Shown here: one piece after another, positions 1 through 64,000 of the stretch
How positions within the stretch are numbered: the stretch's first letter is position 1
Layout: the number at the start of each line of letters is the position of its first letter
Assembly: GCA_036825195.1 (NCBI GenBank)
Contig: DAISYQ010000004.1
Location: 73,111 to 137,110, forward strand
From: Syntrophales bacterium
GTDB taxonomy: Bacteria > Desulfobacterota > Syntrophia > Syntrophales > UBA2210
Direction: 5' to 3'
DNA: 64,000 bases
The notes under the pieces: generated by a model
The model's database searches: none
What the model was told of the DNA's origin: nothing
What the model saw: the letters and a program-made list of their open reading frames with translations, nothing else
Translations under genes and position numbers: made by a program

Positions 1-262
1 TCAAGGCGGCCAGTCGAAAATCGCGGTTGCTGTCAAGAGCCATCTCGATGACCCTTTGGAGGCGCTCGTCGATGAAAAACTCCCGCCACTTCAGCTCCGG
101 GGCGACCGGGGCTCCGGGTGAAGCCGTGACGGTATTATCGGCAATAGTGCCCGACCAATCCGCAGGGATCGGTGCCTCAGGCCGTGTGTATTTCGGTGCA
201 AGGGAACAACCGCTCAGTACCAATACCATTCCGATCAGGATATAGAGCAGACGTTTATTCAT
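1..262 (-). CDS. RND efflux outer-membrane factor lipoprotein (NodT/OprM family), N-terminal fragment running off the window
   Basis: Not in the ORF track because it is partial. The minus-strand ATG at 262 reads MNKRLLYILIGMVLVLSGC/SLAPKYTRPEAPIPADW..ELKWREFFIDERLQRVIEMALDSNRDFRLAAL. This is a lipoprotein signal with an LSGC lipobox followed by a typical OMF N-terminus. The start overlaps the pump stop (ATGAATAA). Confidence 0.8.
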   Translation of the reverse strand, partial: MNKRLLYILIGMVLVLSGCSLAPKYTRPEAPIPADWSGTIADNTVTASPGAPVAPELKWREFFIDERLQRVIEMALDSNRDFRLAAL

Positions 263-3200
263 GGTATTGACCTCCCGATGGATTTTCACCCTCTATTGCA
301 GCGAATGCACGTTTCTTTTTCCTACCGAACACCTTCTCAATCAGCACATAGAAGAGAGGAGCGAAAATAACCACCAGAACGGTGGCGGTTACCATCCCTC
401 CCAAGACGCCGGTACCGATGGCGTTTTGCGCCCCCGCTCCGGCACCGGTGGTTACGACCAAGGGAAGGATCCCGAACCCGAAGGCCAGAGAAGTCATGAT
501 GATCGGACGAAAACGCAATTTTACCGCCTCCAGGGTTGCGTCGATCAACCCCATACCCTGTTCCAATCCGCTCTTGGCAAACTGGACGATCAGGATGGCG
601 TTCTTGGTGGTCAACCCCAGCGTGGTTAAGAGAGCGATTTGAAAATAGACATCATTGGCCATCCCCCGCCAGCTCGACGCGATAATTCCGCCGATAACTC
701 CGAGAGGCAGAACCAGCAGAACGGAGATGGGAATGGTCCAGCTTTCATAGAGCGCCGCCAGGCACAGGAATATGACGAAGATCGAAAAGGCATACAGCAT
801 GGGTGCCTGAGAACTGGACATCCGCTCCTGGTAGGAAAGACCGGTCCAGTCAAAACCGAATCCCTGAGGCAGCTGTGCAACCGCCTCTTCCATGGCCTGC
901 ATGGCCTCCCCTGAGCTCCTTCCCGGCGCCGGTTCTCCCCAGATATTAATGGAAGGAAATCCGTTAAAACGATTCAGCTGGGGAGAGCCCGAAGTCCAGT
1001 GTCCGGAGGCAAAGGAGGAGAATGGGACCATCTTTCCCTGGGTGTTTCGGACATAGAGTTTTTCCAAATCCTTGGGGAGCATGCGGTACGGAGCGTCCGC
1101 CTGAATGTATACCCTCTTCACCCTGCCGCCCTGTACAAAGTCGTTGACATAGGCACTGCCAAAGGCCGTCGAGAGTGTGGAGTGGATAGAGGTGATGGAA
1201 ATCCCAAGGGCACCCGCCTTTTCCCAGTCCACATCTATGCGGTATTCAGGGACATCGCTTCTGCTGTTGGGCCGGACCTTGGTTACTCTCGGATCCTTGG
1301 ATATAATTCCAAGGAGCTGGTTTTGCGCATCCATCAGGGCCTGATGACCGAGGCCGCCCCGGTCCAGCAACTGAAAGTCGAATCCCTTGGACATCCCCAG
1401 CTCGGGAACTGCCGGGGGCGTGAAGGCATATATCAGGGCGTTGCGTATGTTCGCAAAGGCCATCGTGGCCCGCAATGCAACGTTCGGTGCTTTTTGATCA
1501 GGTCTTTTTCGAAGATCCCAGTCCTTCAGTTTGCTAAACACCATTCCGTTGTTCTGTGACCGCCCAGAAAAACTGACACCGGTAAGGGTCATCACAGATT
1601 CCACCGAATCTGCTTCATTTTTCTTAAAATAATCGTCAATTTGATTGGAAATTTCCTGAGTCTGTTCCATCGTGGAGCCTGTCGGCATCATCACCTGGGC
1701 CAGCAATATCCCCTGGTCTTCATCGGGAAGGTAGGCGGTGGGCATGCGGAGAAACAGCATCCCCATGACGACGATAATCACCAGGAATACGGCGATGTAG
1801 CGCTTTGTTCTTGATAGGGAATACCCGACCAGTCGTACATACAGACGTCTGAAGCGGAAGAATATGCGGTTAAAACCTCTGAAAAACGGCCGCAGGAAAA
1901 AGATGGCATTCTCCGCCTCGCGCCCCGCGTGCACCGGTTTGAGAAGCGAGGCGCATAACACCGGTGTCAGGATCAGGGCAACGACTACCGACAGGAGCAT
2001 GGAGGAAATAATGGTAACGGAAAACTGACGATAGATCACTCCCGTTGAACCGGGGAAGAAGATCATGGGTCCGAACACGGCCGACAGTACCAGGCCGATG
2101 CCGATGAGCGCACTCGTGATCTGTTCCATGGATTTGGCCGTAGCCTCCATGGGCGGAAGGCTCTCCTCGGCCATGATCCGTTCCACGTTTTCCACCACGA
2201 CGATGGCGTCGTCAACCAGAAGACCGATGGCGAGAACCATGGCGAACATGGTCAGCATGTTGATGGAGAATCCGAAAAATCCCAGAACGGCGAACGTTCC
2301 CAGAAGCACCACCGGTACGGCGATCGTCGGTATCAGTGTGGCGCGCAGGTTGCCCAGGAAAAGCCACATAATCAGGAAGACCAGGAAAATGGCTATGATG
2401 AGGGTCTTTACCACCTCATTGATAGACACCTTGATGAAGGGTGTGGTGTCCATCGGGTAGGTAACTTTGATCCCCGAAGGAAAGTACCGGCTCATTTCCG
2501 CCATCTTGGCCTTGACGGCATCGGCCACATCCAGGGCGTTTGCGCCGGCTGCCTGACGGATGGCGATACCCACCGCCTCTTTCCCGTCAACAGAACCCTT
2601 AATGTCATAGACTTCGGTGCCCAGTTCGGTACGGGCCACATCTCCGATTCGAACGATAGATCCATCCGGATTGGTGCGCAGGGGGATATCGGCAAATTCG
2701 TCGGGAGTCGACAGCATGTTCTGAACAACAATAGGGGCGTTCAAACGCTGGCCTTTCACCGCCGGTGCCCCGCCGAACTGGCCGGCGGAGACTTCCACGT
2801 TGTAGGCCTTGAGGGCCGCCAGCACATCGGCTATGGTCAGGCGGTAATCTGTGAGCTTCTCGGGATTAACCCAGACGCGCATCGTATATCCGCCGCCGAA
2901 GATCTCCACTTCACCCACACCAGGTACACGCGCCAGGACCGATTCCAGATTGGTTGTGGCGTAGTCCGCCAGATCGATACGGTCCATGCGTCCGTCTTCC
3001 GAAACCAGCCCAACGACCACCAGATAATTGTGTGTGGACTTGCGGACCGAGACACCGCGATTCTGGACCACATCGGGGAGACTGGGCAGGATGGACTGGA
3101 CCTTGTTCTGGACCTTGGACCAGGCGATATCCACATCCGTTCCCGGAGCGAAGGTCAGCTCCAAACGGGAGGCACCTGCCGAATCGCTGGAGGCAGACAT

Positions 3201-3434
3201 GTAGATCAATCTGTCCAGGCCGGTCATCTTCTGTTCAATGCTCTGGGTAACGCTGTTCTCAACGGTCTGGGCCGAAGATCCCGGATATGAAGCAGAAACA
3301 GAGATAGAAGGCGGTGCCATTTCCGGATACTGAGAGATGGGCAGATTGTAGATCGCTATGATTCCCACCGCCATAATGACGATGGCAATGACCCAGGCAA
3401 AAACCGGTCGTTTCAGGAAAAATTTCGATAGCAT
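255..3434 (-). CDS. RND multidrug efflux pump, inner-membrane permease (AcrB/MexB family)
   Basis: 1059-aa ORF. The N-terminus MLSKFFLKRPVFAWVIAIVIMAVGIIAIYNLPISQYPEMAPPSISVSASYPG is the canonical HAE1 start. It sits in an adaptor/pump/OMF operon. Confidence 0.95.
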   Translation of the reverse strand: MLSKFFLKRPVFAWVIAIVIMAVGIIAIYNLPISQYPEMAPPSISVSASYPGSSAQTVENSVTQSIEQKMTGLDRLIYMSASSDSAGASRLELTFAPGTDVDIAWSKVQNKVQSILPSLPDVVQNRGVSVRKSTHNYLVVVGLVSEDGRMDRIDLADYATTNLESVLARVPGVGEVEIFGGGYTMRVWVNPEKLTDYRLTIADVLAALKAYNVEVSAGQFGGAPAVKGQRLNAPIVVQNMLSTPDEFADIPLRTNPDGSIVRIGDVARTELGTEVYDIKGSVDGKEAVGIAIRQAAGANALDVADAVKAKMAEMSRYFPSGIKVTYPMDTTPFIKVSINEVVKTLIIAIFLVFLIMWLFLGNLRATLIPTIAVPVVLLGTFAVLGFFGFSINMLTMFAMVLAIGLLVDDAIVVVENVERIMAEESLPPMEATAKSMEQITSALIGIGLVLSAVFGPMIFFPGSTGVIYRQFSVTIISSMLLSVVVALILTPVLCASLLKPVHAGREAENAIFFLRPFFRGFNRIFFRFRRLYVRLVGYSLSRTKRYIAVFLVIIVVMGMLFLRMPTAYLPDEDQGILLAQVMMPTGSTMEQTQEISNQIDDYFKKNEADSVESVMTLTGVSFSGRSQNNGMVFSKLKDWDLRKRPDQKAPNVALRATMAFANIRNALIYAFTPPAVPELGMSKGFDFQLLDRGGLGHQALMDAQNQLLGIISKDPRVTKVRPNSRSDVPEYRIDVDWEKAGALGISITSIHSTLSTAFGSAYVNDFVQGGRVKRVYIQADAPYRMLPKDLEKLYVRNTQGKMVPFSSFASGHWTSGSPQLNRFNGFPSINIWGEPAPGRSSGEAMQAMEEAVAQLPQGFGFDWTGLSYQERMSSSQAPMLYAFSIFVIFLCLAALYESWTIPISVLLVLPLGVIGGIIASSWRGMANDVYFQIALLTTLGLTTKNAILIVQFAKSGLEQGMGLIDATLEAVKLRFRPIIMTSLAFGFGILPLVVTTGAGAGAQNAIGTGVLGGMVTATVLVVIFAPLFYVLIEKVFGRKKKRAFAAIEGENPSGGQYHE

Positions 3435-3446
3435 TGGGTGCCTCCG

Positions 3447-4664
3447 TTACTTCGATTCTGAGGATTTCGGGGCTGAATTTTTTTGTTCGTCACCCTTTTC
3501 TTCGCTACCTGTCGCAAAGGGAACAACCTTTACGGAAGCACCGGGCCTGATCTTCTGTATCCCTTCAACAATCACCTGATCGCCGGGAGTCAACCCTGCC
3601 GATACGAGCCATCGGCTTTCAATGGCCCGATCAAGCGTGAGCATACGCTGCTGGACCTTTCCTTCGGCATCCACGATCAGGGCAATCGGATCCCCCTTCG
3701 GTGTACGTGAGACGGCCTGCTGGGGAATAAGGATAGCGTTTTTTTGAACGCCCTCCTGCACGATCGCCCGGACAAACATGCCCGGCAGAAGAATACCCTT
3801 CGGATTGGGAAAGACAATCCGTAGAATAACCGATCCGGTCGTCGGATCGACCGTGACATCACGAAATTGAAGGGTCCCCTCCATTGAATATGTGGTACCG
3901 TCATCCAGAATGAGACAGACCTTCTTCTGATTTGTTCCACTTTGATCCAGAAGGCCCTCTTCCAGGTTACGTCGCAACCGCAACACATCGGTCGTGGATT
4001 GAGACAAATCTACGTATATGGGATCCAGCCGTTGAATGGTTGCCAGAGCCACGGGTTGATACGCCGTCACCAGGGCGCCATCGGTCACGCTGGATTTCCC
4101 GATGCGCCCGGGAATTGGTGCTTTGATCCGGGTGTAATCCAGGTTTATACGGGCTGTTTTCACCATCGCTTTCCAATATTCAATGTCGGCTTCGGTCTGT
4201 TTTAAAGCGGCAGCCGCATCGTCATAATCCTGTTGGCTGACCGCTTTAGCGACAAGTAATTCTTCGAAGCGCTCGGATCTCGATCGAACCGCAGACAGAC
4301 TGGCCTCAGCCCTACCGAGTGAAGCTCTTGTATTGTCGAGCGCCGCCTGAAAGGGAGCAGGATCGATCTGATAGAGGATCTGGCCCGCTTCGACGGAGGA
4401 GCCTTCCGTAAAGAGGCGTTTTTGTATGAGACCGCTGACTTGGGGTCGGATCTCCGCAATACGAAAGGCGGATGTGCGACCCGGTAATTCGGTGGTCAAT
4501 ACAACCTCTTGCGGTTGTACCGTTACGACGGCTACCTCCGGTTTCGGGCGCGGGGGTTGTTTCTGTTCCGCCCCGTTACACCCTCCGAGCAACAGTCCTC
4601 CCAGCAGGGCCACCGGCAATAGTTTCCACATCATCGATTTGCAACCAGTTCCATTGATCAACAT
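3447..4664 (-). CDS. RND efflux periplasmic adaptor (membrane fusion protein, AcrA/MexA family)
   Basis: ORF 3447..4685. The preferred start is the ATG at 4664, which has GAGGAG 6 nt upstream. Lipoprotein-like signal ..LLPVALLGGLLLGGC, and the coiled-coil/barrel-sandwich sequence pattern of MFPs. Located directly upstream of the pump. Confidence 0.9.
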   Translation of the reverse strand: MLINGTGCKSMMWKLLPVALLGGLLLGGCNGAEQKQPPRPKPEVAVVTVQPQEVVLTTELPGRTSAFRIAEIRPQVSGLIQKRLFTEGSSVEAGQILYQIDPAPFQAALDNTRASLGRAEASLSAVRSRSERFEELLVAKAVSQQDYDDAAAALKQTEADIEYWKAMVKTARINLDYTRIKAPIPGRIGKSSVTDGALVTAYQPVALATIQRLDPIYVDLSQSTTDVLRLRRNLEEGLLDQSGTNQKKVCLILDDGTTYSMEGTLQFRDVTVDPTTGSVILRIVFPNPKGILLPGMFVRAIVQEGVQKNAILIPQQAVSRTPKGDPIALIVDAEGKVQQRMLTLDRAIESRWLVSAGLTPGDQVIVEGIQKIRPGASVKVVPFATGSEEKGDEQKNSAPKSSESK

Positions 4665-4780
4665 TACATTCTCCTCTATGTCCATTACATCAAATACACC
4701 ACTTAAAAAACATACGGGGGGTTATGGCGTATCAGCCCTTCGACTTTCGATACAGGGTAATAACCCTTGCCTGCTCCCCG

Positions 4781-5395
4781 TTACTTTCTGTTCCTTAATC
4801 CGTTTATGAAAATGTCCGTGATCTGCCGTGCGTCTCTCTCAACATCACCTGATATTCCGTCATAGATACGCTGCATTACCATTCCCATGTTGGCTTCAAC
4901 AAACATGGCGGCAACCTTCTCCGATTCCAGAGGTGCAAAGAGGCTCTGCTGAACCCCCTTATCCAGGACGGCGGCTACATGTTTGATGGTATTTCGGTAT
5001 CGGCTGTCGGTAAAGTGATTCCTATCGGAACGCATCCTTTCCCGATCATACATAAGTACACGGATCAACTCCCGGTGCTTATTGAAGAAGCGCAGGTTGC
5101 AGAGTGAAAATGCCTCCAGTTTTCTGTCGGGGGGATCGTCACCACTCAACAGAAGTGTCAACTCCTGTATCACGGGATCAAAACTCGCCTCAAGGGCCGC
5201 TTCCAGGATATCATCCTTGTTTGTGAAATAGACGTATAGTGTCCCTTTTGCCACACCGGCTTCTGCCGCCACCCGGTCCATCGTCAGACCCTGGATACCG
5301 TCATGCACCAACACACCGATAGCGGCATCTAGGATAGCCCGCCGTGTCAGTGCTTCCACGGCCTTTCTCCGCTTCTGTTTTTTGTCAACCCTCAC
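4781..5395 (-). CDS. TetR/AcrR family transcriptional regulator
   Basis: 204 aa with an N-terminal HTH (LTMDRVAAEAGVAKGTLYVYFTNKDDIL). First gene of the efflux operon. Confidence 0.9.
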   Translation of the reverse strand: MRVDKKQKRRKAVEALTRRAILDAAIGVLVHDGIQGLTMDRVAAEAGVAKGTLYVYFTNKDDILEAALEASFDPVIQELTLLLSGDDPPDRKLEAFSLCNLRFFNKHRELIRVLMYDRERMRSDRNHFTDSRYRNTIKHVAAVLDKGVQQSLFAPLESEKVAAMFVEANMGMVMQRIYDGISGDVERDARQITDIFINGLRNRK

Positions 5396-5731
5396 GTAAA
5401 AAACCGCCCGGTCATTTTTTGAACTAAGCGGTCGGTTTATACCCTCTGTGGAGGATTGTCAAGAGAAATCTAACAAGGAACGCACCCCCCGTATCAGAAC
5501 GATTATGCCACGGCACAACGGATCCCAATTTTACACTATGGCAAATTTCCCTTGTATGGTATAGTGCAGTACCTGCTCGTCACGGTTTTTCAACATCTTG
5601 ATAATAAAGATATTTTTATTCCGTACCTGCTTTTGTACGCACAAAAACGGATGGATACGCAATTATATGGCGGGAGGCATATCGGAGTAAAAAGGAATAG
5701 CATAAATCGGCAGAAAGGAGAATAGGGTACC

Positions 5732-7048
5732 ATGCGAAAATCGTTTGTTATCATATCGGGTATCGGTATTTTTTGTATCGCTCTGCTTGTACCGGGATTA
5801 TATGCGGAAGCTACAGATACTGTTCTTACACTGGAGAGAGCAATCGAAGTCGCCGTCGCCAATAATTACCGGATCAAGGAGGCCACAGAATATCAAAACT
5901 CCTCCCGTCAAGAATATAAGAGTGCTCGGGCCGATTTTCTTCCCAAAACATCCGCCACCTATTCTTATATAGGGATCAAGGAAAAACCGTTCTCAAAGAT
6001 GGGCCCGATCACCGTTCAGACAGCGGATAGAAACCAGTTCCACTGGGATATCTCTCTGATCCAGCCCCTCTTCACGGGATTCGCCCTCTCCTCAAAATAC
6101 GACATGACCAAACTGCGCAGTGCAATTCGGGACGAAGAGAAACGGCAGGCCGTGCTTGATGTCGCCCGGAATGTCAAGTATGCCTACTTTAACCTATTGC
6201 TCTCCAAGAAAATGGTGTCCGTCGCCGATGATGAAGTGGCCGCTCTGACGGCACAGCAAAACGATGCCCAGAAATTTTTCGATCAGGGACTCATCCCCCG
6301 AAACGACCTCCTCCGGTCCCAGGTTGCACTGGCAAACGCCCTTCAGAGCCTTGAAAAGGCGATGTCCGATGAACGGCTTGCCCTGTCGAGATTGAATATT
6401 CTCCTGGTGCGAGAGATAGACCATCCGACAGTAATCAGTGATATCGAGACGCTTCCGGACCATTCGTATGAGCTGTCAGCCCTCATTGCGGAATCGATGC
6501 AACAAAGACCCGTTCTGCAGATCACCCGCCTGGGGATTGAAACCCTCGAAAAAAGCGTCGCCCTGGCGCGAAGCGCCTACTATCCCACGATATCGCTCGT
6601 GGGACGGTATGAAGAAAACGGCGACAACCTCGCAACATCGAATAACGACTTCAATAATCGTCACAACGCCAGCGTTCTGATCGAGGCACAGTGGACCTTT
6701 TTCGAGTGGGGCAAGACAAAGGCGGACGTTGCCAAGGCCGGGCATGATCAGTCAGCTCTGATCAACCGCCTGAAAGAGATCGAGGACAATGTGAAGCTTG
6801 AAATCAAACAGGCACTTCTGGCCCTTCGCGTTGCCCGTACGAATATCGAAACGGCACAAAAGGCACTTGAACAGGCACAGGAGAACTGGCGCATCACTCA
6901 GCTCCAGTACCTCCAGCAGATGGTGACGTCATCGGATGTCCTGGATGCGCGTTCCTACCTGACACAGGCCGATTCAAACTATTACCGAGCACGCTACGGA
7001 TGCCTGATGTCTCTCGCCGAACTTGACAGGGCCGTCGGCAGAAAGTAG
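5732..7048 (+). CDS. TolC family outer-membrane efflux protein
   Basis: 438 aa. Signal peptide, then LTLERAIEVAVANNYRIKEA and a second OEP repeat. GGAG RBS upstream. Confidence 0.85.
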   Translation: MRKSFVIISGIGIFCIALLVPGLYAEATDTVLTLERAIEVAVANNYRIKEATEYQNSSRQEYKSARADFLPKTSATYSYIGIKEKPFSKMGPITVQTADRNQFHWDISLIQPLFTGFALSSKYDMTKLRSAIRDEEKRQAVLDVARNVKYAYFNLLLSKKMVSVADDEVAALTAQQNDAQKFFDQGLIPRNDLLRSQVALANALQSLEKAMSDERLALSRLNILLVREIDHPTVISDIETLPDHSYELSALIAESMQQRPVLQITRLGIETLEKSVALARSAYYPTISLVGRYEENGDNLATSNNDFNNRHNASVLIEAQWTFFEWGKTKADVAKAGHDQSALINRLKEIEDNVKLEIKQALLALRVARTNIETAQKALEQAQENWRITQLQYLQQMVTSSDVLDARSYLTQADSNYYRARYGCLMSLAELDRAVGRK

Positions 7049-7115
7049 CTTCTATACCCTCCCGCAGGAGAGAATACGGGGAAATACGGGGGGAAAACCA
7101 TAGGGTAGTCCTTCG

Positions 7116-8180
7116 ATGCACAGATACAGAAACATATGGGTTCCTGCACTCCTCGTACTATTGCTACTCGCTCCAGGTATCCTTCCCCTGCGAGCCCATG
7201 CCGAAGATGATACCGCGCGGCGCATGAACACCCTTACCCTCTATATGGAGAATGATCTCTTCTATGATACAGACCGTCAATATACACACGGAACAAAGAT
7301 TTCATGGATCTCGCCCGACCTTTCAGACTATCGGGACAACCCTCTCATCCCTCCGTGGAGCTATTCGCTCATCGAATGCCTGCCCTTTATAAACGAACCG
7401 GGTTATCAGCGTTCCGTATCCTTCTCAGTGGGTCAGAACATATATACACCGGAGGACACCAAACGTAGCGGCCTCATCAGCGATGACCGGCCCTATGCGG
7501 GGATCACATACCTGGCCCTCGGATTCCACAGTAAAAACAGCCTTCGTATGGACACCCTCGAATTTGATGTGGGGATAGTGGGACGTCATTCCTATGCCGA
7601 GGACTGCCAGAAATTCATCCATGAGTCGATCGATTCGGCCGATCCGAAAGGCTGGAAGAATCAGCTTCACGATGAACCGATATGCAACATCTTCTTCGAG
7701 CGCAAGTGGAGGTCGGTAGCATTGAGATGGAAGAACGGCCTCGGATTCGACTGCATTCCCCACATAGGCAGCGGTATTGGAAACGCCTTTACCGGCGTCA
7801 ATGTTGGAGGGGAGATCAGGTATGGATGGAACCTCCCAAATGACTTCGGAACCTATATTATCAGGCCCGGGTCGGACAGCAATGCCCCCGTTGACGACAC
7901 CGATCCGCGCTTCTTTCACTTTCTCCGTCGCTTCGGCATCCACTTTTTTCTTGCGGCTGACGGGGCTGCCGTGGCACACAATATTCTGCTTGACGGGAAC
8001 ACGTTCCGGGACAGCCACAGCGTCGATAAGGAACCCTTTGTTGCCTGCTTTGTTGGCGGAATCGGATGTATCGTTAATCGTTTCAAGATTACCTACTCCC
8101 ATGTCTATCTGACAAAGGAGTTCAAAACCCAGGAGAAGGAACAGGAGTACGGTGCGATATCGGTATCCTACACCTTTTGA
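7116..8180 (+). CDS. LpxR-like lipid A deacylase family outer-membrane protein (DUF2219)
   Basis: 354 aa. Signal peptide, the N-terminal motif YMENDLFYDTDRQYTHGTKISW typical of the LpxR/DUF2219 family, and a C-terminal aromatic residue (..SVSYTF). Confidence 0.55.
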   Translation: MHRYRNIWVPALLVLLLLAPGILPLRAHAEDDTARRMNTLTLYMENDLFYDTDRQYTHGTKISWISPDLSDYRDNPLIPPWSYSLIECLPFINEPGYQRSVSFSVGQNIYTPEDTKRSGLISDDRPYAGITYLALGFHSKNSLRMDTLEFDVGIVGRHSYAEDCQKFIHESIDSADPKGWKNQLHDEPICNIFFERKWRSVALRWKNGLGFDCIPHIGSGIGNAFTGVNVGGEIRYGWNLPNDFGTYIIRPGSDSNAPVDDTDPRFFHFLRRFGIHFFLAADGAAVAHNILLDGNTFRDSHSVDKEPFVACFVGGIGCIVNRFKITYSHVYLTKEFKTQEKEQEYGAISVSYTF

Positions 8181-8192
8181 GCCCATACCGTT

Positions 8193-8209
8193 CCGGCTAT
8201 TACCTTGCA
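8193..8209 (+). promoter_or_regulatory. Possible sigma-54 (-24/-12) promoter upstream of asnA
   Basis: CCGGCTATTACCTTGCA has GG (8195-8196) and GC (8207-8208) separated by exactly 10 nt, and the -12 element is TTGCA. The -24 element is CGGCTA rather than TGGCAC, so the match is weak. Confidence 0.3.
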
Positions 8210-8301
8210 ACTAATCCCAAGGTCTGATAGTGTCCGCCCGTGTTACCTTACCGTGAGCTTTCACGGGTATTGAGAAAATTTCTCACAATAGGAGACAGCA
8301 T

Positions 8302-9342
8302 ATGGGATCAGGTCTGTACATTCCGAAGAACTATGAACCGCTGCTCGATCTGAGAGAAACAGAAAAGGCCATCGGTCAGATTAAAACCTTTTTCCAGACC
8401 AATCTGTCTTTCGAGCTGGATCTTATGCGGGTAACGGCCCCCCTCTTCGTAAAAGCGGGTACGGGGATCAATGACGATCTCAACGGAATTGAAAAACCGG
8501 TATCTTTCAACATAACGGGCGCCGGCAACATGGGTGTCGAGATGGTGCAGTCCCTCGCAAAATGGAAGAGGATGATGCTGGCCGATTACGGCGTTCAAAG
8601 GGGCCATGGCATCTGCGCCGACATGAACGCCATACGACCGGACGAAGTCCTGGACAACACCCATTCCATATATGTGGATCAGTGGGACTGGGAACGGGTC
8701 ATATCGGAAGAGGACCGAACTCTTGAATTTCTGAAGTATATCGTGAAAAAGATATACGATGTCATACGACGCACGGAAAAATATATCTGTTACCGGCGCA
8801 ACCTCGTCGAGCCGATCCTACCCGAAAAGATCACCTTTCTCCACAGCGAGGAGTTGGAGGACCGATATCCCGATCTGACACCCAAAGAGCGGGAGACTAT
8901 GGCATGCAGGGAATATGGGGCTATCTTTCTCATAGGAATCGGCGGAGCATTGAAAAACGGCAAACCGCACGACGGCCGCGCCCCCGATTATGACGACTGG
9001 TCCACCCCCACGATAGGCGGATACAGGGGTCTCAACGGAGACATCCTCGTACACTATCCGATGTTCGACTGCGCCTATGAACTCTCCTCCATGGGGATCC
9101 GCGTCGATCCGGCAGCCCTTCTGAGACAACTGGAAATCACCGGCACCATGGAACGGCGGGATCTTCTCTTTCACCGGCGCCTTCTCGATGGCGAACTACC
9201 TCTCTCTATCGGGGGAGGAATCGGTCAGTCGCGGCTCTGCATGTTTTACCTGAGAAAGGCCCATATCGGCGAGATACAGGCAAGCATATGGCCGGCCAAT
9301 ATGGTTGAAGCATGCCGGAATAACAAGATTTTTCTTTTATAA
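8302..9342 (+). CDS. asnA: Aspartate--ammonia ligase (asparagine synthetase A)
   Basis: 346 aa. The start ..YIPKNYEPLLDLRETEKAIGQIKTFFQTNLSFELDLMRVTAPLFV is the AsnA signature N-terminus. Confidence 0.9.
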   Translation: MGSGLYIPKNYEPLLDLRETEKAIGQIKTFFQTNLSFELDLMRVTAPLFVKAGTGINDDLNGIEKPVSFNITGAGNMGVEMVQSLAKWKRMMLADYGVQRGHGICADMNAIRPDEVLDNTHSIYVDQWDWERVISEEDRTLEFLKYIVKKIYDVIRRTEKYICYRRNLVEPILPEKITFLHSEELEDRYPDLTPKERETMACREYGAIFLIGIGGALKNGKPHDGRAPDYDDWSTPTIGGYRGLNGDILVHYPMFDCAYELSSMGIRVDPAALLRQLEITGTMERRDLLFHRRLLDGELPLSIGGGIGQSRLCMFYLRKAHIGEIQASIWPANMVEACRNNKIFLL

Positions 9343-9357
9343 GAGGATGAATATACC

Positions 9358-10740
9358 ATGAAGCGTACAAAGATATTCGAGCTCCTGAAATCAGATTCTC
9401 CCGTTGACACGATCCTGATCAAGGGATGGGTGCGGACCAGACGTGATTCAAAGGAATTTTCCTTTCTTGAGATCAACGACGGATCGTGCCGCGCAAACAT
9501 GCAGGTCATCGCAGGCAGCGGTCTGGCCAATTACGAAGAGATTCTCAAGGTATCAACCGGTTCCGCGGTGGCCGTCACCGGACGGATGATTGCCTCTCAG
9601 GGCAAGGGCCAGGCATGGGAGATACAGGCCGACGATGTCGAGATCATCAGCATTGCGCCGGAGTCATACCCCCTGCAGAAAAAACGCCACAGCGACGAGT
9701 TTCTCCGCACCATCGCCCACCTCAGACCACGAACGAACAAGTATGGCGCGGCCTTCCGCATCAGGTCGGAGCTGTCGTACGCCATCCACAAGTTTTTCAG
9801 GGAACGGGGCTTCACCTACATCCATACCCCTATCGTCACCGCGTCCGATTGTGAAGGGGCGGGTGAAATGTTCAGGGTTACCACACTCGACACGAACAAT
9901 CCTCCGAAGACAGAAGGTCTGGTGGATTATTCCCAGGATTTTTTCGGAAAGCAGGCAAACCTGACCGTATCGGGCCAGCTCGAGGCGGAACTGCTTGCCC
10001 TGGCATTGGGCGATGTCTATACCTTCGGCCCCACCTTCAGAGCTGAAAATTCCAACACCAGGAGACATGCCGCCGAATTCTGGATGGTGGAACCGGAGAT
10101 GGCCTTTTGCGATCTCGAGGGTGACATGGAGCTTGGCGAAGAGATGGTGAAATATCTGGTCGCCTACGTGATGGATGAATGCAGCAGCGACCTTGAACTC
10201 TTTGCACAGTTCGTGGATAAGGGCCTCATGGCAACCCTGGAAAATATCGCCGCATCGGACTTCATTCGGCTCCCCTACCGGGAGGCGGTTGATATCCTGA
10301 GTATGGTCAAAGACCGGTTCGACTATGACGTGGCCTTCGGGACGGATCTCCAGTCGGAACACGAGCACTACCTGACCGAACAGCACTTCAAGAAACCGGT
10401 CATTGTCTACGACTACCCCACCACGATCAAACCTTTTTACATGCGGGTCAATCCCGACGGGCAGACCGTCGCCGCCATGGATGTCCTTGTTCCGAGTATC
10501 GGCGAGATCATCGGGGGAAGCCAGCGCGAAGAACGTCTCCCTATCCTGGAGGCAAGGATGGAGGAAATGGGCTTGAGTCAAGACAATTACTGGTGGTACC
10601 TGGATTCCCGGAGATTCGGCAGCGTACCGCACAGCGGGTTCGGCCTGGGATTTGAACGGCTGATTATGCTCATCACCGGCATATCGAATATACGGGACGT
10701 CATCCCCTTCCCCCGGACACCGAACAGCATAGAATTTTGA
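9358..10740 (+). CDS. asnS: Asparagine--tRNA ligase
   Basis: 460 aa. OB-fold N-terminus (ILIKGWVRTRRDSKEFSFLEINDGS), class II motifs, and a C-terminal ..FGLGFERLIMLITGISNIRDVIPFPR. Confidence 0.95.
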   Translation: MKRTKIFELLKSDSPVDTILIKGWVRTRRDSKEFSFLEINDGSCRANMQVIAGSGLANYEEILKVSTGSAVAVTGRMIASQGKGQAWEIQADDVEIISIAPESYPLQKKRHSDEFLRTIAHLRPRTNKYGAAFRIRSELSYAIHKFFRERGFTYIHTPIVTASDCEGAGEMFRVTTLDTNNPPKTEGLVDYSQDFFGKQANLTVSGQLEAELLALALGDVYTFGPTFRAENSNTRRHAAEFWMVEPEMAFCDLEGDMELGEEMVKYLVAYVMDECSSDLELFAQFVDKGLMATLENIAASDFIRLPYREAVDILSMVKDRFDYDVAFGTDLQSEHEHYLTEQHFKKPVIVYDYPTTIKPFYMRVNPDGQTVAAMDVLVPSIGEIIGGSQREERLPILEARMEEMGLSQDNYWWYLDSRRFGSVPHSGFGLGFERLIMLITGISNIRDVIPFPRTPNSIEF

Positions 10741-10765
10741 GACAGAATCAGGAAAGGAATACAAC

Positions 10766-12367
10766 ATGATCAAGATTACCTGCATGGGGGCGGCAGGAAC
10801 CGTTACCGGTTCAAATTACCTCATCGAAGACCCCCGTGGCAAAAAGATACTGGTGGACTGCGGTCTCTTCCAGGGAGGAAAACAGACCGAGTGGCGCAAT
10901 GCGGCAGACTGGGGATTCGATCCCCGAGAGATAGGCACCCTGCTGCTGACCCACGCCCACATCGACCACAGCGGTAGAATCCCCAAACTGGTCAAAGACG
11001 GTTTTCAGGGACGGATCGTCACCTCCCCACCCACGGTACAGCTGTGCGAGGCGATGCTCCTCGATTCGGGACATGTCCAGGAAATGGATGCGGAATGGCA
11101 GACACGCAAGAACAAACGAAAGAGCAAAAAGGGAATTGAACCGCTCTACACCGTAACGGATGCAGAAAAAAGTCTTCAATTTTTCTCACCCGTTGAACGG
11201 GACCGGATTATCGACATCGAACCGGGAATGAAGGCGCGTTTTCTCAATGCGGGACACATCCTCGGATCTTCAATCATAGAGCTGTGGGTAGAAGACGGAG
11301 GCGGGGAAACAAAGATCGTCTTCTCGGGAGATATCGGCAAGAACAGCCAGTTGATCGTCAAGGATCCTGCCGAAGTTGCACAGGCGGACTATCTCTTTAT
11401 CGAATCGACCTACGGCAACCGGCTGCACCGTTCCTTCACGGACAGTACGGCCGAACTGCTCGATGCGATCAACTATGCCGTTGCAAACAACGAAAAGGTC
11501 ATCATTCCGGCATTTGCGGTAGAGCGGACTCAGGAGATACTCTATATCCTGGGAGAGTTTCAGCGTGATGGCTCCCTACCCGATATTCCGATCTACCTGG
11601 ACAGCCCGCTGGCAATCAAGGCCACCGAGATCTTCAGGAAAAACAAGAAATATTACGATGAAGAGGCGATGGAGATCGTGAATAAGGGGTTTGATCCCTT
11701 CGATATGCCCAACCTGAAATTCACCCTCTCTACCGAAGAGTCCATCGAGATCAACAAACGGGCGGGCTCCGCCATCGTCATAGCGGGAAGCGGCATGTGC
11801 AATGCGGGGCGTATTAAACACCACCTCAAACACAACCTGTGGCGTAAGGGGGCCAGTGTCGTCATTGTTGGTTTCCAGGCCATGGGTACGACTGGGAGGA
11901 GAATCGTAGACGGAGAAAAGCGGATCAGGGTATTCGGGGAAGACGTTGCCGTAGCGGCGAAGGTCTTTACCATCGGCGGATTCTCGGCACACGCGGACCA
12001 GAAGGGACTTCTGGAATGGGCGGGTCACTTCGCCGAAGCACACCCCCGTGTTTTCGCCATACATGGTGAGGCAACCGCCAGCGAGACGCTCGCGGAGAAA
12101 ATCAGGACGGATCTCAATCTGGAAGCCTATGTTCCCAAGCTGCGGGAATCCCTGATTCTTGAGGCCCAGACAATGACCCGAACCATGGCCCCCGAGGTTA
12201 CGCCCGAAGAACCGCAACCGGATATGGCCGCCACCTTCACCGGTATCGAAAAAGAACTTGAGGCATTAAAGAGAAGACTCACCGAAAAAGACGGTCGGAT
12301 TCAGGAAGCCGATATGGATCGATTGCGAAATATCGAGGAAGATCTGCGGACGATTCTGCCCGAATAG
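10766..12367 (+). CDS. MBL-fold metallo-hydrolase, beta-CASP RNA-processing nuclease family
   Basis: 533 aa with the HxHxDH motif (THAHIDHSG). The N-terminus MIKITCMGAAGTVTGSNYLIE and the length fit beta-CASP/RNA-specificity-domain proteins. Confidence 0.85.
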   Translation: MIKITCMGAAGTVTGSNYLIEDPRGKKILVDCGLFQGGKQTEWRNAADWGFDPREIGTLLLTHAHIDHSGRIPKLVKDGFQGRIVTSPPTVQLCEAMLLDSGHVQEMDAEWQTRKNKRKSKKGIEPLYTVTDAEKSLQFFSPVERDRIIDIEPGMKARFLNAGHILGSSIIELWVEDGGGETKIVFSGDIGKNSQLIVKDPAEVAQADYLFIESTYGNRLHRSFTDSTAELLDAINYAVANNEKVIIPAFAVERTQEILYILGEFQRDGSLPDIPIYLDSPLAIKATEIFRKNKKYYDEEAMEIVNKGFDPFDMPNLKFTLSTEESIEINKRAGSAIVIAGSGMCNAGRIKHHLKHNLWRKGASVVIVGFQAMGTTGRRIVDGEKRIRVFGEDVAVAAKVFTIGGFSAHADQKGLLEWAGHFAEAHPRVFAIHGEATASETLAEKIRTDLNLEAYVPKLRESLILEAQTMTRTMAPEVTPEEPQPDMAATFTGIEKELEALKRRLTEKDGRIQEADMDRLRNIEEDLRTILPE

Positions 12368-12471
12368 GGATATGACGGAGAAGTGACTTCTCTGGTACCG
12401 GCGCTGCCCTGAATAGATGAACGGCAGAGACGACCGAAGCCGTTTCTACCGGTATATGAAAATAATCAGAA

Positions 12472-12511
12472 AGCTCCACCCTGCATTCTTGACGGCACGG
12501 TGGAGCTTTTT
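12472..12511 (+). terminator. Rho-independent terminator after the beta-CASP gene
   Basis: The arms AGCTCCACC and GGTGGAGCT form a perfect 9-bp stem, followed by TTTTT. Confidence 0.6.
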
Positions 12512-12660
12512 GCATATCCATTTATTACGAATCACATAACTAATTGCTATACTCTCTCTCATGGTATAGTTTATTTGAATTTGACCAATCCGACGTTTTT
12601 CCGTAGTGTCCACCGGGAAAAGATTTTTTAACAGCCGGAAAACACCGGGAAACAAATCAT

Positions 12661-13833
12661 ATGAGAAAAACAATCTACATGGACAATGCCGCCACGTCAT
12701 GGCCGAAACCCGAGGAAACCCTGAAGGCAATGGCGGAATATTTTCATTCCATCGGGGCCAGTCCGGGACGTTCGGCACATCGCCTGTCCATGGATGCCGG
12801 ACGGATTGTCCTGGACGCCCGCGAGTCCGTCGCGGAACTCTTCGGCATACAGAACCTTCTCCGAGTCGTCTTTACCAAGAATGCGACGGAGGCACTCAAC
12901 ATCGCCATCTCCGGCCTTTTGAAGCCCGGAGATCATGTCATCACATCCGGAATGGAACACAACTCGGTCATGCGCCCCCTGAGAGTGATGGAGAGACGAG
13001 GTGTAGAGCTATCGATCATCTCCTGCTCCCCTTCCGGTGCGTTGGATCCGGGGGATGTGGAACGGGCCATACGGAGCAACACGCGAGCAATCTATCTGAC
13101 CCATGCCTCCAACGTGACGGGCACCATCATGCCCATCGCGGAAATCGGAAGGATTGCCCGTGGAAAAGGGATCAGACTGTGCGTTGATGCGGCGCAGACC
13201 GCGGGCCTCATCTCGATAGATGTGGAGGACATGTTCATCGATATCCTGGCATTTACCGGTCACAAGTCCCTCTTCGGTCCCCAGGGAACGGGGGGTCTGT
13301 ACCTGGGCGACGGACTGGAAAAAGAGATTTCACCCATCATGACCGGCGGAACCGGCAGCAGATCCGAGTCGGAGGAACACCCGGATTTTATTCCCGACAA
13401 ATACGAGCCGGGCACCCCAAATGTCATAGGAATCGCGGGTCTCAATGCCGGCATCGGTTTTATCAATTCCATCGGTATCGAAACCATACGGGAAAAGGAG
13501 GCAAAGCTGACGGCAATGCTCATGGAAGGTCTCGCATCCATTCAGGGGGTTACGCTGTACGGATGCGGCGATGCGAGCAGGCAGACATCGGTGGTGTCAT
13601 TCAATATAGCGGGAATGGCCCCTTCCGAGGTTGCCATGACCCTCGATGATGAATACAATATCATGTCGAGGCCGGGTCTTCAGTGCGCTCCCGCCGCCCA
13701 CAGGACCATCGGAACCTTTTCAGCGGGAACGGTGCGGCTCAGCCTGGGATACTTCCTCGAAGAGGACGATATCCGGATGGCCCTTTCGGCCGTGGAACAC
13801 ATTATACAGAAGAAAAAAGGAGTCTATTCATGA
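12661..13833 (+). CDS. Class V PLP-dependent cysteine desulfurase / selenocysteine lyase-like enzyme
   Basis: 390 aa. Start MRKTIYMDNAATSWPKP, PLP-lysine context FTGHKSLFGPQG, and NifS/CsdA-like length. Confidence 0.85.
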   Translation: MRKTIYMDNAATSWPKPEETLKAMAEYFHSIGASPGRSAHRLSMDAGRIVLDARESVAELFGIQNLLRVVFTKNATEALNIAISGLLKPGDHVITSGMEHNSVMRPLRVMERRGVELSIISCSPSGALDPGDVERAIRSNTRAIYLTHASNVTGTIMPIAEIGRIARGKGIRLCVDAAQTAGLISIDVEDMFIDILAFTGHKSLFGPQGTGGLYLGDGLEKEISPIMTGGTGSRSESEEHPDFIPDKYEPGTPNVIGIAGLNAGIGFINSIGIETIREKEAKLTAMLMEGLASIQGVTLYGCGDASRQTSVVSFNIAGMAPSEVAMTLDDEYNIMSRPGLQCAPAAHRTIGTFSAGTVRLSLGYFLEEDDIRMALSAVEHIIQKKKGVYS

Positions 13834-14411
13834 TATACGAAATCGATGCTAGGGGACTTGCCTGTCCTCAACCCGTCATCATGACAAAAAAAACGATTGA
13901 ATCAGGGAAAGACTGTGTTGTCATCGTCGACAACGAAGCCGCCCGTGACAATGTGTGCCGTATGGCAACAAACCTGGGATGTGAAACAGATGTTGAGGAA
14001 CGGGAAGGGTATTTCCGTATCCGCGTTACCCGGGGAACAGCCCGGAAAGAGAAGAAAAGTGTCGCACCCGCTACGGGTCCGACGGTGGTTGTCTTCCCCT
14101 GTGACCGCATGGGAAAGGGAGATGACGAACTGGGGAACATCCTGATCCGGGGATTCCTCCACACCCTTGGAGAGATTTCCCCGAAGCCCGACGTGATGAT
14201 ATTCTTTAACGCAGGTGTTAAACTGACAACCGAAGGCTCCGACGTCATCGAAGACCTTCGCGCCCTGGAAGGTGAAGGGGTTAAAATCCTGGTCTGCGGA
14301 ACCTGCCTCGATTTCTTCGGACTGAAGGACAGACTGCAAGCCGGTATCATCTCAAATATGTATGACATCGCCGAGACCATGCTGTCCGCCGGGAAAGTTG
14401 TCAGGATATGA
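13830..14411 (+). CDS. yedF: YedF-type selenium metabolism protein (TusA-like N-domain + DsrE-like C-domain)
   Basis: I take the start at the ATG at 13830 (ATGA overlap with the upstream stop) inside ORF 13683..14411. MIYEIDARGLACPQPVIMTKK carries the TusA CPxP motif. 193 aa, and the C-terminal half resembles YedF. Confidence 0.8.
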   Translation: MIYEIDARGLACPQPVIMTKKTIESGKDCVVIVDNEAARDNVCRMATNLGCETDVEEREGYFRIRVTRGTARKEKKSVAPATGPTVVVFPCDRMGKGDDELGNILIRGFLHTLGEISPKPDVMIFFNAGVKLTTEGSDVIEDLRALEGEGVKILVCGTCLDFFGLKDRLQAGIISNMYDIAETMLSAGKVVRI

Positions 14412-14638
14412 CGGACCCAGAGCCCTTTTGCGTCATTCTCTTCGACTCGACGAGCGAAGCGCTCCTCGCGGAAAAACTCTTCAAGAAAGCGGACATCCCC
14501 CACAAGGTAATCCCCGTGCCACGCCATCTCAGCTCCGACTGCGGCGTCTGCATACGGTTCTCTGCCCGCGACACCCAGCGGGTGAAGACAGCCCTCGACG
14601 GCAGGGTTGCCGTTCGCTCCATCTCCCCCCTTGATTGA
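14408..14638 (+). CDS. DUF3343-type putative Se/S carrier protein
   Basis: 76 aa. ATGA overlap with the yedF stop. Has the family-typical FCVILFDSTSEALLAEKLFKK...PVPRHLSSDCGVCIRF. Confidence 0.7.
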   Translation: MTDPEPFCVILFDSTSEALLAEKLFKKADIPHKVIPVPRHLSSDCGVCIRFSARDTQRVKTALDGRVAVRSISPLD

Positions 14639-14645
14639 CCGACAT

Positions 14646-14676
14646 TTGACAAACGGTATGTAATCCTTATTATAAT
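14646..14676 (+). promoter_or_regulatory. Sigma-70-type promoter candidate for the arsR / Sec-hesB / cutA unit
   Basis: Perfect TTGACA (14646-14651) and perfect TATAAT (14671-14676). The spacer is 19 nt, which is suboptimal. A 5-3-5 palindrome ATATC-TGT-GATAT lies downstream at 14696-14708. Confidence 0.4.
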
Positions 14677-14801
14677 CGTACATTGACGATAGGCGATATC
14701 TGTGATATTGAACCCTATCCAATATATGGCAATGGCAGAGTATGGAGAATCTTTTCTGTGTACCATTGCGAAGAAACTTGATAAGAAGGTATTAACTACC
14801 G

Positions 14802-15161
14802 ATGACGACAGATGAATATTCAGAAGGGCCGCGCTTTGTGGACATGGGGATTCTCGAAAAGACGGATCATGAAACATGTAAAAAAATGCTGGCACGGCTC
14901 TCGAAGGGGCTGGCTCATCCGGCGCGGATCGAAATTATCCGTATGCTTTCCGACAAAGCACCGGAGAAGCCCTACATATGCTCCGATATCGTCAAAGCCC
15001 TTCCCCTGGCCCAGGCGAGTGTCTCTCAGCACCTGAAGATACTGAAGGAAACGGGCTGGGTATACGGAGAAAATGACGGACCGCGCATCAAATGCAGTCT
15101 CGTCGGGAACATCATGGAGTTTTACAGAAAACTGACAATACAAGCTGTCCAAAAGCAGTAA
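14802..15161 (+). CDS. ArsR/SmtB family metalloregulatory transcription factor
   Basis: 119 aa with a winged-helix core: LAHPARIEIIRMLSDK...ICSDIVKALPLAQASVSQHLKILKETGWV. Confidence 0.85.
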   Translation: MTTDEYSEGPRFVDMGILEKTDHETCKKMLARLSKGLAHPARIEIIRMLSDKAPEKPYICSDIVKALPLAQASVSQHLKILKETGWVYGENDGPRIKCSLVGNIMEFYRKLTIQAVQKQ

Positions 15162-15184
15162 AAACTATATAAGGAGAAATAACG

Positions 15185-15499
15185 ATGTTTGCAGTATCAG
15201 AAAAGGCACAGGAAATGATCAAAAAGGCCCTGGAATCGAGGGAGGATAAACTTCCCATCCGGCTGGTGTATACCGCTGGATGAGGGGGGCCATCCATAGG
15301 AATGTCTCTGGATGAGGCTAAGGAAGATGATAAGGTCTTTGAGGAAAACGGTATCACCTTTATTATGGACGAACAGTTATTCGAACAGGCGAAACCGATA
15401 AATATAGATTTCATCTCGACGGCAGCAGGCTCAGGGTTTTCCATCACCTCCAGCCTGTCCGGCGGCTCATGCGGTTCATGCGGAGGGAGCTGCAGCTGA
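15185..15499 (+). CDS. HesB/IscA-like selenoprotein (in-frame UGA = Sec at codon 33, nt 15281-15283)
   Basis: The ATG at 15185 has AAGGAG upstream. The frame reads ..PIRLVYTAG-TGA-GGPSIGMSLDEAKEDD.. and continues in frame into track ORF 15302..15499. The TGA sits at the position of the scaffold Cys in IscA/HesB proteins. The C-terminus is GSCGSCGGSCS, and a hairpin lies immediately 3' of the TGA. Confidence 0.75.
15288..15319 (+). promoter_or_regulatory. Candidate bacterial SECIS hairpin
   Basis: GGCCAUCC (15288-15295) pairs with GGAUGAGGCU (15310-15319): 5 bp, a 2-nt bulge, then 3 bp. An inner GGA/UCU pairing leaves a small apical loop (AUGUC) about 20 nt 3' of the UGA. Folded by eye only. 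Confidence 0.4.
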
Positions 15500-15505
15500 T
15501 AAGAA

Positions 15506-15829
15506 ATGTCTGAATCCCACAAATACTGCGTCATACTGACCACATGCGGAGACAAGGAGGATGCCGAAAAGCTGGCATCGTTGTTGATTGAATCGCGACT
15601 GGCGGCATGTGTTCAGATAACGGGCATTACCAGTTTTTACGAATGGAACGGCGCAGTCAACAGAGATACTGAGCAGTTGCTGCTGATAAAGGCGGCAACT
15701 GCTCAGTATGACAAGATCGAAGCATTTATTTCACAGAATCACCAGTACGATGTCCCAGAAATCATACAGATACCGATAACCGACGGCAGCGATGCATACC
15801 TGCAATGGATTGCTGCAGTCACCTCATAA
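15506..15829 (+). CDS. cutA: Divalent-cation tolerance protein CutA
   Basis: 107 aa. ..VILTTCGDKEDAEKLASLLIESRLAACVQI..TSFYEWNG...E..LLIK is the CutA1 signature. Confidence 0.9.
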   Translation: MSESHKYCVILTTCGDKEDAEKLASLLIESRLAACVQITGITSFYEWNGAVNRDTEQLLLIKAATAQYDKIEAFISQNHQYDVPEIIQIPITDGSDAYLQWIAAVTS

Positions 15830-15890
15830 CGTCTTTTATATCCCTTTAAAAATTGTATGTATGCAATCGGATAAACAGCCGAACCGCTTT

Positions 15891-16232
15891 CTATATCGTA
15901 AGCAGGTGTTCGTTGTTTTTTAAAAGCTCGGTTAACGGCATCCCCCAGTATTTGACTTCGACACCCAGGTTTCTCAACGTCTCCGTCACTCCCAGTTGAT
16001 CCGCACAGGCTTTGCACGCGGTTACGTGAACACCCTGTTCCAAAGCTTCTTTGATCTTCGTCTGTATAGTGGCATCTTCACTGACGAGTTGCGTGGTCGC
16101 ACCCCAGATGATGAGGGTAACCTCTTCCCACCAGTGATGGATCAGAGAGTTGATGGTATACATGAAAACCATCTTTTCCGCCGTAACCGGATTGTCGTTA
16201 GTCCACAATACGTAGAGATGTGTTTTGTCCAT
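15891..16232 (-). CDS. DsrE/DsrF-like sulfur-relay family protein
   Basis: 113 aa. The small alpha/beta pattern with ..VHVTACKACADQLG.. is typical of DsrE-related proteins. Confidence 0.55.
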   Translation of the reverse strand: MDKTHLYVLWTNDNPVTAEKMVFMYTINSLIHHWWEEVTLIIWGATTQLVSEDATIQTKIKEALEQGVHVTACKACADQLGVTETLRNLGVEVKYWGMPLTELLKNNEHLLTI

Positions 16233-16347
16233 CTGTTGTCTCCCTTTCTTCTTAAGCTGATTTAGTCATGGCAGACGGGGAGATCGCCCATCAATTGGCA
16301 ATTTCCCCGCTTGCCTGTGTTGTTCCCGATAGACCTTGATCTGTCGT

Positions 16348-17511
16348 CTATTGCAAAAGGACAGCCTGCGCGGCTGCAAGACCCTTCCCATGTTCAAAGG
16401 TGTATCCCGCCTTTGCGAACCCCTTCTCTATCCCTCCCACGGTGGCGAGGATATCCGAAGCGTTCACGACGCCCATGTGTCCCACGCGGAAGTACTTTTC
16501 TCTGATCTCGGCAAGGAGACCTCCCGCAAGGATGACGCCGGCCTCCCCGATCATCGAGAGGACGGTGCCGTCCACCCCCGAGGGGAAATAGGGAGCGGTA
16601 AGGGTGTTGGCCGCCCTGTCCGCGCTCACCGGAATCTGGTTCATGCCCAGGGCGGTCATGGCAGCCTTGAAGGCGCTGCTCATGTGGCGATGACGGGCAA
16701 AGCGGTTGTCCATCCCCTCGGCCAGGATCTGTCCGAGACTGACATTAAGGGCCCACACGAGGTTGACTGCCGGTGTTCCGAAGTAGGCGGCCTTGCGGTT
16801 CTCGTATGATTCCATGATGGGGAGCCAGTTGGTCCAGTCGGAGTAGTAGCTTCCCACGGGTGTGCGTCGGCTTTTGAATGTCTCTATCGCCCTGGGGCTG
16901 GCAACGAGAAGGGCCAGTCCGGGCGGGACGCCGATGGCCTTCTGGCAGGCGGTGAGGGCGATATCCACGCCCCATTCCCCCTGACGCAGTTCTTCGCCGG
17001 CGACGGAACAGACACCGTCCACGATGCACAGGATACCGTATTTCCGGCACAGCCCTGCAAGACCTTTGACGTCGGTAAGGACAGCGGTGGAGGTATCGAC
17101 ATGGGTCACCGTCATCACCTTGTAGTCGGCCTTCTTGATCTCGGCTTCGACCTCTTCCAGAGTGGGTGCGTCCCCGATGGCCGCCTTCACGTGTGTGACC
17201 CGTGCTCCGTAGCGTTCAAGAATTGCGCCGAAGCGGTCGCTGAAATATCCCGTATTCACCACCAGGGCATTGTCTCCCGGTTCGATGACGTTGCATGCGG
17301 CCATATCCATCGCCATCGAGCCGGAGCCGGCAACGATGAAGGGCTGTCCACCGGGTGCAAGGAATACCTCGCGCATCCGTTCGAGCGCCTGCCCCATGCA
17401 ATCAACAAAGGAGGGGGCCACATGACTCGTCGTCGGCATACCCATGGCCCGCATAACCTCGGGAGTAAACTCGATCGGCCCGGGAATCATAAGAAGTTTT
17501 CTCTGTTTCAT
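16348..17511 (-). CDS. Class V aminotransferase (alanine/serine--glyoxylate/pyruvate aminotransferase family)
   Basis: 387 aa with the start MKQRKLLMIPGPIEFTPEVMRAM typical of the AGXT/SPT family. Confidence 0.85.
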   Translation of the reverse strand: MKQRKLLMIPGPIEFTPEVMRAMGMPTTSHVAPSFVDCMGQALERMREVFLAPGGQPFIVAGSGSMAMDMAACNVIEPGDNALVVNTGYFSDRFGAILERYGARVTHVKAAIGDAPTLEEVEAEIKKADYKVMTVTHVDTSTAVLTDVKGLAGLCRKYGILCIVDGVCSVAGEELRQGEWGVDIALTACQKAIGVPPGLALLVASPRAIETFKSRRTPVGSYYSDWTNWLPIMESYENRKAAYFGTPAVNLVWALNVSLGQILAEGMDNRFARHRHMSSAFKAAMTALGMNQIPVSADRAANTLTAPYFPSGVDGTVLSMIGEAGVILAGGLLAEIREKYFRVGHMGVVNASDILATVGGIEKGFAKAGYTFEHGKGLAAAQAVLLQ

Positions 17512-17574
17512 GATTGTAACCTCCGTTTTGAATTCATGACATCCGCTGAAACCGGATGCATTGACATTTTCCTG

Positions 17575-17883
17575 TTAATGAAATTTCTGTTCCGTGGATT
17601 CCACGGCCTTTATCTCCCCAAATCTCGACTCATATTTTTTTAAATTACCCACCAACGCGTTCACTATGCGTTTCATATGACCCGGTGACACAACAACCCG
17701 TGAGACCAGGTGCATTCCCCCCGGTGAATTGAGGAGCCAGTCGATGACAAACTCTTCCGCACTGTGAGTCACGAGCATATTGTTGCTGTATCGTCCCCTC
17801 GACATTTCGTCACTGGCATTAATCTGCACCTGTTTCGGTTTATCGTTCTTTTCAGACATCTCCGTCTCCTTTTGATCGGTCAA
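17575..17883 (-). CDS. DUF3467 domain protein
   Basis: 102 aa. The core RGRYSNNMLVTHSAEEFVIDW matches the DUF3467 pattern. Confidence 0.65.
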   Translation of the reverse strand: MTDQKETEMSEKNDKPKQVQINASDEMSRGRYSNNMLVTHSAEEFVIDWLLNSPGGMHLVSRVVVSPGHMKRIVNALVGNLKKYESRFGEIKAVESTEQKFH

Positions 17884-18143
17884 TTGTTATGGCAGCAGCT
17901 CTTACTCCCAATACCTCAAGAAGGGGACCCGTCTCATACCGCACCATATCTATCCGCATCCGGTGCGTTTGCGGATAGCTCCGTTGATATGCGTTCTCTT
18001 CCTCCGTCCATGCCGGTTCTGAAGCTGCCATGAAAAGATATCACATTTTCTCTACTGAGGGAAGCCCTTAACTATCCAATATTCCGATATATTATTTAAC
18101 ACATTTCAAAGACGGGACTGTCCCGAGGATGGGCTTCCCCTAT

Positions 18144-18171
18144 TTGACAAAACAGAAGGCGTGCTTATTTT
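18144..18171 (+). promoter_or_regulatory. Sigma-70-type promoter candidate for hsp20
   Basis: TTGACA (18144-18149), a 16-nt spacer, then TATTTT (18166-18171). A 6-1-6 palindrome CGGGAC-T-GTCCCG lies at 18113-18125, just upstream. Confidence 0.4.
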
Positions 18172-18205
18172 ATGGTCAAGCAGAAAATATAAGGAGGTGG
18201 ACATC

Positions 18206-18640
18206 ATGAAAGATGTATTAAGTTTGATTCCAAGGACGGCCTCCCTGCAGAACGCCAGGGATTTATTCGACCGGTTTTTTGAGGACGAATTCCTTCCGTT
18301 GCGCGGAGAGAAGAGTTGGGCACCTGCTTTTGACATCTCAGAAAATGAGAAGGGATATATGGTCAGCGCAGAGCTGCCCGGAATAGATGAGAAGGATCTG
18401 GATATCACCATTGCCGGTGGTATGCTGAGCATTAAGGGAGAAAAGAAGAAAGAGACCGAGGAAAAAGGTGAGACCTATCACCGCATTGAAAGGACCTACG
18501 GTTCATTCAACCGGAGTTTCAGGATTCCCGACGCGGTCGAGGCCGACAAGGTTGAGGCAACGTACAAGAACGGCATCCTCAAACTGGTAATCCCCAAGTC
18601 CAAGGAAAGTGCAGTGAAAAAGATTACGGTCAAAAAGTAA
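18206..18640 (+). CDS. Small heat-shock protein (Hsp20/alpha-crystallin family)
   Basis: The start is taken at the ATG at 18206, preceded by AAGGAGG. Alpha-crystallin domain present (..PAFDISENEKGYMVSAELPGIDEKDLDITI..). Confidence 0.9.
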   Translation: MKDVLSLIPRTASLQNARDLFDRFFEDEFLPLRGEKSWAPAFDISENEKGYMVSAELPGIDEKDLDITIAGGMLSIKGEKKKETEEKGETYHRIERTYGSFNRSFRIPDAVEADKVEATYKNGILKLVIPKSKESAVKKITVKK

Positions 18641-18665
18641 GACACTGTAGATAACCGTTGAAAAA

Positions 18666-18702
18666 GCCGTCGGAAGGTGTGATACCTCCGGCGGCTTTTT
18701 TT
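18666..18702 (+). terminator. Rho-independent terminator after hsp20
   Basis: GCCGTCGGAAGG pairs with CCTCCGGCGGC (11 bp with one bulge and one GU pair), followed by T7. Confidence 0.7.
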
Positions 18703-18782
18703 ATGCCCGCCAGTACCGAGTAATTTTCCCTTGCCCTATCATGTTAACTTTATTAAAGGGATTTCGTAAGGAGGGAAACGAC

Positions 18783-19523
18783 ATGAACGTAATATACCAT
18801 GAAGATTTTACAGAGCCGTACTGTTCCGATCCCGCCGCGGCCGATGGAAGGATCGAAGCCATCCTCAGGGTGATGGGAGACAGGGTCGCATACGTTGACG
18901 CGATTCCCGCCGATGAGGAGGATATTCTCGCCTGTCACACAAAAGATCATGTGGAATACGTGAGAAGGCAGGGACTGTACGATATAGCCTCCCTCGCGGC
19001 AGGGGGCGCCATTCAGGCGGCCTTCAGCGGTCTCACCGAACCCTGTTTCGCCCTGATCAGACCTCCGGGGCATCACGCATCCGCGAACAGCGCATGGGGC
19101 TTCTGTTTCTTCAACAACATGGCCATTGCCATATCAAAATTGAAGAGAGAAAACAGGATACAAAGGGCATTCATCCTGGATTTCGATCTCCACTTCGGTG
19201 ACGGAACCGTCAATATACTGGGAAACGCAGCTTACGCAACCATATACAACCCGACTGAGTCGGATGCGAACCAATACCTCAAGCATGTCGAGGAGATGCT
19301 CCCTGACAATGCCGACATTATCGGCATATCGGCCGGCTTCGATAATCACCGGGAAGACTGGGGCGGTGTCCTCTCGACGGATGATTACCGGGAGATGGGG
19401 CGGATGGTTCGGAACGCCTGCCGGAAGAGCGGAGGAGGATGCTTCGCCATACTGGAGGGCGGCTACAACCATCGGGTCTTGGGACAGAACGTCATGGCAC
19501 TGATAGAGGGGCTGGAAGAGTAG
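18783..19523 (+). CDS. Histone deacetylase-family (arginase/deacetylase superfamily) protein
   Basis: The start is taken at the ATG at 18783, preceded by AAGGAGG. Motifs IRPPGHHAS and DFDLHFGDGT are present. Confidence 0.85.
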   Translation: MNVIYHEDFTEPYCSDPAAADGRIEAILRVMGDRVAYVDAIPADEEDILACHTKDHVEYVRRQGLYDIASLAAGGAIQAAFSGLTEPCFALIRPPGHHASANSAWGFCFFNNMAIAISKLKRENRIQRAFILDFDLHFGDGTVNILGNAAYATIYNPTESDANQYLKHVEEMLPDNADIIGISAGFDNHREDWGGVLSTDDYREMGRMVRNACRKSGGGCFAILEGGYNHRVLGQNVMALIEGLEE

Positions 19524-19709
19524 CGGAACCGGAAACGGCCTGTCCGGCTGAGAGACTGTATATTCGATAGATCACTTTTGACAAAACTGCTTGACACAGC
19601 CCAACAATGAGTTTAATCGTATAGCAAAAGTCATATCGAACCTTGAACCGCATTTTGCATATATGTGAACGGTTGTATCCAAGGTGAGGATTATGGTCTG
19701 ACCATCGAA

Positions 19710-19748
19710 AGCCCTGTTTTTCGAAAAGAAAGACGGGGCTGTTTTTTT
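19710..19748 (+). terminator. Rho-independent terminator about 190 nt downstream of the HDAC-like gene
   Basis: AGCCCTGT pairs with ACGGGGCT (8 bp including one GU pair), followed by GTTTTTTT. It ends either a long 3' UTR or a small independent transcript. Confidence 0.55.
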
Positions 19749-19991
19749 GATCCGGTGAGGTTCAATGCTGCATTCCGAGACCATACTAAGATACACTCTT
19801 ATCCCTCTCACAGCTCACGCATCCATGTATGGACCGAAGAGAATGGATCGTATCCATATACAATCATATTGTGATAGTTCATGGTATTGACAGTGGTTGA
19901 TCGATATTGCTCCGGTTTCCGGGATCGGCAACGATGGTGATGCGTACAAGACCGGGATATCACACTGAAACATTGGCAAAGGAGCATAACA

Positions 19992-21401
19992 ATGAACGAT
20001 ACCAGCTATCTTTCAGGGAAACGCCTCTTAATTCAGGACAGTTCTCTCAGAGACGGACATCAGTCGCTGCTCGCAACCCGCATGCGAACCGAAGATATGA
20101 TACCTGTCGCGGAAAAGATGGACGCAATCGGTTTCTGGGCAATGGAGGTATGGGGAGGCGCCACCTTTGACACCATGCACCGGTTTCTGAAAGAAGATCC
20201 GTGGGAGCGGCCCAGAATACTGAAAAAGTATATCAGGAAAACACCTCTTTCCATGTTACTGCGTGGCCAGAACCTGGTAGGATACAGGAACTATCCCGAT
20301 GACGTCGTCCGGTCCTTTGTGGACAAATCGTGTGAGGTAGGGATCGATGTATTTCGCGTCTTTGACGCCCTCAACGATCTTCGAAATTTTGAAACGGCCG
20401 TGGACAGGATAAAAGGGAACGGCAAGATCTTTGAGGGAGCCATATGCTACTCCCTGACAGAACGGCACATGGGAGGGGATGTCTTCAACCTGCAATATTA
20501 TGTGGGCAAGTGTAAAGAACTCGAAGCTATGGGCGCCGATACGATATGCATCAAAGATATGGCCGGTCTTATGGCGCCATATGACGCATATGAATTAATC
20601 AAAATCCTTAAACGGGAGATCCGAGTTCCTCTTCACCTGCACACCCATTGCACCAGCGGCATGGCGCCGCTCACCTATCTGAAGGCTATCGAAGCCGGTG
20701 TAGATATCATTGACACCTGTCTTGCTCCCCTTGCCAACGGAACGTCCCAGCCGGCCGTTGAGCCGTTTATCGTGGCCCTTGGAGGCACCCCTCGGGACAC
20801 GAAGCTTGACCTGAATTCGGTAATAGAAGCGGACGACCATTTCGAGCATGTGATTCCGAAGTACCGCAAATTCATAGTTGAAGACAGGGTCGCGGATATC
20901 GACGTGAGGGTCTTGGAGCATCAGATACCGGGTGGTATGATCTCGAATCTGAAAAATCAACTGCAGGAGGCACATGCCCTGGATCGTCTGCCGGAACTGT
21001 GGATGGAAATTCCCAGAGTACGACGGGAACTGGGGATGCCTCCGCTGGTGACACCGACATCACAGATCGTGGGAGCTCAGGCGGTTCTCAACGTTCTTTC
21101 GGGACGGTACAGGATAATCAGCAATCAGCTAAGGGATCTCGTCTTCGGCCTCTATGGGAAAACACCCGTCCCTGTCGATCCGGAGATACAACAGATCGTA
21201 CTGAAGGGTCACCATGGTGGCAGTACACCCGTTACGGGTCGATCCGCCGATTACATTCCCGCGGAGCTTGAAAGGAATCGCAAAGAAATAGGATCGCTCG
21301 CCAAGACAGAAGAAGACCTCCTGACATACTCGCTGTATCCATCGACGGGACAGCGTTTTCTGAAGGAAAAATACAAAAAAAACCGCAGTCCGGTTACATA
21401 A
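19992..21401 (+). CDS. Pyruvate/oxaloacetate carboxyltransferase subunit (transcarboxylase 5S / OadA-like, no biotinyl domain)
   Basis: 469 aa. Carries the HMGL-like motif IQDSSLRDGHQSLLATRM. The length is too short to include a biotin carrier domain. Confidence 0.85.
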   Translation: MNDTSYLSGKRLLIQDSSLRDGHQSLLATRMRTEDMIPVAEKMDAIGFWAMEVWGGATFDTMHRFLKEDPWERPRILKKYIRKTPLSMLLRGQNLVGYRNYPDDVVRSFVDKSCEVGIDVFRVFDALNDLRNFETAVDRIKGNGKIFEGAICYSLTERHMGGDVFNLQYYVGKCKELEAMGADTICIKDMAGLMAPYDAYELIKILKREIRVPLHLHTHCTSGMAPLTYLKAIEAGVDIIDTCLAPLANGTSQPAVEPFIVALGGTPRDTKLDLNSVIEADDHFEHVIPKYRKFIVEDRVADIDVRVLEHQIPGGMISNLKNQLQEAHALDRLPELWMEIPRVRRELGMPPLVTPTSQIVGAQAVLNVLSGRYRIISNQLRDLVFGLYGKTPVPVDPEIQQIVLKGHHGGSTPVTGRSADYIPAELERNRKEIGSLAKTEEDLLTYSLYPSTGQRFLKEKYKKNRSPVT

Positions 21402-21578
21402 GATCCATCGGCCGCTGATAGAGTCGATCCTTGGTCCATAGGCCGGGCAAAATGTCAGAGACCGGGCTTGACTCCACGAGATGTTCTGGTATTATTGTCC
21501 GCATTTCGCCGTTGTTTCCCGTGAATGTGCATGAACGGTGAACCTGCAGCAGCGATCGTCAAGGAAGGAATTGATACT

Positions 21579-21866
21579 ATGAGCATTTTCGAAGCGATGA
21601 TGTTGATTTGCTTTGGCGTGAGCTGGCCCATATCGATCGCAAAATCCATACGGACAAAGGTCGTTTCAGGGAAAAGCCCTCTCTTTATGGGAGTGCTCTG
21701 CTTCGGCTATGCCTGCGGCATCACGCACAAGCTCCTCTACTCCATGGACTGGATTATCCTGCTCTATATCCTTAATCTGATCCTGGTGTCGATCGACTTA
21801 ACCCTCTATTACCGATATCTGCCGAAAGAAGGCCAGATCGCTGCGGCATCAAAAAGCGGACAATGA
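21579..21866 (+). CDS. Small 3-TM membrane protein, PQ-loop/SemiSWEET-like (tentative)
   Basis: The start is taken at the ATG at 21579 (AAGGAAGG upstream) inside ORF 21525..21866. 95 aa with three hydrophobic segments. The layout ..SWPISIAKSIRTK.. resembles PQ-loop proteins by eye. Confidence 0.4.
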   Translation: MSIFEAMMLICFGVSWPISIAKSIRTKVVSGKSPLFMGVLCFGYACGITHKLLYSMDWIILLYILNLILVSIDLTLYYRYLPKEGQIAAASKSGQ

Positions 21867-21972
21867 CGGATCACGCCTTTCTCACAGGGTAACAGTATTT
21901 CCTCTTGTCCTAGGGATATCGAAGAGACCGGCTGTGGCTCCAGACCGGCCAACTGCGGGACATGGCATGAGG

Positions 21973-22233
21973 TTATCCGTCAAGAATCTTCTTTGTGACG
22001 GAATTGTCTTTCTTTAAGATCTTCGAGCCCCGCGTGATCTTACAGAGGCTTATTCCATACTTAGATGCGATACTCCTCTGGGTGCTGCCCGCATGAAGCT
22101 CTTGCAGAAGCTTCCAGCGGAGAGAAAGATCCTCGATCTCTCTCGGGGTCAGGATCTCCTCCATGAATGTCCTCATTTCCTCAAAATCGGATATGTCTGT
22201 CAATACGTGTATCAGATCATCTTCAGAAACCAT
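21973..22233 (-). CDS. TrpR-like (YerC/YecD family) DNA-binding protein
   Basis: The start is taken at the ATG at 22233 (GGAGG upstream). ..FMEEILTPREIEDLSLRWKLLQELHAGSTQRSIASKYGISLCKITRGSKILK is the YerC/YecD pattern. Confidence 0.75.
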   Translation of the reverse strand: MVSEDDLIHVLTDISDFEEMRTFMEEILTPREIEDLSLRWKLLQELHAGSTQRSIASKYGISLCKITRGSKILKKDNSVTKKILDG

Positions 22234-22396
22234 ATTCTCCTCCGTTTCTACCGGCAGGTACATACCCAAACACACTACAAATGGCAAGATATTTTCCGGA
22301 GATAGAAAGAGGCGGTACGATACACTCCGGCATGGGAAAAGAATGAGACCACCGGCACGGATGAATATTGTTACAAGCCCCGAGTATCAGCAGGGA

Positions 22397-23179
22397 TTAC
22401 TCCATATCTTTTTCGATTACCTTCCTGACCTGCTCAACAAGTTTTTCCCGTGTTTCATAGGTGTATCCTTCAACGGAAATGGGCTTGTGCATTATTATTT
22501 TCATATCGCCCGGCAGAATCCGCAGGCTCTTCTTGGGCAATATGCTTCTCCCCCCGACCACGGTTACGGGGAGTATCGGCACCTGTGCCTCCAGGGCCAT
22601 AACGAACCCTCCCTTTTTAAAGGCTTTGAGTTTTCCATCGGGACTTCTCGTACCTTCGGGGAAGAAGACCACGGAAGAACCGGCCCGTATCTTTTCAACC
22701 GCCACCTTGAGACTTTGCCTTGCCTCTTCAGATTTTCCTCTGTCGATGTAGATATGTCCCACCTTTTCGCAGGCAATTCCGAATATGGGGACCTTCTTGA
22801 GTTCTATTTTCATAACCCATCTCAGCGGCAGCGGCAGATACCCTATGAGGGCAAGCACGTCATAGTGACTCTGATGGTTCGCCATCACTATGTACGGCTG
22901 ATCCTTATCCACAAATTCATCTCCGCTCACCGTCATGGAAACCCCCGACAGCGTCAGGTTCAGTTTAGCCCAGAATTTACTTATAGAATCGACGCCATTC
23001 CCCTCGGAATTGAAGTACGCGATAATCATGGCGAGGGAGGCCACTACGGCAGTATCCACCGCCATCAAGACCAAAAGCAGGGGTCGATAAAGACAAAAAA
23101 CCGATTTGATCACCTTTTCTCGTACCTGCTCACCCGTGAAATCATAAGAAGGAAAATTAATACGTGGCATGCGATACAT
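22397..23179 (-). CDS. plsC: 1-acyl-sn-glycerol-3-phosphate acyltransferase family protein
   Basis: 260 aa with an N-terminal TM segment, the H(X)4D motif (ANHQSHYDVLAL) and FFPEGTRS. Confidence 0.85.
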   Translation of the reverse strand: MYRMPRINFPSYDFTGEQVREKVIKSVFCLYRPLLLVLMAVDTAVVASLAMIIAYFNSEGNGVDSISKFWAKLNLTLSGVSMTVSGDEFVDKDQPYIVMANHQSHYDVLALIGYLPLPLRWVMKIELKKVPIFGIACEKVGHIYIDRGKSEEARQSLKVAVEKIRAGSSVVFFPEGTRSPDGKLKAFKKGGFVMALEAQVPILPVTVVGGRSILPKKSLRILPGDMKIIMHKPISVEGYTYETREKLVEQVRKVIEKDME

Positions 23180-23407
23180 GATAAACCTCCTTTACAAATT
23201 CAATTGGCTACTGCACCGATTCCTTCAATACGGTAAAATAAAAATGAGTTGTTAAGATGGTTTCAGTATAAAGCTAATCCTGGAAGCAATCAAGCTATAT
23301 TGTGAATAAACTTCCGCTGAGCGATAGGTCCGGCATATATCGCTCCCGGTTACGGAGCCAGAAAAAGTCCGGTGCCTTCTTTGCGAGAGGGGTGCCGATC
23401 CGGATAC

Positions 23408-24736
23408 TTACTTTACACGAAGCTTTCTCCTCAAGGTGTACCACTTATCTATCCTGTCTTTAATGACCTTCTCGTACCCTCTGCTGGTGGGAGAATAGTA
23501 TACCTGACCCCGTAACTCTTCAGGCAGATATTCCTGGGGGACCTGGGCGTCGGGAAAGTCATGGGCATATTTGTACCCCCTGCCGTACCCGAGATCTTTC
23601 ATCAGCCTCGTCGGAGCGTTACGGATATGGAGCGGGACAGGAAGGGTGCCCGTTTTCCGTATGTCTCCCTTTACCCTGCCAAAACCGGTATACAGGGCGT
23701 TGCTCTTCGGAGCGGTCGCAAGATAGACAGCGGTCTGCGCAAGGGCAAGCTCTCCCTCCGGAAGCCCGATAAACTGAAATGCCTGAAGAGCGGATACCGC
23801 GACACCCAGAGCCGTCGGATCGGCGTTCCCTACATCTTCGGATGCAAACCGAATCATCCTGCGAAGGATGAAGAGTGGATCTTCACCGGCTTCGAGCATG
23901 CGCCCCAGCCAGTAAAGGGCGGCATCCGGATCACTTCCTCTGAGGCTCTTGTGGAGGGCCGAAATCAGGTTATAGTGCTCCTCTCCCTTCTTGTCGTACT
24001 GGAGGGCCTTCCTCTGAAGCGCCTCTTCCGCTATTGAGAGGGTGATCGTTTCTCCTTTTCCGACAAGCGCCGCAGCAGCCTCAAGGTTGTTGAGTGCCGT
24101 GCGGGCATCTCCATCCGCCGCCCATACCATGTGATCGAGGGCCTCATTATCCACGGACAGGGAAAGGGTGCCGAGGCCGCGCATCTCATCGTTCAGCGCC
24201 CGCCTCAGGATTGTGGTCAGGTCATCGGAAGAATAGGGTTCAAGGACCATGACGCGCGCCCTGGACAGGAGGGGCGATATGACCTCAAAGGAGGGATTCT
24301 CGGTGGTGGCACCGATCAGCGTAATCAATCCACTTTCCACATGGGGGAGAAAGGCATCCTGCTGTGCCTTGTTGAAGCGATGGATCTCGTCGACAAACAG
24401 TATGGTCCTGTTCCGGTGATGGCGGAGCTGGGTTTTTGCCTCTTCAATGATCGCCTTGATATCTTTGACACCGGCGAGAACGGCGGAGATCGTCTCAAAA
24501 TGGGACTTCGTCTCACGGGCAATGATGCGCGCCAGTGTCGTCTTACCGGAACCCGGCGGTCCCCAGAAGATCATGGAGAAGAGATTGTCTTCGGCGATGG
24601 CTCGGCGGAGCAGACTGCCGGGACCTATAAGGCGGGACTGTCCCTGAAAATCATCGAGCGTCTCAGGCCTCATCCGGTCAGCAAGAGGACGGGCCACCGT
24701 CTCTATCTCTTTATGCCCTTCGTCAAACAGGTCCAC
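23408..24736 (-). CDS. rarA: Replication-associated recombination protein A (AAA+ ATPase)
   Basis: 442 aa. Walker [22 protein letters not shown], and a MgsA C-terminal domain. Confidence 0.95.
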
Positions 24737-24816
24737 GTAACGCCACCCCTTGAAATTATATCATCGTACCGTTCGATCTTCCCTGAAGGGGCACCATACC
24801 ATACTTTGAGAAAATT

Positions 24817-25077
24817 CTACATGCCCTTCCGCTTCTTCACGGTATCCGCAATTTCGAGTATGGTGGTCATCTTGTCTTTGGGCGGCGCATTGAAACAGCG
24901 GTTCCACTCATCGTCCGTCAGGTATTCTCTCAGATACTCTTCTACCGGTATCAGGTTCTGCCAGCATCCGAGCGTCCTCTGGCAGGGGAGAGTACCTTGT
25001 TCGCGCCTGCAGTAGGCAAAGGTAACCTCCCCTCCCAGTCGGGGACAGCGCAATATCAAATCGTCAAATCTATTCAT
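24817..25077 (-). CDS. Small Cys-containing hypothetical protein
   Basis: 86-aa ORF between trpB2 and rarA on the same strand. It contains five Cys residues and I recognise no family. Confidence 0.35.
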   Translation of the reverse strand: MNRFDDLILRCPRLGGEVTFAYCRREQGTLPCQRTLGCWQNLIPVEEYLREYLTDDEWNRCFNAPPKDKMTTILEIADTVKKRKGM

Positions 25078-25157
25078 CGCAATCTCATTCTGTTGCCTGA
25101 AGACTGTTGTTGGCCGGTTACGTCATCATAATCCGGACCTTCGGCGTTCATGCTTCC

Positions 25158-26519
25158 TTACGGTTTCGGAAACTGCCCGATAATCTTCTTCGCCCGTTCG
25201 ATCTCATCATCGGGGAGGCGGTAATCGGTCAGCTTTCCGGAAAGATAGGCATCATATGATGCGAGATCTACCAGTCCGTGACCACTCCAGTTGAAGAGGA
25301 TGATCTTCTCCTTTCCCTCTTCCTTCGCCCGCTGCGCCTCCTGAATCACGGCCGCAATGGCGTGGTTCGTTTCGGGAGCGGGTATGAACGCCTCGGACCG
25401 TGCCCACTTCACCCCCGCATCGAAGGTTTCAAGCTGGTTGTACGCCCTGGCCTCGAAGATACCCTCTTTTACCAGGTGGCTGACGATCGGGGCCATACCG
25501 TGGTATCTGAGCCCCCCCGCGTGAATGGGAGCGGGAACGAAGTCGTGACCGAGAGAGTACATGGCAAGAAGCGGTGTGGTCATGGCCAGATCGCCGAAAT
25601 CATACCCGTACGGGGCCTGCGTGAGGGTCGGGCAGGAAGTCGGTTCCGCTGCGACGATCGAAACCTCTTTACCGTGTATCTTGTCGCGTGCAAAGGGCAG
25701 GGCTATTCCGGCAAAATTACTTCCCCCGCCGGCGCAGCCGATAACCACGTCGGGATATTCGCCTATCTTTTCGAGCTGCTTCTGGGCCTCCAGGCCGATA
25801 ATCGTCTGGTGGAGCATGACATGATTCAGAACGCTCCCCAGCGAATAGCGTGAGTCTTCCTTGCCGACTCCGTCTTCAATCGCCTCGCTGATGGCGATCC
25901 CCAGGCTCCCGGGGGAATCGGGGGTCTGGGCAAGGATCTTTCTCCCCGTCTCGGTTATATCGCTCGGACTGGGAAAACATTTGGCCCCCCATGTCTGCAT
26001 CATCAGGCGACGATACGGTTTCTGGTCATAACTGACCCGGACCATGAAGACCCGGCACTCGAGACCGAACATGTTACAGGCCATGCTGAGCGCGCTTCCC
26101 CACTGACCGGCTCCGGTTTCAGTGGAAATCTTTTTAATCCCGAACTCCTTGTTGTAGTACGCCTGAGCGACGGCAGTATTGGGCTTGTGCGATCCCGCGG
26201 GACTGACCCCTTCATGCTTGTAATAGATTTTAACCGGGGCATCGAGTAGTTTCTCCAGATTGTGTGCCCTATAGAGGGGGGTAGGTCGCCAGAGCACATA
26301 CTTTTCAAGTACCTCTTCCGGGATGTCGATCCACCGTTCGGCACTCATCTCCTGTTCGATCAGGTTCATGGGAAAGATCTGAGCCATGTCTTCCGGCTTC
26401 AGAGGCTGACCCGTTCCCGGATGAAGGGGCGGACTCATCGGGGTCGGCATATCGGGCATAATATTATACCACTGCCGGGGAATTTCGTCCTCATTCAACA
26501 ACACCTTTACCTGTTTCAT
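25158..26519 (-). CDS. trpB: Tryptophan synthase beta chain, TrpB2 (stand-alone) type
   Basis: 453 aa. The long N-terminus (..[13 protein letters not shown]..) and the PLP-lysine context [16 protein letters not shown] are typical of TrpB2. There is no trpA or other trp gene nearby. Confidence 0.9.
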
Positions 26520-26596
26520 ACCATATTCTCCTTTGTACTATTTATTACCCAGAGATCACATGCCATGCCTCACCTTTCCCGCAGGCACGGCATATA

Positions 26597-26629
26597 CAAA
26601 AACGCCATGAGAAGATCCCATGGCGTTTT
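26597..26629 (-). terminator. Second intrinsic terminator in the trpB2 leader (symmetric, A-run/T-run flanked)
   Basis: AAAACGCCATG pairs with CATGGCGTTTT (11-bp stem, 9-nt loop). Read on the minus strand it is followed by TTTTTG. It lies 78 nt upstream of the trpB2 ATG. Confidence 0.6.
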
Positions 26630-26639
26630 ATTATCGAAT

Positions 26640-26667
26640 AAAAAACCGTGGGATAATCCGCCCACGG
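26640..26667 (-). terminator. Attenuator terminator downstream of the Trp-codon leader peptide
   Basis: Minus strand: CCGTGGG-cggattat-CCCACGG followed by TTTTTT. The 5' arm can alternatively pair with GTCCACG at the leader stop codon, which would form an antiterminator. Confidence 0.55.
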
Positions 26668-26686
26668 CCATTAGACAGTTCGGCAC

Positions 26687-26728
26687 TTACGTGGACAGAT
26701 CAGAGTTGACCTCCCACCACCAGCACAA
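26687..26728 (-). CDS. Candidate trp leader peptide with three consecutive Trp codons
   Basis: Minus strand: TTG TGC TGG TGG TGG GAG GTC AAC TCT GAT CTG TCC ACG TAA, with AGGA 6 nt upstream of the TTG. An in-frame GTG at 26758 would instead give MLVRGPIGNGLCWWWEVNSDLST. The Trp codons occupy 26714-26722. Confidence 0.5.
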   Translation of the reverse strand: MCWWWEVNSDLST

Positions 26729-26879
26729 TCCGTTTCCTATGGGTCCCCGTACTAGCACTACGTCACTGCCTCATAAGTTTCTATCAATAGAAACACAGCC
26801 GAAATCAAATGTCAAGTGAAAATTCGAAAGATCGATTGAATCATAATCCATTATAGTGGAAGAATTACCCGAAAGACAT

Positions 26880-26908
26880 TTGACGAATCTATCCTTTTTG
26901 AGTATAAA
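26880..26908 (+). promoter_or_regulatory. Sigma-70-type promoter candidate for purD-purH-purE-tsaC
   Basis: TTGACG (26880-26885), a 17-nt spacer, then TATAAA (26903-26908). It lies 39 nt upstream of the purD ATG. Confidence 0.5.
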
Positions 26909-26946
26909 CTCAAAACTTACCGTACAATCCACTCAGGGAGAAAAAG

Positions 26947-28272
26947 ATGATCAGAATACTCTTAATCGGAAACGGCGCCAGGGAACATGTCATAGCCGAA
27001 ACGGTAAAACGATCGACTCATCCTGTCGCGCTCTTTTCCTGCATGAAAGCCAACAATCCGGGCATTGCATCTCTTTCGGAAAAGGTGCTGACGGCACGCT
27101 ACGATGACCGGCAGAAGATCGTGCAGTTTGCACGGGAAAACAGTGTTGATTTTGCAATCATCGGCCCGGAGGACCCTTTGAACAACGGCATTGTCGATTT
27201 CCTGAATGAGGAAGGGATCCCTTCCGTGGGCCCGACAAAGAGCCTGGCACGGCTGGAAACGTCAAAGGCTTTCACACGGAATCTGCTGGAAAAATACAAT
27301 ATTCCCGGTAATCCGCGGTTCAGGACCTTCTCTTCTCTTGAGGGAATTGAAGCGTTTATATCATCCCTTGCCGGTGTTGTCGTAAAACCGGACGGCCTCA
27401 CCGGCGGCAAGGGCGTTATGGTCCAGGGAGACCACTTTCAGACAAAAGAGGAGGCCATCGAACTGTGCAGAGAGATTCTCGAAGAACATTCTTCTGTCAT
27501 GGTCGAAGAAAGGTTCGAGGGTGAGGAGTTTTCACTCCAGTGCCTGTGCGACGGCGTAACGGTCGTGGCAACGCCCCCCGTACAGGATCATAAAAGGAGG
27601 TTTGTAGGCGACCGAGGACCGAATACGGGAGGGATGGGGTCCTACTCTCTCGAGGGTCATTCCCTTCCCTTTCTGGAAATGGAAGACGTGGCAGAGGGTC
27701 TCGCCATTACCCGGAAGGTCGCCGAGGCCATCTACCGGGAGACCGGCGAATATTACAAGGGTATCATGTACGGCGGTTTCATTGTCACAAGAGATGGGGT
27801 CCGGTTGCTCGAGTATAACGCGCGATTCGGCGATCCGGAGGCCATGAATATCCTCCCCCTCCTGAAGACGGATTTTGTGGATATCTGCAGGGCCGTTATC
27901 GACGGAACACTGAAGGATTTGACCATAGAATTCGAAAACAAGGCCACGGTCTGTAAATATATCGTGCCCAAGGGATACGGTCTTCCCGCAGATCACCCCG
28001 ATGCCGGTTCCACCTCATCGAAGATCGAGGTGTCGGATATACGTGATGCGAAGCTGTACTACTCATCCGTGGACAAACGGGAAGACGGCCTGTATATGAC
28101 CACATCACGGGCGATCGGTATCGTTGGAATAGCCGACGATCTGGACGGCGCCGAGAAGGTGGCGGAGGGGGCGATAGCATCGATCAAGGGCTCCATAGAT
28201 CATCGGCCCGATATAGGAACAAAGGAACTGATAAACAAGAGAATCCAGCATATGAAAGAGATACGAGGGTAA
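26947..28272 (+). CDS. purD: Phosphoribosylamine--glycine ligase
   Basis: 441 aa. Start MIRILLIGNGAREHVIAE, an ATP-grasp core, and a ..GIVGIADDLDGAEK.. C-terminal region. Confidence 0.95.
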   Translation: MIRILLIGNGAREHVIAETVKRSTHPVALFSCMKANNPGIASLSEKVLTARYDDRQKIVQFARENSVDFAIIGPEDPLNNGIVDFLNEEGIPSVGPTKSLARLETSKAFTRNLLEKYNIPGNPRFRTFSSLEGIEAFISSLAGVVVKPDGLTGGKGVMVQGDHFQTKEEAIELCREILEEHSSVMVEERFEGEEFSLQCLCDGVTVVATPPVQDHKRRFVGDRGPNTGGMGSYSLEGHSLPFLEMEDVAEGLAITRKVAEAIYRETGEYYKGIMYGGFIVTRDGVRLLEYNARFGDPEAMNILPLLKTDFVDICRAVIDGTLKDLTIEFENKATVCKYIVPKGYGLPADHPDAGSTSSKIEVSDIRDAKLYYSSVDKREDGLYMTTSRAIGIVGIADDLDGAEKVAEGAIASIKGSIDHRPDIGTKELINKRIQHMKEIRG

Positions 28273-28278
28273 CAGACT

Positions 28279-29844
28279 ATGAGTAATAAGATACGGAAGG
28301 TGTTGATAAGCGTAACGGACAAGACAGGAATCGTTGATTTCGCACGGGAGCTGAAAGGATTTGATGTGGAGATCCTTTCCACGGGAGGAACGGCCGCGCA
28401 ACTCCGAGATGCCGGCATAACCGTTACCGACGTTTCGGATTATACGGGCTTTCCCGAAATGATGGACGGCAGGCTGAAAACCCTCCATCCGAAGATTCAT
28501 GGCGGCCTGCTTGCCCTGAGGGACAATGAAGGTCACCTCCAGTCGGCCCGGGAACACGGAATCGATATGATTGATATGGTCGTCATCAACCTCTACCGTT
28601 TTGAAGACACGGTGGTAAAGGAGGGGTGTACACTGGAGGATGCTGTCGAGAACATCGACATAGGAGGGCCCACCATGCTACGGGCGGCGGCCAAGAACCA
28701 CCGCTTTGTGTCCGTCGTCACCGATCCGGATGATTACCCCAAGATCATAGCTGAAATGAAAGAGACGGGAGGGATGATATCCGAAGCGACCAACTTCGCC
28801 CTCGCCACAAAGACCTTTCAGCTCACGGCGCGCTATGACGGGGCCATTTCCAACTATCTCGGCTCCATAGAAGGAAAAGACAAGACGAAAAAGTTTCCGG
28901 ACACCTTCACCATCCAGTTCGATAAGGCCCAGGCCCTGCGGTACGGTGAAAATCCCCATCAGGACGCGGTCTTCTACCGGGAAAAGAACGCGCTCCCCTC
29001 ATCCATCGCATCGGGAAAACAGCTGCACGGCAAGGAGTTGTCGTACAACAATATCATGGATAGCGACGCGGCATGGCAGATGGCATGCGACTTCGACCTG
29101 CCGACGGCGGTTATCATGAAACATTCAAACCCCTGCGGCGCAGCAACATCTGACGGCAGTCTCAAAGATGCGTATGTCAAGGCCATGGCGACCGACCCGG
29201 TGTCGGCCTACGGAGGTATCGTCAGCTTCAACAGGCCCGTTGACAAGGAGGTGGCGGAGGAACTGGCTAAAACGTTCGTGGAGGTTATCATCGCCCCCGG
29301 ATTCGATACCGAAGCTCTCGACATACTGACGGCGAAGAAGAATGTGCGCCTGCTGGAGATTCCGGCCCCGTCCGGGACACAACCGGATGATCTCGACTTC
29401 AGAAGGGTTGGAGGCGGTCTCCTCGTACAGGAACGGGATCCGGGCAGAGACGACATCAGAAAGGCGCAGGTGGTAACGAAACGAACGCCCACGGAAGAGG
29501 AATATCAGGCACTCGACTTTGCATGGCGGGTGGTGAAGAATGTAAAATCTAATGCCATCGTCTTCGCGACAAAGGACCAACTGGTTGGGGTCGGAGCGGG
29601 ACAGATGAGCAGGGTCGATTCAGTACATATTGCAAAGATGAAGGCGAATCTGCCCACACAGGGAACCGTCCTCGCGTCCGACGCCTTCTTCCCCTTCAGG
29701 GACGGTGTCGACATGGCAGCGGAGGCGGGCGTAACGGCCATCGTACAGCCCGGTGGATCGATCCGGGACGAAGAGGCCATACAGGCCGCAGACGAGCACG
29801 GTATCGCCATGGTCTTTACGGGCAGACGACACTTCAGGCATTAG
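28279..29844 (+). CDS. purH: Bifunctional AICAR transformylase / IMP cyclohydrolase
   Basis: 521 aa. KVLISVTDKTGIVDFARELKGFDVEILSTGGTA, and the C-terminus ends ..MVFTGRRHFRH. Confidence 0.95.
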   Translation: MSNKIRKVLISVTDKTGIVDFARELKGFDVEILSTGGTAAQLRDAGITVTDVSDYTGFPEMMDGRLKTLHPKIHGGLLALRDNEGHLQSAREHGIDMIDMVVINLYRFEDTVVKEGCTLEDAVENIDIGGPTMLRAAAKNHRFVSVVTDPDDYPKIIAEMKETGGMISEATNFALATKTFQLTARYDGAISNYLGSIEGKDKTKKFPDTFTIQFDKAQALRYGENPHQDAVFYREKNALPSSIASGKQLHGKELSYNNIMDSDAAWQMACDFDLPTAVIMKHSNPCGAATSDGSLKDAYVKAMATDPVSAYGGIVSFNRPVDKEVAEELAKTFVEVIIAPGFDTEALDILTAKKNVRLLEIPAPSGTQPDDLDFRRVGGGLLVQERDPGRDDIRKAQVVTKRTPTEEEYQALDFAWRVVKNVKSNAIVFATKDQLVGVGAGQMSRVDSVHIAKMKANLPTQGTVLASDAFFPFRDGVDMAAEAGVTAIVQPGGSIRDEEAIQAADEHGIAMVFTGRRHFRH

Positions 29845-29866
29845 AATCCCGCCAAAGGAGAGCAGC

Positions 29867-30370
29867 ATGAAAGAAGAAAGAGGGACTCTGGTAAGCATTG
29901 TGATGGGAAGTGATTCTGATCTTCCCGTAATGAAAGAGGCGGCATCGATCCTCGAGGAATTCCAGGTGCCCCATGAGCTGTTTCTGGCATCCGCCCACCG
30001 TTCACCGAAACGGACAACGGAGTTCGCCGAAGGGGCGGCGCGGCGCGGCGTCAAGGTCATCATCGTCGGGGCCGGCATGGCTGCACATCTGGCGGGCGTC
30101 ATAGCGTCCCAGACTCTTCTGCCCGTTATCGGCGTTCCTCTCGATTCATCCGCGTCTCCCTTCAACGGATTCGACGCCCTCCTTTCAACGGTTCAGATGC
30201 CGGGAGGGATCCCCGTGGCCACGATGGCCATAGGAAAAGCGGGGGCAAGGAATGCCGCCCTGATGGCAATCAGGATACTTGCCCTGGAAGACACCAATCT
30301 CCGTGAAGGACTCGATGACTATAGAGAGAAGATGGCCCGCAAGATCGAGAAAGGACAGGAGAAATTATAA
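29867..30370 (+). CDS. purE: N5-carboxyaminoimidazole ribonucleotide mutase
   Basis: The start is taken at the ATG at 29867 (AAAGGAG upstream) inside ORF 29753..30370. VSIVMGSDSDLPVM...SAHRSP...GAGMAAHLAGVIAS. Confidence 0.9.
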   Translation: MKEERGTLVSIVMGSDSDLPVMKEAASILEEFQVPHELFLASAHRSPKRTTEFAEGAARRGVKVIIVGAGMAAHLAGVIASQTLLPVIGVPLDSSASPFNGFDALLSTVQMPGGIPVATMAIGKAGARNAALMAIRILALEDTNLREGLDDYREKMARKIEKGQEKL

Positions 30371-31006
30371 GTGGTTTCGAAGGTATCTCCCATATTCACG
30401 ATCAATCCGAACAATCCGGACACATCGGCTATAGCCAAAACCGTAGAAATTCTGAAAGGAGGGGGCGTTATCGCCTATCCGACCGAGACCTTCTATGGTC
30501 TCGGCGCCGACATCGGGAACGCACAAGCCCTGGATAGGATCTATACGATCAAAGGAAGGGATTTCAACAAACCCATCTCCATCATCATAGGCAGCAGGGG
30601 AGACCTGAAGACCTTCGCGCGAGATATCACCCCGGCAGCCGAAATCCTCATGGACCGATTCTGGCCCGGGGGGCTCACCCTGCTCTTCACCGCATCTCGG
30701 AATGTTCCCGAAAAACTGACGGCAAAGACAGGGAAAATAGGCATCCGCCTGTCCAGTAACTCGATTGCCACGCTCCTCGCACAGCATCTCTCCGGTGCCA
30801 TCACCGCCACCAGCGCTAATCGTTCCGGGCAGAATGAATGTGTATCGATTGAAGAGGTGAGAGACAGTATAGGCGAATGTGCAGATGCCGTCATTGACGG
30901 AGGCAGGACTCCTGGCGGGCTGGGGTCAACCATTGTAGATGCCACCGTTGAACCGCCGGTTATCGTCAGAGAGGGAGTTATACCGGCCTCGGAATTATAC
31001 GGATAA
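30371..31006 (+). CDS. tsaC: L-threonylcarbamoyladenylate synthase (TsaC/YrdC/Sua5 family)
   Basis: 211 aa. A GTG start immediately follows the purE stop. Motif GGVIAYPTETFYGLGAD. Confidence 0.85.
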   Translation: MVSKVSPIFTINPNNPDTSAIAKTVEILKGGGVIAYPTETFYGLGADIGNAQALDRIYTIKGRDFNKPISIIIGSRGDLKTFARDITPAAEILMDRFWPGGLTLLFTASRNVPEKLTAKTGKIGIRLSSNSIATLLAQHLSGAITATSANRSGQNECVSIEEVRDSIGECADAVIDGGRTPGGLGSTIVDATVEPPVIVREGVIPASELYG

Positions 31007-31012
31007 CGCTGT

Positions 31013-32011
31013 TCACGTCCGGCATACTTTGGAAAACCTGACCAGATTCTCTTCTTCACCAAGGGCGATCAGCTTATCTCCCGGCTCTATCTCGTACGAG
31101 GCCATTGGATTGAACACCATCCTTCCTGATCTTTTCTCGACGGCCACGACGATCAGGCCGTACTCCTTTCTCAGCCCCGATTCTTCAAGATTCTTGCCGA
31201 CAACGGGCGACTTCTGAGGTATAATCAACTCTTCCATCCGGAGAGAGAGGTTCCCTCTCCTCGTGGTGATTTCAATAAAATCCAGCATGGCTGGTCTCAG
31301 GATAGCCTGAGACATCCTCATCCCGCCTACCTTGTACGGCGATATAACCCTGTCCGCCCCGGCGTTTATCAACCTGCGTTCCGATGCATCGTCCTCGAAT
31401 CTGGACAGCACATATACATCAGGATTCAGCTCCTTGGCCGCCAGCACAACATAGAGGTTATCCGCATCGGCGGGGAGGGCACACACAACACCCTTGGCCG
31501 TCTTGATCCCCGCAGCCAGCAGGGTTTTATCTTCCGCCGCATTTCCGTGTACGTAGGCATAACCGCTGTCTTCAATAGTCTGTATTACCATCGGATTGTT
31601 TTCCACGATGACAAACTCTACCTCTTCATGCGTCAGTTCTCCGCAGATGAGATTGCCTATTTTCCCGTACCCGCAAATAATATAATGATTTCTCATCTTT
31701 TGTATTCGTTTTTCCAATTTCCCCCTCCCCAATATATCCTGGAAACGCCCTTCCAGTAAGGCATTCATTATCATTGCAAAGGTATAGGCCATCGTGCCCA
31801 CACCAAAGACGATAATGAAGATGGCAAACAACTTTCCCATCGGGGTTACCGGGTAGAAATCACCAAACCCCACCGTGCCGATGGTAACGATCGTCGCATA
31901 AAAGGCATTCGCCAGTGACCATCCTTCCAGGAGATGATATCCCACGGTTCCTGAAACAATAATCAATATCAGAAAGGAAAAAGCGACCTTGACCTGGCGA
32001 GTCAATAACAC
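31013..32011 (-). CDS. Potassium channel protein with RCK (TrkA-N/TrkA-C) domains
   Basis: 332 aa. Two TM segments plus a pore with the selectivity-filter-like TIGTVGFGD, followed by a Rossmann-type sequence (HYIICGYGKIGN) and a TrkA-C region. Confidence 0.85.
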   Translation of the reverse strand: MLLTRQVKVAFSFLILIIVSGTVGYHLLEGWSLANAFYATIVTIGTVGFGDFYPVTPMGKLFAIFIIVFGVGTMAYTFAMIMNALLEGRFQDILGRGKLEKRIQKMRNHYIICGYGKIGNLICGELTHEEVEFVIVENNPMVIQTIEDSGYAYVHGNAAEDKTLLAAGIKTAKGVVCALPADADNLYVVLAAKELNPDVYVLSRFEDDASERRLINAGADRVISPYKVGGMRMSQAILRPAMLDFIEITTRRGNLSLRMEELIIPQKSPVVGKNLEESGLRKEYGLIVVAVEKRSGRMVFNPMASYEIEPGDKLIALGEEENLVRFSKVCRT

Positions 32012-32063
32012 GCGAATTGCCCCCCTCCATGTACCTTATCGGTAAAATCCATTGCCATGGACG

Positions 32064-32954
32064 TTATTTGCTGTTCGCGACCTCCACACCCGCGAGTTCA
32101 ACGACAAACTCACTCGCCTCGGACGCAGGCATAACGAACGCCAGCATGAAGGGAATATCGGTATCGGGCTGTATGTCTATGTTGGAATATTCTCTACCGT
32201 ACGGATTGGAGAGTTCTTTTCTGATTTCCTCGCCGGTCAGGCTCTTCAATTCGTCATCCGTCAGTATGGTCCCGCAGTTCGATTCCTCTTGGGAAAGAAC
32301 GGCCCCGGATGAATCGAGGATTTTCCCCTTGATCTTTATAGTGGAGATCGCAACTTTGTTCTTATTGACGGCAAAACCTTCGATTATCATGATATCTCCG
32401 ACAATCGGGTTCTTTACAAACCGCTCTTTCACATTGACCAGGCTCACCTCCAATCCGTACACCCCCGTATCGGAAGCGGTATGGGCCTCTATGCCAAAGA
32501 TCTTTTCTATCCTCGGCAAGACCACGTCTCTTGCATGGGGCGATATCCAGAGATATATTCCTCCGCAGAGGAGAACAACCAGCAGGCAGAGCGCTATGAT
32601 CCACCCTGCCCGCCTCGGTCTTTGCATGACCTCTTTTTCTGAAGGGTCCGTTTCTTCCATGATTTCATCGAGCTCATCGTAGGATTCTCTGTATTCGGGC
32701 TGTCCTTCATCATCTTCTATGTCGTCTTCGCCAAACATTTTGTCTATGATATCGTCGGCATCCTCATCGTCTCCTCCCTTGTGGATATCGCCTCCGGCCT
32801 CCATTGATTCCATCAACGAAGCAATCTCTGCCAGGGGGTTCTCCTGGAAGAATACCGCATCGCATCGGCTGCACCTGACCCATACCCCCTCGCCATCTAT
32901 CTTCGTCTTGTCGAATCTGTACTGTGTCCCGCATTCTTTACACTGGATAATCAC
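32064..32954 (-). CDS. MJ0042-type zinc-ribbon protein with DUF3426-like C-terminal domain
   Basis: 296 aa. MIIQCKECGTQYRF...VRCSRCDAVFF zinc ribbon, an acidic linker, one TM segment, and a beta-rich C-terminus. Confidence 0.7.
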   Translation of the reverse strand: MIIQCKECGTQYRFDKTKIDGEGVWVRCSRCDAVFFQENPLAEIASLMESMEAGGDIHKGGDDEDADDIIDKMFGEDDIEDDEGQPEYRESYDELDEIMEETDPSEKEVMQRPRRAGWIIALCLLVVLLCGGIYLWISPHARDVVLPRIEKIFGIEAHTASDTGVYGLEVSLVNVKERFVKNPIVGDIMIIEGFAVNKNKVAISTIKIKGKILDSSGAVLSQEESNCGTILTDDELKSLTGEEIRKELSNPYGREYSNIDIQPDTDIPFMLAFVMPASEASEFVVELAGVEVANSK

Positions 32955-32987
32955 GGCTTTGCTCCTTGGCGGTTTTTTATGAAACGA

Positions 32988-33566
32988 TCACTCTTCAACG
33001 ACATAAATATCCGGCAGACACCTGAACTTTTCATCAAAATCAAGTCCGTATCCTACAACAAATCCCTCGTCCAGATCAAATCCCACATAATCCGCATCGA
33101 TGGAGACCTGTCTTCTCTGCTTTTTATCTATCAATGTGCAGATCCGTACGGAATGTGGTCTTTTCTTCTCGAGTCGCTCCTTCAGAAATGCAAGCGTAAT
33201 CCCGGTATCTATGATGTCTTCCACAACAACCACATCCTTCCCCTCTATACCCGTTTCAATATCCTTTGAAATGGTTATCTTCCCCGAACTTACCGATTCT
33301 GAACCATAACTTGCCAGTCTCACAAAATCTATCGTATGGGGAATCCTCAGGTACCTCGTAAGATCCGCCAAGACTATGAAGGCTCCCTTGAGGACCCCAA
33401 CAAGCACGACGTCCTTCCCGTCAAGATCGTTCGAAATCTCGTCTGCCAGGTCTTTCACCCGCCTGTCGATCATCTCTCTTGAATACAGGATTCTCTTTTT
33501 CAGTTTTTCCACTATCCGCCCTTTCCATATGATGTCGCGCCGCAGTTCATGATCGGTCCACGGCAT
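32988..33566 (-). CDS. hpt: Hypoxanthine phosphoribosyltransferase
   Basis: 192-aa ORF. PRPP-binding motif DVVVVEDIIDTGITL and the end ..GYGLDFDEKFRCLPDIYVV. The exact start is uncertain, and the ORF overlaps the upstream gene by 20 nt. Confidence 0.9.
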   Translation of the reverse strand: MPWTDHELRRDIIWKGRIVEKLKKRILYSREMIDRRVKDLADEISNDLDGKDVVLVGVLKGAFIVLADLTRYLRIPHTIDFVRLASYGSESVSSGKITISKDIETGIEGKDVVVVEDIIDTGITLAFLKERLEKKRPHSVRICTLIDKKQRRQVSIDADYVGFDLDEGFVVGYGLDFDEKFRCLPDIYVVEE

Positions 33567-34380
33567 CTCTCGTATAACAGGTTATAAACTTATCTATATT
33601 CTCTTGAATGATAGCCTCCCCTCTTCTGAGTTCCTCCGGTGTCTCGAATCTGGAAGTGAGGCTGAGGAATATCTTATCGAATTTCGATCGTTCACACCCG
33701 AGGGCATCGTAATCGATGTGGCTGATCATGTACTGTGAACCATCGAAATAGTATTTTCCGAAGCGGTTCGCATCCGTCGACCGGAAGGGCCAAGAAATCT
33801 TCAAAGAGAAGAAGTCCAAGGCGATATTACGAAGCCTGCCCTCAAATCGATCAGGATGGGGAACTTCGTATATCCCATCGCTTATAAAGCGGAAATATTC
33901 CTGCACCAGGTCGATATCGGTAATGCACAGGCCGTAGAGATACCAGTCGTCAATTGTCCTGATCAGGGCGCTCTTTTCTTCACGGGATATGAAGTGATAA
34001 CTGGGGCAGAAATGCCCGTCGCACAGCTCCCGCCCGTAGAAGGACACGTCTCTCATGTCCACCCCGTTGTTCTGAAGGGGATGGAGAAGGCAGCCCACCC
34101 TTTTCTCCTCACCGTCGAGAAACCCCAGGTACTCACAGCAGTATATTACTTCGTAGAGCTTCTCCTGATTCTCGAGTCTCTGTATCTTATCCGAAAATAT
34201 CTTTAGATCGGCCTCCCCTCTGACCGTTTTACGAAATATCTCCGTCCTGGTTCTCAGCCTTCCAACCAGAGAGTCCCGTGTACTGTCCGCGTAATTGTAG
34301 AGGCCGCAACAGGCCCCGCAGGATTTGCACAAATCGGGTTGACAGAGATGGATAAATTCCTCTCCCTTCATCAAACTCAA
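33547..34380 (-). CDS. Cys-cluster protein with an N-terminal CxxCxxCC (YkgJ/UPF0153-like) motif, function unknown
   Basis: 277 aa. LCKSCGACCGLY near the N-terminus, plus further Cys/His positions (CCEYLGF, CLLHP, CDGHFCPSYH). Confidence 0.5.
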   Translation of the reverse strand: MSLMKGEEFIHLCQPDLCKSCGACCGLYNYADSTRDSLVGRLRTRTEIFRKTVRGEADLKIFSDKIQRLENQEKLYEVIYCCEYLGFLDGEEKRVGCLLHPLQNNGVDMRDVSFYGRELCDGHFCPSYHFISREEKSALIRTIDDWYLYGLCITDIDLVQEYFRFISDGIYEVPHPDRFEGRLRNIALDFFSLKISWPFRSTDANRFGKYYFDGSQYMISHIDYDALGCERSKFDKIFLSLTSRFETPEELRRGEAIIQENIDKFITCYTRDAVDRS

Positions 34381-34605
34381 TACGATACCCCTTGTTTCAT
34401 TGGTTTTCTTTATATAGTCAAGCTACTCAAAAAGGCAAGGGATAATCCGATCACAAATTCCCGCAACACGGTCCGAAGAGGGTGCTCGCCCTTCAATGCC
34501 ACAATCATACTTGTAATCTGACACGAAACATTATACTAAGGCTTTGGAAAAAACGATTCGAAAGATGTGAGGAAACAACATAATTTCAATAACAGGAACG
34601 GTACT

Positions 34606-36048
34606 ATGCATAACGATAATAATCAAGTGAGGGTGCGATTTGCACCCAGTCCGACAGGATATCTCCATGTTGGAGGGTTGAGGACGGCATTATTCAACTA
34701 TCTGTTCGCGCGCAAACAGGGTGGAAAGTTTATCCTGCGGATCGAAGACACGGACCAGAAGAGATCCATCCCCGGTGCTCTGGAAAAGCTCACCACAACA
34801 CTTACGGGAATCGGTCTCCACTATGATGAAGGTCCCGATGTGGGCGGGGACTACGGCCCTTACATACAATCACAGCGGACGGAGATCTATAAAGAGTATA
34901 CCCAACGACTGCTGGATTCAGGGAACGCATACTACTGTTTCTGTTCCGAGGAACGGTTGAACAATCTGAGAGAAGAACAGCGGAAACGGAAGCGGCCGCC
35001 CATGTACGACGGCAAATGCAGAAGCCTGTCGAAGGATGAGGTTGCAAACAACCTGTCACAGGGAATGCCCTTTGTCATACGCCTGAAATACCCCACAGAG
35101 GGAAAATCAGTTTTCGACGATGTGGTGCGCGAAAGGGTAGCCATCGACAATTCGATGGTTGACGACCAGGTTCTTATAAAATCCGACGGATTCCCCACCT
35201 ATCATCTCGCAAGCGTGGTGGATGACCATCTCATGAAGATCACCCACGTCATACGCGGCGAGGAATGGCTTTCCAGCGTGCCGAAACATATCTTCCTCTA
35301 CGAATCCTTCGGTTGGGAGGTACCGGTATTCGCCCATCTTCCCTTGCTGTTGAATTCAGACAGAAGCAAGCTGAGCAAGCGGCAGGGAGACGTTTCCGTT
35401 GAAAGTTATCTTGAAAAGGGGTATCTCCCCGAGGTCATGCTCAACTTTATCGCTCTCCTCGGGTGGCATACGGCGGATGACCGGGAGCTGTACTCCCTCA
35501 GCGAACTGGAAGAGGTGTTTTCACTGGACAGAATCAACAAGGCAGGGGCCGTGTTCGACACGGAAAAACTGAACTGGATGGGAGGGCACTACATACGGCA
35601 TCTTGACGTGGAGTATATCGCTGATCAGTCGAGGCGCTTCTTTGAAGAGGCCGGCATAGATATCAGCGACACCAACAGGTACCTGAAGGCGATCAACACG
35701 GCGCGCGATTACGTGTATTGTCTCTCCGATATCGTCGAACATGCCCGCATGTTTTTCGAAGAACTGGTATTCTCGGAAGAAGACAGAGATCTCATCAAAC
35801 AGGAAGATTCCCAGCGGATCTTTGCGTACTGGATCGAGGCATTGGGGAAAAAGGCCGAATGGAACTCGGACGAGGTAACTGAACTGACAAAACAATCGAT
35901 CGGGGAACTGGGCATCAAGGGTAAGCATTTCTACTTTCCCATCCGCCTCGCGCTCTTTGGAAGCTGTCACGGCCCCGACATACCAACGCTGATCGATATC
36001 CTTGGACGTGATGAGGCCGTCAAAAGGCTCGAAGCCTGCCTGATCTGA
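34606..36048 (+). CDS. gltX: Glutamate--tRNA ligase
   Basis: The start is taken at the ATG at 34606 inside ORF 34567..36048. VRVRFAPSPTGYLHVGGLRTALFNY (HIGH region) and KLSKRQG (KMSKS region). Confidence 0.95.
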   Translation: MHNDNNQVRVRFAPSPTGYLHVGGLRTALFNYLFARKQGGKFILRIEDTDQKRSIPGALEKLTTTLTGIGLHYDEGPDVGGDYGPYIQSQRTEIYKEYTQRLLDSGNAYYCFCSEERLNNLREEQRKRKRPPMYDGKCRSLSKDEVANNLSQGMPFVIRLKYPTEGKSVFDDVVRERVAIDNSMVDDQVLIKSDGFPTYHLASVVDDHLMKITHVIRGEEWLSSVPKHIFLYESFGWEVPVFAHLPLLLNSDRSKLSKRQGDVSVESYLEKGYLPEVMLNFIALLGWHTADDRELYSLSELEEVFSLDRINKAGAVFDTEKLNWMGGHYIRHLDVEYIADQSRRFFEEAGIDISDTNRYLKAINTARDYVYCLSDIVEHARMFFEELVFSEEDRDLIKQEDSQRIFAYWIEALGKKAEWNSDEVTELTKQSIGELGIKGKHFYFPIRLALFGSCHGPDIPTLIDILGRDEAVKRLEACLI

Positions 36049-36128
36049 TATCCCCTGTTTCGATCAAGGCACGCAAGGGTACCGGCGGATATAGTTTGAA
36101 TCGATCGGACGAGCTTCCATGCTTTCGC

Positions 36129-37319
36129 TCATACACGGATGAGGGAGAGGGCCTGATCCAGATCGGCTATCAGGTCATCCACATCCTCAATTCCGACAGA
36201 GTAGCGTATCAGTTCCTCGGGGATTCCCATGGCCTTTCTCTCTTCGGGGGTACATTCCACATGGCTTGTCACTGAGGGCGGACCGGCAATCGTCTCCACG
36301 GAGCCGAGATTTGCGGCCCTGCGTGCATACCTGAGGCGGGGAAGGAAGGTACGTACGGAATCAAAGCCGCCTTTTACGGTAAAGCTCAGGACACCTCCGA
36401 AGGCCTTCATCTGACGGCATGCGACATCGTACCGGGGATGGCTTTCCAGGCCGGGGTAGAAAACGTCTTCCACCTCTTTTCTTTCCTGAAGAAAGCGTGC
36501 GATCGTCAAGGCATTTTTGCTCTGTTGACACACACGGAGATAGAGCGTTTTCATGCCTCGCAGAAGGAGGTACGCCGCAAAAGGATCCAAGGCGGCACCG
36601 GTTATCTCCCGGTAGTGGTATATGGTATCTATCAGACCCGATGCACCGCAGACGGCACCGCCGAGGGCATCGGCATGTCCGCCAAGAAACTTGGTGGCGC
36701 TGTGAATAACCAGATCCGCACCCAGTTCCAGCGGTTTCTGGTTAAAGGGCGTTGCAAAGGTATTATCCACCACGACGAGCGCACCCTCGACATGGGCCGC
36801 ACGTGCCAAGCGTGCAATATCAACTATCTTGAGCGTCGGATTCGTCGGGCTTTCCAGATAGAGGATTTGACAACCCTTCGCCACTTCTTTCTCAATCTCC
36901 TCGTGATCCGATGTCTCACAGAGCTGTGCCGTGATTTGAAAACGGGGGAGGAATTCCAGAAACAGCTTGCTCGTTCCACCATAACTGTCTTTTATGGATA
37001 CCACTCTGTCGCCGGGAGAGAGCAACGCAAAGAGGGTGTTACTGATGGCGGCCATTCCAGTGGAAAAGCTTGTCGCCGCTTCCGCATCTTCCAATTCCCG
37101 AATTTTCTCCTCAAAAACACGGACGGTGGGGTTGGTATTTCTGCTGTAAATGTAGCCGCGTTCTTTTCCCTGTCCCACCGCCAGCCATTCATCGATGTCG
37201 TCATAGCCGAATGAAACGCTCTGTACGATGGGAACCTGCGTGGCATGACGCCACATCAGGTCCTCTTCTCCCGACCAGACCGCCTTTGTCGCCCCTTTCG
37301 CCTCCCTGCGCTTTTCCAT
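36129..37319 (-). CDS. Cys/Met-metabolism PLP-dependent enzyme (cystathionine gamma-synthase/lyase, methionine gamma-lyase family)
   Basis: 396 aa. YSRNTNPT near the N-terminus and the PLP lysine in VIHSATKFLGGH. Confidence 0.85.
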   Translation of the reverse strand: MEKRREAKGATKAVWSGEEDLMWRHATQVPIVQSVSFGYDDIDEWLAVGQGKERGYIYSRNTNPTVRVFEEKIRELEDAEAATSFSTGMAAISNTLFALLSPGDRVVSIKDSYGGTSKLFLEFLPRFQITAQLCETSDHEEIEKEVAKGCQILYLESPTNPTLKIVDIARLARAAHVEGALVVVDNTFATPFNQKPLELGADLVIHSATKFLGGHADALGGAVCGASGLIDTIYHYREITGAALDPFAAYLLLRGMKTLYLRVCQQSKNALTIARFLQERKEVEDVFYPGLESHPRYDVACRQMKAFGGVLSFTVKGGFDSVRTFLPRLRYARRAANLGSVETIAGPPSVTSHVECTPEERKAMGIPEELIRYSVGIEDVDDLIADLDQALSLIRV

Positions 37320-37324
37320 ACAGT

Positions 37325-37525
37325 CTATCCCTTTTCTCCGGAGCTTCCTTCAGAAGATTTCTTTTCCTTCTCCCGCCTGCCTTTTCTCATAATCGAAAAG
37401 GCGATAAAGACCATCACAGCTCCGATAAGGATGCTGATTCTGTCTTTGGACCAGAGGCCGTAGGCAAAATCCGCAACACCCAGGATCATGAAAAAGATAA
37501 GAACATATTGATTCATCGTTGCCAC
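37325..37525 (-). CDS. Small two-TM membrane protein (hypothetical)
   Basis: 66 aa with two hydrophobic helices and a Lys/Glu-rich tail. Its stop is 5 nt upstream of the next gene. Only weak support. Confidence 0.3.
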   Translation of the reverse strand: MATMNQYVLIFFMILGVADFAYGLWSKDRISILIGAVMVFIAFSIMRKGRREKEKKSSEGSSGEKG

Positions 37526-37593
37526 ACCTCTCCGTACACCACCCGGTCATGAGTCCGATGCCTGCCTGTATGAAAAAGATACGCCTTCACTGC

Positions 37594-38052
37594 TCAGTAC
37601 CCGGACATCTTCCCCGACATCTCTTCTATATCAACCCGTATCACGGCGGTCTTCGCAACCTTGTCATCAGGATATTCAAAGGGCCTATTTGAATAATGCT
37701 CCATAATGACATCGAGCGCCCTGCGTACGGACTCGGGATCGTTTATGATATGGGCCTTTCCGAATCCTATGACGCTCTTGTATCGAACACTCCAATTGCA
37801 TGCCTTGTCCGCGTCCACCATATTGATATCACTCTCTATTTCAAAGCACACGTTGTTGTTCTCTCTGATAATGTCCAATTTCCTGCCCGCCAGGGCACTG
37901 TGAAAATAGAGAGAGTCCCCGTCATAGCCGAAACAGAGGGGTACGATATAGGGTTTGTTTCCCACCGCAAGGCCGAGTCTGCAAATGATTGCCTTTTCAA
38001 TAATGGAATCTACTTGTTGTCTGTCTGTAATCTCTTTGTCTTTTCTTCTCAT
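37594..38052 (-). CDS. Pyridoxamine 5'-phosphate oxidase family (NimA-like) flavoprotein
   Basis: The start is taken at the ATG at 38052 inside ORF 37594..38202. MRRKDKEITDRQQVDSIIEKAIICRLGLAVGNKPYIVPLCFGYDGDSLYFHSA is the PNPOx-like split-barrel pattern. The upstream 50 codons of the track ORF fall in another gene's remnant. Confidence 0.8.
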   Translation of the reverse strand: MRRKDKEITDRQQVDSIIEKAIICRLGLAVGNKPYIVPLCFGYDGDSLYFHSALAGRKLDIIRENNNVCFEIESDINMVDADKACNWSVRYKSVIGFGKAHIINDPESVRRALDVIMEHYSNRPFEYPDDKVAKTAVIRVDIEEMSGKMSGY

Positions 38053-38279
38053 TGTCCACCCCTTGTTTTCTTTCACAATCTCATCCTCCTCCGTATATAC
38101 CTGACAAGAAAAAGCGACATGGCGGCTACCGATACTATCCGCAGCAGAGTAATCAGCCCCTCGTCTTCTATTCCAGAATTGCCAGTCTGACCATTCGACC
38201 ATTCATTGTCAACTTCATACTCACCGGCCGGATGGTTTCCCTCTGTTGCCGCACAGGCGACATTTTGTACATTCCAGCC
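38023..38279. repeat. Direct repeat copy 1 (~257 bp, roughly 85-90 percent identical to 55957..56213 by eye)
   Basis: A hand alignment shows long identical runs, for example GTCTGTAATCTCTTTGTCTTTTCTTC and GACATGGCGGCTACCGATACTATCCGCAGCAGAGTAATCAG. The two copies have the same orientation. Confidence 0.85.
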
Positions 38280-38300
38280 ATAGACAGCCCTATCGATTAT
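38073..38300 (-). pseudogene. 5'-truncated remnant of the small exported protein gene (paralog of 56007..56336)
   Basis: The minus-strand frame reads ..LKVSEIIDRAVYGWNVQNVACAATEGNHPAGEYEVDNEWSNGQTGNSGIEDEGLITLLRIVSVAAMSLFLVRYIRRRMRL*. It is homologous to the intact copy but has no ATG and no signal peptide upstream before a TAA. Confidence 0.5.
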
Positions 38301-38773
38301 TTCAGAAACTTTTAACCCGGTTGAGCAATTCGTATATCGCAGAAAGAAAGAAGAATTTATAGAAGAGGTGTAAAAAATACAACCTTTTTATTTAATTTCA
38401 ATTGATTTCTCCTCTAAAAGATAACGACTTACAGGGATAGAATGACGCTTTTTCGGGATCGCCCGATTTCGAGAGGAAATTATAGATGATATGACACTGA
38501 GAACAGTAAAATTTTTACATCGAGGTATCAAACCTGTAGGTATTTTGAATTTCAATTTATTATAACAACGGGTACGGAATCAACTCTTTGTCCGTCCCGA
38601 TTTGATCGTACCCTTGATGGTTAATTTTCGAGCGTGCCCATACAGGCTATCTCATTTCCCCGGCGAATCACAGATGCAGAAAAAATCTGTACTCATCCGC
38701 TATCCATGCCTCTTTTCGTACTACAGATGCCTTAAAGTGGGAAGCTTATCTCAGTGAGGGGCTCTCCATGCAT

Positions 38774-39550
38774 CTAAAACCATACTGTTAAACCCCCATC
38801 AACGGATAAAACATGACCTGTAATATAATTTGATGCGTCTGAAGAAAGAAAGACGGCAGCGCTCTTAATATCCTGCGGTTCCCCAAAACGTTTCAACAGA
38901 AAATGAGAAGAAAGCTGTGATTCTTTATTCTCTATCGTCCATTTGGTCATCCTTGATGGAAACCAACCAGGGGCAATCGCATTAACATTTATGTTGTACT
39001 TTCCCCATTTTGTCGCTAAATCCTTGGTAAAGGTTATTACGGCGCCCTTTGAGGTATTGTAGGGAATAGCGTTCATGCATTGCGGATCTGTCCCTCCCAA
39101 TCCGGCATACGATGAAATATTTATTATCTTTCCCCGCTTTTGTTTTATCATTGCCACTCCGGCTTTTTGGCAAAATAAGAATGTTCCTGTTATATTGACA
39201 TCCATCACTTTTTGCCAATCTTCCAGTTTGAATTCTTCGACGAGACCTCCCCAAGTTCTCCCTGAATTGTTTATCAGTATATCAATCTTACCGAATTTAC
39301 CGAGTGTTTGCTCTACTATACTAACGATCTCATCCTCATTGCTCAGATCACATTTTAGAGCAAGGGCCTTAACTCCGTGTTTTTCTATCTCGTGTGCCGT
39401 TTCTTCACACTTTTCCAATTTCCTCGAACAAATAATCACATGGGAACCAGCTTCCGCCAAACCCAAGGCCATCATTTTGCCAAGACCGTCGCCCCCTCCT
39501 GTTACAATTGACACTTTTTCATCAAGATTAAATGACTTCAAAATACCCAT
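38774..39550 (-). CDS. Short-chain dehydrogenase/reductase (SDR)
   Basis: 258 aa. TGGGDGLGK cofactor motif, NNSG, and the catalytic YNTSK. Confidence 0.85.
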   Translation of the reverse strand: MGILKSFNLDEKVSIVTGGGDGLGKMMALGLAEAGSHVIICSRKLEKCEETAHEIEKHGVKALALKCDLSNEDEIVSIVEQTLGKFGKIDILINNSGRTWGGLVEEFKLEDWQKVMDVNITGTFLFCQKAGVAMIKQKRGKIINISSYAGLGGTDPQCMNAIPYNTSKGAVITFTKDLATKWGKYNINVNAIAPGWFPSRMTKWTIENKESQLSSHFLLKRFGEPQDIKSAAVFLSSDASNYITGHVLSVDGGLTVWF

Positions 39551-39972
39551 AATATCCTCCCATGTGTTAGATAAAAATTCGCTTTACTTTCAAAGATCGT
39601 CTGTAAGGGAGAACTAGCCTCCGCTGTAAACTCACCTCAATCCCTCCGTCCGAATGCTTTGCAAGACCAAAACAATGTATTACCGATCTGGAATTTGACT
39701 GGGTTAATATCATGGGATTCACTACCTCCCCCAATTACATTAACAACTAAAAAGCATACTACCATCGTTTGAACTTCTGAAACCCAACAGTTTTTATTAC
39801 TGCAACAGTACGTAAGAAATATACTACTCTGGCCAAGCACCTTAATAATTCTAACCGCCTTCTCAATCTTTCGTAATCTATGACGGCATTCCGCAATGCT
39901 CCTCGATTATTGAATACTCATGTTAGGCAATGCCTAAACCCGAGAGCCTAGGCCTAGGCATTGTTATTCCAG

Positions 39973-40779
39973 TTACCGACCCTTAAATATCGGTTCCCTT
40001 TTTTCACGCCACGCATTCATTGCCTCCTTCACATCCTCGGAAGTGGCAAGTATGGACTGGCAGGCACCGGCGAGCTCAAGACCAGCCAGTAGATCCATAT
40101 CGAGTCCCCGGTACATAACCATCTTGGCCAATTTGAGGGCACCGGCGGGGTTCTTGGCAAAGGCCTGTGCCATCCCGATGGATTCGGTCAGCAGAGCCGC
40201 AGCAGGAACTATTCGATTATACAGTCCTATCCGCTCGCCCTCTTCGGCCTCTACAAACCTTCCACTCAAGATTAGCTCGGCCGCTCTCCCAAGTCCCACC
40301 AATCGTGGCAACAGATAAAAGCCGGATTCGGCAGGAAGGAAACCGCGCTTGATCCATATAGAAGCTACCTTGGTATTTTCACAAGCAATGCGGATATCGC
40401 AGGCCAATGCGGTATCGCATCCCATACCCACGGCATAACCATTAAGGGCGGCTATAGTGGGAACCCGCAAGTTCTGCAAACCAATAACTACCTTTGGAAC
40501 CCAGCTCCGGTACCCATCCTGGAATATTTGGGCATCGTCAGAATTGGCAAACTTCATCTTTTGTCCGGGTTCGCCCTTGCCAAAATCCGCACCACAGCAG
40601 AAGGCCTTATCTCCTGCACCTGTAAGGATAAGACCTCGTATAGAGTGATCATTGCCCACCCTTTCAATAGTGGCAATAACCTCTTCCAACATCTGTTCAT
40701 TGATGGCATTGTATCGCTCAGGACGATTGAATGTTATTATTCCTATATTCTCCTTAACTTCAAACAGCAATGTATTCAT
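39973..40779 (-). CDS. Enoyl-CoA hydratase/isomerase (crotonase) family protein
   Basis: 268 aa. ..IGIITFNRPERYNAIN.. and LILTGAGDKAFCCGADF. Confidence 0.9.
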   Translation of the reverse strand: MNTLLFEVKENIGIITFNRPERYNAINEQMLEEVIATIERVGNDHSIRGLILTGAGDKAFCCGADFGKGEPGQKMKFANSDDAQIFQDGYRSWVPKVVIGLQNLRVPTIAALNGYAVGMGCDTALACDIRIACENTKVASIWIKRGFLPAESGFYLLPRLVGLGRAAELILSGRFVEAEEGERIGLYNRIVPAAALLTESIGMAQAFAKNPAGALKLAKMVMYRGLDMDLLAGLELAGACQSILATSEDVKEAMNAWREKREPIFKGR

Positions 40780-40803
40780 AATGATTTCTCCTGGTTCTCA
40801 TAT

Positions 40804-42465
40804 TTACTGTTTGGCTTCCTGTCTCATCATAGCCTCTAGTTCCTGCTGGAGCTCTTTTTTAGTCACCTTCTGGTGTCCCCTCATAGGTAACTCTTTGCGA
40901 ATTTCTAGACGTTCTGGAATCTTGTAGGGTGCGATCTTCTTAGAGTCAAAAAGCTCCTTCATCTCCTCAAAGCTAAATTCTGCACCCGGTTGAAGCGCGA
41001 CATATGCGCAGGCCTTTTCCCCCATAACTGGATCCGGCATCGGGATCACTGCCGCACTCACAACCTTGGGATGCATAAGCAGATAACCCTCTATCTCTGC
41101 TGGATAAACATTTTGGCCGCCCCTGATAATGACGTCTTTTTTCCGAGAAACGAGATAGATGTTACCGTCGGCATCGACCTTGCCTATATCGCCACTCTTG
41201 ATATATTTTCTTCCATCAATGGTATAGGTTGCATTTTCCGTAAAATCCGGCTCAAGATAATAACCGGCAGTTATGCCTGGACCAGTATATATGATTTCGC
41301 CAAGTTGATCGGTGGGGACTTCATTGCTGTCGTCGTCAACTATCTTAACCGTCATACCTTTCACCGGCTTGCCGACTGTATTGTAGCGGGCATACTCCGT
41401 AGTATCGACACTGGTTATGGATATGAGACCACCATCAAACTGACCGTAGAGATTGACAATGATACAGCCAAGTTTCTCTTCGATTTCTTTAGCCAGAGCA
41501 TGAGGCAGTGGAGCGGTAGAGGTATAGACACATCTCAACGATCGCAAATCGTATTTATCGAGTTCAGGAGCATTGGCAATCTTTGCCAGCTGAGCCGGCA
41601 CGGCCAACAAAACCGTTACCCTGTACTTCTCAAGCAATTCCAATGTTGACTCTACACTCCATCTTGATTGAACGATACTCGTAGTCCCATACAACGCATT
41701 TGAACCATTGTAACACACAATAGAGCTCAACCCCGCCACAGCGCTTATGATGTTGAGCACCATATCGTCTGCGGTAAGCTTTATTGCCTCCGCCTGGCGA
41801 TGGGCCATATATATCCGCTGAACCTGGGTATGTTCGGCTCCTTTGGGAAGACCGGTGGTACCGCTTGTGAATCCAATAACCGATACCTCGTCTGCCGTAA
41901 ATGCGGTGTCGGAAAAATCGATTGGTTGTTTTTTCTCAATGGGAGTATGCATCATGGCATTGATGGATAGTGTCCCCTCCGGAATCTGATCGCCAAGGAC
42001 CATAATGTGCTTAAGTTTTGGAAGCCGTGTCTTTATCTCGGCTACCGCATCATAGTAACCGAATTTACGGAACTCGATGGGGATGGCTATTGCCACCCCT
42101 TCGAATCTGGACAGCATCTGTTCAATCTCCCACTCCCTTAAAGTCATAAGGGCCGTGCCGCACAGAACGCCTGCCTTTTCGCATGCAACACGAAAGATAT
42201 AGGATTCCACGCAATTGGGTAATAGCATGAAGATAAAATCGTCCTTCTTAACTCCAAGTTTACGGATCTGGAATGCAAGCTGATCGGACAGTTTCTTTAC
42301 CTCAGACCAAGAAAGCTGTGACCCGTCAGGGCTTATATACGCCGCTTTTTCAGGATAAAGCCGAGCATTCTTATCCCATAAACTGGCAGTGGTATCTTTG
42401 GTCCAGAATCCGTTTGAATAATACTCGTCGAACATTTCTTTAGTGTATCTCGTTGGTTGTGACAT
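40804..42465 (-). CDS. AMP-forming acyl-CoA synthetase / aryl-acid CoA ligase family
   Basis: 553 aa. AMP-binding motif GFTSGTTGLPKGAEH, ..GDIGKVDADGNIYLVSRKKDVIIRGGQNVYPAEIE.. . Its stop is 24 nt upstream of the crotonase gene. Confidence 0.9.
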   Translation of the reverse strand: MSQPTRYTKEMFDEYYSNGFWTKDTTASLWDKNARLYPEKAAYISPDGSQLSWSEVKKLSDQLAFQIRKLGVKKDDFIFMLLPNCVESYIFRVACEKAGVLCGTALMTLREWEIEQMLSRFEGVAIAIPIEFRKFGYYDAVAEIKTRLPKLKHIMVLGDQIPEGTLSINAMMHTPIEKKQPIDFSDTAFTADEVSVIGFTSGTTGLPKGAEHTQVQRIYMAHRQAEAIKLTADDMVLNIISAVAGLSSIVCYNGSNALYGTTSIVQSRWSVESTLELLEKYRVTVLLAVPAQLAKIANAPELDKYDLRSLRCVYTSTAPLPHALAKEIEEKLGCIIVNLYGQFDGGLISITSVDTTEYARYNTVGKPVKGMTVKIVDDDSNEVPTDQLGEIIYTGPGITAGYYLEPDFTENATYTIDGRKYIKSGDIGKVDADGNIYLVSRKKDVIIRGGQNVYPAEIEGYLLMHPKVVSAAVIPMPDPVMGEKACAYVALQPGAEFSFEEMKELFDSKKIAPYKIPERLEIRKELPMRGHQKVTKKELQQELEAMMRQEAKQ

Positions 42466-43179
42466 AGTAACTGCTAAACCTCCATCTGTATTGTGTATAA
42501 TGCCTGCTGCTCAATCACCTCTCCTGTATGCAAGAGGGACCAGGCACGGCCGGACATTTCATGGTTGTGCCGGATGGTTATCAAGCATCATAGTATGAGC
42601 TCACGGTTATGTTGTCTATAAACAACTGGTTACGTGTTACACCGTCGATGCTTCCGACGATTCAATCCGCTATTGGGTAATCTTCCTTATGCAATACATA
42701 TGACAGAATCGGTATCCCGTGTTAATCCACTACAAGCGAAGGTTTCTGAACCTCCTGGGTGTGGTGCGAGATATATGGACCAACAGGCTATACAGTGATA
42801 TGACGTTCAACAAGTGGTCCCTCTTTATGCTGCTAGGTACAATGTTCTTCCGTACCGAGTGGTTGAAACTCATCACCACCGTGGTCGGTATACTGAGGAC
42901 GATCAGATGTACCGATTTAAAGGTCACGGTAGCGACCAAAAGAACCAAGCAAGAAGAGAAAAGTCGTGGCCCTTTTGAGAGCTGTTGTTTCACTCTATCG
43001 ATCGCCAACCCACCCTGCGATGGGGGACCGTATTGCTGAGATAACGTGACAGAAACCGACGACAGTAAGCCTTAGATGTGAATTGATCATTGGCCAGTTC
43101 TCCGGGATACAATTGATCCCAACGGATTATTCAGTTCTCCGCAATCTACTTGTCAAGCTTTTATACGCCGATCTCAATC

Positions 43180-44007
43180 TCAGAACACCCTGTCCACAGT
43201 ATCCTTTATCTCGCCATAATAAAGAACAGGTCCATCTAAGCACACCCGCTTGTGGCCGATCATACAGTGCCCGCAAACTCCCATGCCGCATTGCATACGG
43301 CGTTCCATTGAAAGAATTATCTGGCTGACTCCAAAGCCCTTATTCATGAGCTCTTGCGATACAAACTTCATCATTATACCCGGACCACAAATAACAACTA
43401 TGGCATTACCAGCACTGATCTCAGTCTTATTGAAAAGTTCGGTAACCAATCCTACATTTCCCTGCCAATCTTGATCAGGTCTATCGACTGTAAAAAGAGC
43501 CTCCATCCCCCTTTTGTCTGTCTGAACCTTATTAAAAACAAAAGAGTCTTTATAAATCATATCATCGGGTGTGCGGGCTCCATGCAATAATTTCAATTTA
43601 CCGTACTGGTCTCTTCTTTTCATGAGGGCATCAATCAATGACCACACCGCAGCAAGCCCAATACCACCGGTCACAATATAGATATCTTTACCTTTCATTA
43701 TCTCCAAGGGATAGCCATTCCCAAATGGACCCCTAATACCGATAGTTGAGCCAATCTCTAGATCTTTGACTCCATTGGTCGCCCTGCCTTTTTCTTGAAT
43801 GGTTGTTTGAAAACTACCATTCGATCCGAGAACAGATGCGACACTCACTGGAAATTCGCCATATCCGAACAAGGTAACTTCGACAAATTGTCCTGGTTTT
43901 GCGTCAAAAAATCGATTTTCCATTGATATGGTAAGAGTCCTGATATCAGATGTTTCATCTTTGATACCTTTAATTTTAGCCAGTTCTGGAATAAACGTAT
44001 TCCTCAT
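43180..44007 (-). CDS. FAD/NAD(P)-binding ferredoxin-reductase-type subunit with C-terminal [2Fe-2S] motif (AsrB / PyrK / sulfhydrogenase gamma-like)
   Basis: The start is taken at the ATG at 44007 (AGGAGGGG upstream) inside ORF 43180..44076. GQFVEV.., GPFGNG, VTGGIGLAA, and the C-terminal CGMGVCGHCMIG. Confidence 0.8.
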   Translation of the reverse strand: MRNTFIPELAKIKGIKDETSDIRTLTISMENRFFDAKPGQFVEVTLFGYGEFPVSVASVLGSNGSFQTTIQEKGRATNGVKDLEIGSTIGIRGPFGNGYPLEIMKGKDIYIVTGGIGLAAVWSLIDALMKRRDQYGKLKLLHGARTPDDMIYKDSFVFNKVQTDKRGMEALFTVDRPDQDWQGNVGLVTELFNKTEISAGNAIVVICGPGIMMKFVSQELMNKGFGVSQIILSMERRMQCGMGVCGHCMIGHKRVCLDGPVLYYGEIKDTVDRVF

Positions 44008-44009
44008 TC

Positions 44010-45065
44010 CTACCCCTCCTGTATTTTCTTTGCAGCGTCTCGGATGCTCATGTGTCCGGGACAGAAATCCCGACATCGGCCGCAGCCCACACAGAAGGCC
44101 GTTCCATATCTGGTTGCATCGTAATAAAATTTGTCTAGTACCCGATGTCTGAATCTGTCTTTAACATCCGGTCTGACATTTACATTGCCGGCCATCGTTG
44201 CAAATTTCTCATAATGACAGGAATCCCAGGTCAGGTTCCGGCTCCCCTTGGTGCGCTCCGGATTTACCCTTTCTACGACACTGAAACAGTGGCAGGTAGG
44301 ACAAACCATATTGCAGGCTCCACAAGTAAAGCATTGGTTTGTAAATTCAGACAAAAGTGTATCGAGGTCACAATCCGATATATTCTGCGCAATCTTCTCT
44401 ATATCAAGTTTCTCTGGGAGGGCGTTATTCACCATCTCAATTTGATTATCTCGTTTTTCCTTGTCCTTTCTGCTCGCTTTTTTGAAGTAATCGGAGCTGA
44501 GCAATTTCTCACCAATATCGGTCCCCGCCCTCACAAAATAGTATTCACCGATATCGGTAAAAAGGAGATCATACCCAATCTCGATATCAGGACCTGCTCC
44601 GGATGTGCTGCAGAAACAGGTCTGATGGGGCTCATTACAGGTTATACCAATAATGATACAGTTCTCTCTCTTGTTACGGTATCTTTTATCGTCGAAATCT
44701 TCCTCAAGAAGCACCTTATCGATCCGAAGTAGTGCTGAAATATCACATGGATGCATTCCAAAGAAAACCCTTTTCTCCCTCCATTCATCACCAACATCCT
44801 CAACTGTTATATTGCCATCCGAATCTTTTTCAAATTTATACAGCACTTGGTTATTGGGGAAAAAAATATTCTTAGGAGAAACCATCGTGGTTGTGTAATC
44901 CAGCATCAATTCTTCAAATTTATTGATAGGTGCGAAGGTTGTATAGCTGTATTGTGCAGTTCCCCCTCCCTTCAACGTTGGGCCAATAATTTCATATTCT
45001 TCCTTCAAGTCATTAAAGAACTTTTCCAGATCTCTCTTATCTATTAATTTCTCCATGGCAATCAT
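44010..45065 (-). CDS. Multi-[4Fe-4S] electron-transfer subunit (AsrA / sulfhydrogenase beta-like)
   Basis: The start is taken at the ATG at 45065 (ATGA overlap with the upstream stop). Cys clusters are CNEPHQTCFCS, CFTCGACNMVCPTCHC and CVGCGRCRDFCP. Confidence 0.75.
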   Translation of the reverse strand: MIAMEKLIDKRDLEKFFNDLKEEYEIIGPTLKGGGTAQYSYTTFAPINKFEELMLDYTTTMVSPKNIFFPNNQVLYKFEKDSDGNITVEDVGDEWREKRVFFGMHPCDISALLRIDKVLLEEDFDDKRYRNKRENCIIIGITCNEPHQTCFCSTSGAGPDIEIGYDLLFTDIGEYYFVRAGTDIGEKLLSSDYFKKASRKDKEKRDNQIEMVNNALPEKLDIEKIAQNISDCDLDTLLSEFTNQCFTCGACNMVCPTCHCFSVVERVNPERTKGSRNLTWDSCHYEKFATMAGNVNVRPDVKDRFRHRVLDKFYYDATRYGTAFCVGCGRCRDFCPGHMSIRDAAKKIQEG

Positions 45066-47200
45066 TTCTCTTTCTTCGCTTTGTAGATCCGACAGGCATA
45101 TCCTCTTATCGTGCACGAACCCGTATCATCATCCCATGGCTTACGGTAATCGGTTACCAGATTCTGGTTTGCATCAGGGTACACCCAGTCTCCCCAACCG
45201 AACTCCACATTAACAACTTTGGGATGTGTGCCTTCTTGGAGTCTGGCTTGCTGTTTCATCCTGCCACGGTATGTTTCGATCCAGATCCAGTCGCCATCCT
45301 CGATGCCGTATTCCTTTGCAGTATCAGGATTTAGATATGTGGTTGGCGGCAATGATTTATTCATTAAACGATCGACACACCTGTATCCTGAAAGCATCAT
45401 GATTTCACTTTTATAGTCTGTCATAATCAGAGGGTATTCCTCTGTCATGTTAAAAAGTCCCTTCAGAGGCGCTTTTACCTCCTTAAATCGCGGCACAGGA
45501 TCAGCACCATATTTTTTCAGTGTATCACAGCGCAGTTCTACCTTCCCGGAAGGCGTACCATACCCTACCACCTTTTCTGGGTCGTATTTCCATTTCCCGG
45601 AGACATGATGTACTTCGTCGCGGAATTTCTTCCAGGTAAGCCCAAGAGGTTCACAGACGTAATCCAGAATCTGCTCCTCATTGTCCCAGAAATAGTCATT
45701 TAACCCGACTCTTTTGGCCAATTCATTAATAAACTTCATGTCAGACCACGCCTCGCCAGGCGGATCAACTAATTTGGGATTTGCTCGAATCCCACCATGC
45801 CATGCCGGCCAGTATCCCACCGTCTCGTGTTCGTGCATGTTTGCTGCAGGTAAAACAATATCCGCAATATTTGTAGTGGCCGTTGGAAAGAGTTCCGAAA
45901 AAACCAAAAGCTCAAATTTTTTGAATGCCTCTGCCGTAGCCCGCGAATCAGGATACGTAATAAGTGGATTGTTGACATATCCAATCCCAACTTTGGGTAA
46001 ATATGGGTCCTCTTCTAATAAAGCCCTCACCAACGCCTGAGTTGGGACATACCCGAAACGTGCTGCCATTCCGGTTTCAAACCCGCCTATAGTTCGTTCA
46101 GGGCTTCGAGGATACTTGCGCAAAACGTCTTTCATATCACCGATCATGAATGAACCCGTGCGCCTGTATTTTGCACATTCAATCTCACAAAAACCTGCTG
46201 TGGGTGTATTGACGTTTGCCGTAAGGCCTCGGATAACATTGATGGCCCGCAATGTCTGAAATGATGCCACACTACCTTCCAATGCATTACCCGTAGCAAT
46301 AACACTGGGCGGATTCGCTGCAATAACTCGCGCCACCTCGATAATCTGCTCTTTGGGCACCCATGTCAGATCAGCAACCTCATCCAGGGTAAATGTTTTA
46401 CATTCTTCAACAATATCATCAAATCCAATTGTCCATTCTTCTATATATTTCTTGTCATACAGGCCTTCTTCGATAATAACTTTATTCAGTCCCATCGCCA
46501 AGACACCATCACTGTTTGGTCGCGGCTTGAGCCAATAATCACAGTCCGAGGCATGCATAGCTTTTTCCGGCCATAACTCTATATTTTTCGGATCGATGAT
46601 GATCACCTTCATGCCATTCGTTATACAGCGATTCATATCGTACCGGCCAATCATGTTAAAGGTCCCTCCACAATGAGCCGGATTTGCACCCCAAATGACC
46701 ATTGATCTGGGCTCGCCTTCCATCCTAGATTGTATATAGCGGGACCCAAACGTAAAACTACATGATTCAGTACACTGCACACCGCAGTAATTACCTGGCG
46801 TAACGGTATTGGGGGAACCAAAGGCCGAAGCGAATCTCTGCCCCATTGCGAATTCCATACCCTTCGGTTCACCAAGAATCATTACCAACCTTTCAGGACC
46901 ATACTTTTCTTTTACCTCAAGCAGTTTGTCGGCTATCTCGTCCAAGGCGTCATCCCAAGTAATCTCTTTCCATCGACCTGAACCTTTTTCCCCTACTCGC
47001 CTGAGCGGTTTTGTCAGTCGGTCCGTGCTTTCGATCGTTCCTATCAAATGATCCGCTCCCTTCTGAACCGAACAAATATGAACAGGATAGCCCGCAGCAC
47101 CTTTGATATCGATTACCTTTCCATCTTCAATGGTAACATTAAAATAGCAGTGATTCGGGCAAATATGACAAGAGGTAATTTTTTCTTCTCGTGTAGCCAT
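45062..47200 (-). CDS. Cytoplasmic molybdopterin (Mo/W-bisPGD) oxidoreductase catalytic subunit, substrate unknown
   Basis: 712 aa. N-terminal FS0 motif CHICPNHC...C with no Tat/Sec signal. The family-typical layout runs through the C-terminal ..GDWIWIETYRGRM.. barrel domain. NYCGVQC is a possible metal-ligand region. Confidence 0.85.
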   Translation of the reverse strand: MATREEKITSCHICPNHCYFNVTIEDGKVIDIKGAAGYPVHICSVQKGADHLIGTIESTDRLTKPLRRVGEKGSGRWKEITWDDALDEIADKLLEVKEKYGPERLVMILGEPKGMEFAMGQRFASAFGSPNTVTPGNYCGVQCTESCSFTFGSRYIQSRMEGEPRSMVIWGANPAHCGGTFNMIGRYDMNRCITNGMKVIIIDPKNIELWPEKAMHASDCDYWLKPRPNSDGVLAMGLNKVIIEEGLYDKKYIEEWTIGFDDIVEECKTFTLDEVADLTWVPKEQIIEVARVIAANPPSVIATGNALEGSVASFQTLRAINVIRGLTANVNTPTAGFCEIECAKYRRTGSFMIGDMKDVLRKYPRSPERTIGGFETGMAARFGYVPTQALVRALLEEDPYLPKVGIGYVNNPLITYPDSRATAEAFKKFELLVFSELFPTATTNIADIVLPAANMHEHETVGYWPAWHGGIRANPKLVDPPGEAWSDMKFINELAKRVGLNDYFWDNEEQILDYVCEPLGLTWKKFRDEVHHVSGKWKYDPEKVVGYGTPSGKVELRCDTLKKYGADPVPRFKEVKAPLKGLFNMTEEYPLIMTDYKSEIMMLSGYRCVDRLMNKSLPPTTYLNPDTAKEYGIEDGDWIWIETYRGRMKQQARLQEGTHPKVVNVEFGWGDWVYPDANQNLVTDYRKPWDDDTGSCTIRGYACRIYKAKKEK

Positions 47201-47242
47201 GCAGTTATCCCCTTATAAAGATTTTATTGTACAGGTTATGGT

Positions 47243-47255
47243 CGATTGCCAATCG
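47243..47255. promoter_or_regulatory. Perfect 6-1-6 palindrome CGATTG-C-CAATCG upstream of the Mo/W operon (candidate operator)
   Basis: Seen directly in the sequence. It lies 43-55 nt upstream of the ATG at 47200, and a TetR gene is the upstream neighbour. Confidence 0.3.
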
Positions 47256-47640
47256 TATCCCATTCATGAGCGTGTACTCGAACTACCTGATATCCTTTTG
47301 AAACTGAGAAAATTAAATAGCACAAACAATAGTCCATACAATCGGTTGCTTTTTGCTCCATGGAATCATTCGGGAACCAAAACTCCGGAAAGGAGGATAC
47401 GATGAATCAGTTTCGTAAGACATCCAAGTTTTCTGGTCTCGCGCAGATGGATGAAAATCTCAACTGATTGTGTTTGTACTGATTTCTTTATCCATAACGA
47501 TAAGTGAACCAGACAACACCGAGAACCTCTATCTCCCTAACCTCAAGAAATATATTATTTTTCAACAATCTATCTCACGAGGAGCATATTGTGAAACATA
47601 CAATCTTATATCTATAAAGGCATCGTAAAGCGGCCGTTTC

Positions 47641-48243
47641 TCAGGCCACCCCTTTCATAATGAAATCGGTCAGCGTATCAACTATCTCATCTCCCTCGTA
47701 TTGCTTCATATTCCATCCTCTCAAGGCAAGCATGGCGACCAAATATACAATAATGTTGGCAACAATCTCTGTATTCTCAATATGCAAAGCACCTTCCTGA
47801 ACTCCCTGATCAAGGAGCTTTTTGATCTTGTCGACCTTCTCGCTTTCCTGTGCAAGAAGCGATTTCCGTTCTGGCTTTTCGAGCAACCAGGTTTGTCTGT
47901 AGGTTAAGAGGATCTCATCTTTGAATTCCAGAGATTGTCCGAGAAAAGCTCTAATGGTCGATCGAAATTCATCCAAACCCCTCCATTCCATTTTTTCAGT
48001 TTCATAGAGGGCTCTATAGACTCCCTTTATCATATAGTCGTGCACCAGGTAGAGTAAATCGTCCTTTTTCCCTATATAATCATAAAGATTGCCAATTGTT
48101 ACACCAGTTGCACGGGAAATTTCCCGCATACTGGTTCGATCAAACCCCTGTTTAAAAAAAAGCTTTCCGACTTCTTTTACGATCTGTCGTCTTTTTTCAA
48201 GAACCAATGCCTCATTTTTTATTGTTGTTTTTATTGTTCCCAT
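47641..48243 (-). CDS. TetR family transcriptional regulator
   Basis: 200 aa with the HTH SMREISRATGVTIGNLYDYIGKKDDLL. Confidence 0.85.
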   Translation of the reverse strand: MGTIKTTIKNEALVLEKRRQIVKEVGKLFFKQGFDRTSMREISRATGVTIGNLYDYIGKKDDLLYLVHDYMIKGVYRALYETEKMEWRGLDEFRSTIRAFLGQSLEFKDEILLTYRQTWLLEKPERKSLLAQESEKVDKIKKLLDQGVQEGALHIENTEIVANIIVYLVAMLALRGWNMKQYEGDEIVDTLTDFIMKGVA

Positions 48244-48669
48244 CTGTACCTCGCTTCTCTATGTTAAAGGTCCCGTTTCGCCGAGTATCTTTATTTATTG
48301 TTTGTGAAATAACTATCAAAATTACCTATGAAACACTGCCTTTCTGGTACATTCACCGGCTGTGGTTCACATCTACCACCCAACTTACAATCGTTCCCGA
48401 CTCCGATCTAACACTACCCCCACCAAAAAATTATAGTACTATTACTATCGATACCATTAAAGCAGCAAGGGATCTGGGAACCATATCAACTTGCTTTTAA
48501 GGTCGCATCAAAACGGTGTAGTATCAAGAAAGGACCGGCCTTAACTCCCTGGATTACAACAACCCTTAATGATATCCTGTGTGCAACACCAGCGTACTGT
48601 ACCCTCTTTGAAACGATTGAAAAAGATCATTGCGGTCTTTGCCTGCACATCTCGTGATGTCTCCTCAGA

Positions 48670-49839
48670 TTACCAGGCAGCCTCAAATATTTTGGCCAAA
48701 TCGCTCTTCTCAGCATTTCGCACATTGACATCAATAACATGAGGTTGGAATTCCAAAACATTCTCAACAAAATCGGGAATATCCTCTCGTCTTATCCCAA
48801 CGTCTCGCATCCTTTGGGGCATACCGACATCCTTGGATAATTGTACCACGGCATCGATCGCCTTTTGCGCTTTGGCATTCAATGATAACCCCTCTATCTT
48901 CTCTCCCATTAATTCAGCTATTACAGCAAATTTATCCCGACTTGCAGGCAGATTAAACTCCATTACATAAGGCATCATTATGGAACAGGATGCACCATGT
49001 GATATGTGTGACATCATTTGGAGAGGGTAAGCCATAGCATGAGATAACCCGAGTCCGCTGAAGATGAAGCTAAATGCCAATGATGCAGCTACAGCCATGT
49101 TGTATCGTGCTTCCATATTCTTTTTACCTTGACCATAGGCAAAACGAAGATTATCGGAAACAAGCCTGATGGCCTTCTCTGCAAACATATCTGAAACAAT
49201 ATTTGCCTTCCATGATGTATATCCTTCTATGCCATGGATAAGGGCATCCATGCCGGTTTCAGCAGTTATCCGGGGAGGGAGGTCGGCAGTGAATGACGGA
49301 TCGACAATAACTGCCAACGGACGGAGGGAATAGCTATATATGGAACGCTTAATACCGATCGAATCGTCAGTTACGATCGCAACCCAAGTCCATTCCGATC
49401 CTGTTCCAGATGTAGTGGGGATCAGTATAGTGGGAACTGCCGTCCAATTGACCTTATATTGCCCCAAACAATCTTGGAGAGCATGACCTTGCCCTGCAGC
49501 AATTACACTAACTGCCTTGGCAGTATCGAGAACGCTGCCACCGCCGAATGCAACTAGCAAATCGTACTCACCTTCTCCAAACATCCTGTTGCACTTTTCC
49601 ACCGTACTAAAGGGAGCATCGGGTTTGCAACCGTCAAATATGCCAAACTGAAGGCCTTCTCTTTTGAGTGGGGCTACAAGCGCTTCAACCAGAGACGTTT
49701 TCGATAGATATTCATCTGTAACAATAAGTGGTTTTCTGGCATGGACCTCTGAAATTATTGGCCCTAACTCTTCTCCAGCACCAATCCCCATCAAGGTTCG
49801 AGGTATCGAAAAACTAAAGCTACGCAAAGTAGTTGTCAT
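48670..49839 (-). CDS. Iron-containing (group III) alcohol dehydrogenase
   Basis: The start is taken at the ATG at 49839 (AAGGAG upstream). Has the AFGGGSVLDTAKAV motif and His-rich metal-site regions. Confidence 0.9.
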   Translation of the reverse strand: MTTTLRSFSFSIPRTLMGIGAGEELGPIISEVHARKPLIVTDEYLSKTSLVEALVAPLKREGLQFGIFDGCKPDAPFSTVEKCNRMFGEGEYDLLVAFGGGSVLDTAKAVSVIAAGQGHALQDCLGQYKVNWTAVPTILIPTTSGTGSEWTWVAIVTDDSIGIKRSIYSYSLRPLAVIVDPSFTADLPPRITAETGMDALIHGIEGYTSWKANIVSDMFAEKAIRLVSDNLRFAYGQGKKNMEARYNMAVAASLAFSFIFSGLGLSHAMAYPLQMMSHISHGASCSIMMPYVMEFNLPASRDKFAVIAELMGEKIEGLSLNAKAQKAIDAVVQLSKDVGMPQRMRDVGIRREDIPDFVENVLEFQPHVIDVNVRNAEKSDLAKIFEAAW

Positions 49840-49924
49840 TGTTTCTCCTTTCAAAATCATTTACTTGAAATACAGATTCTTTGTTATACGATTTAGTGTC
49901 TCCGGTTCTTTCTCTCTGAACAAA

Positions 49925-51736
49925 TCAATCGATCTGTGGACAAATATCCAACTCCACAAGTTTATTAATCGGAATACTTCCATCGCTATTCCAGCCCCTA
50001 ACAGTATAATATTCAGTAATCATTTTATTGAGTTCTACTACCTGACCTTTACTGGGTCCTTCTGGCATCGGCTCTGTCAACATCCTCTTTGGTAGAGAAT
50101 CATCTGCACTGGTAAGGCCTGCTTTTTGATTGAATAATCGCTCTACATTCCATATCCTTTCTCCAGCCTTCATCAAACTTTTCGCATCGTATCCCGCACC
50201 GGTTGCAGCCTCAATAATCGGAAGCATATTTTCAACTTTCACAACACCGCGGATAAGACAACAAACACCACAGGAGTCCAGTACAGTGAGATAATCCTGC
50301 CCCCCCATGAGTAGAGCCGCTCTGTCTTTATAATCAAAACGGTCCACCATTTCCTGACCAAATGTTCGACCGCGCATATGGCAGGCGCCCCGATTGGAAG
50401 TGGCGTAGCCAAGCCCTTTTTCTTTAAGACCACGAGGGTCATAGCCTGACATTTCCATTTTCTTGCTGGTCATGGCAAGCTCTGGATGTCCATACTTTTC
50501 CGCCAGGCGATATGATCCTTCGGCAAGAACATCACCAAAGCCCTTTCTCTCACCAATCATATCGATTAGTTTTATCATAGCTTCGCCATCACCGAAATTA
50601 AGCGAAAAACCAATGTCTTCATATGGCAGAAAACCCCTTTCATACAACTCCATCGCACAGGCTATAGTTCCTCCGGTAGACATTGTGTCCAAGCCCAATT
50701 CGTTACACCGGTAGCCGGCTCTGGTTATCATCAGAGGGTCTCCTATACCGCAATTTGGTCCAAGTAGAGCTATAGTTTCGTACTCAGGGCCTTCTCCCTT
50801 TAGAATCTCTCCTTCATTTTCTACCTGTGTTACCCGTCCGCATGCCAGCGGGCAAGACAGACACGCTTTTCTCCCTGTAAGAACCGATTGTTGTATTGCT
50901 GTGGCATTTATCCTTTCCGCTTCTTCGAAAACGCCTGTTTGGAAGTTTCTGGTGGGTATTATGCCTGCCGCACTGACTGGATCAACAAGAAACGGAGTGC
51001 CCTTGTCTGACAAAACTTTCATGTTGTCTGAAGCTAGGAGCATATCTCTTACTCGTTTTACACTTTCCTTAAACATTGTCTCATCGGACAAGGGAATCTT
51101 TTTTGTTCCACATGTGACAATTGCCTTTAAATTCTTGGAGCCCATTACGGCTCCAATTCCACCACGGGCCGCAGCCCGATATTTATCGTTCATCACAGCG
51201 GCATACAGAACCTTTTTCTCACCAGCTATTCCAATACAGGCAATAGAACTTTTCTTTGCCATACGAGCATCCATGAACTCACTGCGGAGTATATCGTCGG
51301 TTTCTGTGACGTTCTTACCCCACAAATGAGTAGCTGGCTTCAGATGAGCCCCTGAGTCCGTAATGGACAAGTAAACCGGTTCTGCAGCACGGCCCTCAAT
51401 AACAACGAGATCATACCCTGTGGACTTTAGTCTGGTTCCAAATTTGCCGCCGGAATTACAGAAAATGATACCACCAGTGAGTGGGGATTTCGTTACCACC
51501 ATATACCGACCACTTGCGGGCGCTCCTGTACCGGTGAGGGGGCCGGTGGCAAAGATCAGTTTGTTTTCAGGGTTGAAGGGATGCGTAGAGGGAGACATTT
51601 CCTCTAATAGCAGTTTTGCTGCCAATCCGCGCCCTCCTATATATTGTTTCAGAATCGAAATATCCAACTCCTGATCAGAACATTCACCACTGTTCAAGTC
51701 GACTCGAAGCATTTTCCCGAACCATCCGTACATCAT
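49925..51736 (-). CDS. Aldehyde:ferredoxin oxidoreductase (tungstopterin AOR family)
   Basis: 603 aa. The start MMYGWFGKMLRVDLNSGE is the AOR signature, and both length and domain order fit AOR. Confidence 0.9.
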   Translation of the reverse strand: MMYGWFGKMLRVDLNSGECSDQELDISILKQYIGGRGLAAKLLLEEMSPSTHPFNPENKLIFATGPLTGTGAPASGRYMVVTKSPLTGGIIFCNSGGKFGTRLKSTGYDLVVIEGRAAEPVYLSITDSGAHLKPATHLWGKNVTETDDILRSEFMDARMAKKSSIACIGIAGEKKVLYAAVMNDKYRAAARGGIGAVMGSKNLKAIVTCGTKKIPLSDETMFKESVKRVRDMLLASDNMKVLSDKGTPFLVDPVSAAGIIPTRNFQTGVFEEAERINATAIQQSVLTGRKACLSCPLACGRVTQVENEGEILKGEGPEYETIALLGPNCGIGDPLMITRAGYRCNELGLDTMSTGGTIACAMELYERGFLPYEDIGFSLNFGDGEAMIKLIDMIGERKGFGDVLAEGSYRLAEKYGHPELAMTSKKMEMSGYDPRGLKEKGLGYATSNRGACHMRGRTFGQEMVDRFDYKDRAALLMGGQDYLTVLDSCGVCCLIRGVVKVENMLPIIEAATGAGYDAKSLMKAGERIWNVERLFNQKAGLTSADDSLPKRMLTEPMPEGPSKGQVVELNKMITEYYTVRGWNSDGSIPINKLVELDICPQID

Positions 51737-51781
51737 ATTTCTATGCCTCCTCGGAATATTTCCTTTTACTCATATCCAGAA

Positions 51782-53077
51782 TCAGGGTAGGACCAGTCCC
51801 AGAGATCTCGGTATAATGAGACTAAGCTCTGGGAAAAAGATAGTAAGGTAGAAAACCAATGCTATACACAATACAAAAGGCAGAATGCTTTTGGTTATCG
51901 CTGCCGCAGGGATGTTTCCAACGGCACTGGCAATAAATATGCTTTCCGCCATGGGGGGAGTATTTTGGCCAACCATAATGCCAACAACGAGAACAACACC
52001 GAAGTGTATAGGGGATATGCCGAGTGCCATGACAGAAGCATAGAAAAGCGGAACACACACAAATAGCATGAGAATACACTCCATAAATGTACCCAAAATA
52101 ATGATTACTATACTTGCCAGTAATAAGAATGCTAACGGACTAAGCGATGCGGTCATAACCAAATTGAGAATCTTCTGTGGAAATTCCGCCAGTACAAACA
52201 TCCGTCCCAGCAAAATCCCACCGGCGACCATAATCATAACCGAACCTATGGTATTTGCAGCTCTCTTGGTAGCATTCCAAAAAGTTTGCCAGTTGAGTCC
52301 ACGATAGAAAAAAACCCCAATAATCAAGGAATAGACACAGGCTACACTTGCTGCCTCGGTAGGTGTGGCGATTCCAGCATATATGCTTCCCAGTACAATG
52401 ACCGGCATTATGAGAGCAGGAACAGAGCGCTTTATTATATCACGCCTTTCATGGGGGGAAATTTCGGCAGATAAGATGTATCCTTTCCTTTTACCAATAA
52501 TGTATGCACATACAACCATTATCCCAACGGTTAGTATACCGGGAAGCATACCCGCGGCAAATAACGTTGCCACGTTCTGTTCGACTAGAGCGCCATAAAT
52601 GATAAAAAACATGCTGGGAGGAATAATATTACCCAATGTTCCCGAAACGGATACTACGGAACCAGCAAAGCCTTCGTCATAGTTCTCTTCGAGCATTTGA
52701 GGTATCATAATGATTCCAATAGTAGCGATAGATGCGGCAGCAGAGCCACAAATAGCAGCAAAAAAACCTGCCGCTACAACCGTGGCGATACCTAACCCAC
52801 CGGGTATTCTGCCAAAGGTCACCTTCATGACATCAAAAAGCGCTTTGGCAGCACCTCCTTCCAGAAAAATTTCACCCATATATACAAACAGAGGCAAGGC
52901 CAGCATAGTGAAACTGCTGATACCTTGAACAACCATGTGTGCACATGTATGAGGTGGCATGCCAAAAGCGAACTGGGTCAAGAATGCACTGCCGATCCCC
53001 AATGCCACAAAAATAGGGGATCCTGTCAGAAACAATGCAAATGTGATCACAACACCAATCAAAAGTATCCAATCCAC
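51782..53077 (-). CDS. TRAP transporter large permease (DctM family)
   Basis: 431 aa, polytopic. DctM-like N-terminus, and directly follows a DctQ-like gene. Confidence 0.9.
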   Translation of the reverse strand: MDWILLIGVVITFALFLTGSPIFVALGIGSAFLTQFAFGMPPHTCAHMVVQGISSFTMLALPLFVYMGEIFLEGGAAKALFDVMKVTFGRIPGGLGIATVVAAGFFAAICGSAAASIATIGIIMIPQMLEENYDEGFAGSVVSVSGTLGNIIPPSMFFIIYGALVEQNVATLFAAGMLPGILTVGIMVVCAYIIGKRKGYILSAEISPHERRDIIKRSVPALIMPVIVLGSIYAGIATPTEAASVACVYSLIIGVFFYRGLNWQTFWNATKRAANTIGSVMIMVAGGILLGRMFVLAEFPQKILNLVMTASLSPLAFLLLASIVIIILGTFMECILMLFVCVPLFYASVMALGISPIHFGVVLVVGIMVGQNTPPMAESIFIASAVGNIPAAAITKSILPFVLCIALVFYLTIFFPELSLIIPRSLGLVLP

Positions 53078-53079
53078 AA

Positions 53080-53604
53080 CTAGCTCTCCCTTCCTTTTGA
53101 TATTTCTTTAATTGAACTGATCAACCCCCTTACGGAGTAGAACAAGAGTACGAACAACCCAATCGGGAAGGCAAGATGCCATATCCAGTAAAATGGAACA
53201 TAATCAAGGGTTGAGTGGTAGCCAACCCTGTAATAAACGATTGTATCGAGTATGCCGAGATACAAATAAACTACCGAAAACAATACTATCGTCGTGTTTA
53301 TATAAATATTGACTATACCCTTTGAACGCCACATCCGTTTGCTTTCGAGATAATCAGGAAGAAGAGCGATACTTATATGCCTTTTCTCTTTTAAAACTTT
53401 CCCCATCATAAGAAATACCATCCAGACAAACAGAAAAATGCTGTACTCAGATATCTGGCTGAAGCTTTTTCCGAAGACATAACGACTGATCACTTCAACA
53501 AAAACTAGCCCGGTAACAACTAAAATGAAAACACTTGATACAACTGTAGTGAGGGTATCGAATATGTTATCCAGTATGTTATTCGCTTTTTTTATAACCG
53601 ACAT
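53080..53604 (-). CDS. TRAP transporter small permease (DctQ family)
   Basis: 174 aa with four TM segments. Its stop is 2 nt upstream of the dctM-like start. Confidence 0.8.
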   Translation of the reverse strand: MSVIKKANNILDNIFDTLTTVVSSVFILVVTGLVFVEVISRYVFGKSFSQISEYSIFLFVWMVFLMMGKVLKEKRHISIALLPDYLESKRMWRSKGIVNIYINTTIVLFSVVYLYLGILDTIVYYRVGYHSTLDYVPFYWIWHLAFPIGLFVLLFYSVRGLISSIKEISKGRES

Positions 53605-54083
53605 CTATTCTTACCTCCGAGATTTACTTGCACCGATGCTAATACTTCCGATACAATCCTTGGCGACAGTAAACAAGATCTGTATAATATCCAGCGATTG
53701 AACTTCTTACACGTGTCAACACCACAGAATGCGTAATTTGAATCTCCGGATACTTACCACTTCATCTATCGAATGAGTTACTTCCATTGAACCCTAACTA
53801 CGGAAACGAAATGGGCACGAAGATAAAATAAACTGTTTCTTCTAGTCACTCGGCACATAGGAATGAAGGATACGGCGACGATATGGCATGACCCAGATAA
53901 CGAACATTTCCGTTTGAGAACAACCATCTTGGGGTAATCGCAATTCGATACCATATCGCCGCCTCAATAGACTCCCACACCTATAAAACCTCGTTTTTCG
54001 GGTTTTTGTTTAGTGTATTAACCGTATCCATTTACCACTATTCATATGGCAACCCATCACGACGGTGCAGCAAGGCACCTTCA

Positions 54084-55232
54084 TCAAGGCCTATACTGTT
54101 TAGCCTGCTCAAAAATAGCCTTTCCATTGAATTTTTCTGCTATTTTGGGCAGCACCTCTTTTTGTAGTATATTCTCCCATACTTGTGTTTGTTCTTTGGT
54201 AAGACGAGTAACTGTATTTTTGGGGATACTTTCGTATTCTTTTAATAGCTTATCGGAAGCAGCCTGCACGGTATCCTGATTGTGGCGGGCAGCATTCGGT
54301 ATTTCAGCCGTGATCGCATCTCTTACCTCCTGAGGGAGATCGTCCCACCATTGAACATTAACAAGAAATCCTACGAACATGTTGGTAAAGGCCCATCCGC
54401 CATAGGGAATAGTCAAATAAGGACACGTTTCTTTTGCTGACCAAGCTGTTATGCCTGTTGCTGGTGTGATAAGACCCCCATCTACAACACCCTGACTCAG
54501 AGCGGCCAATACTTCGGCAGTCTGCAATACGACCGGGCTAGCGCCAAATGCCTTAATGGCCTCCGTCTGGATGTAGGAAGGAGCCGACCTGAGTTTCAAT
54601 CCCTTCCAATCTTGGGGAGTAACAAGAGGCCGCTTGGTATTCCAAGGAATATCTCCATAGGGAATATCAAACGCCCAGTACAAAATCTTTGCCCCTGTCT
54701 TTTTAGCAAGGTCTTCATTCATCTGTTTGTAAATTGGTGACTTGGTAAATTCCTGCATTCCGGCCCAACCGTTTATAACGCCTGGAGCAGTAAGACAATT
54801 CCAGCGGCCATCGTACGCGGCAAGGTGGTTGATATTGAAATAACCGAACTGAATCATACCCGACATACAACCCTGAACTTCTTCCGCACCGGTTGCAAAC
54901 ATTGTAGCTGATGGATAAACTGTTACCTGGACCCTGCCGCCGGTTGCTTTTTCAATGTGCTCCTTTAGAATGACCGGCTGTTTACCAAAGATACTGTCTG
55001 GAGCAAAACAGTGCGTTACCTTGGCTTTTATTACACCTTTTGAGGCGTCCGCCTGAGAACATACTGAGAATACAAAAAAGATTGATACTATCAAAAATAA
55101 AGGAACAAGAAAGCCCCCCCTACCCATCCCTCGTCTGAGGCTAGAGTTGGTTCTGAGCCAGCTTCGGAGAATCAGAGCATGAGACATACTCAACAATCTT
55201 AATGATTTTTTAGTGAATGTACACATTTCCAT
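54084..55232 (-). CDS. TRAP transporter substrate-binding protein (DctP family)
   Basis: 382-aa ORF. The ATG at 55232 has GGAGG 6 nt upstream. A long basic N-region precedes a hydrophobic signal (..FLVPLFLIVSIFFVFSVCSQADA). The mature part is DctP-like, but the start is uncertain. Confidence 0.8.
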   Translation of the reverse strand: MEMCTFTKKSLRLLSMSHALILRSWLRTNSSLRRGMGRGGFLVPLFLIVSIFFVFSVCSQADASKGVIKAKVTHCFAPDSIFGKQPVILKEHIEKATGGRVQVTVYPSATMFATGAEEVQGCMSGMIQFGYFNINHLAAYDGRWNCLTAPGVINGWAGMQEFTKSPIYKQMNEDLAKKTGAKILYWAFDIPYGDIPWNTKRPLVTPQDWKGLKLRSAPSYIQTEAIKAFGASPVVLQTAEVLAALSQGVVDGGLITPATGITAWSAKETCPYLTIPYGGWAFTNMFVGFLVNVQWWDDLPQEVRDAITAEIPNAARHNQDTVQAASDKLLKEYESIPKNTVTRLTKEQTQVWENILQKEVLPKIAEKFNGKAIFEQAKQYRP

Positions 55233-55956
55233 TTTGAGCCTCCATTTTTTGTGTTAATTTTAGTACTTTCGATATAACAAACTTACGCGAATTCTTTTAC
55301 GCATCACCTCCCCCAATCGCAGCCCCTCTTTAATACCTCATACACAAATATTTTTTCAGCATTCCGGAAGCGCCATTTCCGTGGGCACTCTCTGTTGTAC
55401 CTCCACGCCCACTTCATTCCTTTAAGTAAGCATTCATCAACCACGTCGTATAACGAACACTTGTTATCATTACGAACGATCGTTATTAATTCATAAATCC
55501 CCCCCCTTGTCAAGAAAATATTTGAGATTCATTTTTAATGAATACTCAAAATAGTTTTATTATGTTTTTTTATTAGTGAAGTGAATTGAACGATAACATA
55601 CGACGGGAAAGTAAATCCTAGTTGGCATACAGAGAAATATCCCTATATAATTGTATAGTTCTGCAGTAATAGGGGCAAGAATATCGGAAGTACATAGAAC
55701 ATCACGCCTCTATAAAATCATACCTATCTAACAATACCGAGCAGTGCTTTCCCCTAGTTAGTTCAATGGCAAAGCCAAGAAGCTCATCACAATCATTATA
55801 AATATGTGACATAAGAAGACGCGATTCTGTCCTTTTGTGCACAGAAAAAAGGAGCTCATTCATTTTAGCAACTACTTCCAACATCCTAAAAAAATTAACG
55901 GGAGGCTTACTCGAGAAGAGAAATTCTTGAACATTTTTATCCTGATAATTATGCCC

Positions 55957-56213
55957 GTCTGTAATCTCTTTGTCTTTTCTTCGTATTGTTCACCCCTTGT
56001 TTTCTCTCACAATCTCAGCCTCCTCCATATATACCAGACAAGGAAAAACGACATGGCGGCTACCGATACTATCCGCAGCAGAGTAATCAGTCCCTCGTCT
56101 TGTATCCCGGAATTACCAATCTGATCATTTACACCTTCATTGTCCACTTCATACTCACCGGCCGGATGTTGCCTCTCCGATGCCGCACAGGCAATATTCT
56201 GGACATTCCAGCC
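55957..56213. repeat. Direct repeat copy 2 (pairs with 38023..38279)
   Basis: See copy 1. It covers the 3' two-thirds of the small exported protein gene, the 20-nt spacer, and the first ~10 codons of a PNPOx-like gene whose ATG is ATA here (55984-55986). Confidence 0.85.
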
Positions 56214-56336
56214 CCAAATTATTTTTTTAGATACTTTCGGCCCTTCTGCACCGAAATGAACGTTACCCATCCCGTATGAATAAAGGAAAATTAATACAAG
56301 GACTGTACACGCTATGATTTTGCCATGTGTTTTCAT
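56007..56336 (-). CDS. Small exported protein with C-terminal TM helix and basic tail (function unknown)
   Basis: 109 aa. GAGG RBS 8 nt upstream. Signal peptide MKTHGKIIACTVLVLIFLYSYGMG. The C-terminus is ..GIQDEGLITLLRIVSVAAMSFFLVWYIWRRLRL. Confidence 0.55.
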   Translation of the reverse strand: MKTHGKIIACTVLVLIFLYSYGMGNVHFGAEGPKVSKKIIWGWNVQNIACAASERQHPAGEYEVDNEGVNDQIGNSGIQDEGLITLLRIVSVAAMSFFLVWYIWRRLRL

Positions 56337-56740
56337 TAGGATTACCTCAACAAGATATTATTTCACGGGAACCGAGTGACCGTCACTCAACTCCTATCCC
56401 CAGAGGCCATCGATGCCAGACATGAACGATTACCTATTTCTCAGAACCAATCCGTCTTCAATATTCATCTATGCATAATGGAAGCTTCAGTGCAACTTCT
56501 GATTTACGATTTCTCACACTCGGATTGATGGTTACAAGGTTCGTGAGATGACGAAGGGTTACAACATGGAGAGTCATCTCACCACCAGTGCAACTATGGG
56601 GAAGGTATATATCGAAGATCCTTCCTTTATGTATTGCGAGGGGTTTAAATCAATACCGCGAGCGGCAGTATTGGTGGCGATTCCCTCGAACGTACGCAGG
56701 GAATCGCCACGTATTTCAGATATTCGATTACAGTTTCCTG

Positions 56741-58096
56741 TTACACAATACCCTGGGCCATCATCGCTTCTGCTACCTTGATAAAGCCGGCTATGTTAGC
56801 ACCATTGACGTAATTGCCCGGTGTGCCGTACTCTTCCGCAGCTTCGATACAGGCCGTATGGATACTTTTCATGATCCTCTTCAGATAGGTATCCACTTCC
56901 TCACGGTCCCAGCTTAAACGCATACTGTTCTGGGCCATCTCAAGACCGGAAACCGAAACTCCTCCGGCATTCGCCGCTTTTCCCGGCGCATACAGTATGC
57001 CGGCATCTACAAAGGTCTCTATCCCTTCCGGTACCGTCGGCATATTCGCACCCTCACTGACCAGGTGTACTTTATTCGCTATCAGATTCTTTGCGTCTTT
57101 CGCATTGATTTCATTCTGTGTCGCGCAGGGGAATGCACAATCCGCCTCGTGATTCCAGAGAGGATTGTAACCAAGAGAAGAATCGACAGGCGTATATACC
57201 GCTTCGGGATATTCGTCGGCATATTCCGCGATACGACCACGTTTGAAATTCTTGAGTCTCATGACAAAATCCAGCTTGTCGCGGTCTATACCTTCCTCAT
57301 CGTATATATATCCCGATGAATCCGATAAGGTTACCACCTTGCCTCCCAGCTCAAGGATCTTCTCTACGGCGAACTGTGCCACGTTGCCGGAACCGGATAC
57401 CAAGCAGGTCTTCCCGGCAAGTGTCTCGTTGCGGGTAGTAAGCATCTCCGCGGCAAAATATACCGCACCGTATCCCGTGGCCTCAGGACGGATCAGACTT
57501 CCGCCCCAGGTAAGGCCCTTTCCCGTCAAAACACCCGTAAACTCATTGCGTAGTTTTTTGTACATACCGAATAAGAAACCGATCTCCCTGGCGCCGACTC
57601 CGATATCCCCGGCCGGAACATCCGTGTCAGGACCAATGTGTCTGAATATCTCCGACATAAAGCTATGACAGAACCGCATCACTTCGGTGTCTGATTTCCC
57701 CTTGGGATTAAAATTAGATCCCCCTTTCGCCCCTCCCATGGGCAGGGTTGTCAGTGCATTTTTGAAGACCTGCTCAAACCCCAAAAACTTGAGAATACTC
57801 AGGTTGACCGACGGATGAAACCGAAATCCGCCCTTGTAGGGCCCTATTGCGCTGTTCATCTGAATCCGGTATCCTCTGTTGATCTGTACCTCACCCCTGT
57901 CATCTACCCAGGGCACACGAAACATGATAACCCGCTCAGGTTCCATCATACGCTCAAGAATCTTCGCCTTGCGATACTCCGGATGCTTTTCCAGAACCGG
58001 TTCCACCGACTCAACTACCTCTGTAACAGCCTGTAGAAATTCCGGTTCACCGGGATTGTTGATCTCACACATCTTCACGTAATCTGACACAGCCAA
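56741..58096 (-). CDS. gdhA: NADP-specific glutamate dehydrogenase
   Basis: 451 aa. Active-site motif LPMGGAKGGSNFNPKG, with a GdhA-like N-terminus and C-terminus. Confidence 0.95.
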   Translation of the reverse strand: MAVSDYVKMCEINNPGEPEFLQAVTEVVESVEPVLEKHPEYRKAKILERMMEPERVIMFRVPWVDDRGEVQINRGYRIQMNSAIGPYKGGFRFHPSVNLSILKFLGFEQVFKNALTTLPMGGAKGGSNFNPKGKSDTEVMRFCHSFMSEIFRHIGPDTDVPAGDIGVGAREIGFLFGMYKKLRNEFTGVLTGKGLTWGGSLIRPEATGYGAVYFAAEMLTTRNETLAGKTCLVSGSGNVAQFAVEKILELGGKVVTLSDSSGYIYDEEGIDRDKLDFVMRLKNFKRGRIAEYADEYPEAVYTPVDSSLGYNPLWNHEADCAFPCATQNEINAKDAKNLIANKVHLVSEGANMPTVPEGIETFVDAGILYAPGKAANAGGVSVSGLEMAQNSMRLSWDREEVDTYLKRIMKSIHTACIEAAEEYGTPGNYVNGANIAGFIKVAEAMMAQGIV

Positions 58097-58230
58097 TTAC
58101 CTCCTTCTTGTATTTTTTATCTTCTCGTATTGAGATATAGGGAGGAAGCTCCGTAATTCCATCCCGATAATCACAACATTTCCAAGATACCTTGACGCTG
58201 ATGACAACAGACAGTCAAACATCGTCCAAA

Positions 58231-58246
58231 GCAAAAGATGTGCCAA
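58231..58246 (-). promoter_or_regulatory. Sigma-54 (-24/-12) promoter upstream of gdhA
   Basis: The minus strand reads TTGGCACATCTTTTGCT. That is TGGCAC, 5 nt, then TTGC, an exact match to the consensus spacing. It lies about 135 nt upstream of the gdhA ATG. Confidence 0.6.
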
Positions 58247-58559
58247 GATGCGTAATCTAAATAGTATGAGCGATAACAAGATGTTACATCTCCCCTACAA
58301 ATAGTTATCTAGTAATGAGTCATATATAAATCAAAAAACACAAAACTAGCAATAGATATCGTCAACTACGATTCGATGCATCAAAGAATCGCTACCACAT
58401 ACACAACAAGTCAATGAGCACAGTTAGTTATGCACTTCATGAACCGTTACTGCATCATGTTGTATGCTACATTATGTTGCTTCATCTTATACATCAGGCG
58501 ATATAATCACATATTTCATATGCTTACCTTCAGTAATCTTATTTTCCCCTCTTTGTTAT

Positions 58560-59792
58560 CTAGAGTGTTTTCTTTTTTGTATTGACAACCGGTTGCAAAA
58601 ATAAAGCAGAAACTATGGCTGCAAATGTTGCCATGATACACATTCCAATAACATAATTATACGATCTAGTGACATCGTGAATCACTCCCGCAAGATAAGG
58701 ACCGATTGCAACGCCTATCCCTACTAATACTACTATAAAACCAATGATTTCTCCTGCATACTTAAACCCAAAATAGTCTACCGGGAAGGCTCCTATAATA
58801 CCTGCCCATACCCCATAGATTATACCAAAGATGATTGCGAATACAAAAAGCATCCATACTTCTGTTGCAAATAAAAGCCAGACAAGGGTAACTAATTGAC
58901 CAATAAACGAAAAAATATAAATATTTTTCCTTCCAAACTTATCCGAGAAATAACCTCCACAAATTCTCCCGAGCAAGCTGGACCCACCTATGATTCCTGC
59001 TATACTTCCTGACATAATCAATGTCATTCCTCGATCTGAGGTCAACATGACGATATGAGTCATAATAGTAAACAAGGCGATATCAATGAAGAGCCACGAA
59101 AGTGATAATGCCCAGAAAGTTCGTGTCTTGATGGCATCAGCAAGGGTGATATTTAGAGAATCTTGTATCGAGTAATGTGGAGATTGTTCGTAGGGACTTT
59201 TTTTAACAAACATTATAATTGGAATAAAAACAACCCAAGTAGTAATTCCCAAAATAACATATGTATTCCTCCATCCATAGGACGCAATCAACCAAGCACA
59301 AAGGGGATTGAAAACGAGCGCGCCACATCCAATACCGGTGGCCGTAAGACTAATGGCCATCCCTCTTTTTGTTATAAACCACCTTGAAACAGTTGCTATT
59401 ACTGGTGCATAGGTGCAAGCAATTCCCATTGAAAAGAAGACTCCATAGTACACATATAGTTGCCACGCATAATGTACGTGGCTCATAATGATCATAGAAG
59501 ATCCAAGGCATATGCCGGCAACGGTCAATATTTTCTGGGGGCCAACTTTATCCAGAGCCCTTCCGGCGAAGAAGGCCATAATATTATGTAAGATAGCATA
59601 AAAGCTGAAAGCTCCGGATATGAGAGCCCGACTCCATCCGAATTCCGCAGATAGAGGTTTAAAAAAGACTGCAAAAGAATATATAAGACCAAACCCGATA
59701 AAACAGGCAAAGAAAGAGAGGAGAACAACGATCCATCCATAGTAAAAGATAGAGGATTCTTCAAAAGTGAACATATCCGATAATTCACTCAT
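58560..59792 (-). CDS. MFS transporter
   Basis: 410 aa with about 12 predicted TM segments and typical MFS loop motifs (..GRALDKVGPQK.., ..FSDKFGRKN..). Confidence 0.85.
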   Translation of the reverse strand: MSELSDMFTFEESSIFYYGWIVVLLSFFACFIGFGLIYSFAVFFKPLSAEFGWSRALISGAFSFYAILHNIMAFFAGRALDKVGPQKILTVAGICLGSSMIIMSHVHYAWQLYVYYGVFFSMGIACTYAPVIATVSRWFITKRGMAISLTATGIGCGALVFNPLCAWLIASYGWRNTYVILGITTWVVFIPIIMFVKKSPYEQSPHYSIQDSLNITLADAIKTRTFWALSLSWLFIDIALFTIMTHIVMLTSDRGMTLIMSGSIAGIIGGSSLLGRICGGYFSDKFGRKNIYIFSFIGQLVTLVWLLFATEVWMLFVFAIIFGIIYGVWAGIIGAFPVDYFGFKYAGEIIGFIVVLVGIGVAIGPYLAGVIHDVTRSYNYVIGMCIMATFAAIVSALFLQPVVNTKKKTL

Positions 59793-60004
59793 TTATAGTA
59801 CCATATCTGTTGGATAATTTGTAAGATTTGTTGTCTGCTCACTCATTTCGCTCTTCGGTACGAAATAATAAGAAAGATGAAGGGGCAACCGTTGAACGGT
59901 CCTTTGAGCCATATTTGGCTGGGATCGGATCAACCAACCCCGATCTCCCTAAGTGTTTCGATTTCTATAGTGTTTTTATGTCAGTTTATTTAGGCAACCA
60001 TACA

Positions 60005-61486
60005 TCAATCCGTTACTACGATTAAAGATAGATCACACACATTATTGCCCGGTTCATTAAAGAAGATCGCATCCCCCAGTTTTATCAAAGCATACGAAGA
60101 ATCATGATCATGTAAGCATTGAGAAATATCAATATTTTTCTCCATAGTTCTGTGTAATGTGTACCCATCTACAATGCCACCGGCAATAGATGTTGGCCCA
60201 TCAGTTCCGTCTGTTCCTATAGAGGCAATAACAATATTATTGGATTCTTGGATTTTGAGTACGGCGCTTAAAACTGTCTCTTGATTGCGTCCACCCGATC
60301 CATGCTTATTGGGTATGGTAACCGTTTTTTCACCAGAGGTGATCACTACACAAGGCACTTTGAGAGGCCTTCCGTTTTTGGCTATTTCCTTTGCTATACC
60401 GGCAAGCATAATACCGACTTCTTTTGCTTCCCCTTCCAATGTTGTAGAGAGAATCATCGAGTTCAAGCCAAGCATTTTTTCAGCGGCTGTTTTTGCAGCA
60501 CATGCACTGGTTTCTGGATTTGCAAGTATGAACGTATGGTAATTAATGCCCATATTTTCATAATCAGTCACCGTCATCGAACCAAGCAGTGGGTTAAAGT
60601 GTAACAATCTGTTCTTTACGCTATACGGGATGTCATTCCATAGTGAGCTTTTCTTTAAGTTATGAATGATTGTGTTTGCATCATCAATATCATGATATCC
60701 CAAGATGGGTACCGTCGGGCCCCATCCCCAAGTATAACCGTCTTCGGATGTTATGGGATAATTCCATACGTAATCATTGACAACGAGATTTATAATTGCA
60801 GCAGGATATATGTACTGGGCCAGTCGTCCTCTGCTGAGTTGCGTTATTGCTGCCCTCACCGTATTAATTGTTTTAACATCGGCACCAGAATTTAAAAGCA
60901 GGTCATTGGTTGCTTGTATGTCTTCCAGATCAATTCCATTGATAGGTAATGTTGTTAAACTGGTACATCCACCTTGAACACAAAAGAATACTAAATCTCT
61001 TTTTTGTGCTTTTTTTGATATTTCGAGAATCTTCTTGGCTCCTCTCAGACCAACTTCATCAGGGATTGGATGTCCGCCTTGAAAGACTTCTATTCTTTGC
61101 AACTTTTTGATTCTTTCAAGACCCTTTTCCATAGTACCCATTTTTTTTTCAACAACAATGCCCTGGGTTATTCTATCTCCGAGGATTTCTTCCAACGCCT
61201 GTGCTATTTGTATAACCGCTTTTCCTGCACCTAAAACATAAATATTCTTGATCTCTGACAAATCATACGTCAGAGTATTTGATATCTTTAAAATATTATC
61301 TTCTATTTTTATTAAGTTTTTTGCCAGACAACACGCATCTATTGCTTCCATGGTGGAATCAATAATATCAAGTGCAATTTTCCGCCCTTTCATATTGCCG
61401 TGTGAAAGAAGTTCAGCTCGATTCTTAATTATCATGGTATCTTTCTTTTTTTCTGTATTTTTTACTTCTCGTCGAAGCAGTATCAT
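60005..61486 (-). CDS. DUF4147/MOFRL family protein (glycerate 2-kinase / TtuD-like)
   Basis: 493-aa ORF; the alternative start M18 is at 61435. Family motifs SGEKTVTI...GSGGRNQE and IGTDGTDGPT are present. Confidence 0.8.
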   Translation of the reverse strand: MILLRREVKNTEKKKDTMIIKNRAELLSHGNMKGRKIALDIIDSTMEAIDACCLAKNLIKIEDNILKISNTLTYDLSEIKNIYVLGAGKAVIQIAQALEEILGDRITQGIVVEKKMGTMEKGLERIKKLQRIEVFQGGHPIPDEVGLRGAKKILEISKKAQKRDLVFFCVQGGCTSLTTLPINGIDLEDIQATNDLLLNSGADVKTINTVRAAITQLSRGRLAQYIYPAAIINLVVNDYVWNYPITSEDGYTWGWGPTVPILGYHDIDDANTIIHNLKKSSLWNDIPYSVKNRLLHFNPLLGSMTVTDYENMGINYHTFILANPETSACAAKTAAEKMLGLNSMILSTTLEGEAKEVGIMLAGIAKEIAKNGRPLKVPCVVITSGEKTVTIPNKHGSGGRNQETVLSAVLKIQESNNIVIASIGTDGTDGPTSIAGGIVDGYTLHRTMEKNIDISQCLHDHDSSYALIKLGDAIFFNEPGNNVCDLSLIVVTD

Positions 61487-61489
61487 TAT

Positions 61490-62806
61490 TTAACAACAGG
61501 TATGATATTGTTCCAAAGGTAATGTATAGGTATCTGGTATGACAATTATTTTAGCTTTTTTACCCTGCTTTCTGATTGCGTAATCAAGCCCCTTTTCAAT
61601 TGACTGTATACATCTCATATTAAGCTTCTGTGCCTCATCTCGTGAAATCCCCTTCGCTCCGGCGAGCACTACTTCGTAGTCATGACATGTTTTCGCTATA
61701 TGATTGACATAATATACCAGTGCTTGATATTGGAGGTGTGGCTCCTGCCAAGCTCTTGAAGCCAATAACCACATAAGATGTGGATAATCATAATTCAGCA
61801 GGTCTTTTGACACGTGCCATCCTGACTCGAGATATTCCTCTGTTGACCAACCTTTTTTGCACGATGCAACGACAACAATAGTCCCGTCTTCTTTTAAGCA
61901 ATTGGACGCTATTCCTAATCCACCCATTGAAGACATAAAATAATCATCTTTGCCAATCCCTGGTGCCATTATGACAATGTCCGCTAAATGAGGAATTTTC
62001 GCTCCCCATACATGTTGATCTCCGTATTCGATACCTTTCAGGCGTGCCTCAAAAGGATCGCCGGCAAATACCTGTAATGGTTCTCCTTTACTGTTGTAGA
62101 CAACATTTACTATGAAATCTAAGCCTGCCATACGGGCGCATTCATCAGCGTCATCTCTTAAAGGATTTTTTAAAACACCTCGTCTGGGATATGAACCCGT
62201 GTGGTTATGAATAATGCTCCAGATACCCGAAACTCCGGCCATAATCATCTTTGCGCCGCCAGAATAACCCATATCCCCATGGGGGGCGATTCTTCCTATG
62301 GTTACTTTAATATCGGCGGCTGCAACGAATCTATTGACAAACAGAGGGGTTCCCAACTGTTCGGTAATGCCTATAAACTTCAATTCATTAAATTCATAAG
62401 CATTATGAGATATTACTTTATAATTTGAGAACACATCACTTCCGACTCTCTCTCTCAGTTTTTCCTGATTCATATACTCAGGATTATGCATACCATTTGC
62501 ACACACTAACGTAACATCTTCGTTTCGGATACCCCCTCTTTTCAATTCATCCAAAACAAAAGGCATCATAGTTGAAACAGGAGTAAGTCTTGTGAAATCA
62601 TCGAAGAGTAAAGCCACTTTTTTACCGGGAGAAACGATTTCGGACAGTTTCTTTTTTCCTATAGGTGCGGACAAAGCTTCCTGGGTAAGAGTTGAAACAT
62701 CTTTAGCAGGAGCAGGATCTTTTCCTTGTAAAACGGTAATGTTTTGATCAGGCAAAGGAATATTTATCGTAACACAGCAGCCATCGTAGGGAATCTTTAA
62801 GTCCAA
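61490..62806 (-). CDS. LarA-like (DUF2088) nickel-pincer-cofactor-dependent 2-hydroxyacid racemase/epimerase family protein
   Basis: ORF 61490..62845. The preferred start is the TTG at 62806, which has AAGGAG 7 nt upstream (MDLKIPYDG..). ..SAPIGKKKLSEIV..LLFDDFTRLTP.. and ..APHGDMGYSGGAKMIMAG...IHNH.. resemble LarA by eye. Confidence 0.7.
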   Translation of the reverse strand: MDLKIPYDGCCVTINIPLPDQNITVLQGKDPAPAKDVSTLTQEALSAPIGKKKLSEIVSPGKKVALLFDDFTRLTPVSTMMPFVLDELKRGGIRNEDVTLVCANGMHNPEYMNQEKLRERVGSDVFSNYKVISHNAYEFNELKFIGITEQLGTPLFVNRFVAAADIKVTIGRIAPHGDMGYSGGAKMIMAGVSGIWSIIHNHTGSYPRRGVLKNPLRDDADECARMAGLDFIVNVVYNSKGEPLQVFAGDPFEARLKGIEYGDQHVWGAKIPHLADIVIMAPGIGKDDYFMSSMGGLGIASNCLKEDGTIVVVASCKKGWSTEEYLESGWHVSKDLLNYDYPHLMWLLASRAWQEPHLQYQALVYYVNHIAKTCHDYEVVLAGAKGISRDEAQKLNMRCIQSIEKGLDYAIRKQGKKAKIIVIPDTYTLPLEQYHTCC

Positions 62807-63193
62807 TGTCGGGTCTCCTTTGTGAAATAGGTAATTGTGTAGCAATGATAAGGTTTCTTACAAGGATCCCGATAAAATCCTTTTAGTGAAAAACCAATTC
62901 GGTTTTCCGGACTCTACCCCCAAGATCGGATCCTGATTATAGTGTATTTTCAAGCCATTTCCAAACTGATAAAATCGTTTCTGTGTCATGTACACTCCAG
63001 ATACATTGGAATATCTGGAGGCACCGTACCGTCTCATCTAGGTATCTTTCAACAGATTGCGTGGTATTTTAAAGCATCGGAAGATTGCAACAGGATTAAA
63101 GGTTAGTATTCCACTGCCCTCAGAACTTGCCAATTCTTCATATATCGGAATTTGGTATAAACTTATTTCAACCAACTGCATGGCAATTGAAAA

Positions 63194-64000
63194 TTATCTA
63201 TTGTGTGGTAATACACTTCCATTTTTGTAAACGGCTTTGCCAGCGAGGGAATCACCTATTCTGATAAGCTCATTAACGCTGCTTTCGCCAGAAGAATATG
63301 CCCCAGCTATTTTACCCTGTCCCAAATTTTGTCCGACACAGAGATGAACAAGGTACGGATCCCAAAGTTCACCGGATCGAGGCGAAACAACTGTACCATA
63401 ACTCGCCGCCTTTGCGGTCTTAATTGTTTGAAATGTCTCTGTTAAGGTGCCAACTTGATTAGGTTTTACCACAATAGCGTTTGCGGCTCCCATGACAATT
63501 CCCTTTTCAAGCCGTTTTGTATTCGTCACAAAAAGATCATCCCCCAGGATTTGTACCTTATTCCCAATACGTTCGGTTAGAATTTTCCACCCTTCCCAAT
63601 CATCTTCGAACAACGGATCTTCAAGACTCACAATCGGATAATCAGCACATAACTTCACAAGCCATTCTATCATTTGGTCTCTTGAGAAAATCATTTTATT
63701 GCAGTCAAGATAATACAATCCATCACGGTACAGTTGATTCGCCGCAATATCTACATGAATGCCAAATTCATCCCAGGGCTCATAACCTTCATCTGTTATC
63801 AGTTGAGTTAAAATCGCAAAAGCTTCCTCGTTCGTATTGAATCGTGCAATCGGGATACCAGCTATTTTTGAATAATGCGCTGTCCCCTGTCCTGTCTTTG
63901 CTGCCATTATCCCACAAAGTTTTTTATATATACCGAGTGTGGAGATATATCCTGCCTTATAATTCTTTGCCTTAAGAGGGATTAGTGCATATTCTTGGAA
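63194..64000 (-). CDS. Divergent enolase-superfamily protein (enolase C-terminal barrel), 5' end outside the window
   Basis: The frame stays open upstream of the track ORF's first Met (..QEYALIPLKAKNYKAGYISTLGIYKKLCGIMAAK..), so the gene runs past 64000. Enolase-like motifs are SLEDPLFEDDWEGW, GDDLFVTN and VKPNQVGTLTET. However, it has SPRSGE instead of SHRSGE and no GDEGG equivalent. Confidence 0.7.
   Translation of the reverse strand, partial: FQEYALIPLKAKNYKAGYISTLGIYKKLCGIMAAKTGQGTAHYSKIAGIPIARFNTNEEAFAILTQLITDEGYEPWDEFGIHVDIAANQLYRDGLYYLDCNKMIFSRDQMIEWLVKLCADYPIVSLEDPLFEDDWEGWKILTERIGNKVQILGDDLFVTNTKRLEKGIVMGAANAIVVKPNQVGTLTETFQTIKTAKAASYGTVVSPRSGELWDPYLVHLCVGQNLGQGKIAGAYSSGESSVNELIRIGDSLAGKAVYKNGSVLPHNR

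Follow-up and report, generated by a model that had tools for sequence, protein, structure and literature searches.

HesB-like proteins are an established family of prokaryotic selenoproteins, for which 11 members have been counted (PMC1794560) and which has been reported in the deltaproteobacteria, the Clostridia, and Methanococcus. A UxGP motif is listed for the family (PMC13188914), and a HesB-like selenoprotein has been confirmed by 75Se labelling in Methanococcus maripaludis, while the function of the family is described as still unclear (PMC11097638). Syntrophus aciditrophicus, which belongs to the same order as the organism studied here, has 19 selenoproteins, one of which is HesB-like (PMC1794560). 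The first-pass annotation of the DNA analyzed here had referred to HesB-like selenoproteins as a reported family, and indeed they are long established and have their own curated NCBIfam model, NF038090. Members of this subfamily have a small IscA/HesB fold with selenocysteine (Sec) at the first conserved Cys, within the UxGP motif, and homologs with Cys are known; their genes have a SECIS hairpin immediately 3' of the UGA and are routinely truncated by gene callers. The gene described below shares each of these features and we found no difference in kind, except that it resides in a clade-specific cluster with selenium-trafficking, ArsR, and CutA genes. A second group, that of the review model TIGR01911, includes the 75Se-labelled Methanococcus protein and has its fold family and Sec position in common with our protein, which is distinguished by a longer Cys-rich C-terminus (C-x2-C-x3-C). 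The A-type carriers IscA, SufA, and ErpA (PF01521; structures 1nwb, 1s98, 1r94, and 2apn) are homologous to it over its whole length and share a three-ligand architecture, in which a G-G-C/U-x-G loop provides one ligand and the C-terminus two or three. It nonetheless departs from the three-Cys ligand pattern C-x(~60)-C-x-C, as Sec is the first ligand and C-x2-C-x3-C stands in place of C-G-C, and it is encoded outside isc/suf operons. Its surroundings resemble the selenium-metabolism clusters of Lin et al. 2015 (PMC5322559), with YedF, a DUF3343/PF11823 carrier, and an SclA-like class V lyase all adjacent and in the same orientation. Those published clusters center on selD, selA, and selB, whereas the cluster described here has no sel gene within 64 kb.

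The window is a 64-kb stretch (64,000 nucleotides) of a contig from a Syntrophales bacterium, and all coordinates given here refer to it. An ATG at position 15185 on the plus strand is preceded by a Shine-Dalgarno sequence, AAGGAG (15171-15176, plus strand), which is located 8 nt 5' of the start codon. This ATG opens a frame that reaches an in-frame TGA at 15281-15283 after 96 nt and continues, if this codon is read through, to a TGA TAA at 15497-15502, the stop codon itself being 15497-15499. The resulting coding sequence (15185-15499, plus strand) would specify 104 residues, with Sec as residue 33 in the motif U-G-G-P. The ORF that had been called at 15302-15499 shares this frame at an offset of 117 nt from the ATG. 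Our reexamination reproduced every coordinate of the first-pass annotation, from the AAGGAG, the ATG, and the TGA to the downstream ORF and the translation. The claim that ORF callers split this gene was likewise borne out by the databases, as GenBank holds only the 65-aa tail (HOO90753.1 / HPQ43201.1, "hypothetical protein [Syntrophales bacterium]"), and 18 of 20 homologs in the protein database are similarly truncated calls of 58-70 aa.

For profile scoring, a Cys was put in place of the UGA. The full-length product scored 103.4 bits against NF038090 ("IscA_HesB_Se"; cutoff 85), covering profile positions 1-101 of 101, and it also passed Pfam PF01521 (32.9 vs 26.3). It just missed TIGR00049 (52.2 vs 58.8) and stayed well below the equivalog models for IscA, ErpA, and SufA (34-43 bits vs cutoffs of 117-181). 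Since it scored 37.6 bits against TIGR01911 ("HesB_rel_seleno") for a cutoff of 66.35, we place it in a different subfamily from this group. At the structural level, Aquifex IscA (1nwb) matches the protein over its whole length (E = 5e-11) and E. coli IscA (1s98) matches as well. In both structures the residue aligned with the UGA is the GGCSG Cys, the first ligand Cys, and homology to the solved IscA proteins is sufficient to fix the fold. This alignment against Cys-containing proteins had been proposed as a check of the earlier assertion that the UGA occupies the first conserved Cys of IscA/HesB proteins, and the assertion held. At the other end of the protein, the motif C96-x2-C99-x3-C103 (15470-15493, plus strand) aligns to the region of the C-terminal CGCG of the IscA structures; in the alignment of relatives C99 and C103 do not vary and C96 hardly does, and we presume these residues to be the partner ligands of Sec33.

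We then compared the gene with 95 related loci, of which 15 came from Syntrophales, Smithella, and Desulfobacula MAGs in a scan restricted to a single genome per species and 80 from a metagenome scan. At the UGA column, TGA was present in 83 of the 95 loci and a Cys codon (TGT/TGC) in the other 12, while the protein was conserved on both sides of the TGA down to 35% identity, including the N-terminal 32 codons that public annotation omits. The recurrence of an in-frame TGA with coding conservation on both flanks in 83/95 loci is far more than would be expected by chance. At one locus (L090) a Cys form and a Sec form are found as tandem copies, and one of the two full-length database matches that were checked (P0001, 70% identical) has a Cys at the Sec column. 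Thus, the suggestion that this is a Cys/Sec exchange position is upheld, with TGA and TGY sharing a single column and with homologs that do not end there. The same data bear upon a competing explanation, according to which the TGA is a genuine stop and the locus is either an IscA-like gene in decay or a pair of small independent ORFs (32 aa and 65 aa). Public annotation does call the 65-aa ORF only, as this explanation would have it, but a nonsense mutation would not persist at one and the same codon across 83 loci whose proteins show 35-99% identity and whose two halves are both conserved in frame. Moreover, the 65-aa ORF has the PF01521 domain without its N-terminal half, and the ATG of this ORF corresponds to the conserved internal Met of G-M-A/S-L-D-E. 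We consider a genuine stop to be extremely improbable.

A full-length protein could also be produced without selenium if the UGA were recoded to something other than Sec, either by near-cognate insertion of Trp or Cys or through a genetic code in which UGA is a sense codon. The full-length frame is clearly under selection, which fits such a scenario as well, and the Sec machinery was not found within the window. Specifically, NCBIfam annotation of the cluster and of 30 further ORFs in the 64 kb revealed no selA, selB, or selD, and ARAGORN and Rfam searches of the same sequence detected neither a tRNA of any kind, tRNA-Sec included, nor any other Rfam match. Sec decoding by this genome nevertheless has indirect support from the selenium-metabolism markers beside the gene (YedF and DUF3343) and from the Sec decoding known in the order Syntrophales (PMC1794560). 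Against recoding to another residue, UGA is the ordinary stop codon of 16 of the 42 confident window genes, the selenoprotein gene itself included, and among these genes it occurs in-frame only at 15281, which excludes a reassigned genetic code. In addition, the UGA column alternates between TGA and Cys codons only, an RNA hairpin specific to the Sec forms lies 3' of the UGA (see below), HesB-like proteins are a verified selenoprotein family (PMC11097638), and an arsenite methyltransferase gene neighboring two of the related loci (L075 and L080) has an in-frame TGA as well. Recoding to a residue other than Sec therefore strikes us as very unlikely. Taken together, the evidence supports the core reading that the in-frame UGA would encode Sec in place of the first conserved Cys in a HesB/IscA-type protein whose gene has been split by gene callers. 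A single-TGA read-through screen, together with a search for short candidates in the gaps, yielded no credible second selenoprotein gene in the window. The candidates that it raised were rejected individually: 21971-23236 looks non-coding, 23408-24907 encodes a RarA-like ATPase, the TGA upstream of which is unrelated to it, and 32064-33581 comprises an HPRT gene plus a separate gene. An Fdh-alpha-like molybdoenzyme gene (45062-47200) was also considered, and it has no in-frame UGA.

A bacterial SECIS is expected to be a stem-loop a short way 3' of the UGA, with a small apical loop that includes a G, and the comparison of relatives identified a candidate at 15304-15318 on the plus strand. It consists of a 5-bp stem (15304-15308 / 15314-15318, GUCUC / GAGGC) capped by the loop UGGAU (15309-15313); in most relatives the stem is GGCUC / GAGCC and the loop consensus is UGGAY. 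The stem starts 20 nt past the UGA and the loop 25 nt past it, a spacing that the bSECISearch consensus (16-37 nt) accommodates. Pairing was evaluated on 60 distinct Sec forms, with 500 shuffles as a control. In these, 99.3% of the cells of the stem were paired, a value reached by 0/500 shuffles, and control hairpins slid along the alignment were 20-46% paired. Because much of the hairpin consists of the codons of the conserved M-A/S-L-D-E peptide, the protein sequence itself accounts for some of its conservation, and the argument for a SECIS consequently rests upon wobble positions and compensatory pairs. The second pair of the stem (37-49) occurs as GC24/GU19/UG13/UA4 among the 60 Sec forms and the third pair (38-48) as CG59/UA1, the latter representing one C-G to U-A double change. 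A comparison with the Cys forms, a small set of 8 sequences, was similarly instructive. The full stem is intact in 58/60 Sec forms vs 2/8 Cys forms (Fisher p = 7e-6), the wobble T of the Ala/Ser codon is present in 60/60 vs 6/8 (Fisher p = 0.012), and a wobble G occurs in the Glu codon in 59/60 vs 4/8 (p = 4e-4), with the lone Sec exception being compensated. The UGGAU loop includes a G, and a G in the apical loop is a feature stressed in descriptions of bacterial SECIS elements (PMC1088965). These comparisons show the 15304-15318 hairpin to be a conserved, covarying element that is under synonymous-site constraint and specific to the Sec forms. RNAalifold also proposes a 4-bp helix enclosing the UGA, of which one pair, formed by two Gly wobble positions, covaries; in the window this pair is an A-G mismatch.

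The first-pass annotation had drawn a different structure, a bulged hairpin at 15288-15319 with its apical loop about 20 nt 3' of the UGA, and had called for a conserved stem-loop in related genomes. A conserved stem-loop does exist, only not the one drawn: it is the 15304-15318 element, with its loop 25 nt past the UGA. The long bulged hairpin is also real in the sense that it is the minimum free energy fold of the window sequence (15287-15319, plus strand, -11.9 kcal/mol), but it is particular to the window and mutually exclusive with the short hairpin. This leaves a variant explanation in which the selenoprotein reading is right and the working SECIS of this gene is the long hairpin, either replacing the short one or extending it in a lineage-specific manner. 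Its greater stability (-11.9 vs -6.1 kcal/mol for the short hairpin) speaks for it, as do three codons particular to the window, CCA, TCC, and ATA (Pro-Ser-Ile; CCC TCN CTG in relatives), each of which adds a pair to the long hairpin, and its apical region likewise contains a G. Single-sequence folding stability is nevertheless uninformative for a SECIS here (z = -0.10 and -1.38), and the long hairpin does not exceed shuffled sequence in stability (z = -0.10). Across relatives it was 67-72% paired and showed no covariation, with 116/500 and 431/500 shuffles equaling the observed values; at 67% paired in 60 relatives, where 431/500 shuffles do as well, it is ruled out as a family-level SECIS. 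It would also tie up the UGGAY loop, which is invariant in the conserved hairpin. The sole other sequence with the long hairpin, L016, is 99% identical and therefore provides no independent support. On account of its stability and the three pair-adding substitutions, we retain the long hairpin as a minor rival for the window gene itself, though we judge it unlikely to be the working element, and we favor the short conserved hairpin as the SECIS.

The selenoprotein gene is positioned within a series of genes that share its orientation. Farthest upstream of those described here is a class V PLP cysteine desulfurase gene (12661-13833, plus strand; TIGR01977, 481.7 bits vs a cutoff of 377), whose product is close to the selenocysteine lyase SclA, scoring 408.8 bits against the SclA model NF040779, below its cutoff of 525. 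This is followed on the plus strand by yedF (13833-14411), encoding a sulfurtransferase-like selenium metabolism protein with TusA and DsrE domains (TIGR03527, 224 bits vs 110; PF01206 and PF02635), and by a gene for a putative Se/S carrier of the DUF3343 type (14408-14638; PF11823, E = 1.3e-20). After a spacer of 163 nt comes a gene for an ArsR/SmtB-family regulator (14802-15161, plus strand; PF01022, E = 1e-9), which scores 51.6 bits against NF033788, just under the cutoff of 55, and the end of which is separated from the selenoprotein ATG by 23 nt. A CutA1-family gene (15506-15829, plus strand; PF03091, E = 4.5e-36) starts 6 nt past the selenoprotein stop. Hence, the description of the neighbors as Se/S trafficking genes proved accurate, with YedF, the PF11823 carrier, and the SclA-like desulfurase all located upstream in one orientation. 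Convergent with cutA is a minus-strand gene for a DsrE-like protein (15891-16232; PF02635, E = 4.2e-5), which outside the window is common only to L016. This DsrE-like gene was weighed as a selenoprotein gene in its own right and rejected, as it is complete from its ATG and Cys-containing with no in-frame UGA, and the upstream same-frame TGA lies in a spacer overlapping the end of the neighboring gene. A class V aminotransferase gene (16348-17511, minus strand) is likewise convergent with the cluster.

The spacer upstream of arsR contains a promoter-like sequence, TTGACA-16-TATTAT (14646-14673, plus strand), that matches 11 of 12 promoter positions. It is followed on the plus strand by two dyads, ATCGT-N6-ACGAT (14675-14690), which occurs only once in the window, and ATATC-TGT-GATAT (14696-14708). 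A search of this spacer for inverted repeats with 6-nt seeds found none; the arms of the two dyads are 5 nt long and became apparent only in the alignment. In seven syntenic loci the block 14646-14708 is nearly invariant, while the rest of the spacer varies. We infer that 14646-14708 is a candidate promoter and ArsR operator for arsR-hesB(Sec)-cutA, and that ArsR may control this operon.

Whether this arrangement is typical of the family was addressed by comparing gene neighborhoods among the Sec and Cys forms, with the close clade defined as those Sec forms whose identity to the window protein is 60% or more. In the close clade, ArsR is directly upstream in 15/24 loci, CutA directly downstream in 15/20, and a Se/S carrier within 700 nt upstream in 14/22. 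Among the more distant Sec forms the corresponding counts are 2/46, 0/46, and 0/33, and among the Cys forms they are 0/7, 0/12, and 0/7. The ArsR/cutA context highlighted in the first-pass annotation is accordingly real and conserved, but in the closest clade only. No consistent functional context was found for the family as a whole, as the distant Sec loci are heterogeneous, with PilT-like ATPases, TPR proteins, and cytochromes among the neighbors. Two of the distant ArsR-linked loci, L075 and L080, have an ArsR-HesB(Sec) pair beside a gene for the arsenite methyltransferase ArsM mentioned above, the in-frame TGA of which lies in the motif AYTA-U-I-S/A-G-A, and in L075 ACR3, ArsF, and ArsG come after the pair. 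The comparative-genomics study in which YedF and DUF3343 were established as selenium genes mentions neither HesB, CutA, nor ArsR (PMC5322559), and a cluster of selenium-trafficking, ArsR, and CutA genes around a HesB-like selenoprotein is not mentioned in the reviews that were compared.

From these results, we consider it highly probable that 15185-15499 is one gene encoding a 104-residue HesB/IscA-like selenoprotein, the UGA of which is recoded via the SECIS at 15304-15318, and that this gene is part of an arsR-hesB(Sec)-cutA operon. The three genes would most likely be co-transcribed from the promoter/operator-like region at 14646-14708, directly downstream of the genes for the SclA-like desulfurase, YedF, and the DUF3343 carrier. 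During translation, the 15304-15318 stem-loop, acting within the coding sequence as a bacterial SECIS, would recruit SelB-GTP-Sec-tRNA(Sec) as the ribosome reaches the UGA at 15281-15283, which would then be recoded to selenocysteine. In the protein, Sec33 would replace the first of three cysteines that serve as ligands in A-type carriers, and C96, C99, and C103 would supply the others. As to what the protein does, our best guess is that it serves as a carrier of an Fe-S(e) cluster or of a selenium/metalloid species on its Sec/Cys site, fed by the adjacent relay of the lyase, YedF, and the DUF3343 protein. The gene cluster, together with its echo in arsenic clusters, suggests selenium/metalloid handling over generic Fe-S delivery. 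A more specific and decidedly tentative proposal, which we put forward as a possibility that is rather less likely than not, is that HesB(Sec) of this clade belongs to a dedicated ArsR-regulated selenium/metalloid module instead of being a generic Fe-S carrier. The lyase, YedF, and the DUF3343 protein might then pass selenium to the Sec/Cys site, with CutA as a partner, and the ArsR-HesB(Sec) pair might have been recruited to arsenic clusters beside a Sec-containing ArsM, as in L075 and L080.

The gene is thus of an already known kind, and the new point is a modest one, namely a clade-specific cluster of SclA-like desulfurase, YedF, Se/S carrier, ArsR, HesB(Sec), and CutA genes with a conserved promoter/operator-like region. 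The window gene and dozens of its relatives have been deposited as "hypothetical proteins" of 58-70 aa, each of which can be corrected to a full-length selenoprotein, and this correction would mark these Syntrophales and Smithella lineages as Sec-decoding. The putative SECIS of the family is now defined comparatively as a UGGAY loop on a minimal stem of 5 bp, embedded within the codons of G-M-A/S-L-D-E, and it provides a clean contrast between Sec and Cys forms in synonymous-site constraint. The links to selenium-trafficking genes, ArsR, and CutA, as well as to Sec-ArsM arsenic clusters at two loci, constitute a testable lead on the function of the family. If a dedicated selenium/metalloid module were to prove true, it would be the first functional assignment for the HesB-like selenoprotein family, which has been uncharacterized for ~20 years after its discovery.

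One locus related to that of the HesB/IscA-like selenoprotein gene (L090:2628-3306) carries a tandem pair of HesB-like genes, of which the first copy, preceded by an ArsR gene, encodes Cys (GMGCSGVQLG) and the second has a TGA at the identical column (GVG-U-GGPQLG). Among sequences at least 60% identical to the window protein, the sole Cys form is that found at loci L035 and L039 (66% identical), and it has none of the neighbors (ArsR, CutA, and a Se carrier) that accompany most Sec forms of the same clade. The Sec site of the window protein, like that of the 99%-identical copy at locus L016, reads G-U-G-G-P-S-I-G (15257-15298), with one fewer Gly ahead of Sec than the GG-U-AGPSLG of its closest relatives and an Ile where Leu is otherwise nearly invariant. 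The CCA TCC ATA codons of this site account for the long hairpin (15287-15319), which the first-pass annotation had judged to fit SECIS geometry and which is specific to the window.

For the alignment of 60 distinct Sec-form sequences, RNAalifold proposed a 4-bp helix enclosing the UGA codon itself (15278-15291; alignment columns 10-13 with 20-23). Its third pair, between two Gly-codon wobble positions, covaries (CG 27, GC 11, GU 4, UG 4, unpaired 14), a pattern matched by 0 of 20000 permutations; in the window this pair is an A-G mismatch.

Elsewhere in the window, an MBL-fold beta-CASP ribonuclease-like gene (10766-12367) lies upstream of the desulfurase, as it also does at three related loci (L024, L037, and L038), and reaches 391 bits with the model for "type VII CRISPR-associated Cas14", under the cutoff of 800. 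Further downstream, 43180-47200 and 49925-51736 contain an AsrA/AsrB-like pair (sulfhydrogenase beta/gamma-like), and a molybdopterin oxidoreductase of 712 aa that bears a distant resemblance to formate dehydrogenase alpha and is free of in-frame UGA codons; close by are a TRAP transporter and an aldehyde:ferredoxin oxidoreductase-like gene. No convincing gene was found across the ~2 kb of 21402-23407, where long ORFs overlap on opposite strands (22163-23236, + and 22397-23179, -) and the + strand translation does not look protein-like.

Upstream of arsR, a block at 14646-14708 contains a near-consensus sigma-70-like promoter (TTGACA-16-TATTAT) 5' of a short dyad at 14675-14690 (ATCGT-N6-ACGAT) and another at 14696-14708 (ATATC-TGT-GATAT). 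Seven syntenic loci preserve this block almost unchanged while the spacer around it drifts, and it is a candidate ArsR operator. At two arsenic-linked loci, the ArsR-HesB(Sec) pair adjoins an ArsM (arsenite methyltransferase) gene with an in-frame TGA of its own (L075:1737-2540 and L080:1739-2530; motif AYTA-U-I-S/A-G-A), past which the frame stays open for ~65 further codons; in L075, the gene order continues with ACR3, ArsF, and ArsG. The ArsM proteins of both loci probably contain Sec as well, their genes having been broken up by the gene caller.

Follow-up and report, generated by a model that had tools for sequence, protein, structure and literature searches.

What ties a trpB2 gene to the tryptophan economy of its host when it lies away from the other trp genes? 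The physiological role of TrpB2 away from trp operons is still debated, with indole salvage and O-phosphoserine-dependent tryptophan synthesis among the proposals (Busch 2014; Hettwer & Sterner 2002; both cited in PMC11917138). In the window, a 64-kb (64,000 nt) stretch of DNA from a Syntrophales-like member of the Desulfobacterota, trpB2 is encoded at 25158–26519 on the minus strand, as are all features described below. The 453-aa product scored above cutoff with both NCBIfam NF009057 (750.7 bits, cutoff 366) and TIGR01415 (664 bits), and a Shine-Dalgarno GGAG (26528–26531) precedes the ATG at 26519 by 8 nt. A preliminary description of the locus had called the gene stand-alone, which is correct in that no other trp genes lie alongside, but the gene is not wholly alone, since a conserved ORF of 86 aa with four cysteines follows it (24817–25077). 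A tblastn search placed homologues of this ORF immediately behind trpB2 at 89 of 160 loci, no terminator was seen in the 80-nt gap between the two genes, and the small ORF is probably co-transcribed with trpB2. It matched no Pfam or NCBIfam family, its homologues are all annotated as 'hypothetical protein', and its AlphaFold model (pLDDT 77.6) gave no fold match in the PDB (best E 3.9). Upstream of trpB2 lies an element that is, with high probability, a ribosome-mediated leader-peptide transcription attenuator; it would sense charged tRNA-Trp and control trpB2 together with, probably, the small ORF.

The ORF list contained a 23-aa leader ORF, (GTG)LVRGPIGNGLCWWWEVNSDLST, at 26687–26758, whose peptide ends in ...CWWWEVNSDLST before a TAA stop codon (26689–26687). 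It lies upstream of two hairpins, which are followed by trpB2. Three consecutive Trp codons, UGG UGG UGG, were read at 26714–26722, where the preliminary description had placed a TGG TGG TGG run in a short ORF. That description had preferred a TTG at 26728 as the start, with AGGA 6 nt upstream, and had named the in-frame GTG at 26758 as the second choice. Both codons are present, but the order of preference was reversed: related leaders begin with an ATG 9–14 codons before the first Trp codon, often with a Shine-Dalgarno sequence, and the GTG at 26758, with GAGG 10 nt before it (26769–26772), is therefore the likely start. A cluster of Trp codons thus stands in a 23-codon ORF before a gene of the tryptophan pathway, and the ORF has a start codon, a Shine-Dalgarno sequence and an upstream TTGACA box that would make it translatable. 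The string TGGTGGTGG occurs a single time in the window when both strands are counted, and no further W-rich leaders were found in these 64 kb. Across 847 kb of related loci it occurs 51 times, 26 of them within 450 nt upstream of trpB2 on the same strand; this zone amounts to about 4% of the searched strand-sequence, and about one occurrence was expected in it. The other matches in these loci lay inside coding sequences in other frames, for example VLVVEE of an iorA-like gene, and were discounted as leaders. The related peptides are conserved at WWW only, with DLST added in the closest clade, and otherwise vary in sequence, length and C-terminus, as expected if sensing takes place at the level of the codons.

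Upstream of the leader ORF, a −35 box TTGACA (26810–26815) is followed after a 17-nt spacer by a weak −10 box TTCTAT (26787–26792) with TGTGT before it. The two boxes and their spacer had been proposed earlier as a possible promoter and are present as proposed. The −10 hexamer is poor (3/6) and the promoter was not called by a consensus promoter scan; its sole support is positional conservation in relatives. A TTGAC(A/T) box precedes the first Trp codon by 72–119 nt in 23 of 25 leaders, and the string TGTGTTTCTAT is retained in L081–L085 and L002. From this promoter, transcription would start near 26780.

The 271-nt leader folds with a z-score of −5.6 compared to shuffled sequences. Its first hairpin, 1:2 (26691–26720, MFE −11.0 kcal/mol), holds the Trp codons in its 5′ arm and segment 2 in its 3′ arm, and the stop codon comes directly after it. 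Terminator 1, found both by a terminator scan and by folding, is formed by segments 3 and 4 as GGCCGUGGG-loop-CCCACGGUU (26640–26669, −14.3 kcal/mol), with a stem at 26669–26644 and a U6 run to 26640. Terminator 2, found by folding, is formed by segments 5 and 6 as AAAACGCCAUGGGA-UCU-UCUCAUGGCGUUUU (26598–26629, −18.9 kcal/mol), with a stem at 26629–26599 and a U5 run to 26598. Hence the CCGTGGG/CCCACGG hairpin with its T6 run and the second U-run hairpin were both found where they had been anticipated, and a GC-rich hairpin followed by a U-run stands twice between the leader ORF and the gene. In the alignment of relatives, 93.8% of cells were paired in hairpin 1:2, 95.3% in terminator 1 and 95.0% in terminator 2; both sides had changed in 4 of 6 core pairs, 4 of 12 pairs and 4 of 10 pairs, respectively. 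Since the closest clade (the window and L081–L085) varies little, most of the covariation arises between sub-clades in a MAFFT alignment, in which the L003 group is not perfectly in register for helix 1:2. The pairing observed for terminator 2 was reached by none of 500 shuffles, and RNAalifold independently recovered the same three hairpins (1:2, 3:4 and 5:6), with 10 of 30 pairs compensatory. Both terminator hairpins contain a nearly invariant motif, GCC(R)UGGG...CCCAUGGC. Another hairpin, without a U-run, can form at 26557–26596 (−22.6 kcal/mol); it is not conserved, being absent in L081–L084 and partial in L085.

An antiterminator joins segment 2 (26690–26702, GAUCUGUCCACG) to segment 3 (26654–26666, CGUGGGCGGAUUA), from which terminator 1 takes its 5′ arm and loop. 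The mechanism was tested by folding with the nucleotides masked up to the edge of the stalled ribosome. With the ribosome stalled at the Trp codons, segments 2 and 3 (26702–26690 with 26666–26654) formed 13 bp at −21.1 kcal/mol, and this was the MFE structure even when the complete terminator 1 (−14.3 kcal/mol) was present. With the ribosome at the stop codon terminator 1 formed, and without a ribosome hairpin 1:2 and terminator 1 formed. The GUCCACG:CGUGGGC pairing on which the preliminary description had built its antiterminator proved to be the core of this 13-bp helix. In helix 2:3, 87% of cells were paired and both sides had changed in 4 of 9 pairs, so that covariation and masked folding agree on the mutually exclusive antiterminator and terminator that had been proposed by analogy to trp attenuation. 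The geometry was compared in 21 leaders. The 5′ strand of the antiterminator begins 10–19 nt past the last Trp codon, so it would be free when a ribosome stalls on these codons, and in 16 of the 21 a ribosome positioned at the stop codon would cover it entirely. The cover was partial in the other five, namely in L085, L004, L116 and L122, which have an early stop (11–60% covered), and in L123 (75%).

These elements suggest the following sequence of events. RNA polymerase would start near 26780 and a ribosome would translate the 23-codon leader behind it. When tryptophan is plentiful, the ribosome would reach the stop codon at 26689 and cover segment 2 (26702–26690); segment 3 would then pair with segment 4, the polymerase would halt at the U6 run of terminator 1, and polymerases that escape would meet terminator 2. 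If the leader is not translated, segment 1 with its Trp codons would pair with segment 2, and both terminators would form. When charged tRNA-Trp is scarce, the ribosome would stall at UGG UGG UGG and leave segment 2 free to pair with segment 3 over 13 bp, blocking terminator 1. Segment 4, now freed, and its U-run could pair with segment 5 and the A-run preceding it, so that terminator 2 would be delayed and the polymerase could enter trpB2.

The last of these steps assumes that the two terminators are coupled. They probably are: the 3′ arm of terminator 1 is complementary to the 5′ arm of terminator 2, which would give a six-segment relay resembling that of his attenuators. The relay is suggested by this complementarity and by six relatives (L005, L007, L008, L092, L120 and L123) that have kept hairpin 3:4 but without its U-run. 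As long as the 3′ arm of hairpin 5:6 has not been transcribed, the proposed helix 4:5 (26616–26653) pairs UCCCACGGUUUUUUAUU (26653–26637) with AAUAAAACGCCAUGGGA (26632–26616) at −12.9 kcal/mol. Before segment 6 exists, the 5′ arm of this hairpin pairs mostly with segment 4 (6–11 of 8–15 nt, a majority in 21 of 21 leaders) at −9.2 to −19.9 kcal/mol. Alternatively, the terminators might act independently, with the leader regulating terminator 1 only and terminator 2 serving as an unregulated partial terminator that cuts basal read-through, without any 4:5 pairing. Helix 4:5 showed no covariation in 18 leaders; there is almost no variation in its columns, and the observed pairing was reached in 494 of 500 shuffles. 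It also contains a C.A mismatch in the window's own clade, and in this clade both hairpins carry U-runs, so that logic requires 4:5 only in the relatives without a U-run after hairpin 3:4. Furthermore, when hairpin 5:6 is present in full, terminator 2 prevails at equilibrium, and its antitermination would therefore need to be kinetic. All of this agrees with independent terminators. However, in the six relatives hairpin 5:6 is the sole terminator, and the Trp codons can reach it only via 4:5. The stems of the two hairpins are nearly invariant and mutually complementary, with 84.9% of cells in helix 4:5 paired in the 18 leaders vs 35–54% in slid registers, and near-invariance is what would be expected if every segment needs two partners. 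A strong unregulated terminator (−18.9 kcal/mol, U5) would, moreover, block induction. On balance we find independent terminators possible but doubtful, and the coupled arrangement preferable. The second hairpin had been described earlier as a further strong U-run hairpin before trpB2, and that part stands; a role as a mere back-up fits poorly with an arm complementary to hairpin 3:4 and with the six relatives that lack the first U-run.

Two other explanations question the part played by the Trp codons themselves. The leader could be a small RNA, or a riboswitch-like element that binds a protein or ligand, with the WWW ORF incidental. The near-invariance of the GCC(R)UGGG...CCCAUGGC motif in both hairpins would fit such an element, and a function in trans is conceivable for the short terminated transcript, as reported for rnTrpL of Sinorhizobium (PMC6614838), although a role in trans would supplement attenuation rather than replace it. 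At gathering thresholds no Rfam family matched the window, none that is relevant matched 26400–27050 at E ≤ 10, and none matched in 8 related loci. Weak matches to the small RNAs STnc370 and ncr1015 (E about 1–2) were discarded, as they merely reflect the two terminators. The T-box model (RF00230) also gave no match in the window; the same model matched trpB2 loci of Bacillota, so the test had power. A Bacillus-type TRAP leader carries nine to eleven (G/U)AG repeats with 2–3 nt spacing, overlapping the antiterminator, and a regular-expression search for at least four such repeats in 26520–26790 found none. Against an incidental ORF, the reading frame of WWW always belongs to a short ORF that has a start codon, and the run is seen again in the unrelated architectures of L069, L079, L116, L122 and L038, a pattern that is difficult to account for without translation. 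We therefore regard a small RNA or riboswitch as very unlikely.

Even less credible is sensing in the manner of TnaC, in which the nascent WWW peptide would sense free tryptophan and stall the ribosome when tryptophan is high, making tryptophan excess the inducing condition. In keeping with such a mechanism, the leader encodes a short peptide that contains Trp, and it precedes the gene for a PLP enzyme of indole and tryptophan chemistry. TnaC-type sensing, however, needs conserved peptide residues and Rho-dependent termination, whereas these peptides share WWW alone and are followed by intrinsic terminators, and a covarying antiterminator is positioned for stalling at the level of the codons. 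In addition, the Bacillota orthologues carry T-boxes with UGG as the specifier, a type of leader that senses uncharged tRNA-Trp. Together with the Bacteroidota relatives, where WRWRWW leaders and a terminator precede trpB2, these T-boxes independently support the control of trpB2 by tryptophan.

Attenuation by a Trp leader peptide is very likely the mechanism at this locus, as deduced from sequence, conservation and folding. As in the trpL leader of Escherichia coli (RF00513), a short leader ORF contains tandem Trp codons, these lie in segment 1 and pair with segment 2, a 2:3 antiterminator excludes a 3:4 intrinsic terminator, the stop codon adjoins segment 2, and the same logic of superattenuation, termination and read-through would apply. 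However, trpL has two Trp codons where the leader in the window has three, and this leader also has another terminator in series with the first; it precedes trpB2 and a small ORF in a Syntrophales-like member of the Desulfobacterota rather than trpEDCBA. Homology in sequence or structure was not detected either, as the Trp_leader model (RF00513) matched neither the window nor the 8 related loci. The his attenuator of Salmonella and E. coli has six segments that pair as A:B, C:D and E:F, with B:C and D:E as alternatives. It would share with the leader described here a chain of three hairpins whose inner segments have two possible partners each and which is flipped by a stall at the regulatory codons, a likeness that fits those relatives in which hairpin 3:4 lacks a U-run. 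The middle hairpin of the window's clade is instead a terminator with U6, so that two stand in series, and the codons are those for Trp; the his-like 4:5 step is suggested by complementarity without covariation, whereas the three hairpins and 2:3 are supported. The Trp T-box (RF00230) likewise lets transcription pass a terminator in response to uncharged tRNA-Trp and lies directly upstream of trpB2 orthologues in Bacillota-like loci, but it binds the tRNA directly, without translation. The trp attenuators of Corynebacterium and Streptomyces, defined by comparative genomics, have Trp-codon leaders and GC-rich terminators, and their multiply-interacting segments are conserved across large distances (PMC1262725). 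Multiple pairing partners may likewise explain the invariant GCC(R)UGGG motif found here, although the taxa and sequences are different. In C. diphtheriae, 'trpB2A' denotes a second trpB that shares its operon with trpA, not a stand-alone gene of the TrpB2 family (PMC1262725). Rodionov et al. 2004 (PMC545781) was considered as a source for a delta-proteobacterial trp attenuator and set aside, since the paper never mentions tryptophan. The preliminary description knew of no such leader before a stand-alone trpB2, and this appears to hold: besides the lack of an Rfam family, no published description of this leader was found in the literature searched on trpB2 leaders and attenuators, delta-proteobacteria, Bacteroides and Syntrophus, or in Naville & Gautheret 2010.

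The preliminary description would have been contradicted by a lack of the WWW mini-ORF or the hairpins in related genomes. Instead, about 27 related loci, most of them in Syntrophales-like MAGs, carry the mini-ORF and the same hairpins ahead of trpB2, and the hairpins and antiterminator covary. These loci include L001, L003–L009, L081–L088, L090, L092, L116, L117, L120, L122 and L123. The relatives keep the TTGACA box, a start 9–14 codons before WWW, a hairpin over the Trp codons and two hairpins downstream, while separate architectures precede trpB2 in L069 (KSB1), L079 (Desulfarculia) and L021. A covariance model of the element matched only directly upstream of trpB2, with one match in the window (26596–26728, 112 bits). 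The element missing from Rfam is thus ready to be used as a covariance model in annotation.

A conserved Trp-codon attenuator would mean that more TrpB2 is wanted exactly when charged tRNA-Trp is low, and these attenuators, the T-boxes of Bacillota and the WRWRWW leaders of Bacteroidota together would tie TrpB2 to the supply of tryptophan in at least three phyla. More tentatively, and with less confidence than in attenuation as such, the Syntrophales-type leader may be a separate, uncatalogued RNA family in which two U-tract terminators, coupled in series via 4:5 as a double-locked six-segment attenuator, would control trpB2 and the four-Cys ORF as a module. TrpB2 might then be the core of an O-phosphoserine-dependent route to tryptophan that is induced by tryptophan starvation and involves a small partner. 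If this were true, the regulated unit would be a conserved two-gene module of trpB2 and the four-Cys 86-aa protein, rather than a lone salvage enzyme; in one Cytophagia MAG it would instead pair trpB2 with a serine kinase. Likely members of the same regulated unit are the conserved small four-Cys protein and a serine-kinase-like gene, the latter in one lineage. This second gene, for a SerK/SbnI-like serine kinase, is absent from the window and the other loci and adjoins trpB2 in a single Cytophagia MAG (L038).

All features of the leader are encoded on the minus strand, in the gap that separates the divergent genes purD (26947-28272, plus strand) and trpB2 (26519-25158, minus strand), which encodes a stand-alone member of the TrpB2 family (NF009057, 750 bits). 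The preliminary description had proposed a tryptophan attenuator here, and all of its coordinates and sequences proved correct when the minus strand was re-read. A putative promoter consists of a -35 box TTGACA (26815-26810), a 17-nt spacer with TGTGT at its end, and a -10 box TTCTAT (26792-26787). It is followed by a GAGG Shine-Dalgarno sequence (26772-26769) and a leader ORF of 23 codons, (M)LVRGPIGNGLCWWWEVNSDLST, with a GTG start at 26758 and a stop codon at 26689-26687. The three consecutive Trp codons (WWW, 26722-26714) serve as the 5' arm of hairpin 1:2 (26720-26691), after which come terminator 1 (hairpin 1, 26669-26644, with U6 to 26640), terminator 2 (hairpin 2, 26629-26599, with U5 to 26598) and a GGAG (26531-26528) before the trpB2 ATG at 26519. 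The 271-nt leader had a folding z-score of -5.6 against shuffles. A third hairpin without a U-run (26596-26557, -22.6 kcal/mol) follows terminator 2, ahead of the trpB2 ribosome-binding site. Its arms, AUGCCGUGCC and GGCAUGGCAU, carry the GCCRUGG motif again and could pair with segment 6 of terminator 2; among related loci, this hairpin is missing from L081-L084 and partial in L085.

The mechanism was modelled by masking the ribosome footprint and then folding the remaining RNA to its minimum free energy (MFE). With the A site on the second or third Trp codon, nucleotides were covered to about 26707-26704. When the uncovered RNA through terminator 1 was folded in this stalled state, the MFE structure was a 13-bp antiterminator plus GCC:GGC, in which GAUCUGUCCACG (26702-26690) paired with CGUGGGCGGAUUA (26666-26654), at -21.1 kcal/mol versus -14.3 kcal/mol for terminator 1. 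A ribosome at the stop codon covered segment 2 and terminator 1 formed, and with the ribosome absent both hairpin 1:2 and terminator 1 formed. The folds thus bore out the mutual exclusion of antiterminator and terminator 1. Among 21 leaders, the antiterminator 5' strand starts 10-19 nt past the last Trp codon, and in 16 it lies entirely inside the stop-codon footprint. In folds from the stalled edge to the hairpin-1 loop, the hairpin-1 5' arm was partly or wholly paired upstream in all 21 (5-16 nt, the majority of the arm in 19; -12.9 to -27.6 kcal/mol). As modelled, the logic of the leader is that of classical trp attenuation. When tryptophan is scarce, the ribosome would stall on the Trp codons and the 2:3 antiterminator would block terminator 1; a ribosome on the stop codon would mask segment 2 and allow terminator 1, which would also form, with hairpin 1:2, when no ribosome is present.

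For comparison, 160 loci encoding relatives of the window TrpB2 (64-94% identity, 847 kb in all) were fetched. The sequence TGGTGGTGG occurs once in the 64-kb window, both strands counted, and in the 847 kb 26 of the 51 occurrences of the Trp nonamer lie <=450 nt upstream of trpB2 on the same strand, where ~1 was expected. The other occurrences that were checked fall within coding regions or in out-of-frame ORFs without terminator context. A search of the trpB2 upstream regions confirmed that the WWW mini-ORF and hairpins seen in the window are conserved. The same hairpin set is found in L001, L003-L009, L081-L088, L090, L092, L120 and L123, which are Syntrophales, Smithella or 'deltaproteobacterial' MAGs and metagenome contigs, and more divergent versions are found in L116, L122 and L117. 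L079 (Desulfarculia), L069 (KSB1), L021 and L038 (Cytophagia, where the run reads WRWWWW) are built differently on the same principle, combining a WWW ORF with an antiterminator and a terminator. Only WWW is common to all leader peptides; in the closest clade, DLST, for which segment 2 codes, is shared as well. In 23 of 25 leaders a TTGAC(A/T) box is found 72-119 nt ahead of the first Trp codon. Relatives start with ATG 9-14 codons before the first Trp codon, often with a Shine-Dalgarno sequence, and this spacing favours the in-frame GTG at 26758 as the likely start over the TTG at 26728, which had been the first choice. In L089 (~1040-1345) two hairpins are kept and an AT-rich inverted-repeat element (GGAATGATGGAATATTGGAATG ... 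CAATATTCCAACATTCCAATTG) occupies the leader-ORF position; apparently, the WWW ORF was lost when this element inserted. In L002 (~2700-3000, 80% TrpB2 identity) the promoter string TTGACA-N14-TGTGTTTCTAT is the same and a terminator is present, and the mini-ORF MKGWSRHVF* has a single Trp codon; this leader is degenerate or different.

Covariation was computed on a MAFFT alignment of 18 leaders. Paired cells made up 93.8% of helix 1:2 (core), 95.3% of 3:4 (hairpin 1), 95.0% of 5:6 (hairpin 2) and 87.0% of 2:3 (antiterminator), with changes on both sides at 4/6, 4/12, 4/10 and 4/9 pairs, respectively. For hairpin 2, none of 500 shuffles equalled the real alignment in pairing or covariation, and pairing in slid registers was 35-52%. 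RNAalifold, run blind, recovered helices 1:2, 3:4 and 5:6, and 10 of its 30 pairs were compensatory. The 12-bp antiterminator of L116 and L122 showed a clean compensatory change, GGUAUGAAACCG:CGGUUUCAUACC versus GGUGUGAAACCG:CGGUUUCACACC. A covariance model made from the alignment scored the window element at 112 bits and elsewhere in ~0.9 Mb hit only sites directly upstream of trpB2, plus weak reverse-strand echoes from the palindromic terminators. Conservation, covariation and masked folding support the proposed reading, and a ribosome-mediated Trp attenuator very probably controls trpB2.

The two U-run hairpins had been described as tandem terminators. Both are present in the window; complementarity, pairing and the relatives in which hairpin 1 has no U-run suggest that hairpin 2 is coupled to hairpin 1. 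The hairpin 1 3' arm (CCCAYGGC) is complementary to the hairpin 2 5' arm (GCCRUGGG), and 84.9% of cells in this helix 4:5 were paired in register versus 35-54% when slid. In folding, segment 4 paired with segment 5 before segment 6 existed in 21 of 21 leaders, and in the window the helix runs on through the terminator 1 U-run and the A-run before terminator 2 (-12.9 kcal/mol). L005, L007, L008, L092, L120 and L123 conserve hairpin 1 without a U-run, so in these six the Trp codons would reach the sole terminator only via 2:3 and then 4:5. The his attenuator has a six-segment arrangement, which this chain resembles. Both stems are near-invariant, a pattern consistent with segments that must each serve two pairing partners; the same reasoning has been applied to actinobacterial attenuators (PMC1262725). 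One of ten 4:5 pairs changed on both sides. Because the 18 aligned leaders showed no 4:5 covariation, the helix has a C.A mismatch in the window's clade, and terminator 2, once complete, was the equilibrium structure in masked folding, we consider the chances evenly balanced that a 4:5 relay operates in the window.

The element shares its working principle with the E. coli trpL attenuator but is not a homologue, and Rfam gave no match for the leader, either in the window itself or in the 8 related loci searched. Other tryptophan-responsive devices were considered. A T-box was rejected as the window held no T-box match, a TRAP target as the leader lacks TRAP-like repeats, and a tnaC-type sensor as the peptides of relatives share only WWW. 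In the open-access literature searched, no description of a Trp-codon leader of a TrpB2-family gene was found. The C. diphtheriae 'trpB2A' attenuator belongs to a second trpB that is linked to trpA (PMC1262725), not to a stand-alone TrpB2-family gene. The mechanism class is textbook; the element itself is uncatalogued and conserved. It would tie TrpB2 to tryptophan starvation, and it exposes an uncharacterised candidate partner gene.

T-box leaders (RF00230) above the Rfam gathering score were found immediately upstream of orthologous trpB2 in six Bacillota-like loci (L023, L030, L033, L037, L039 and L044; 102-115 bits, e.g. L023 2657-2950), with GAA-UGG at the specifier position in the two alignments examined. 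In the Bacteroidota-like loci L070, L073, L075, L146 and L157, the stretch ~190-50 nt ahead of trpB2 encodes a conserved leader peptide ...SWRWRWWH... and, after it, a conserved terminator CACGGGGCAUGUU..CUGCCCCGUUUUUUUU; in L073 the gene that follows trpB2 belongs to the LOG family and is not a trp gene. Taken with the WWW leaders, these sequences indicate that regulation of stand-alone trpB2 by the charging of tRNA-Trp is recurrent, apparently through three different devices.

An 86-aa ORF (24817-25077, minus strand) begins 80 nt past trpB2, with no terminator in the gap. It has invariant C11, C23, C32 and C38-W39 (motif RCPRLG..F.YC..PC..CW), and homologues directly follow trpB2 in 89 of the 160 loci, and these span several phyla. 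The ORF matched no family in Pfam or NCBIfam, its AlphaFold model (pLDDT 77.6) had no PDB fold match, and a 100%-identical database entry comes from a Syntrophales MAG, which fixes the lineage of the source. Most homologues are unnamed, and all named ones are 'hypothetical protein'. The ORF may encode a TrpB2 partner protein. In L038 (1898-4365, a Cytophagia MAG), the WRWWWW leader and terminator precede a 296-aa SbnI/SerK-like gene (free serine kinase-like; NF033589, E 4.6e-23; NF053625, E 1.3e-10; both below cutoffs) and then trpB2; such a gene adjoins trpB2 only in this locus. Its presence fits an O-phosphoserine-dependent TrpB2, a dependence reported for TrpB2 enzymes (Busch 2014, as cited in PMC11917138). 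In the Desulfobacterales-type loci L020, L025, L107 and L121, a putative iorA-like (indolepyruvate:ferredoxin oxidoreductase-like) gene, so labelled from the translated motif ...VLVVEETD... only, lies ~1.2-1.5 kb downstream of trpB2.
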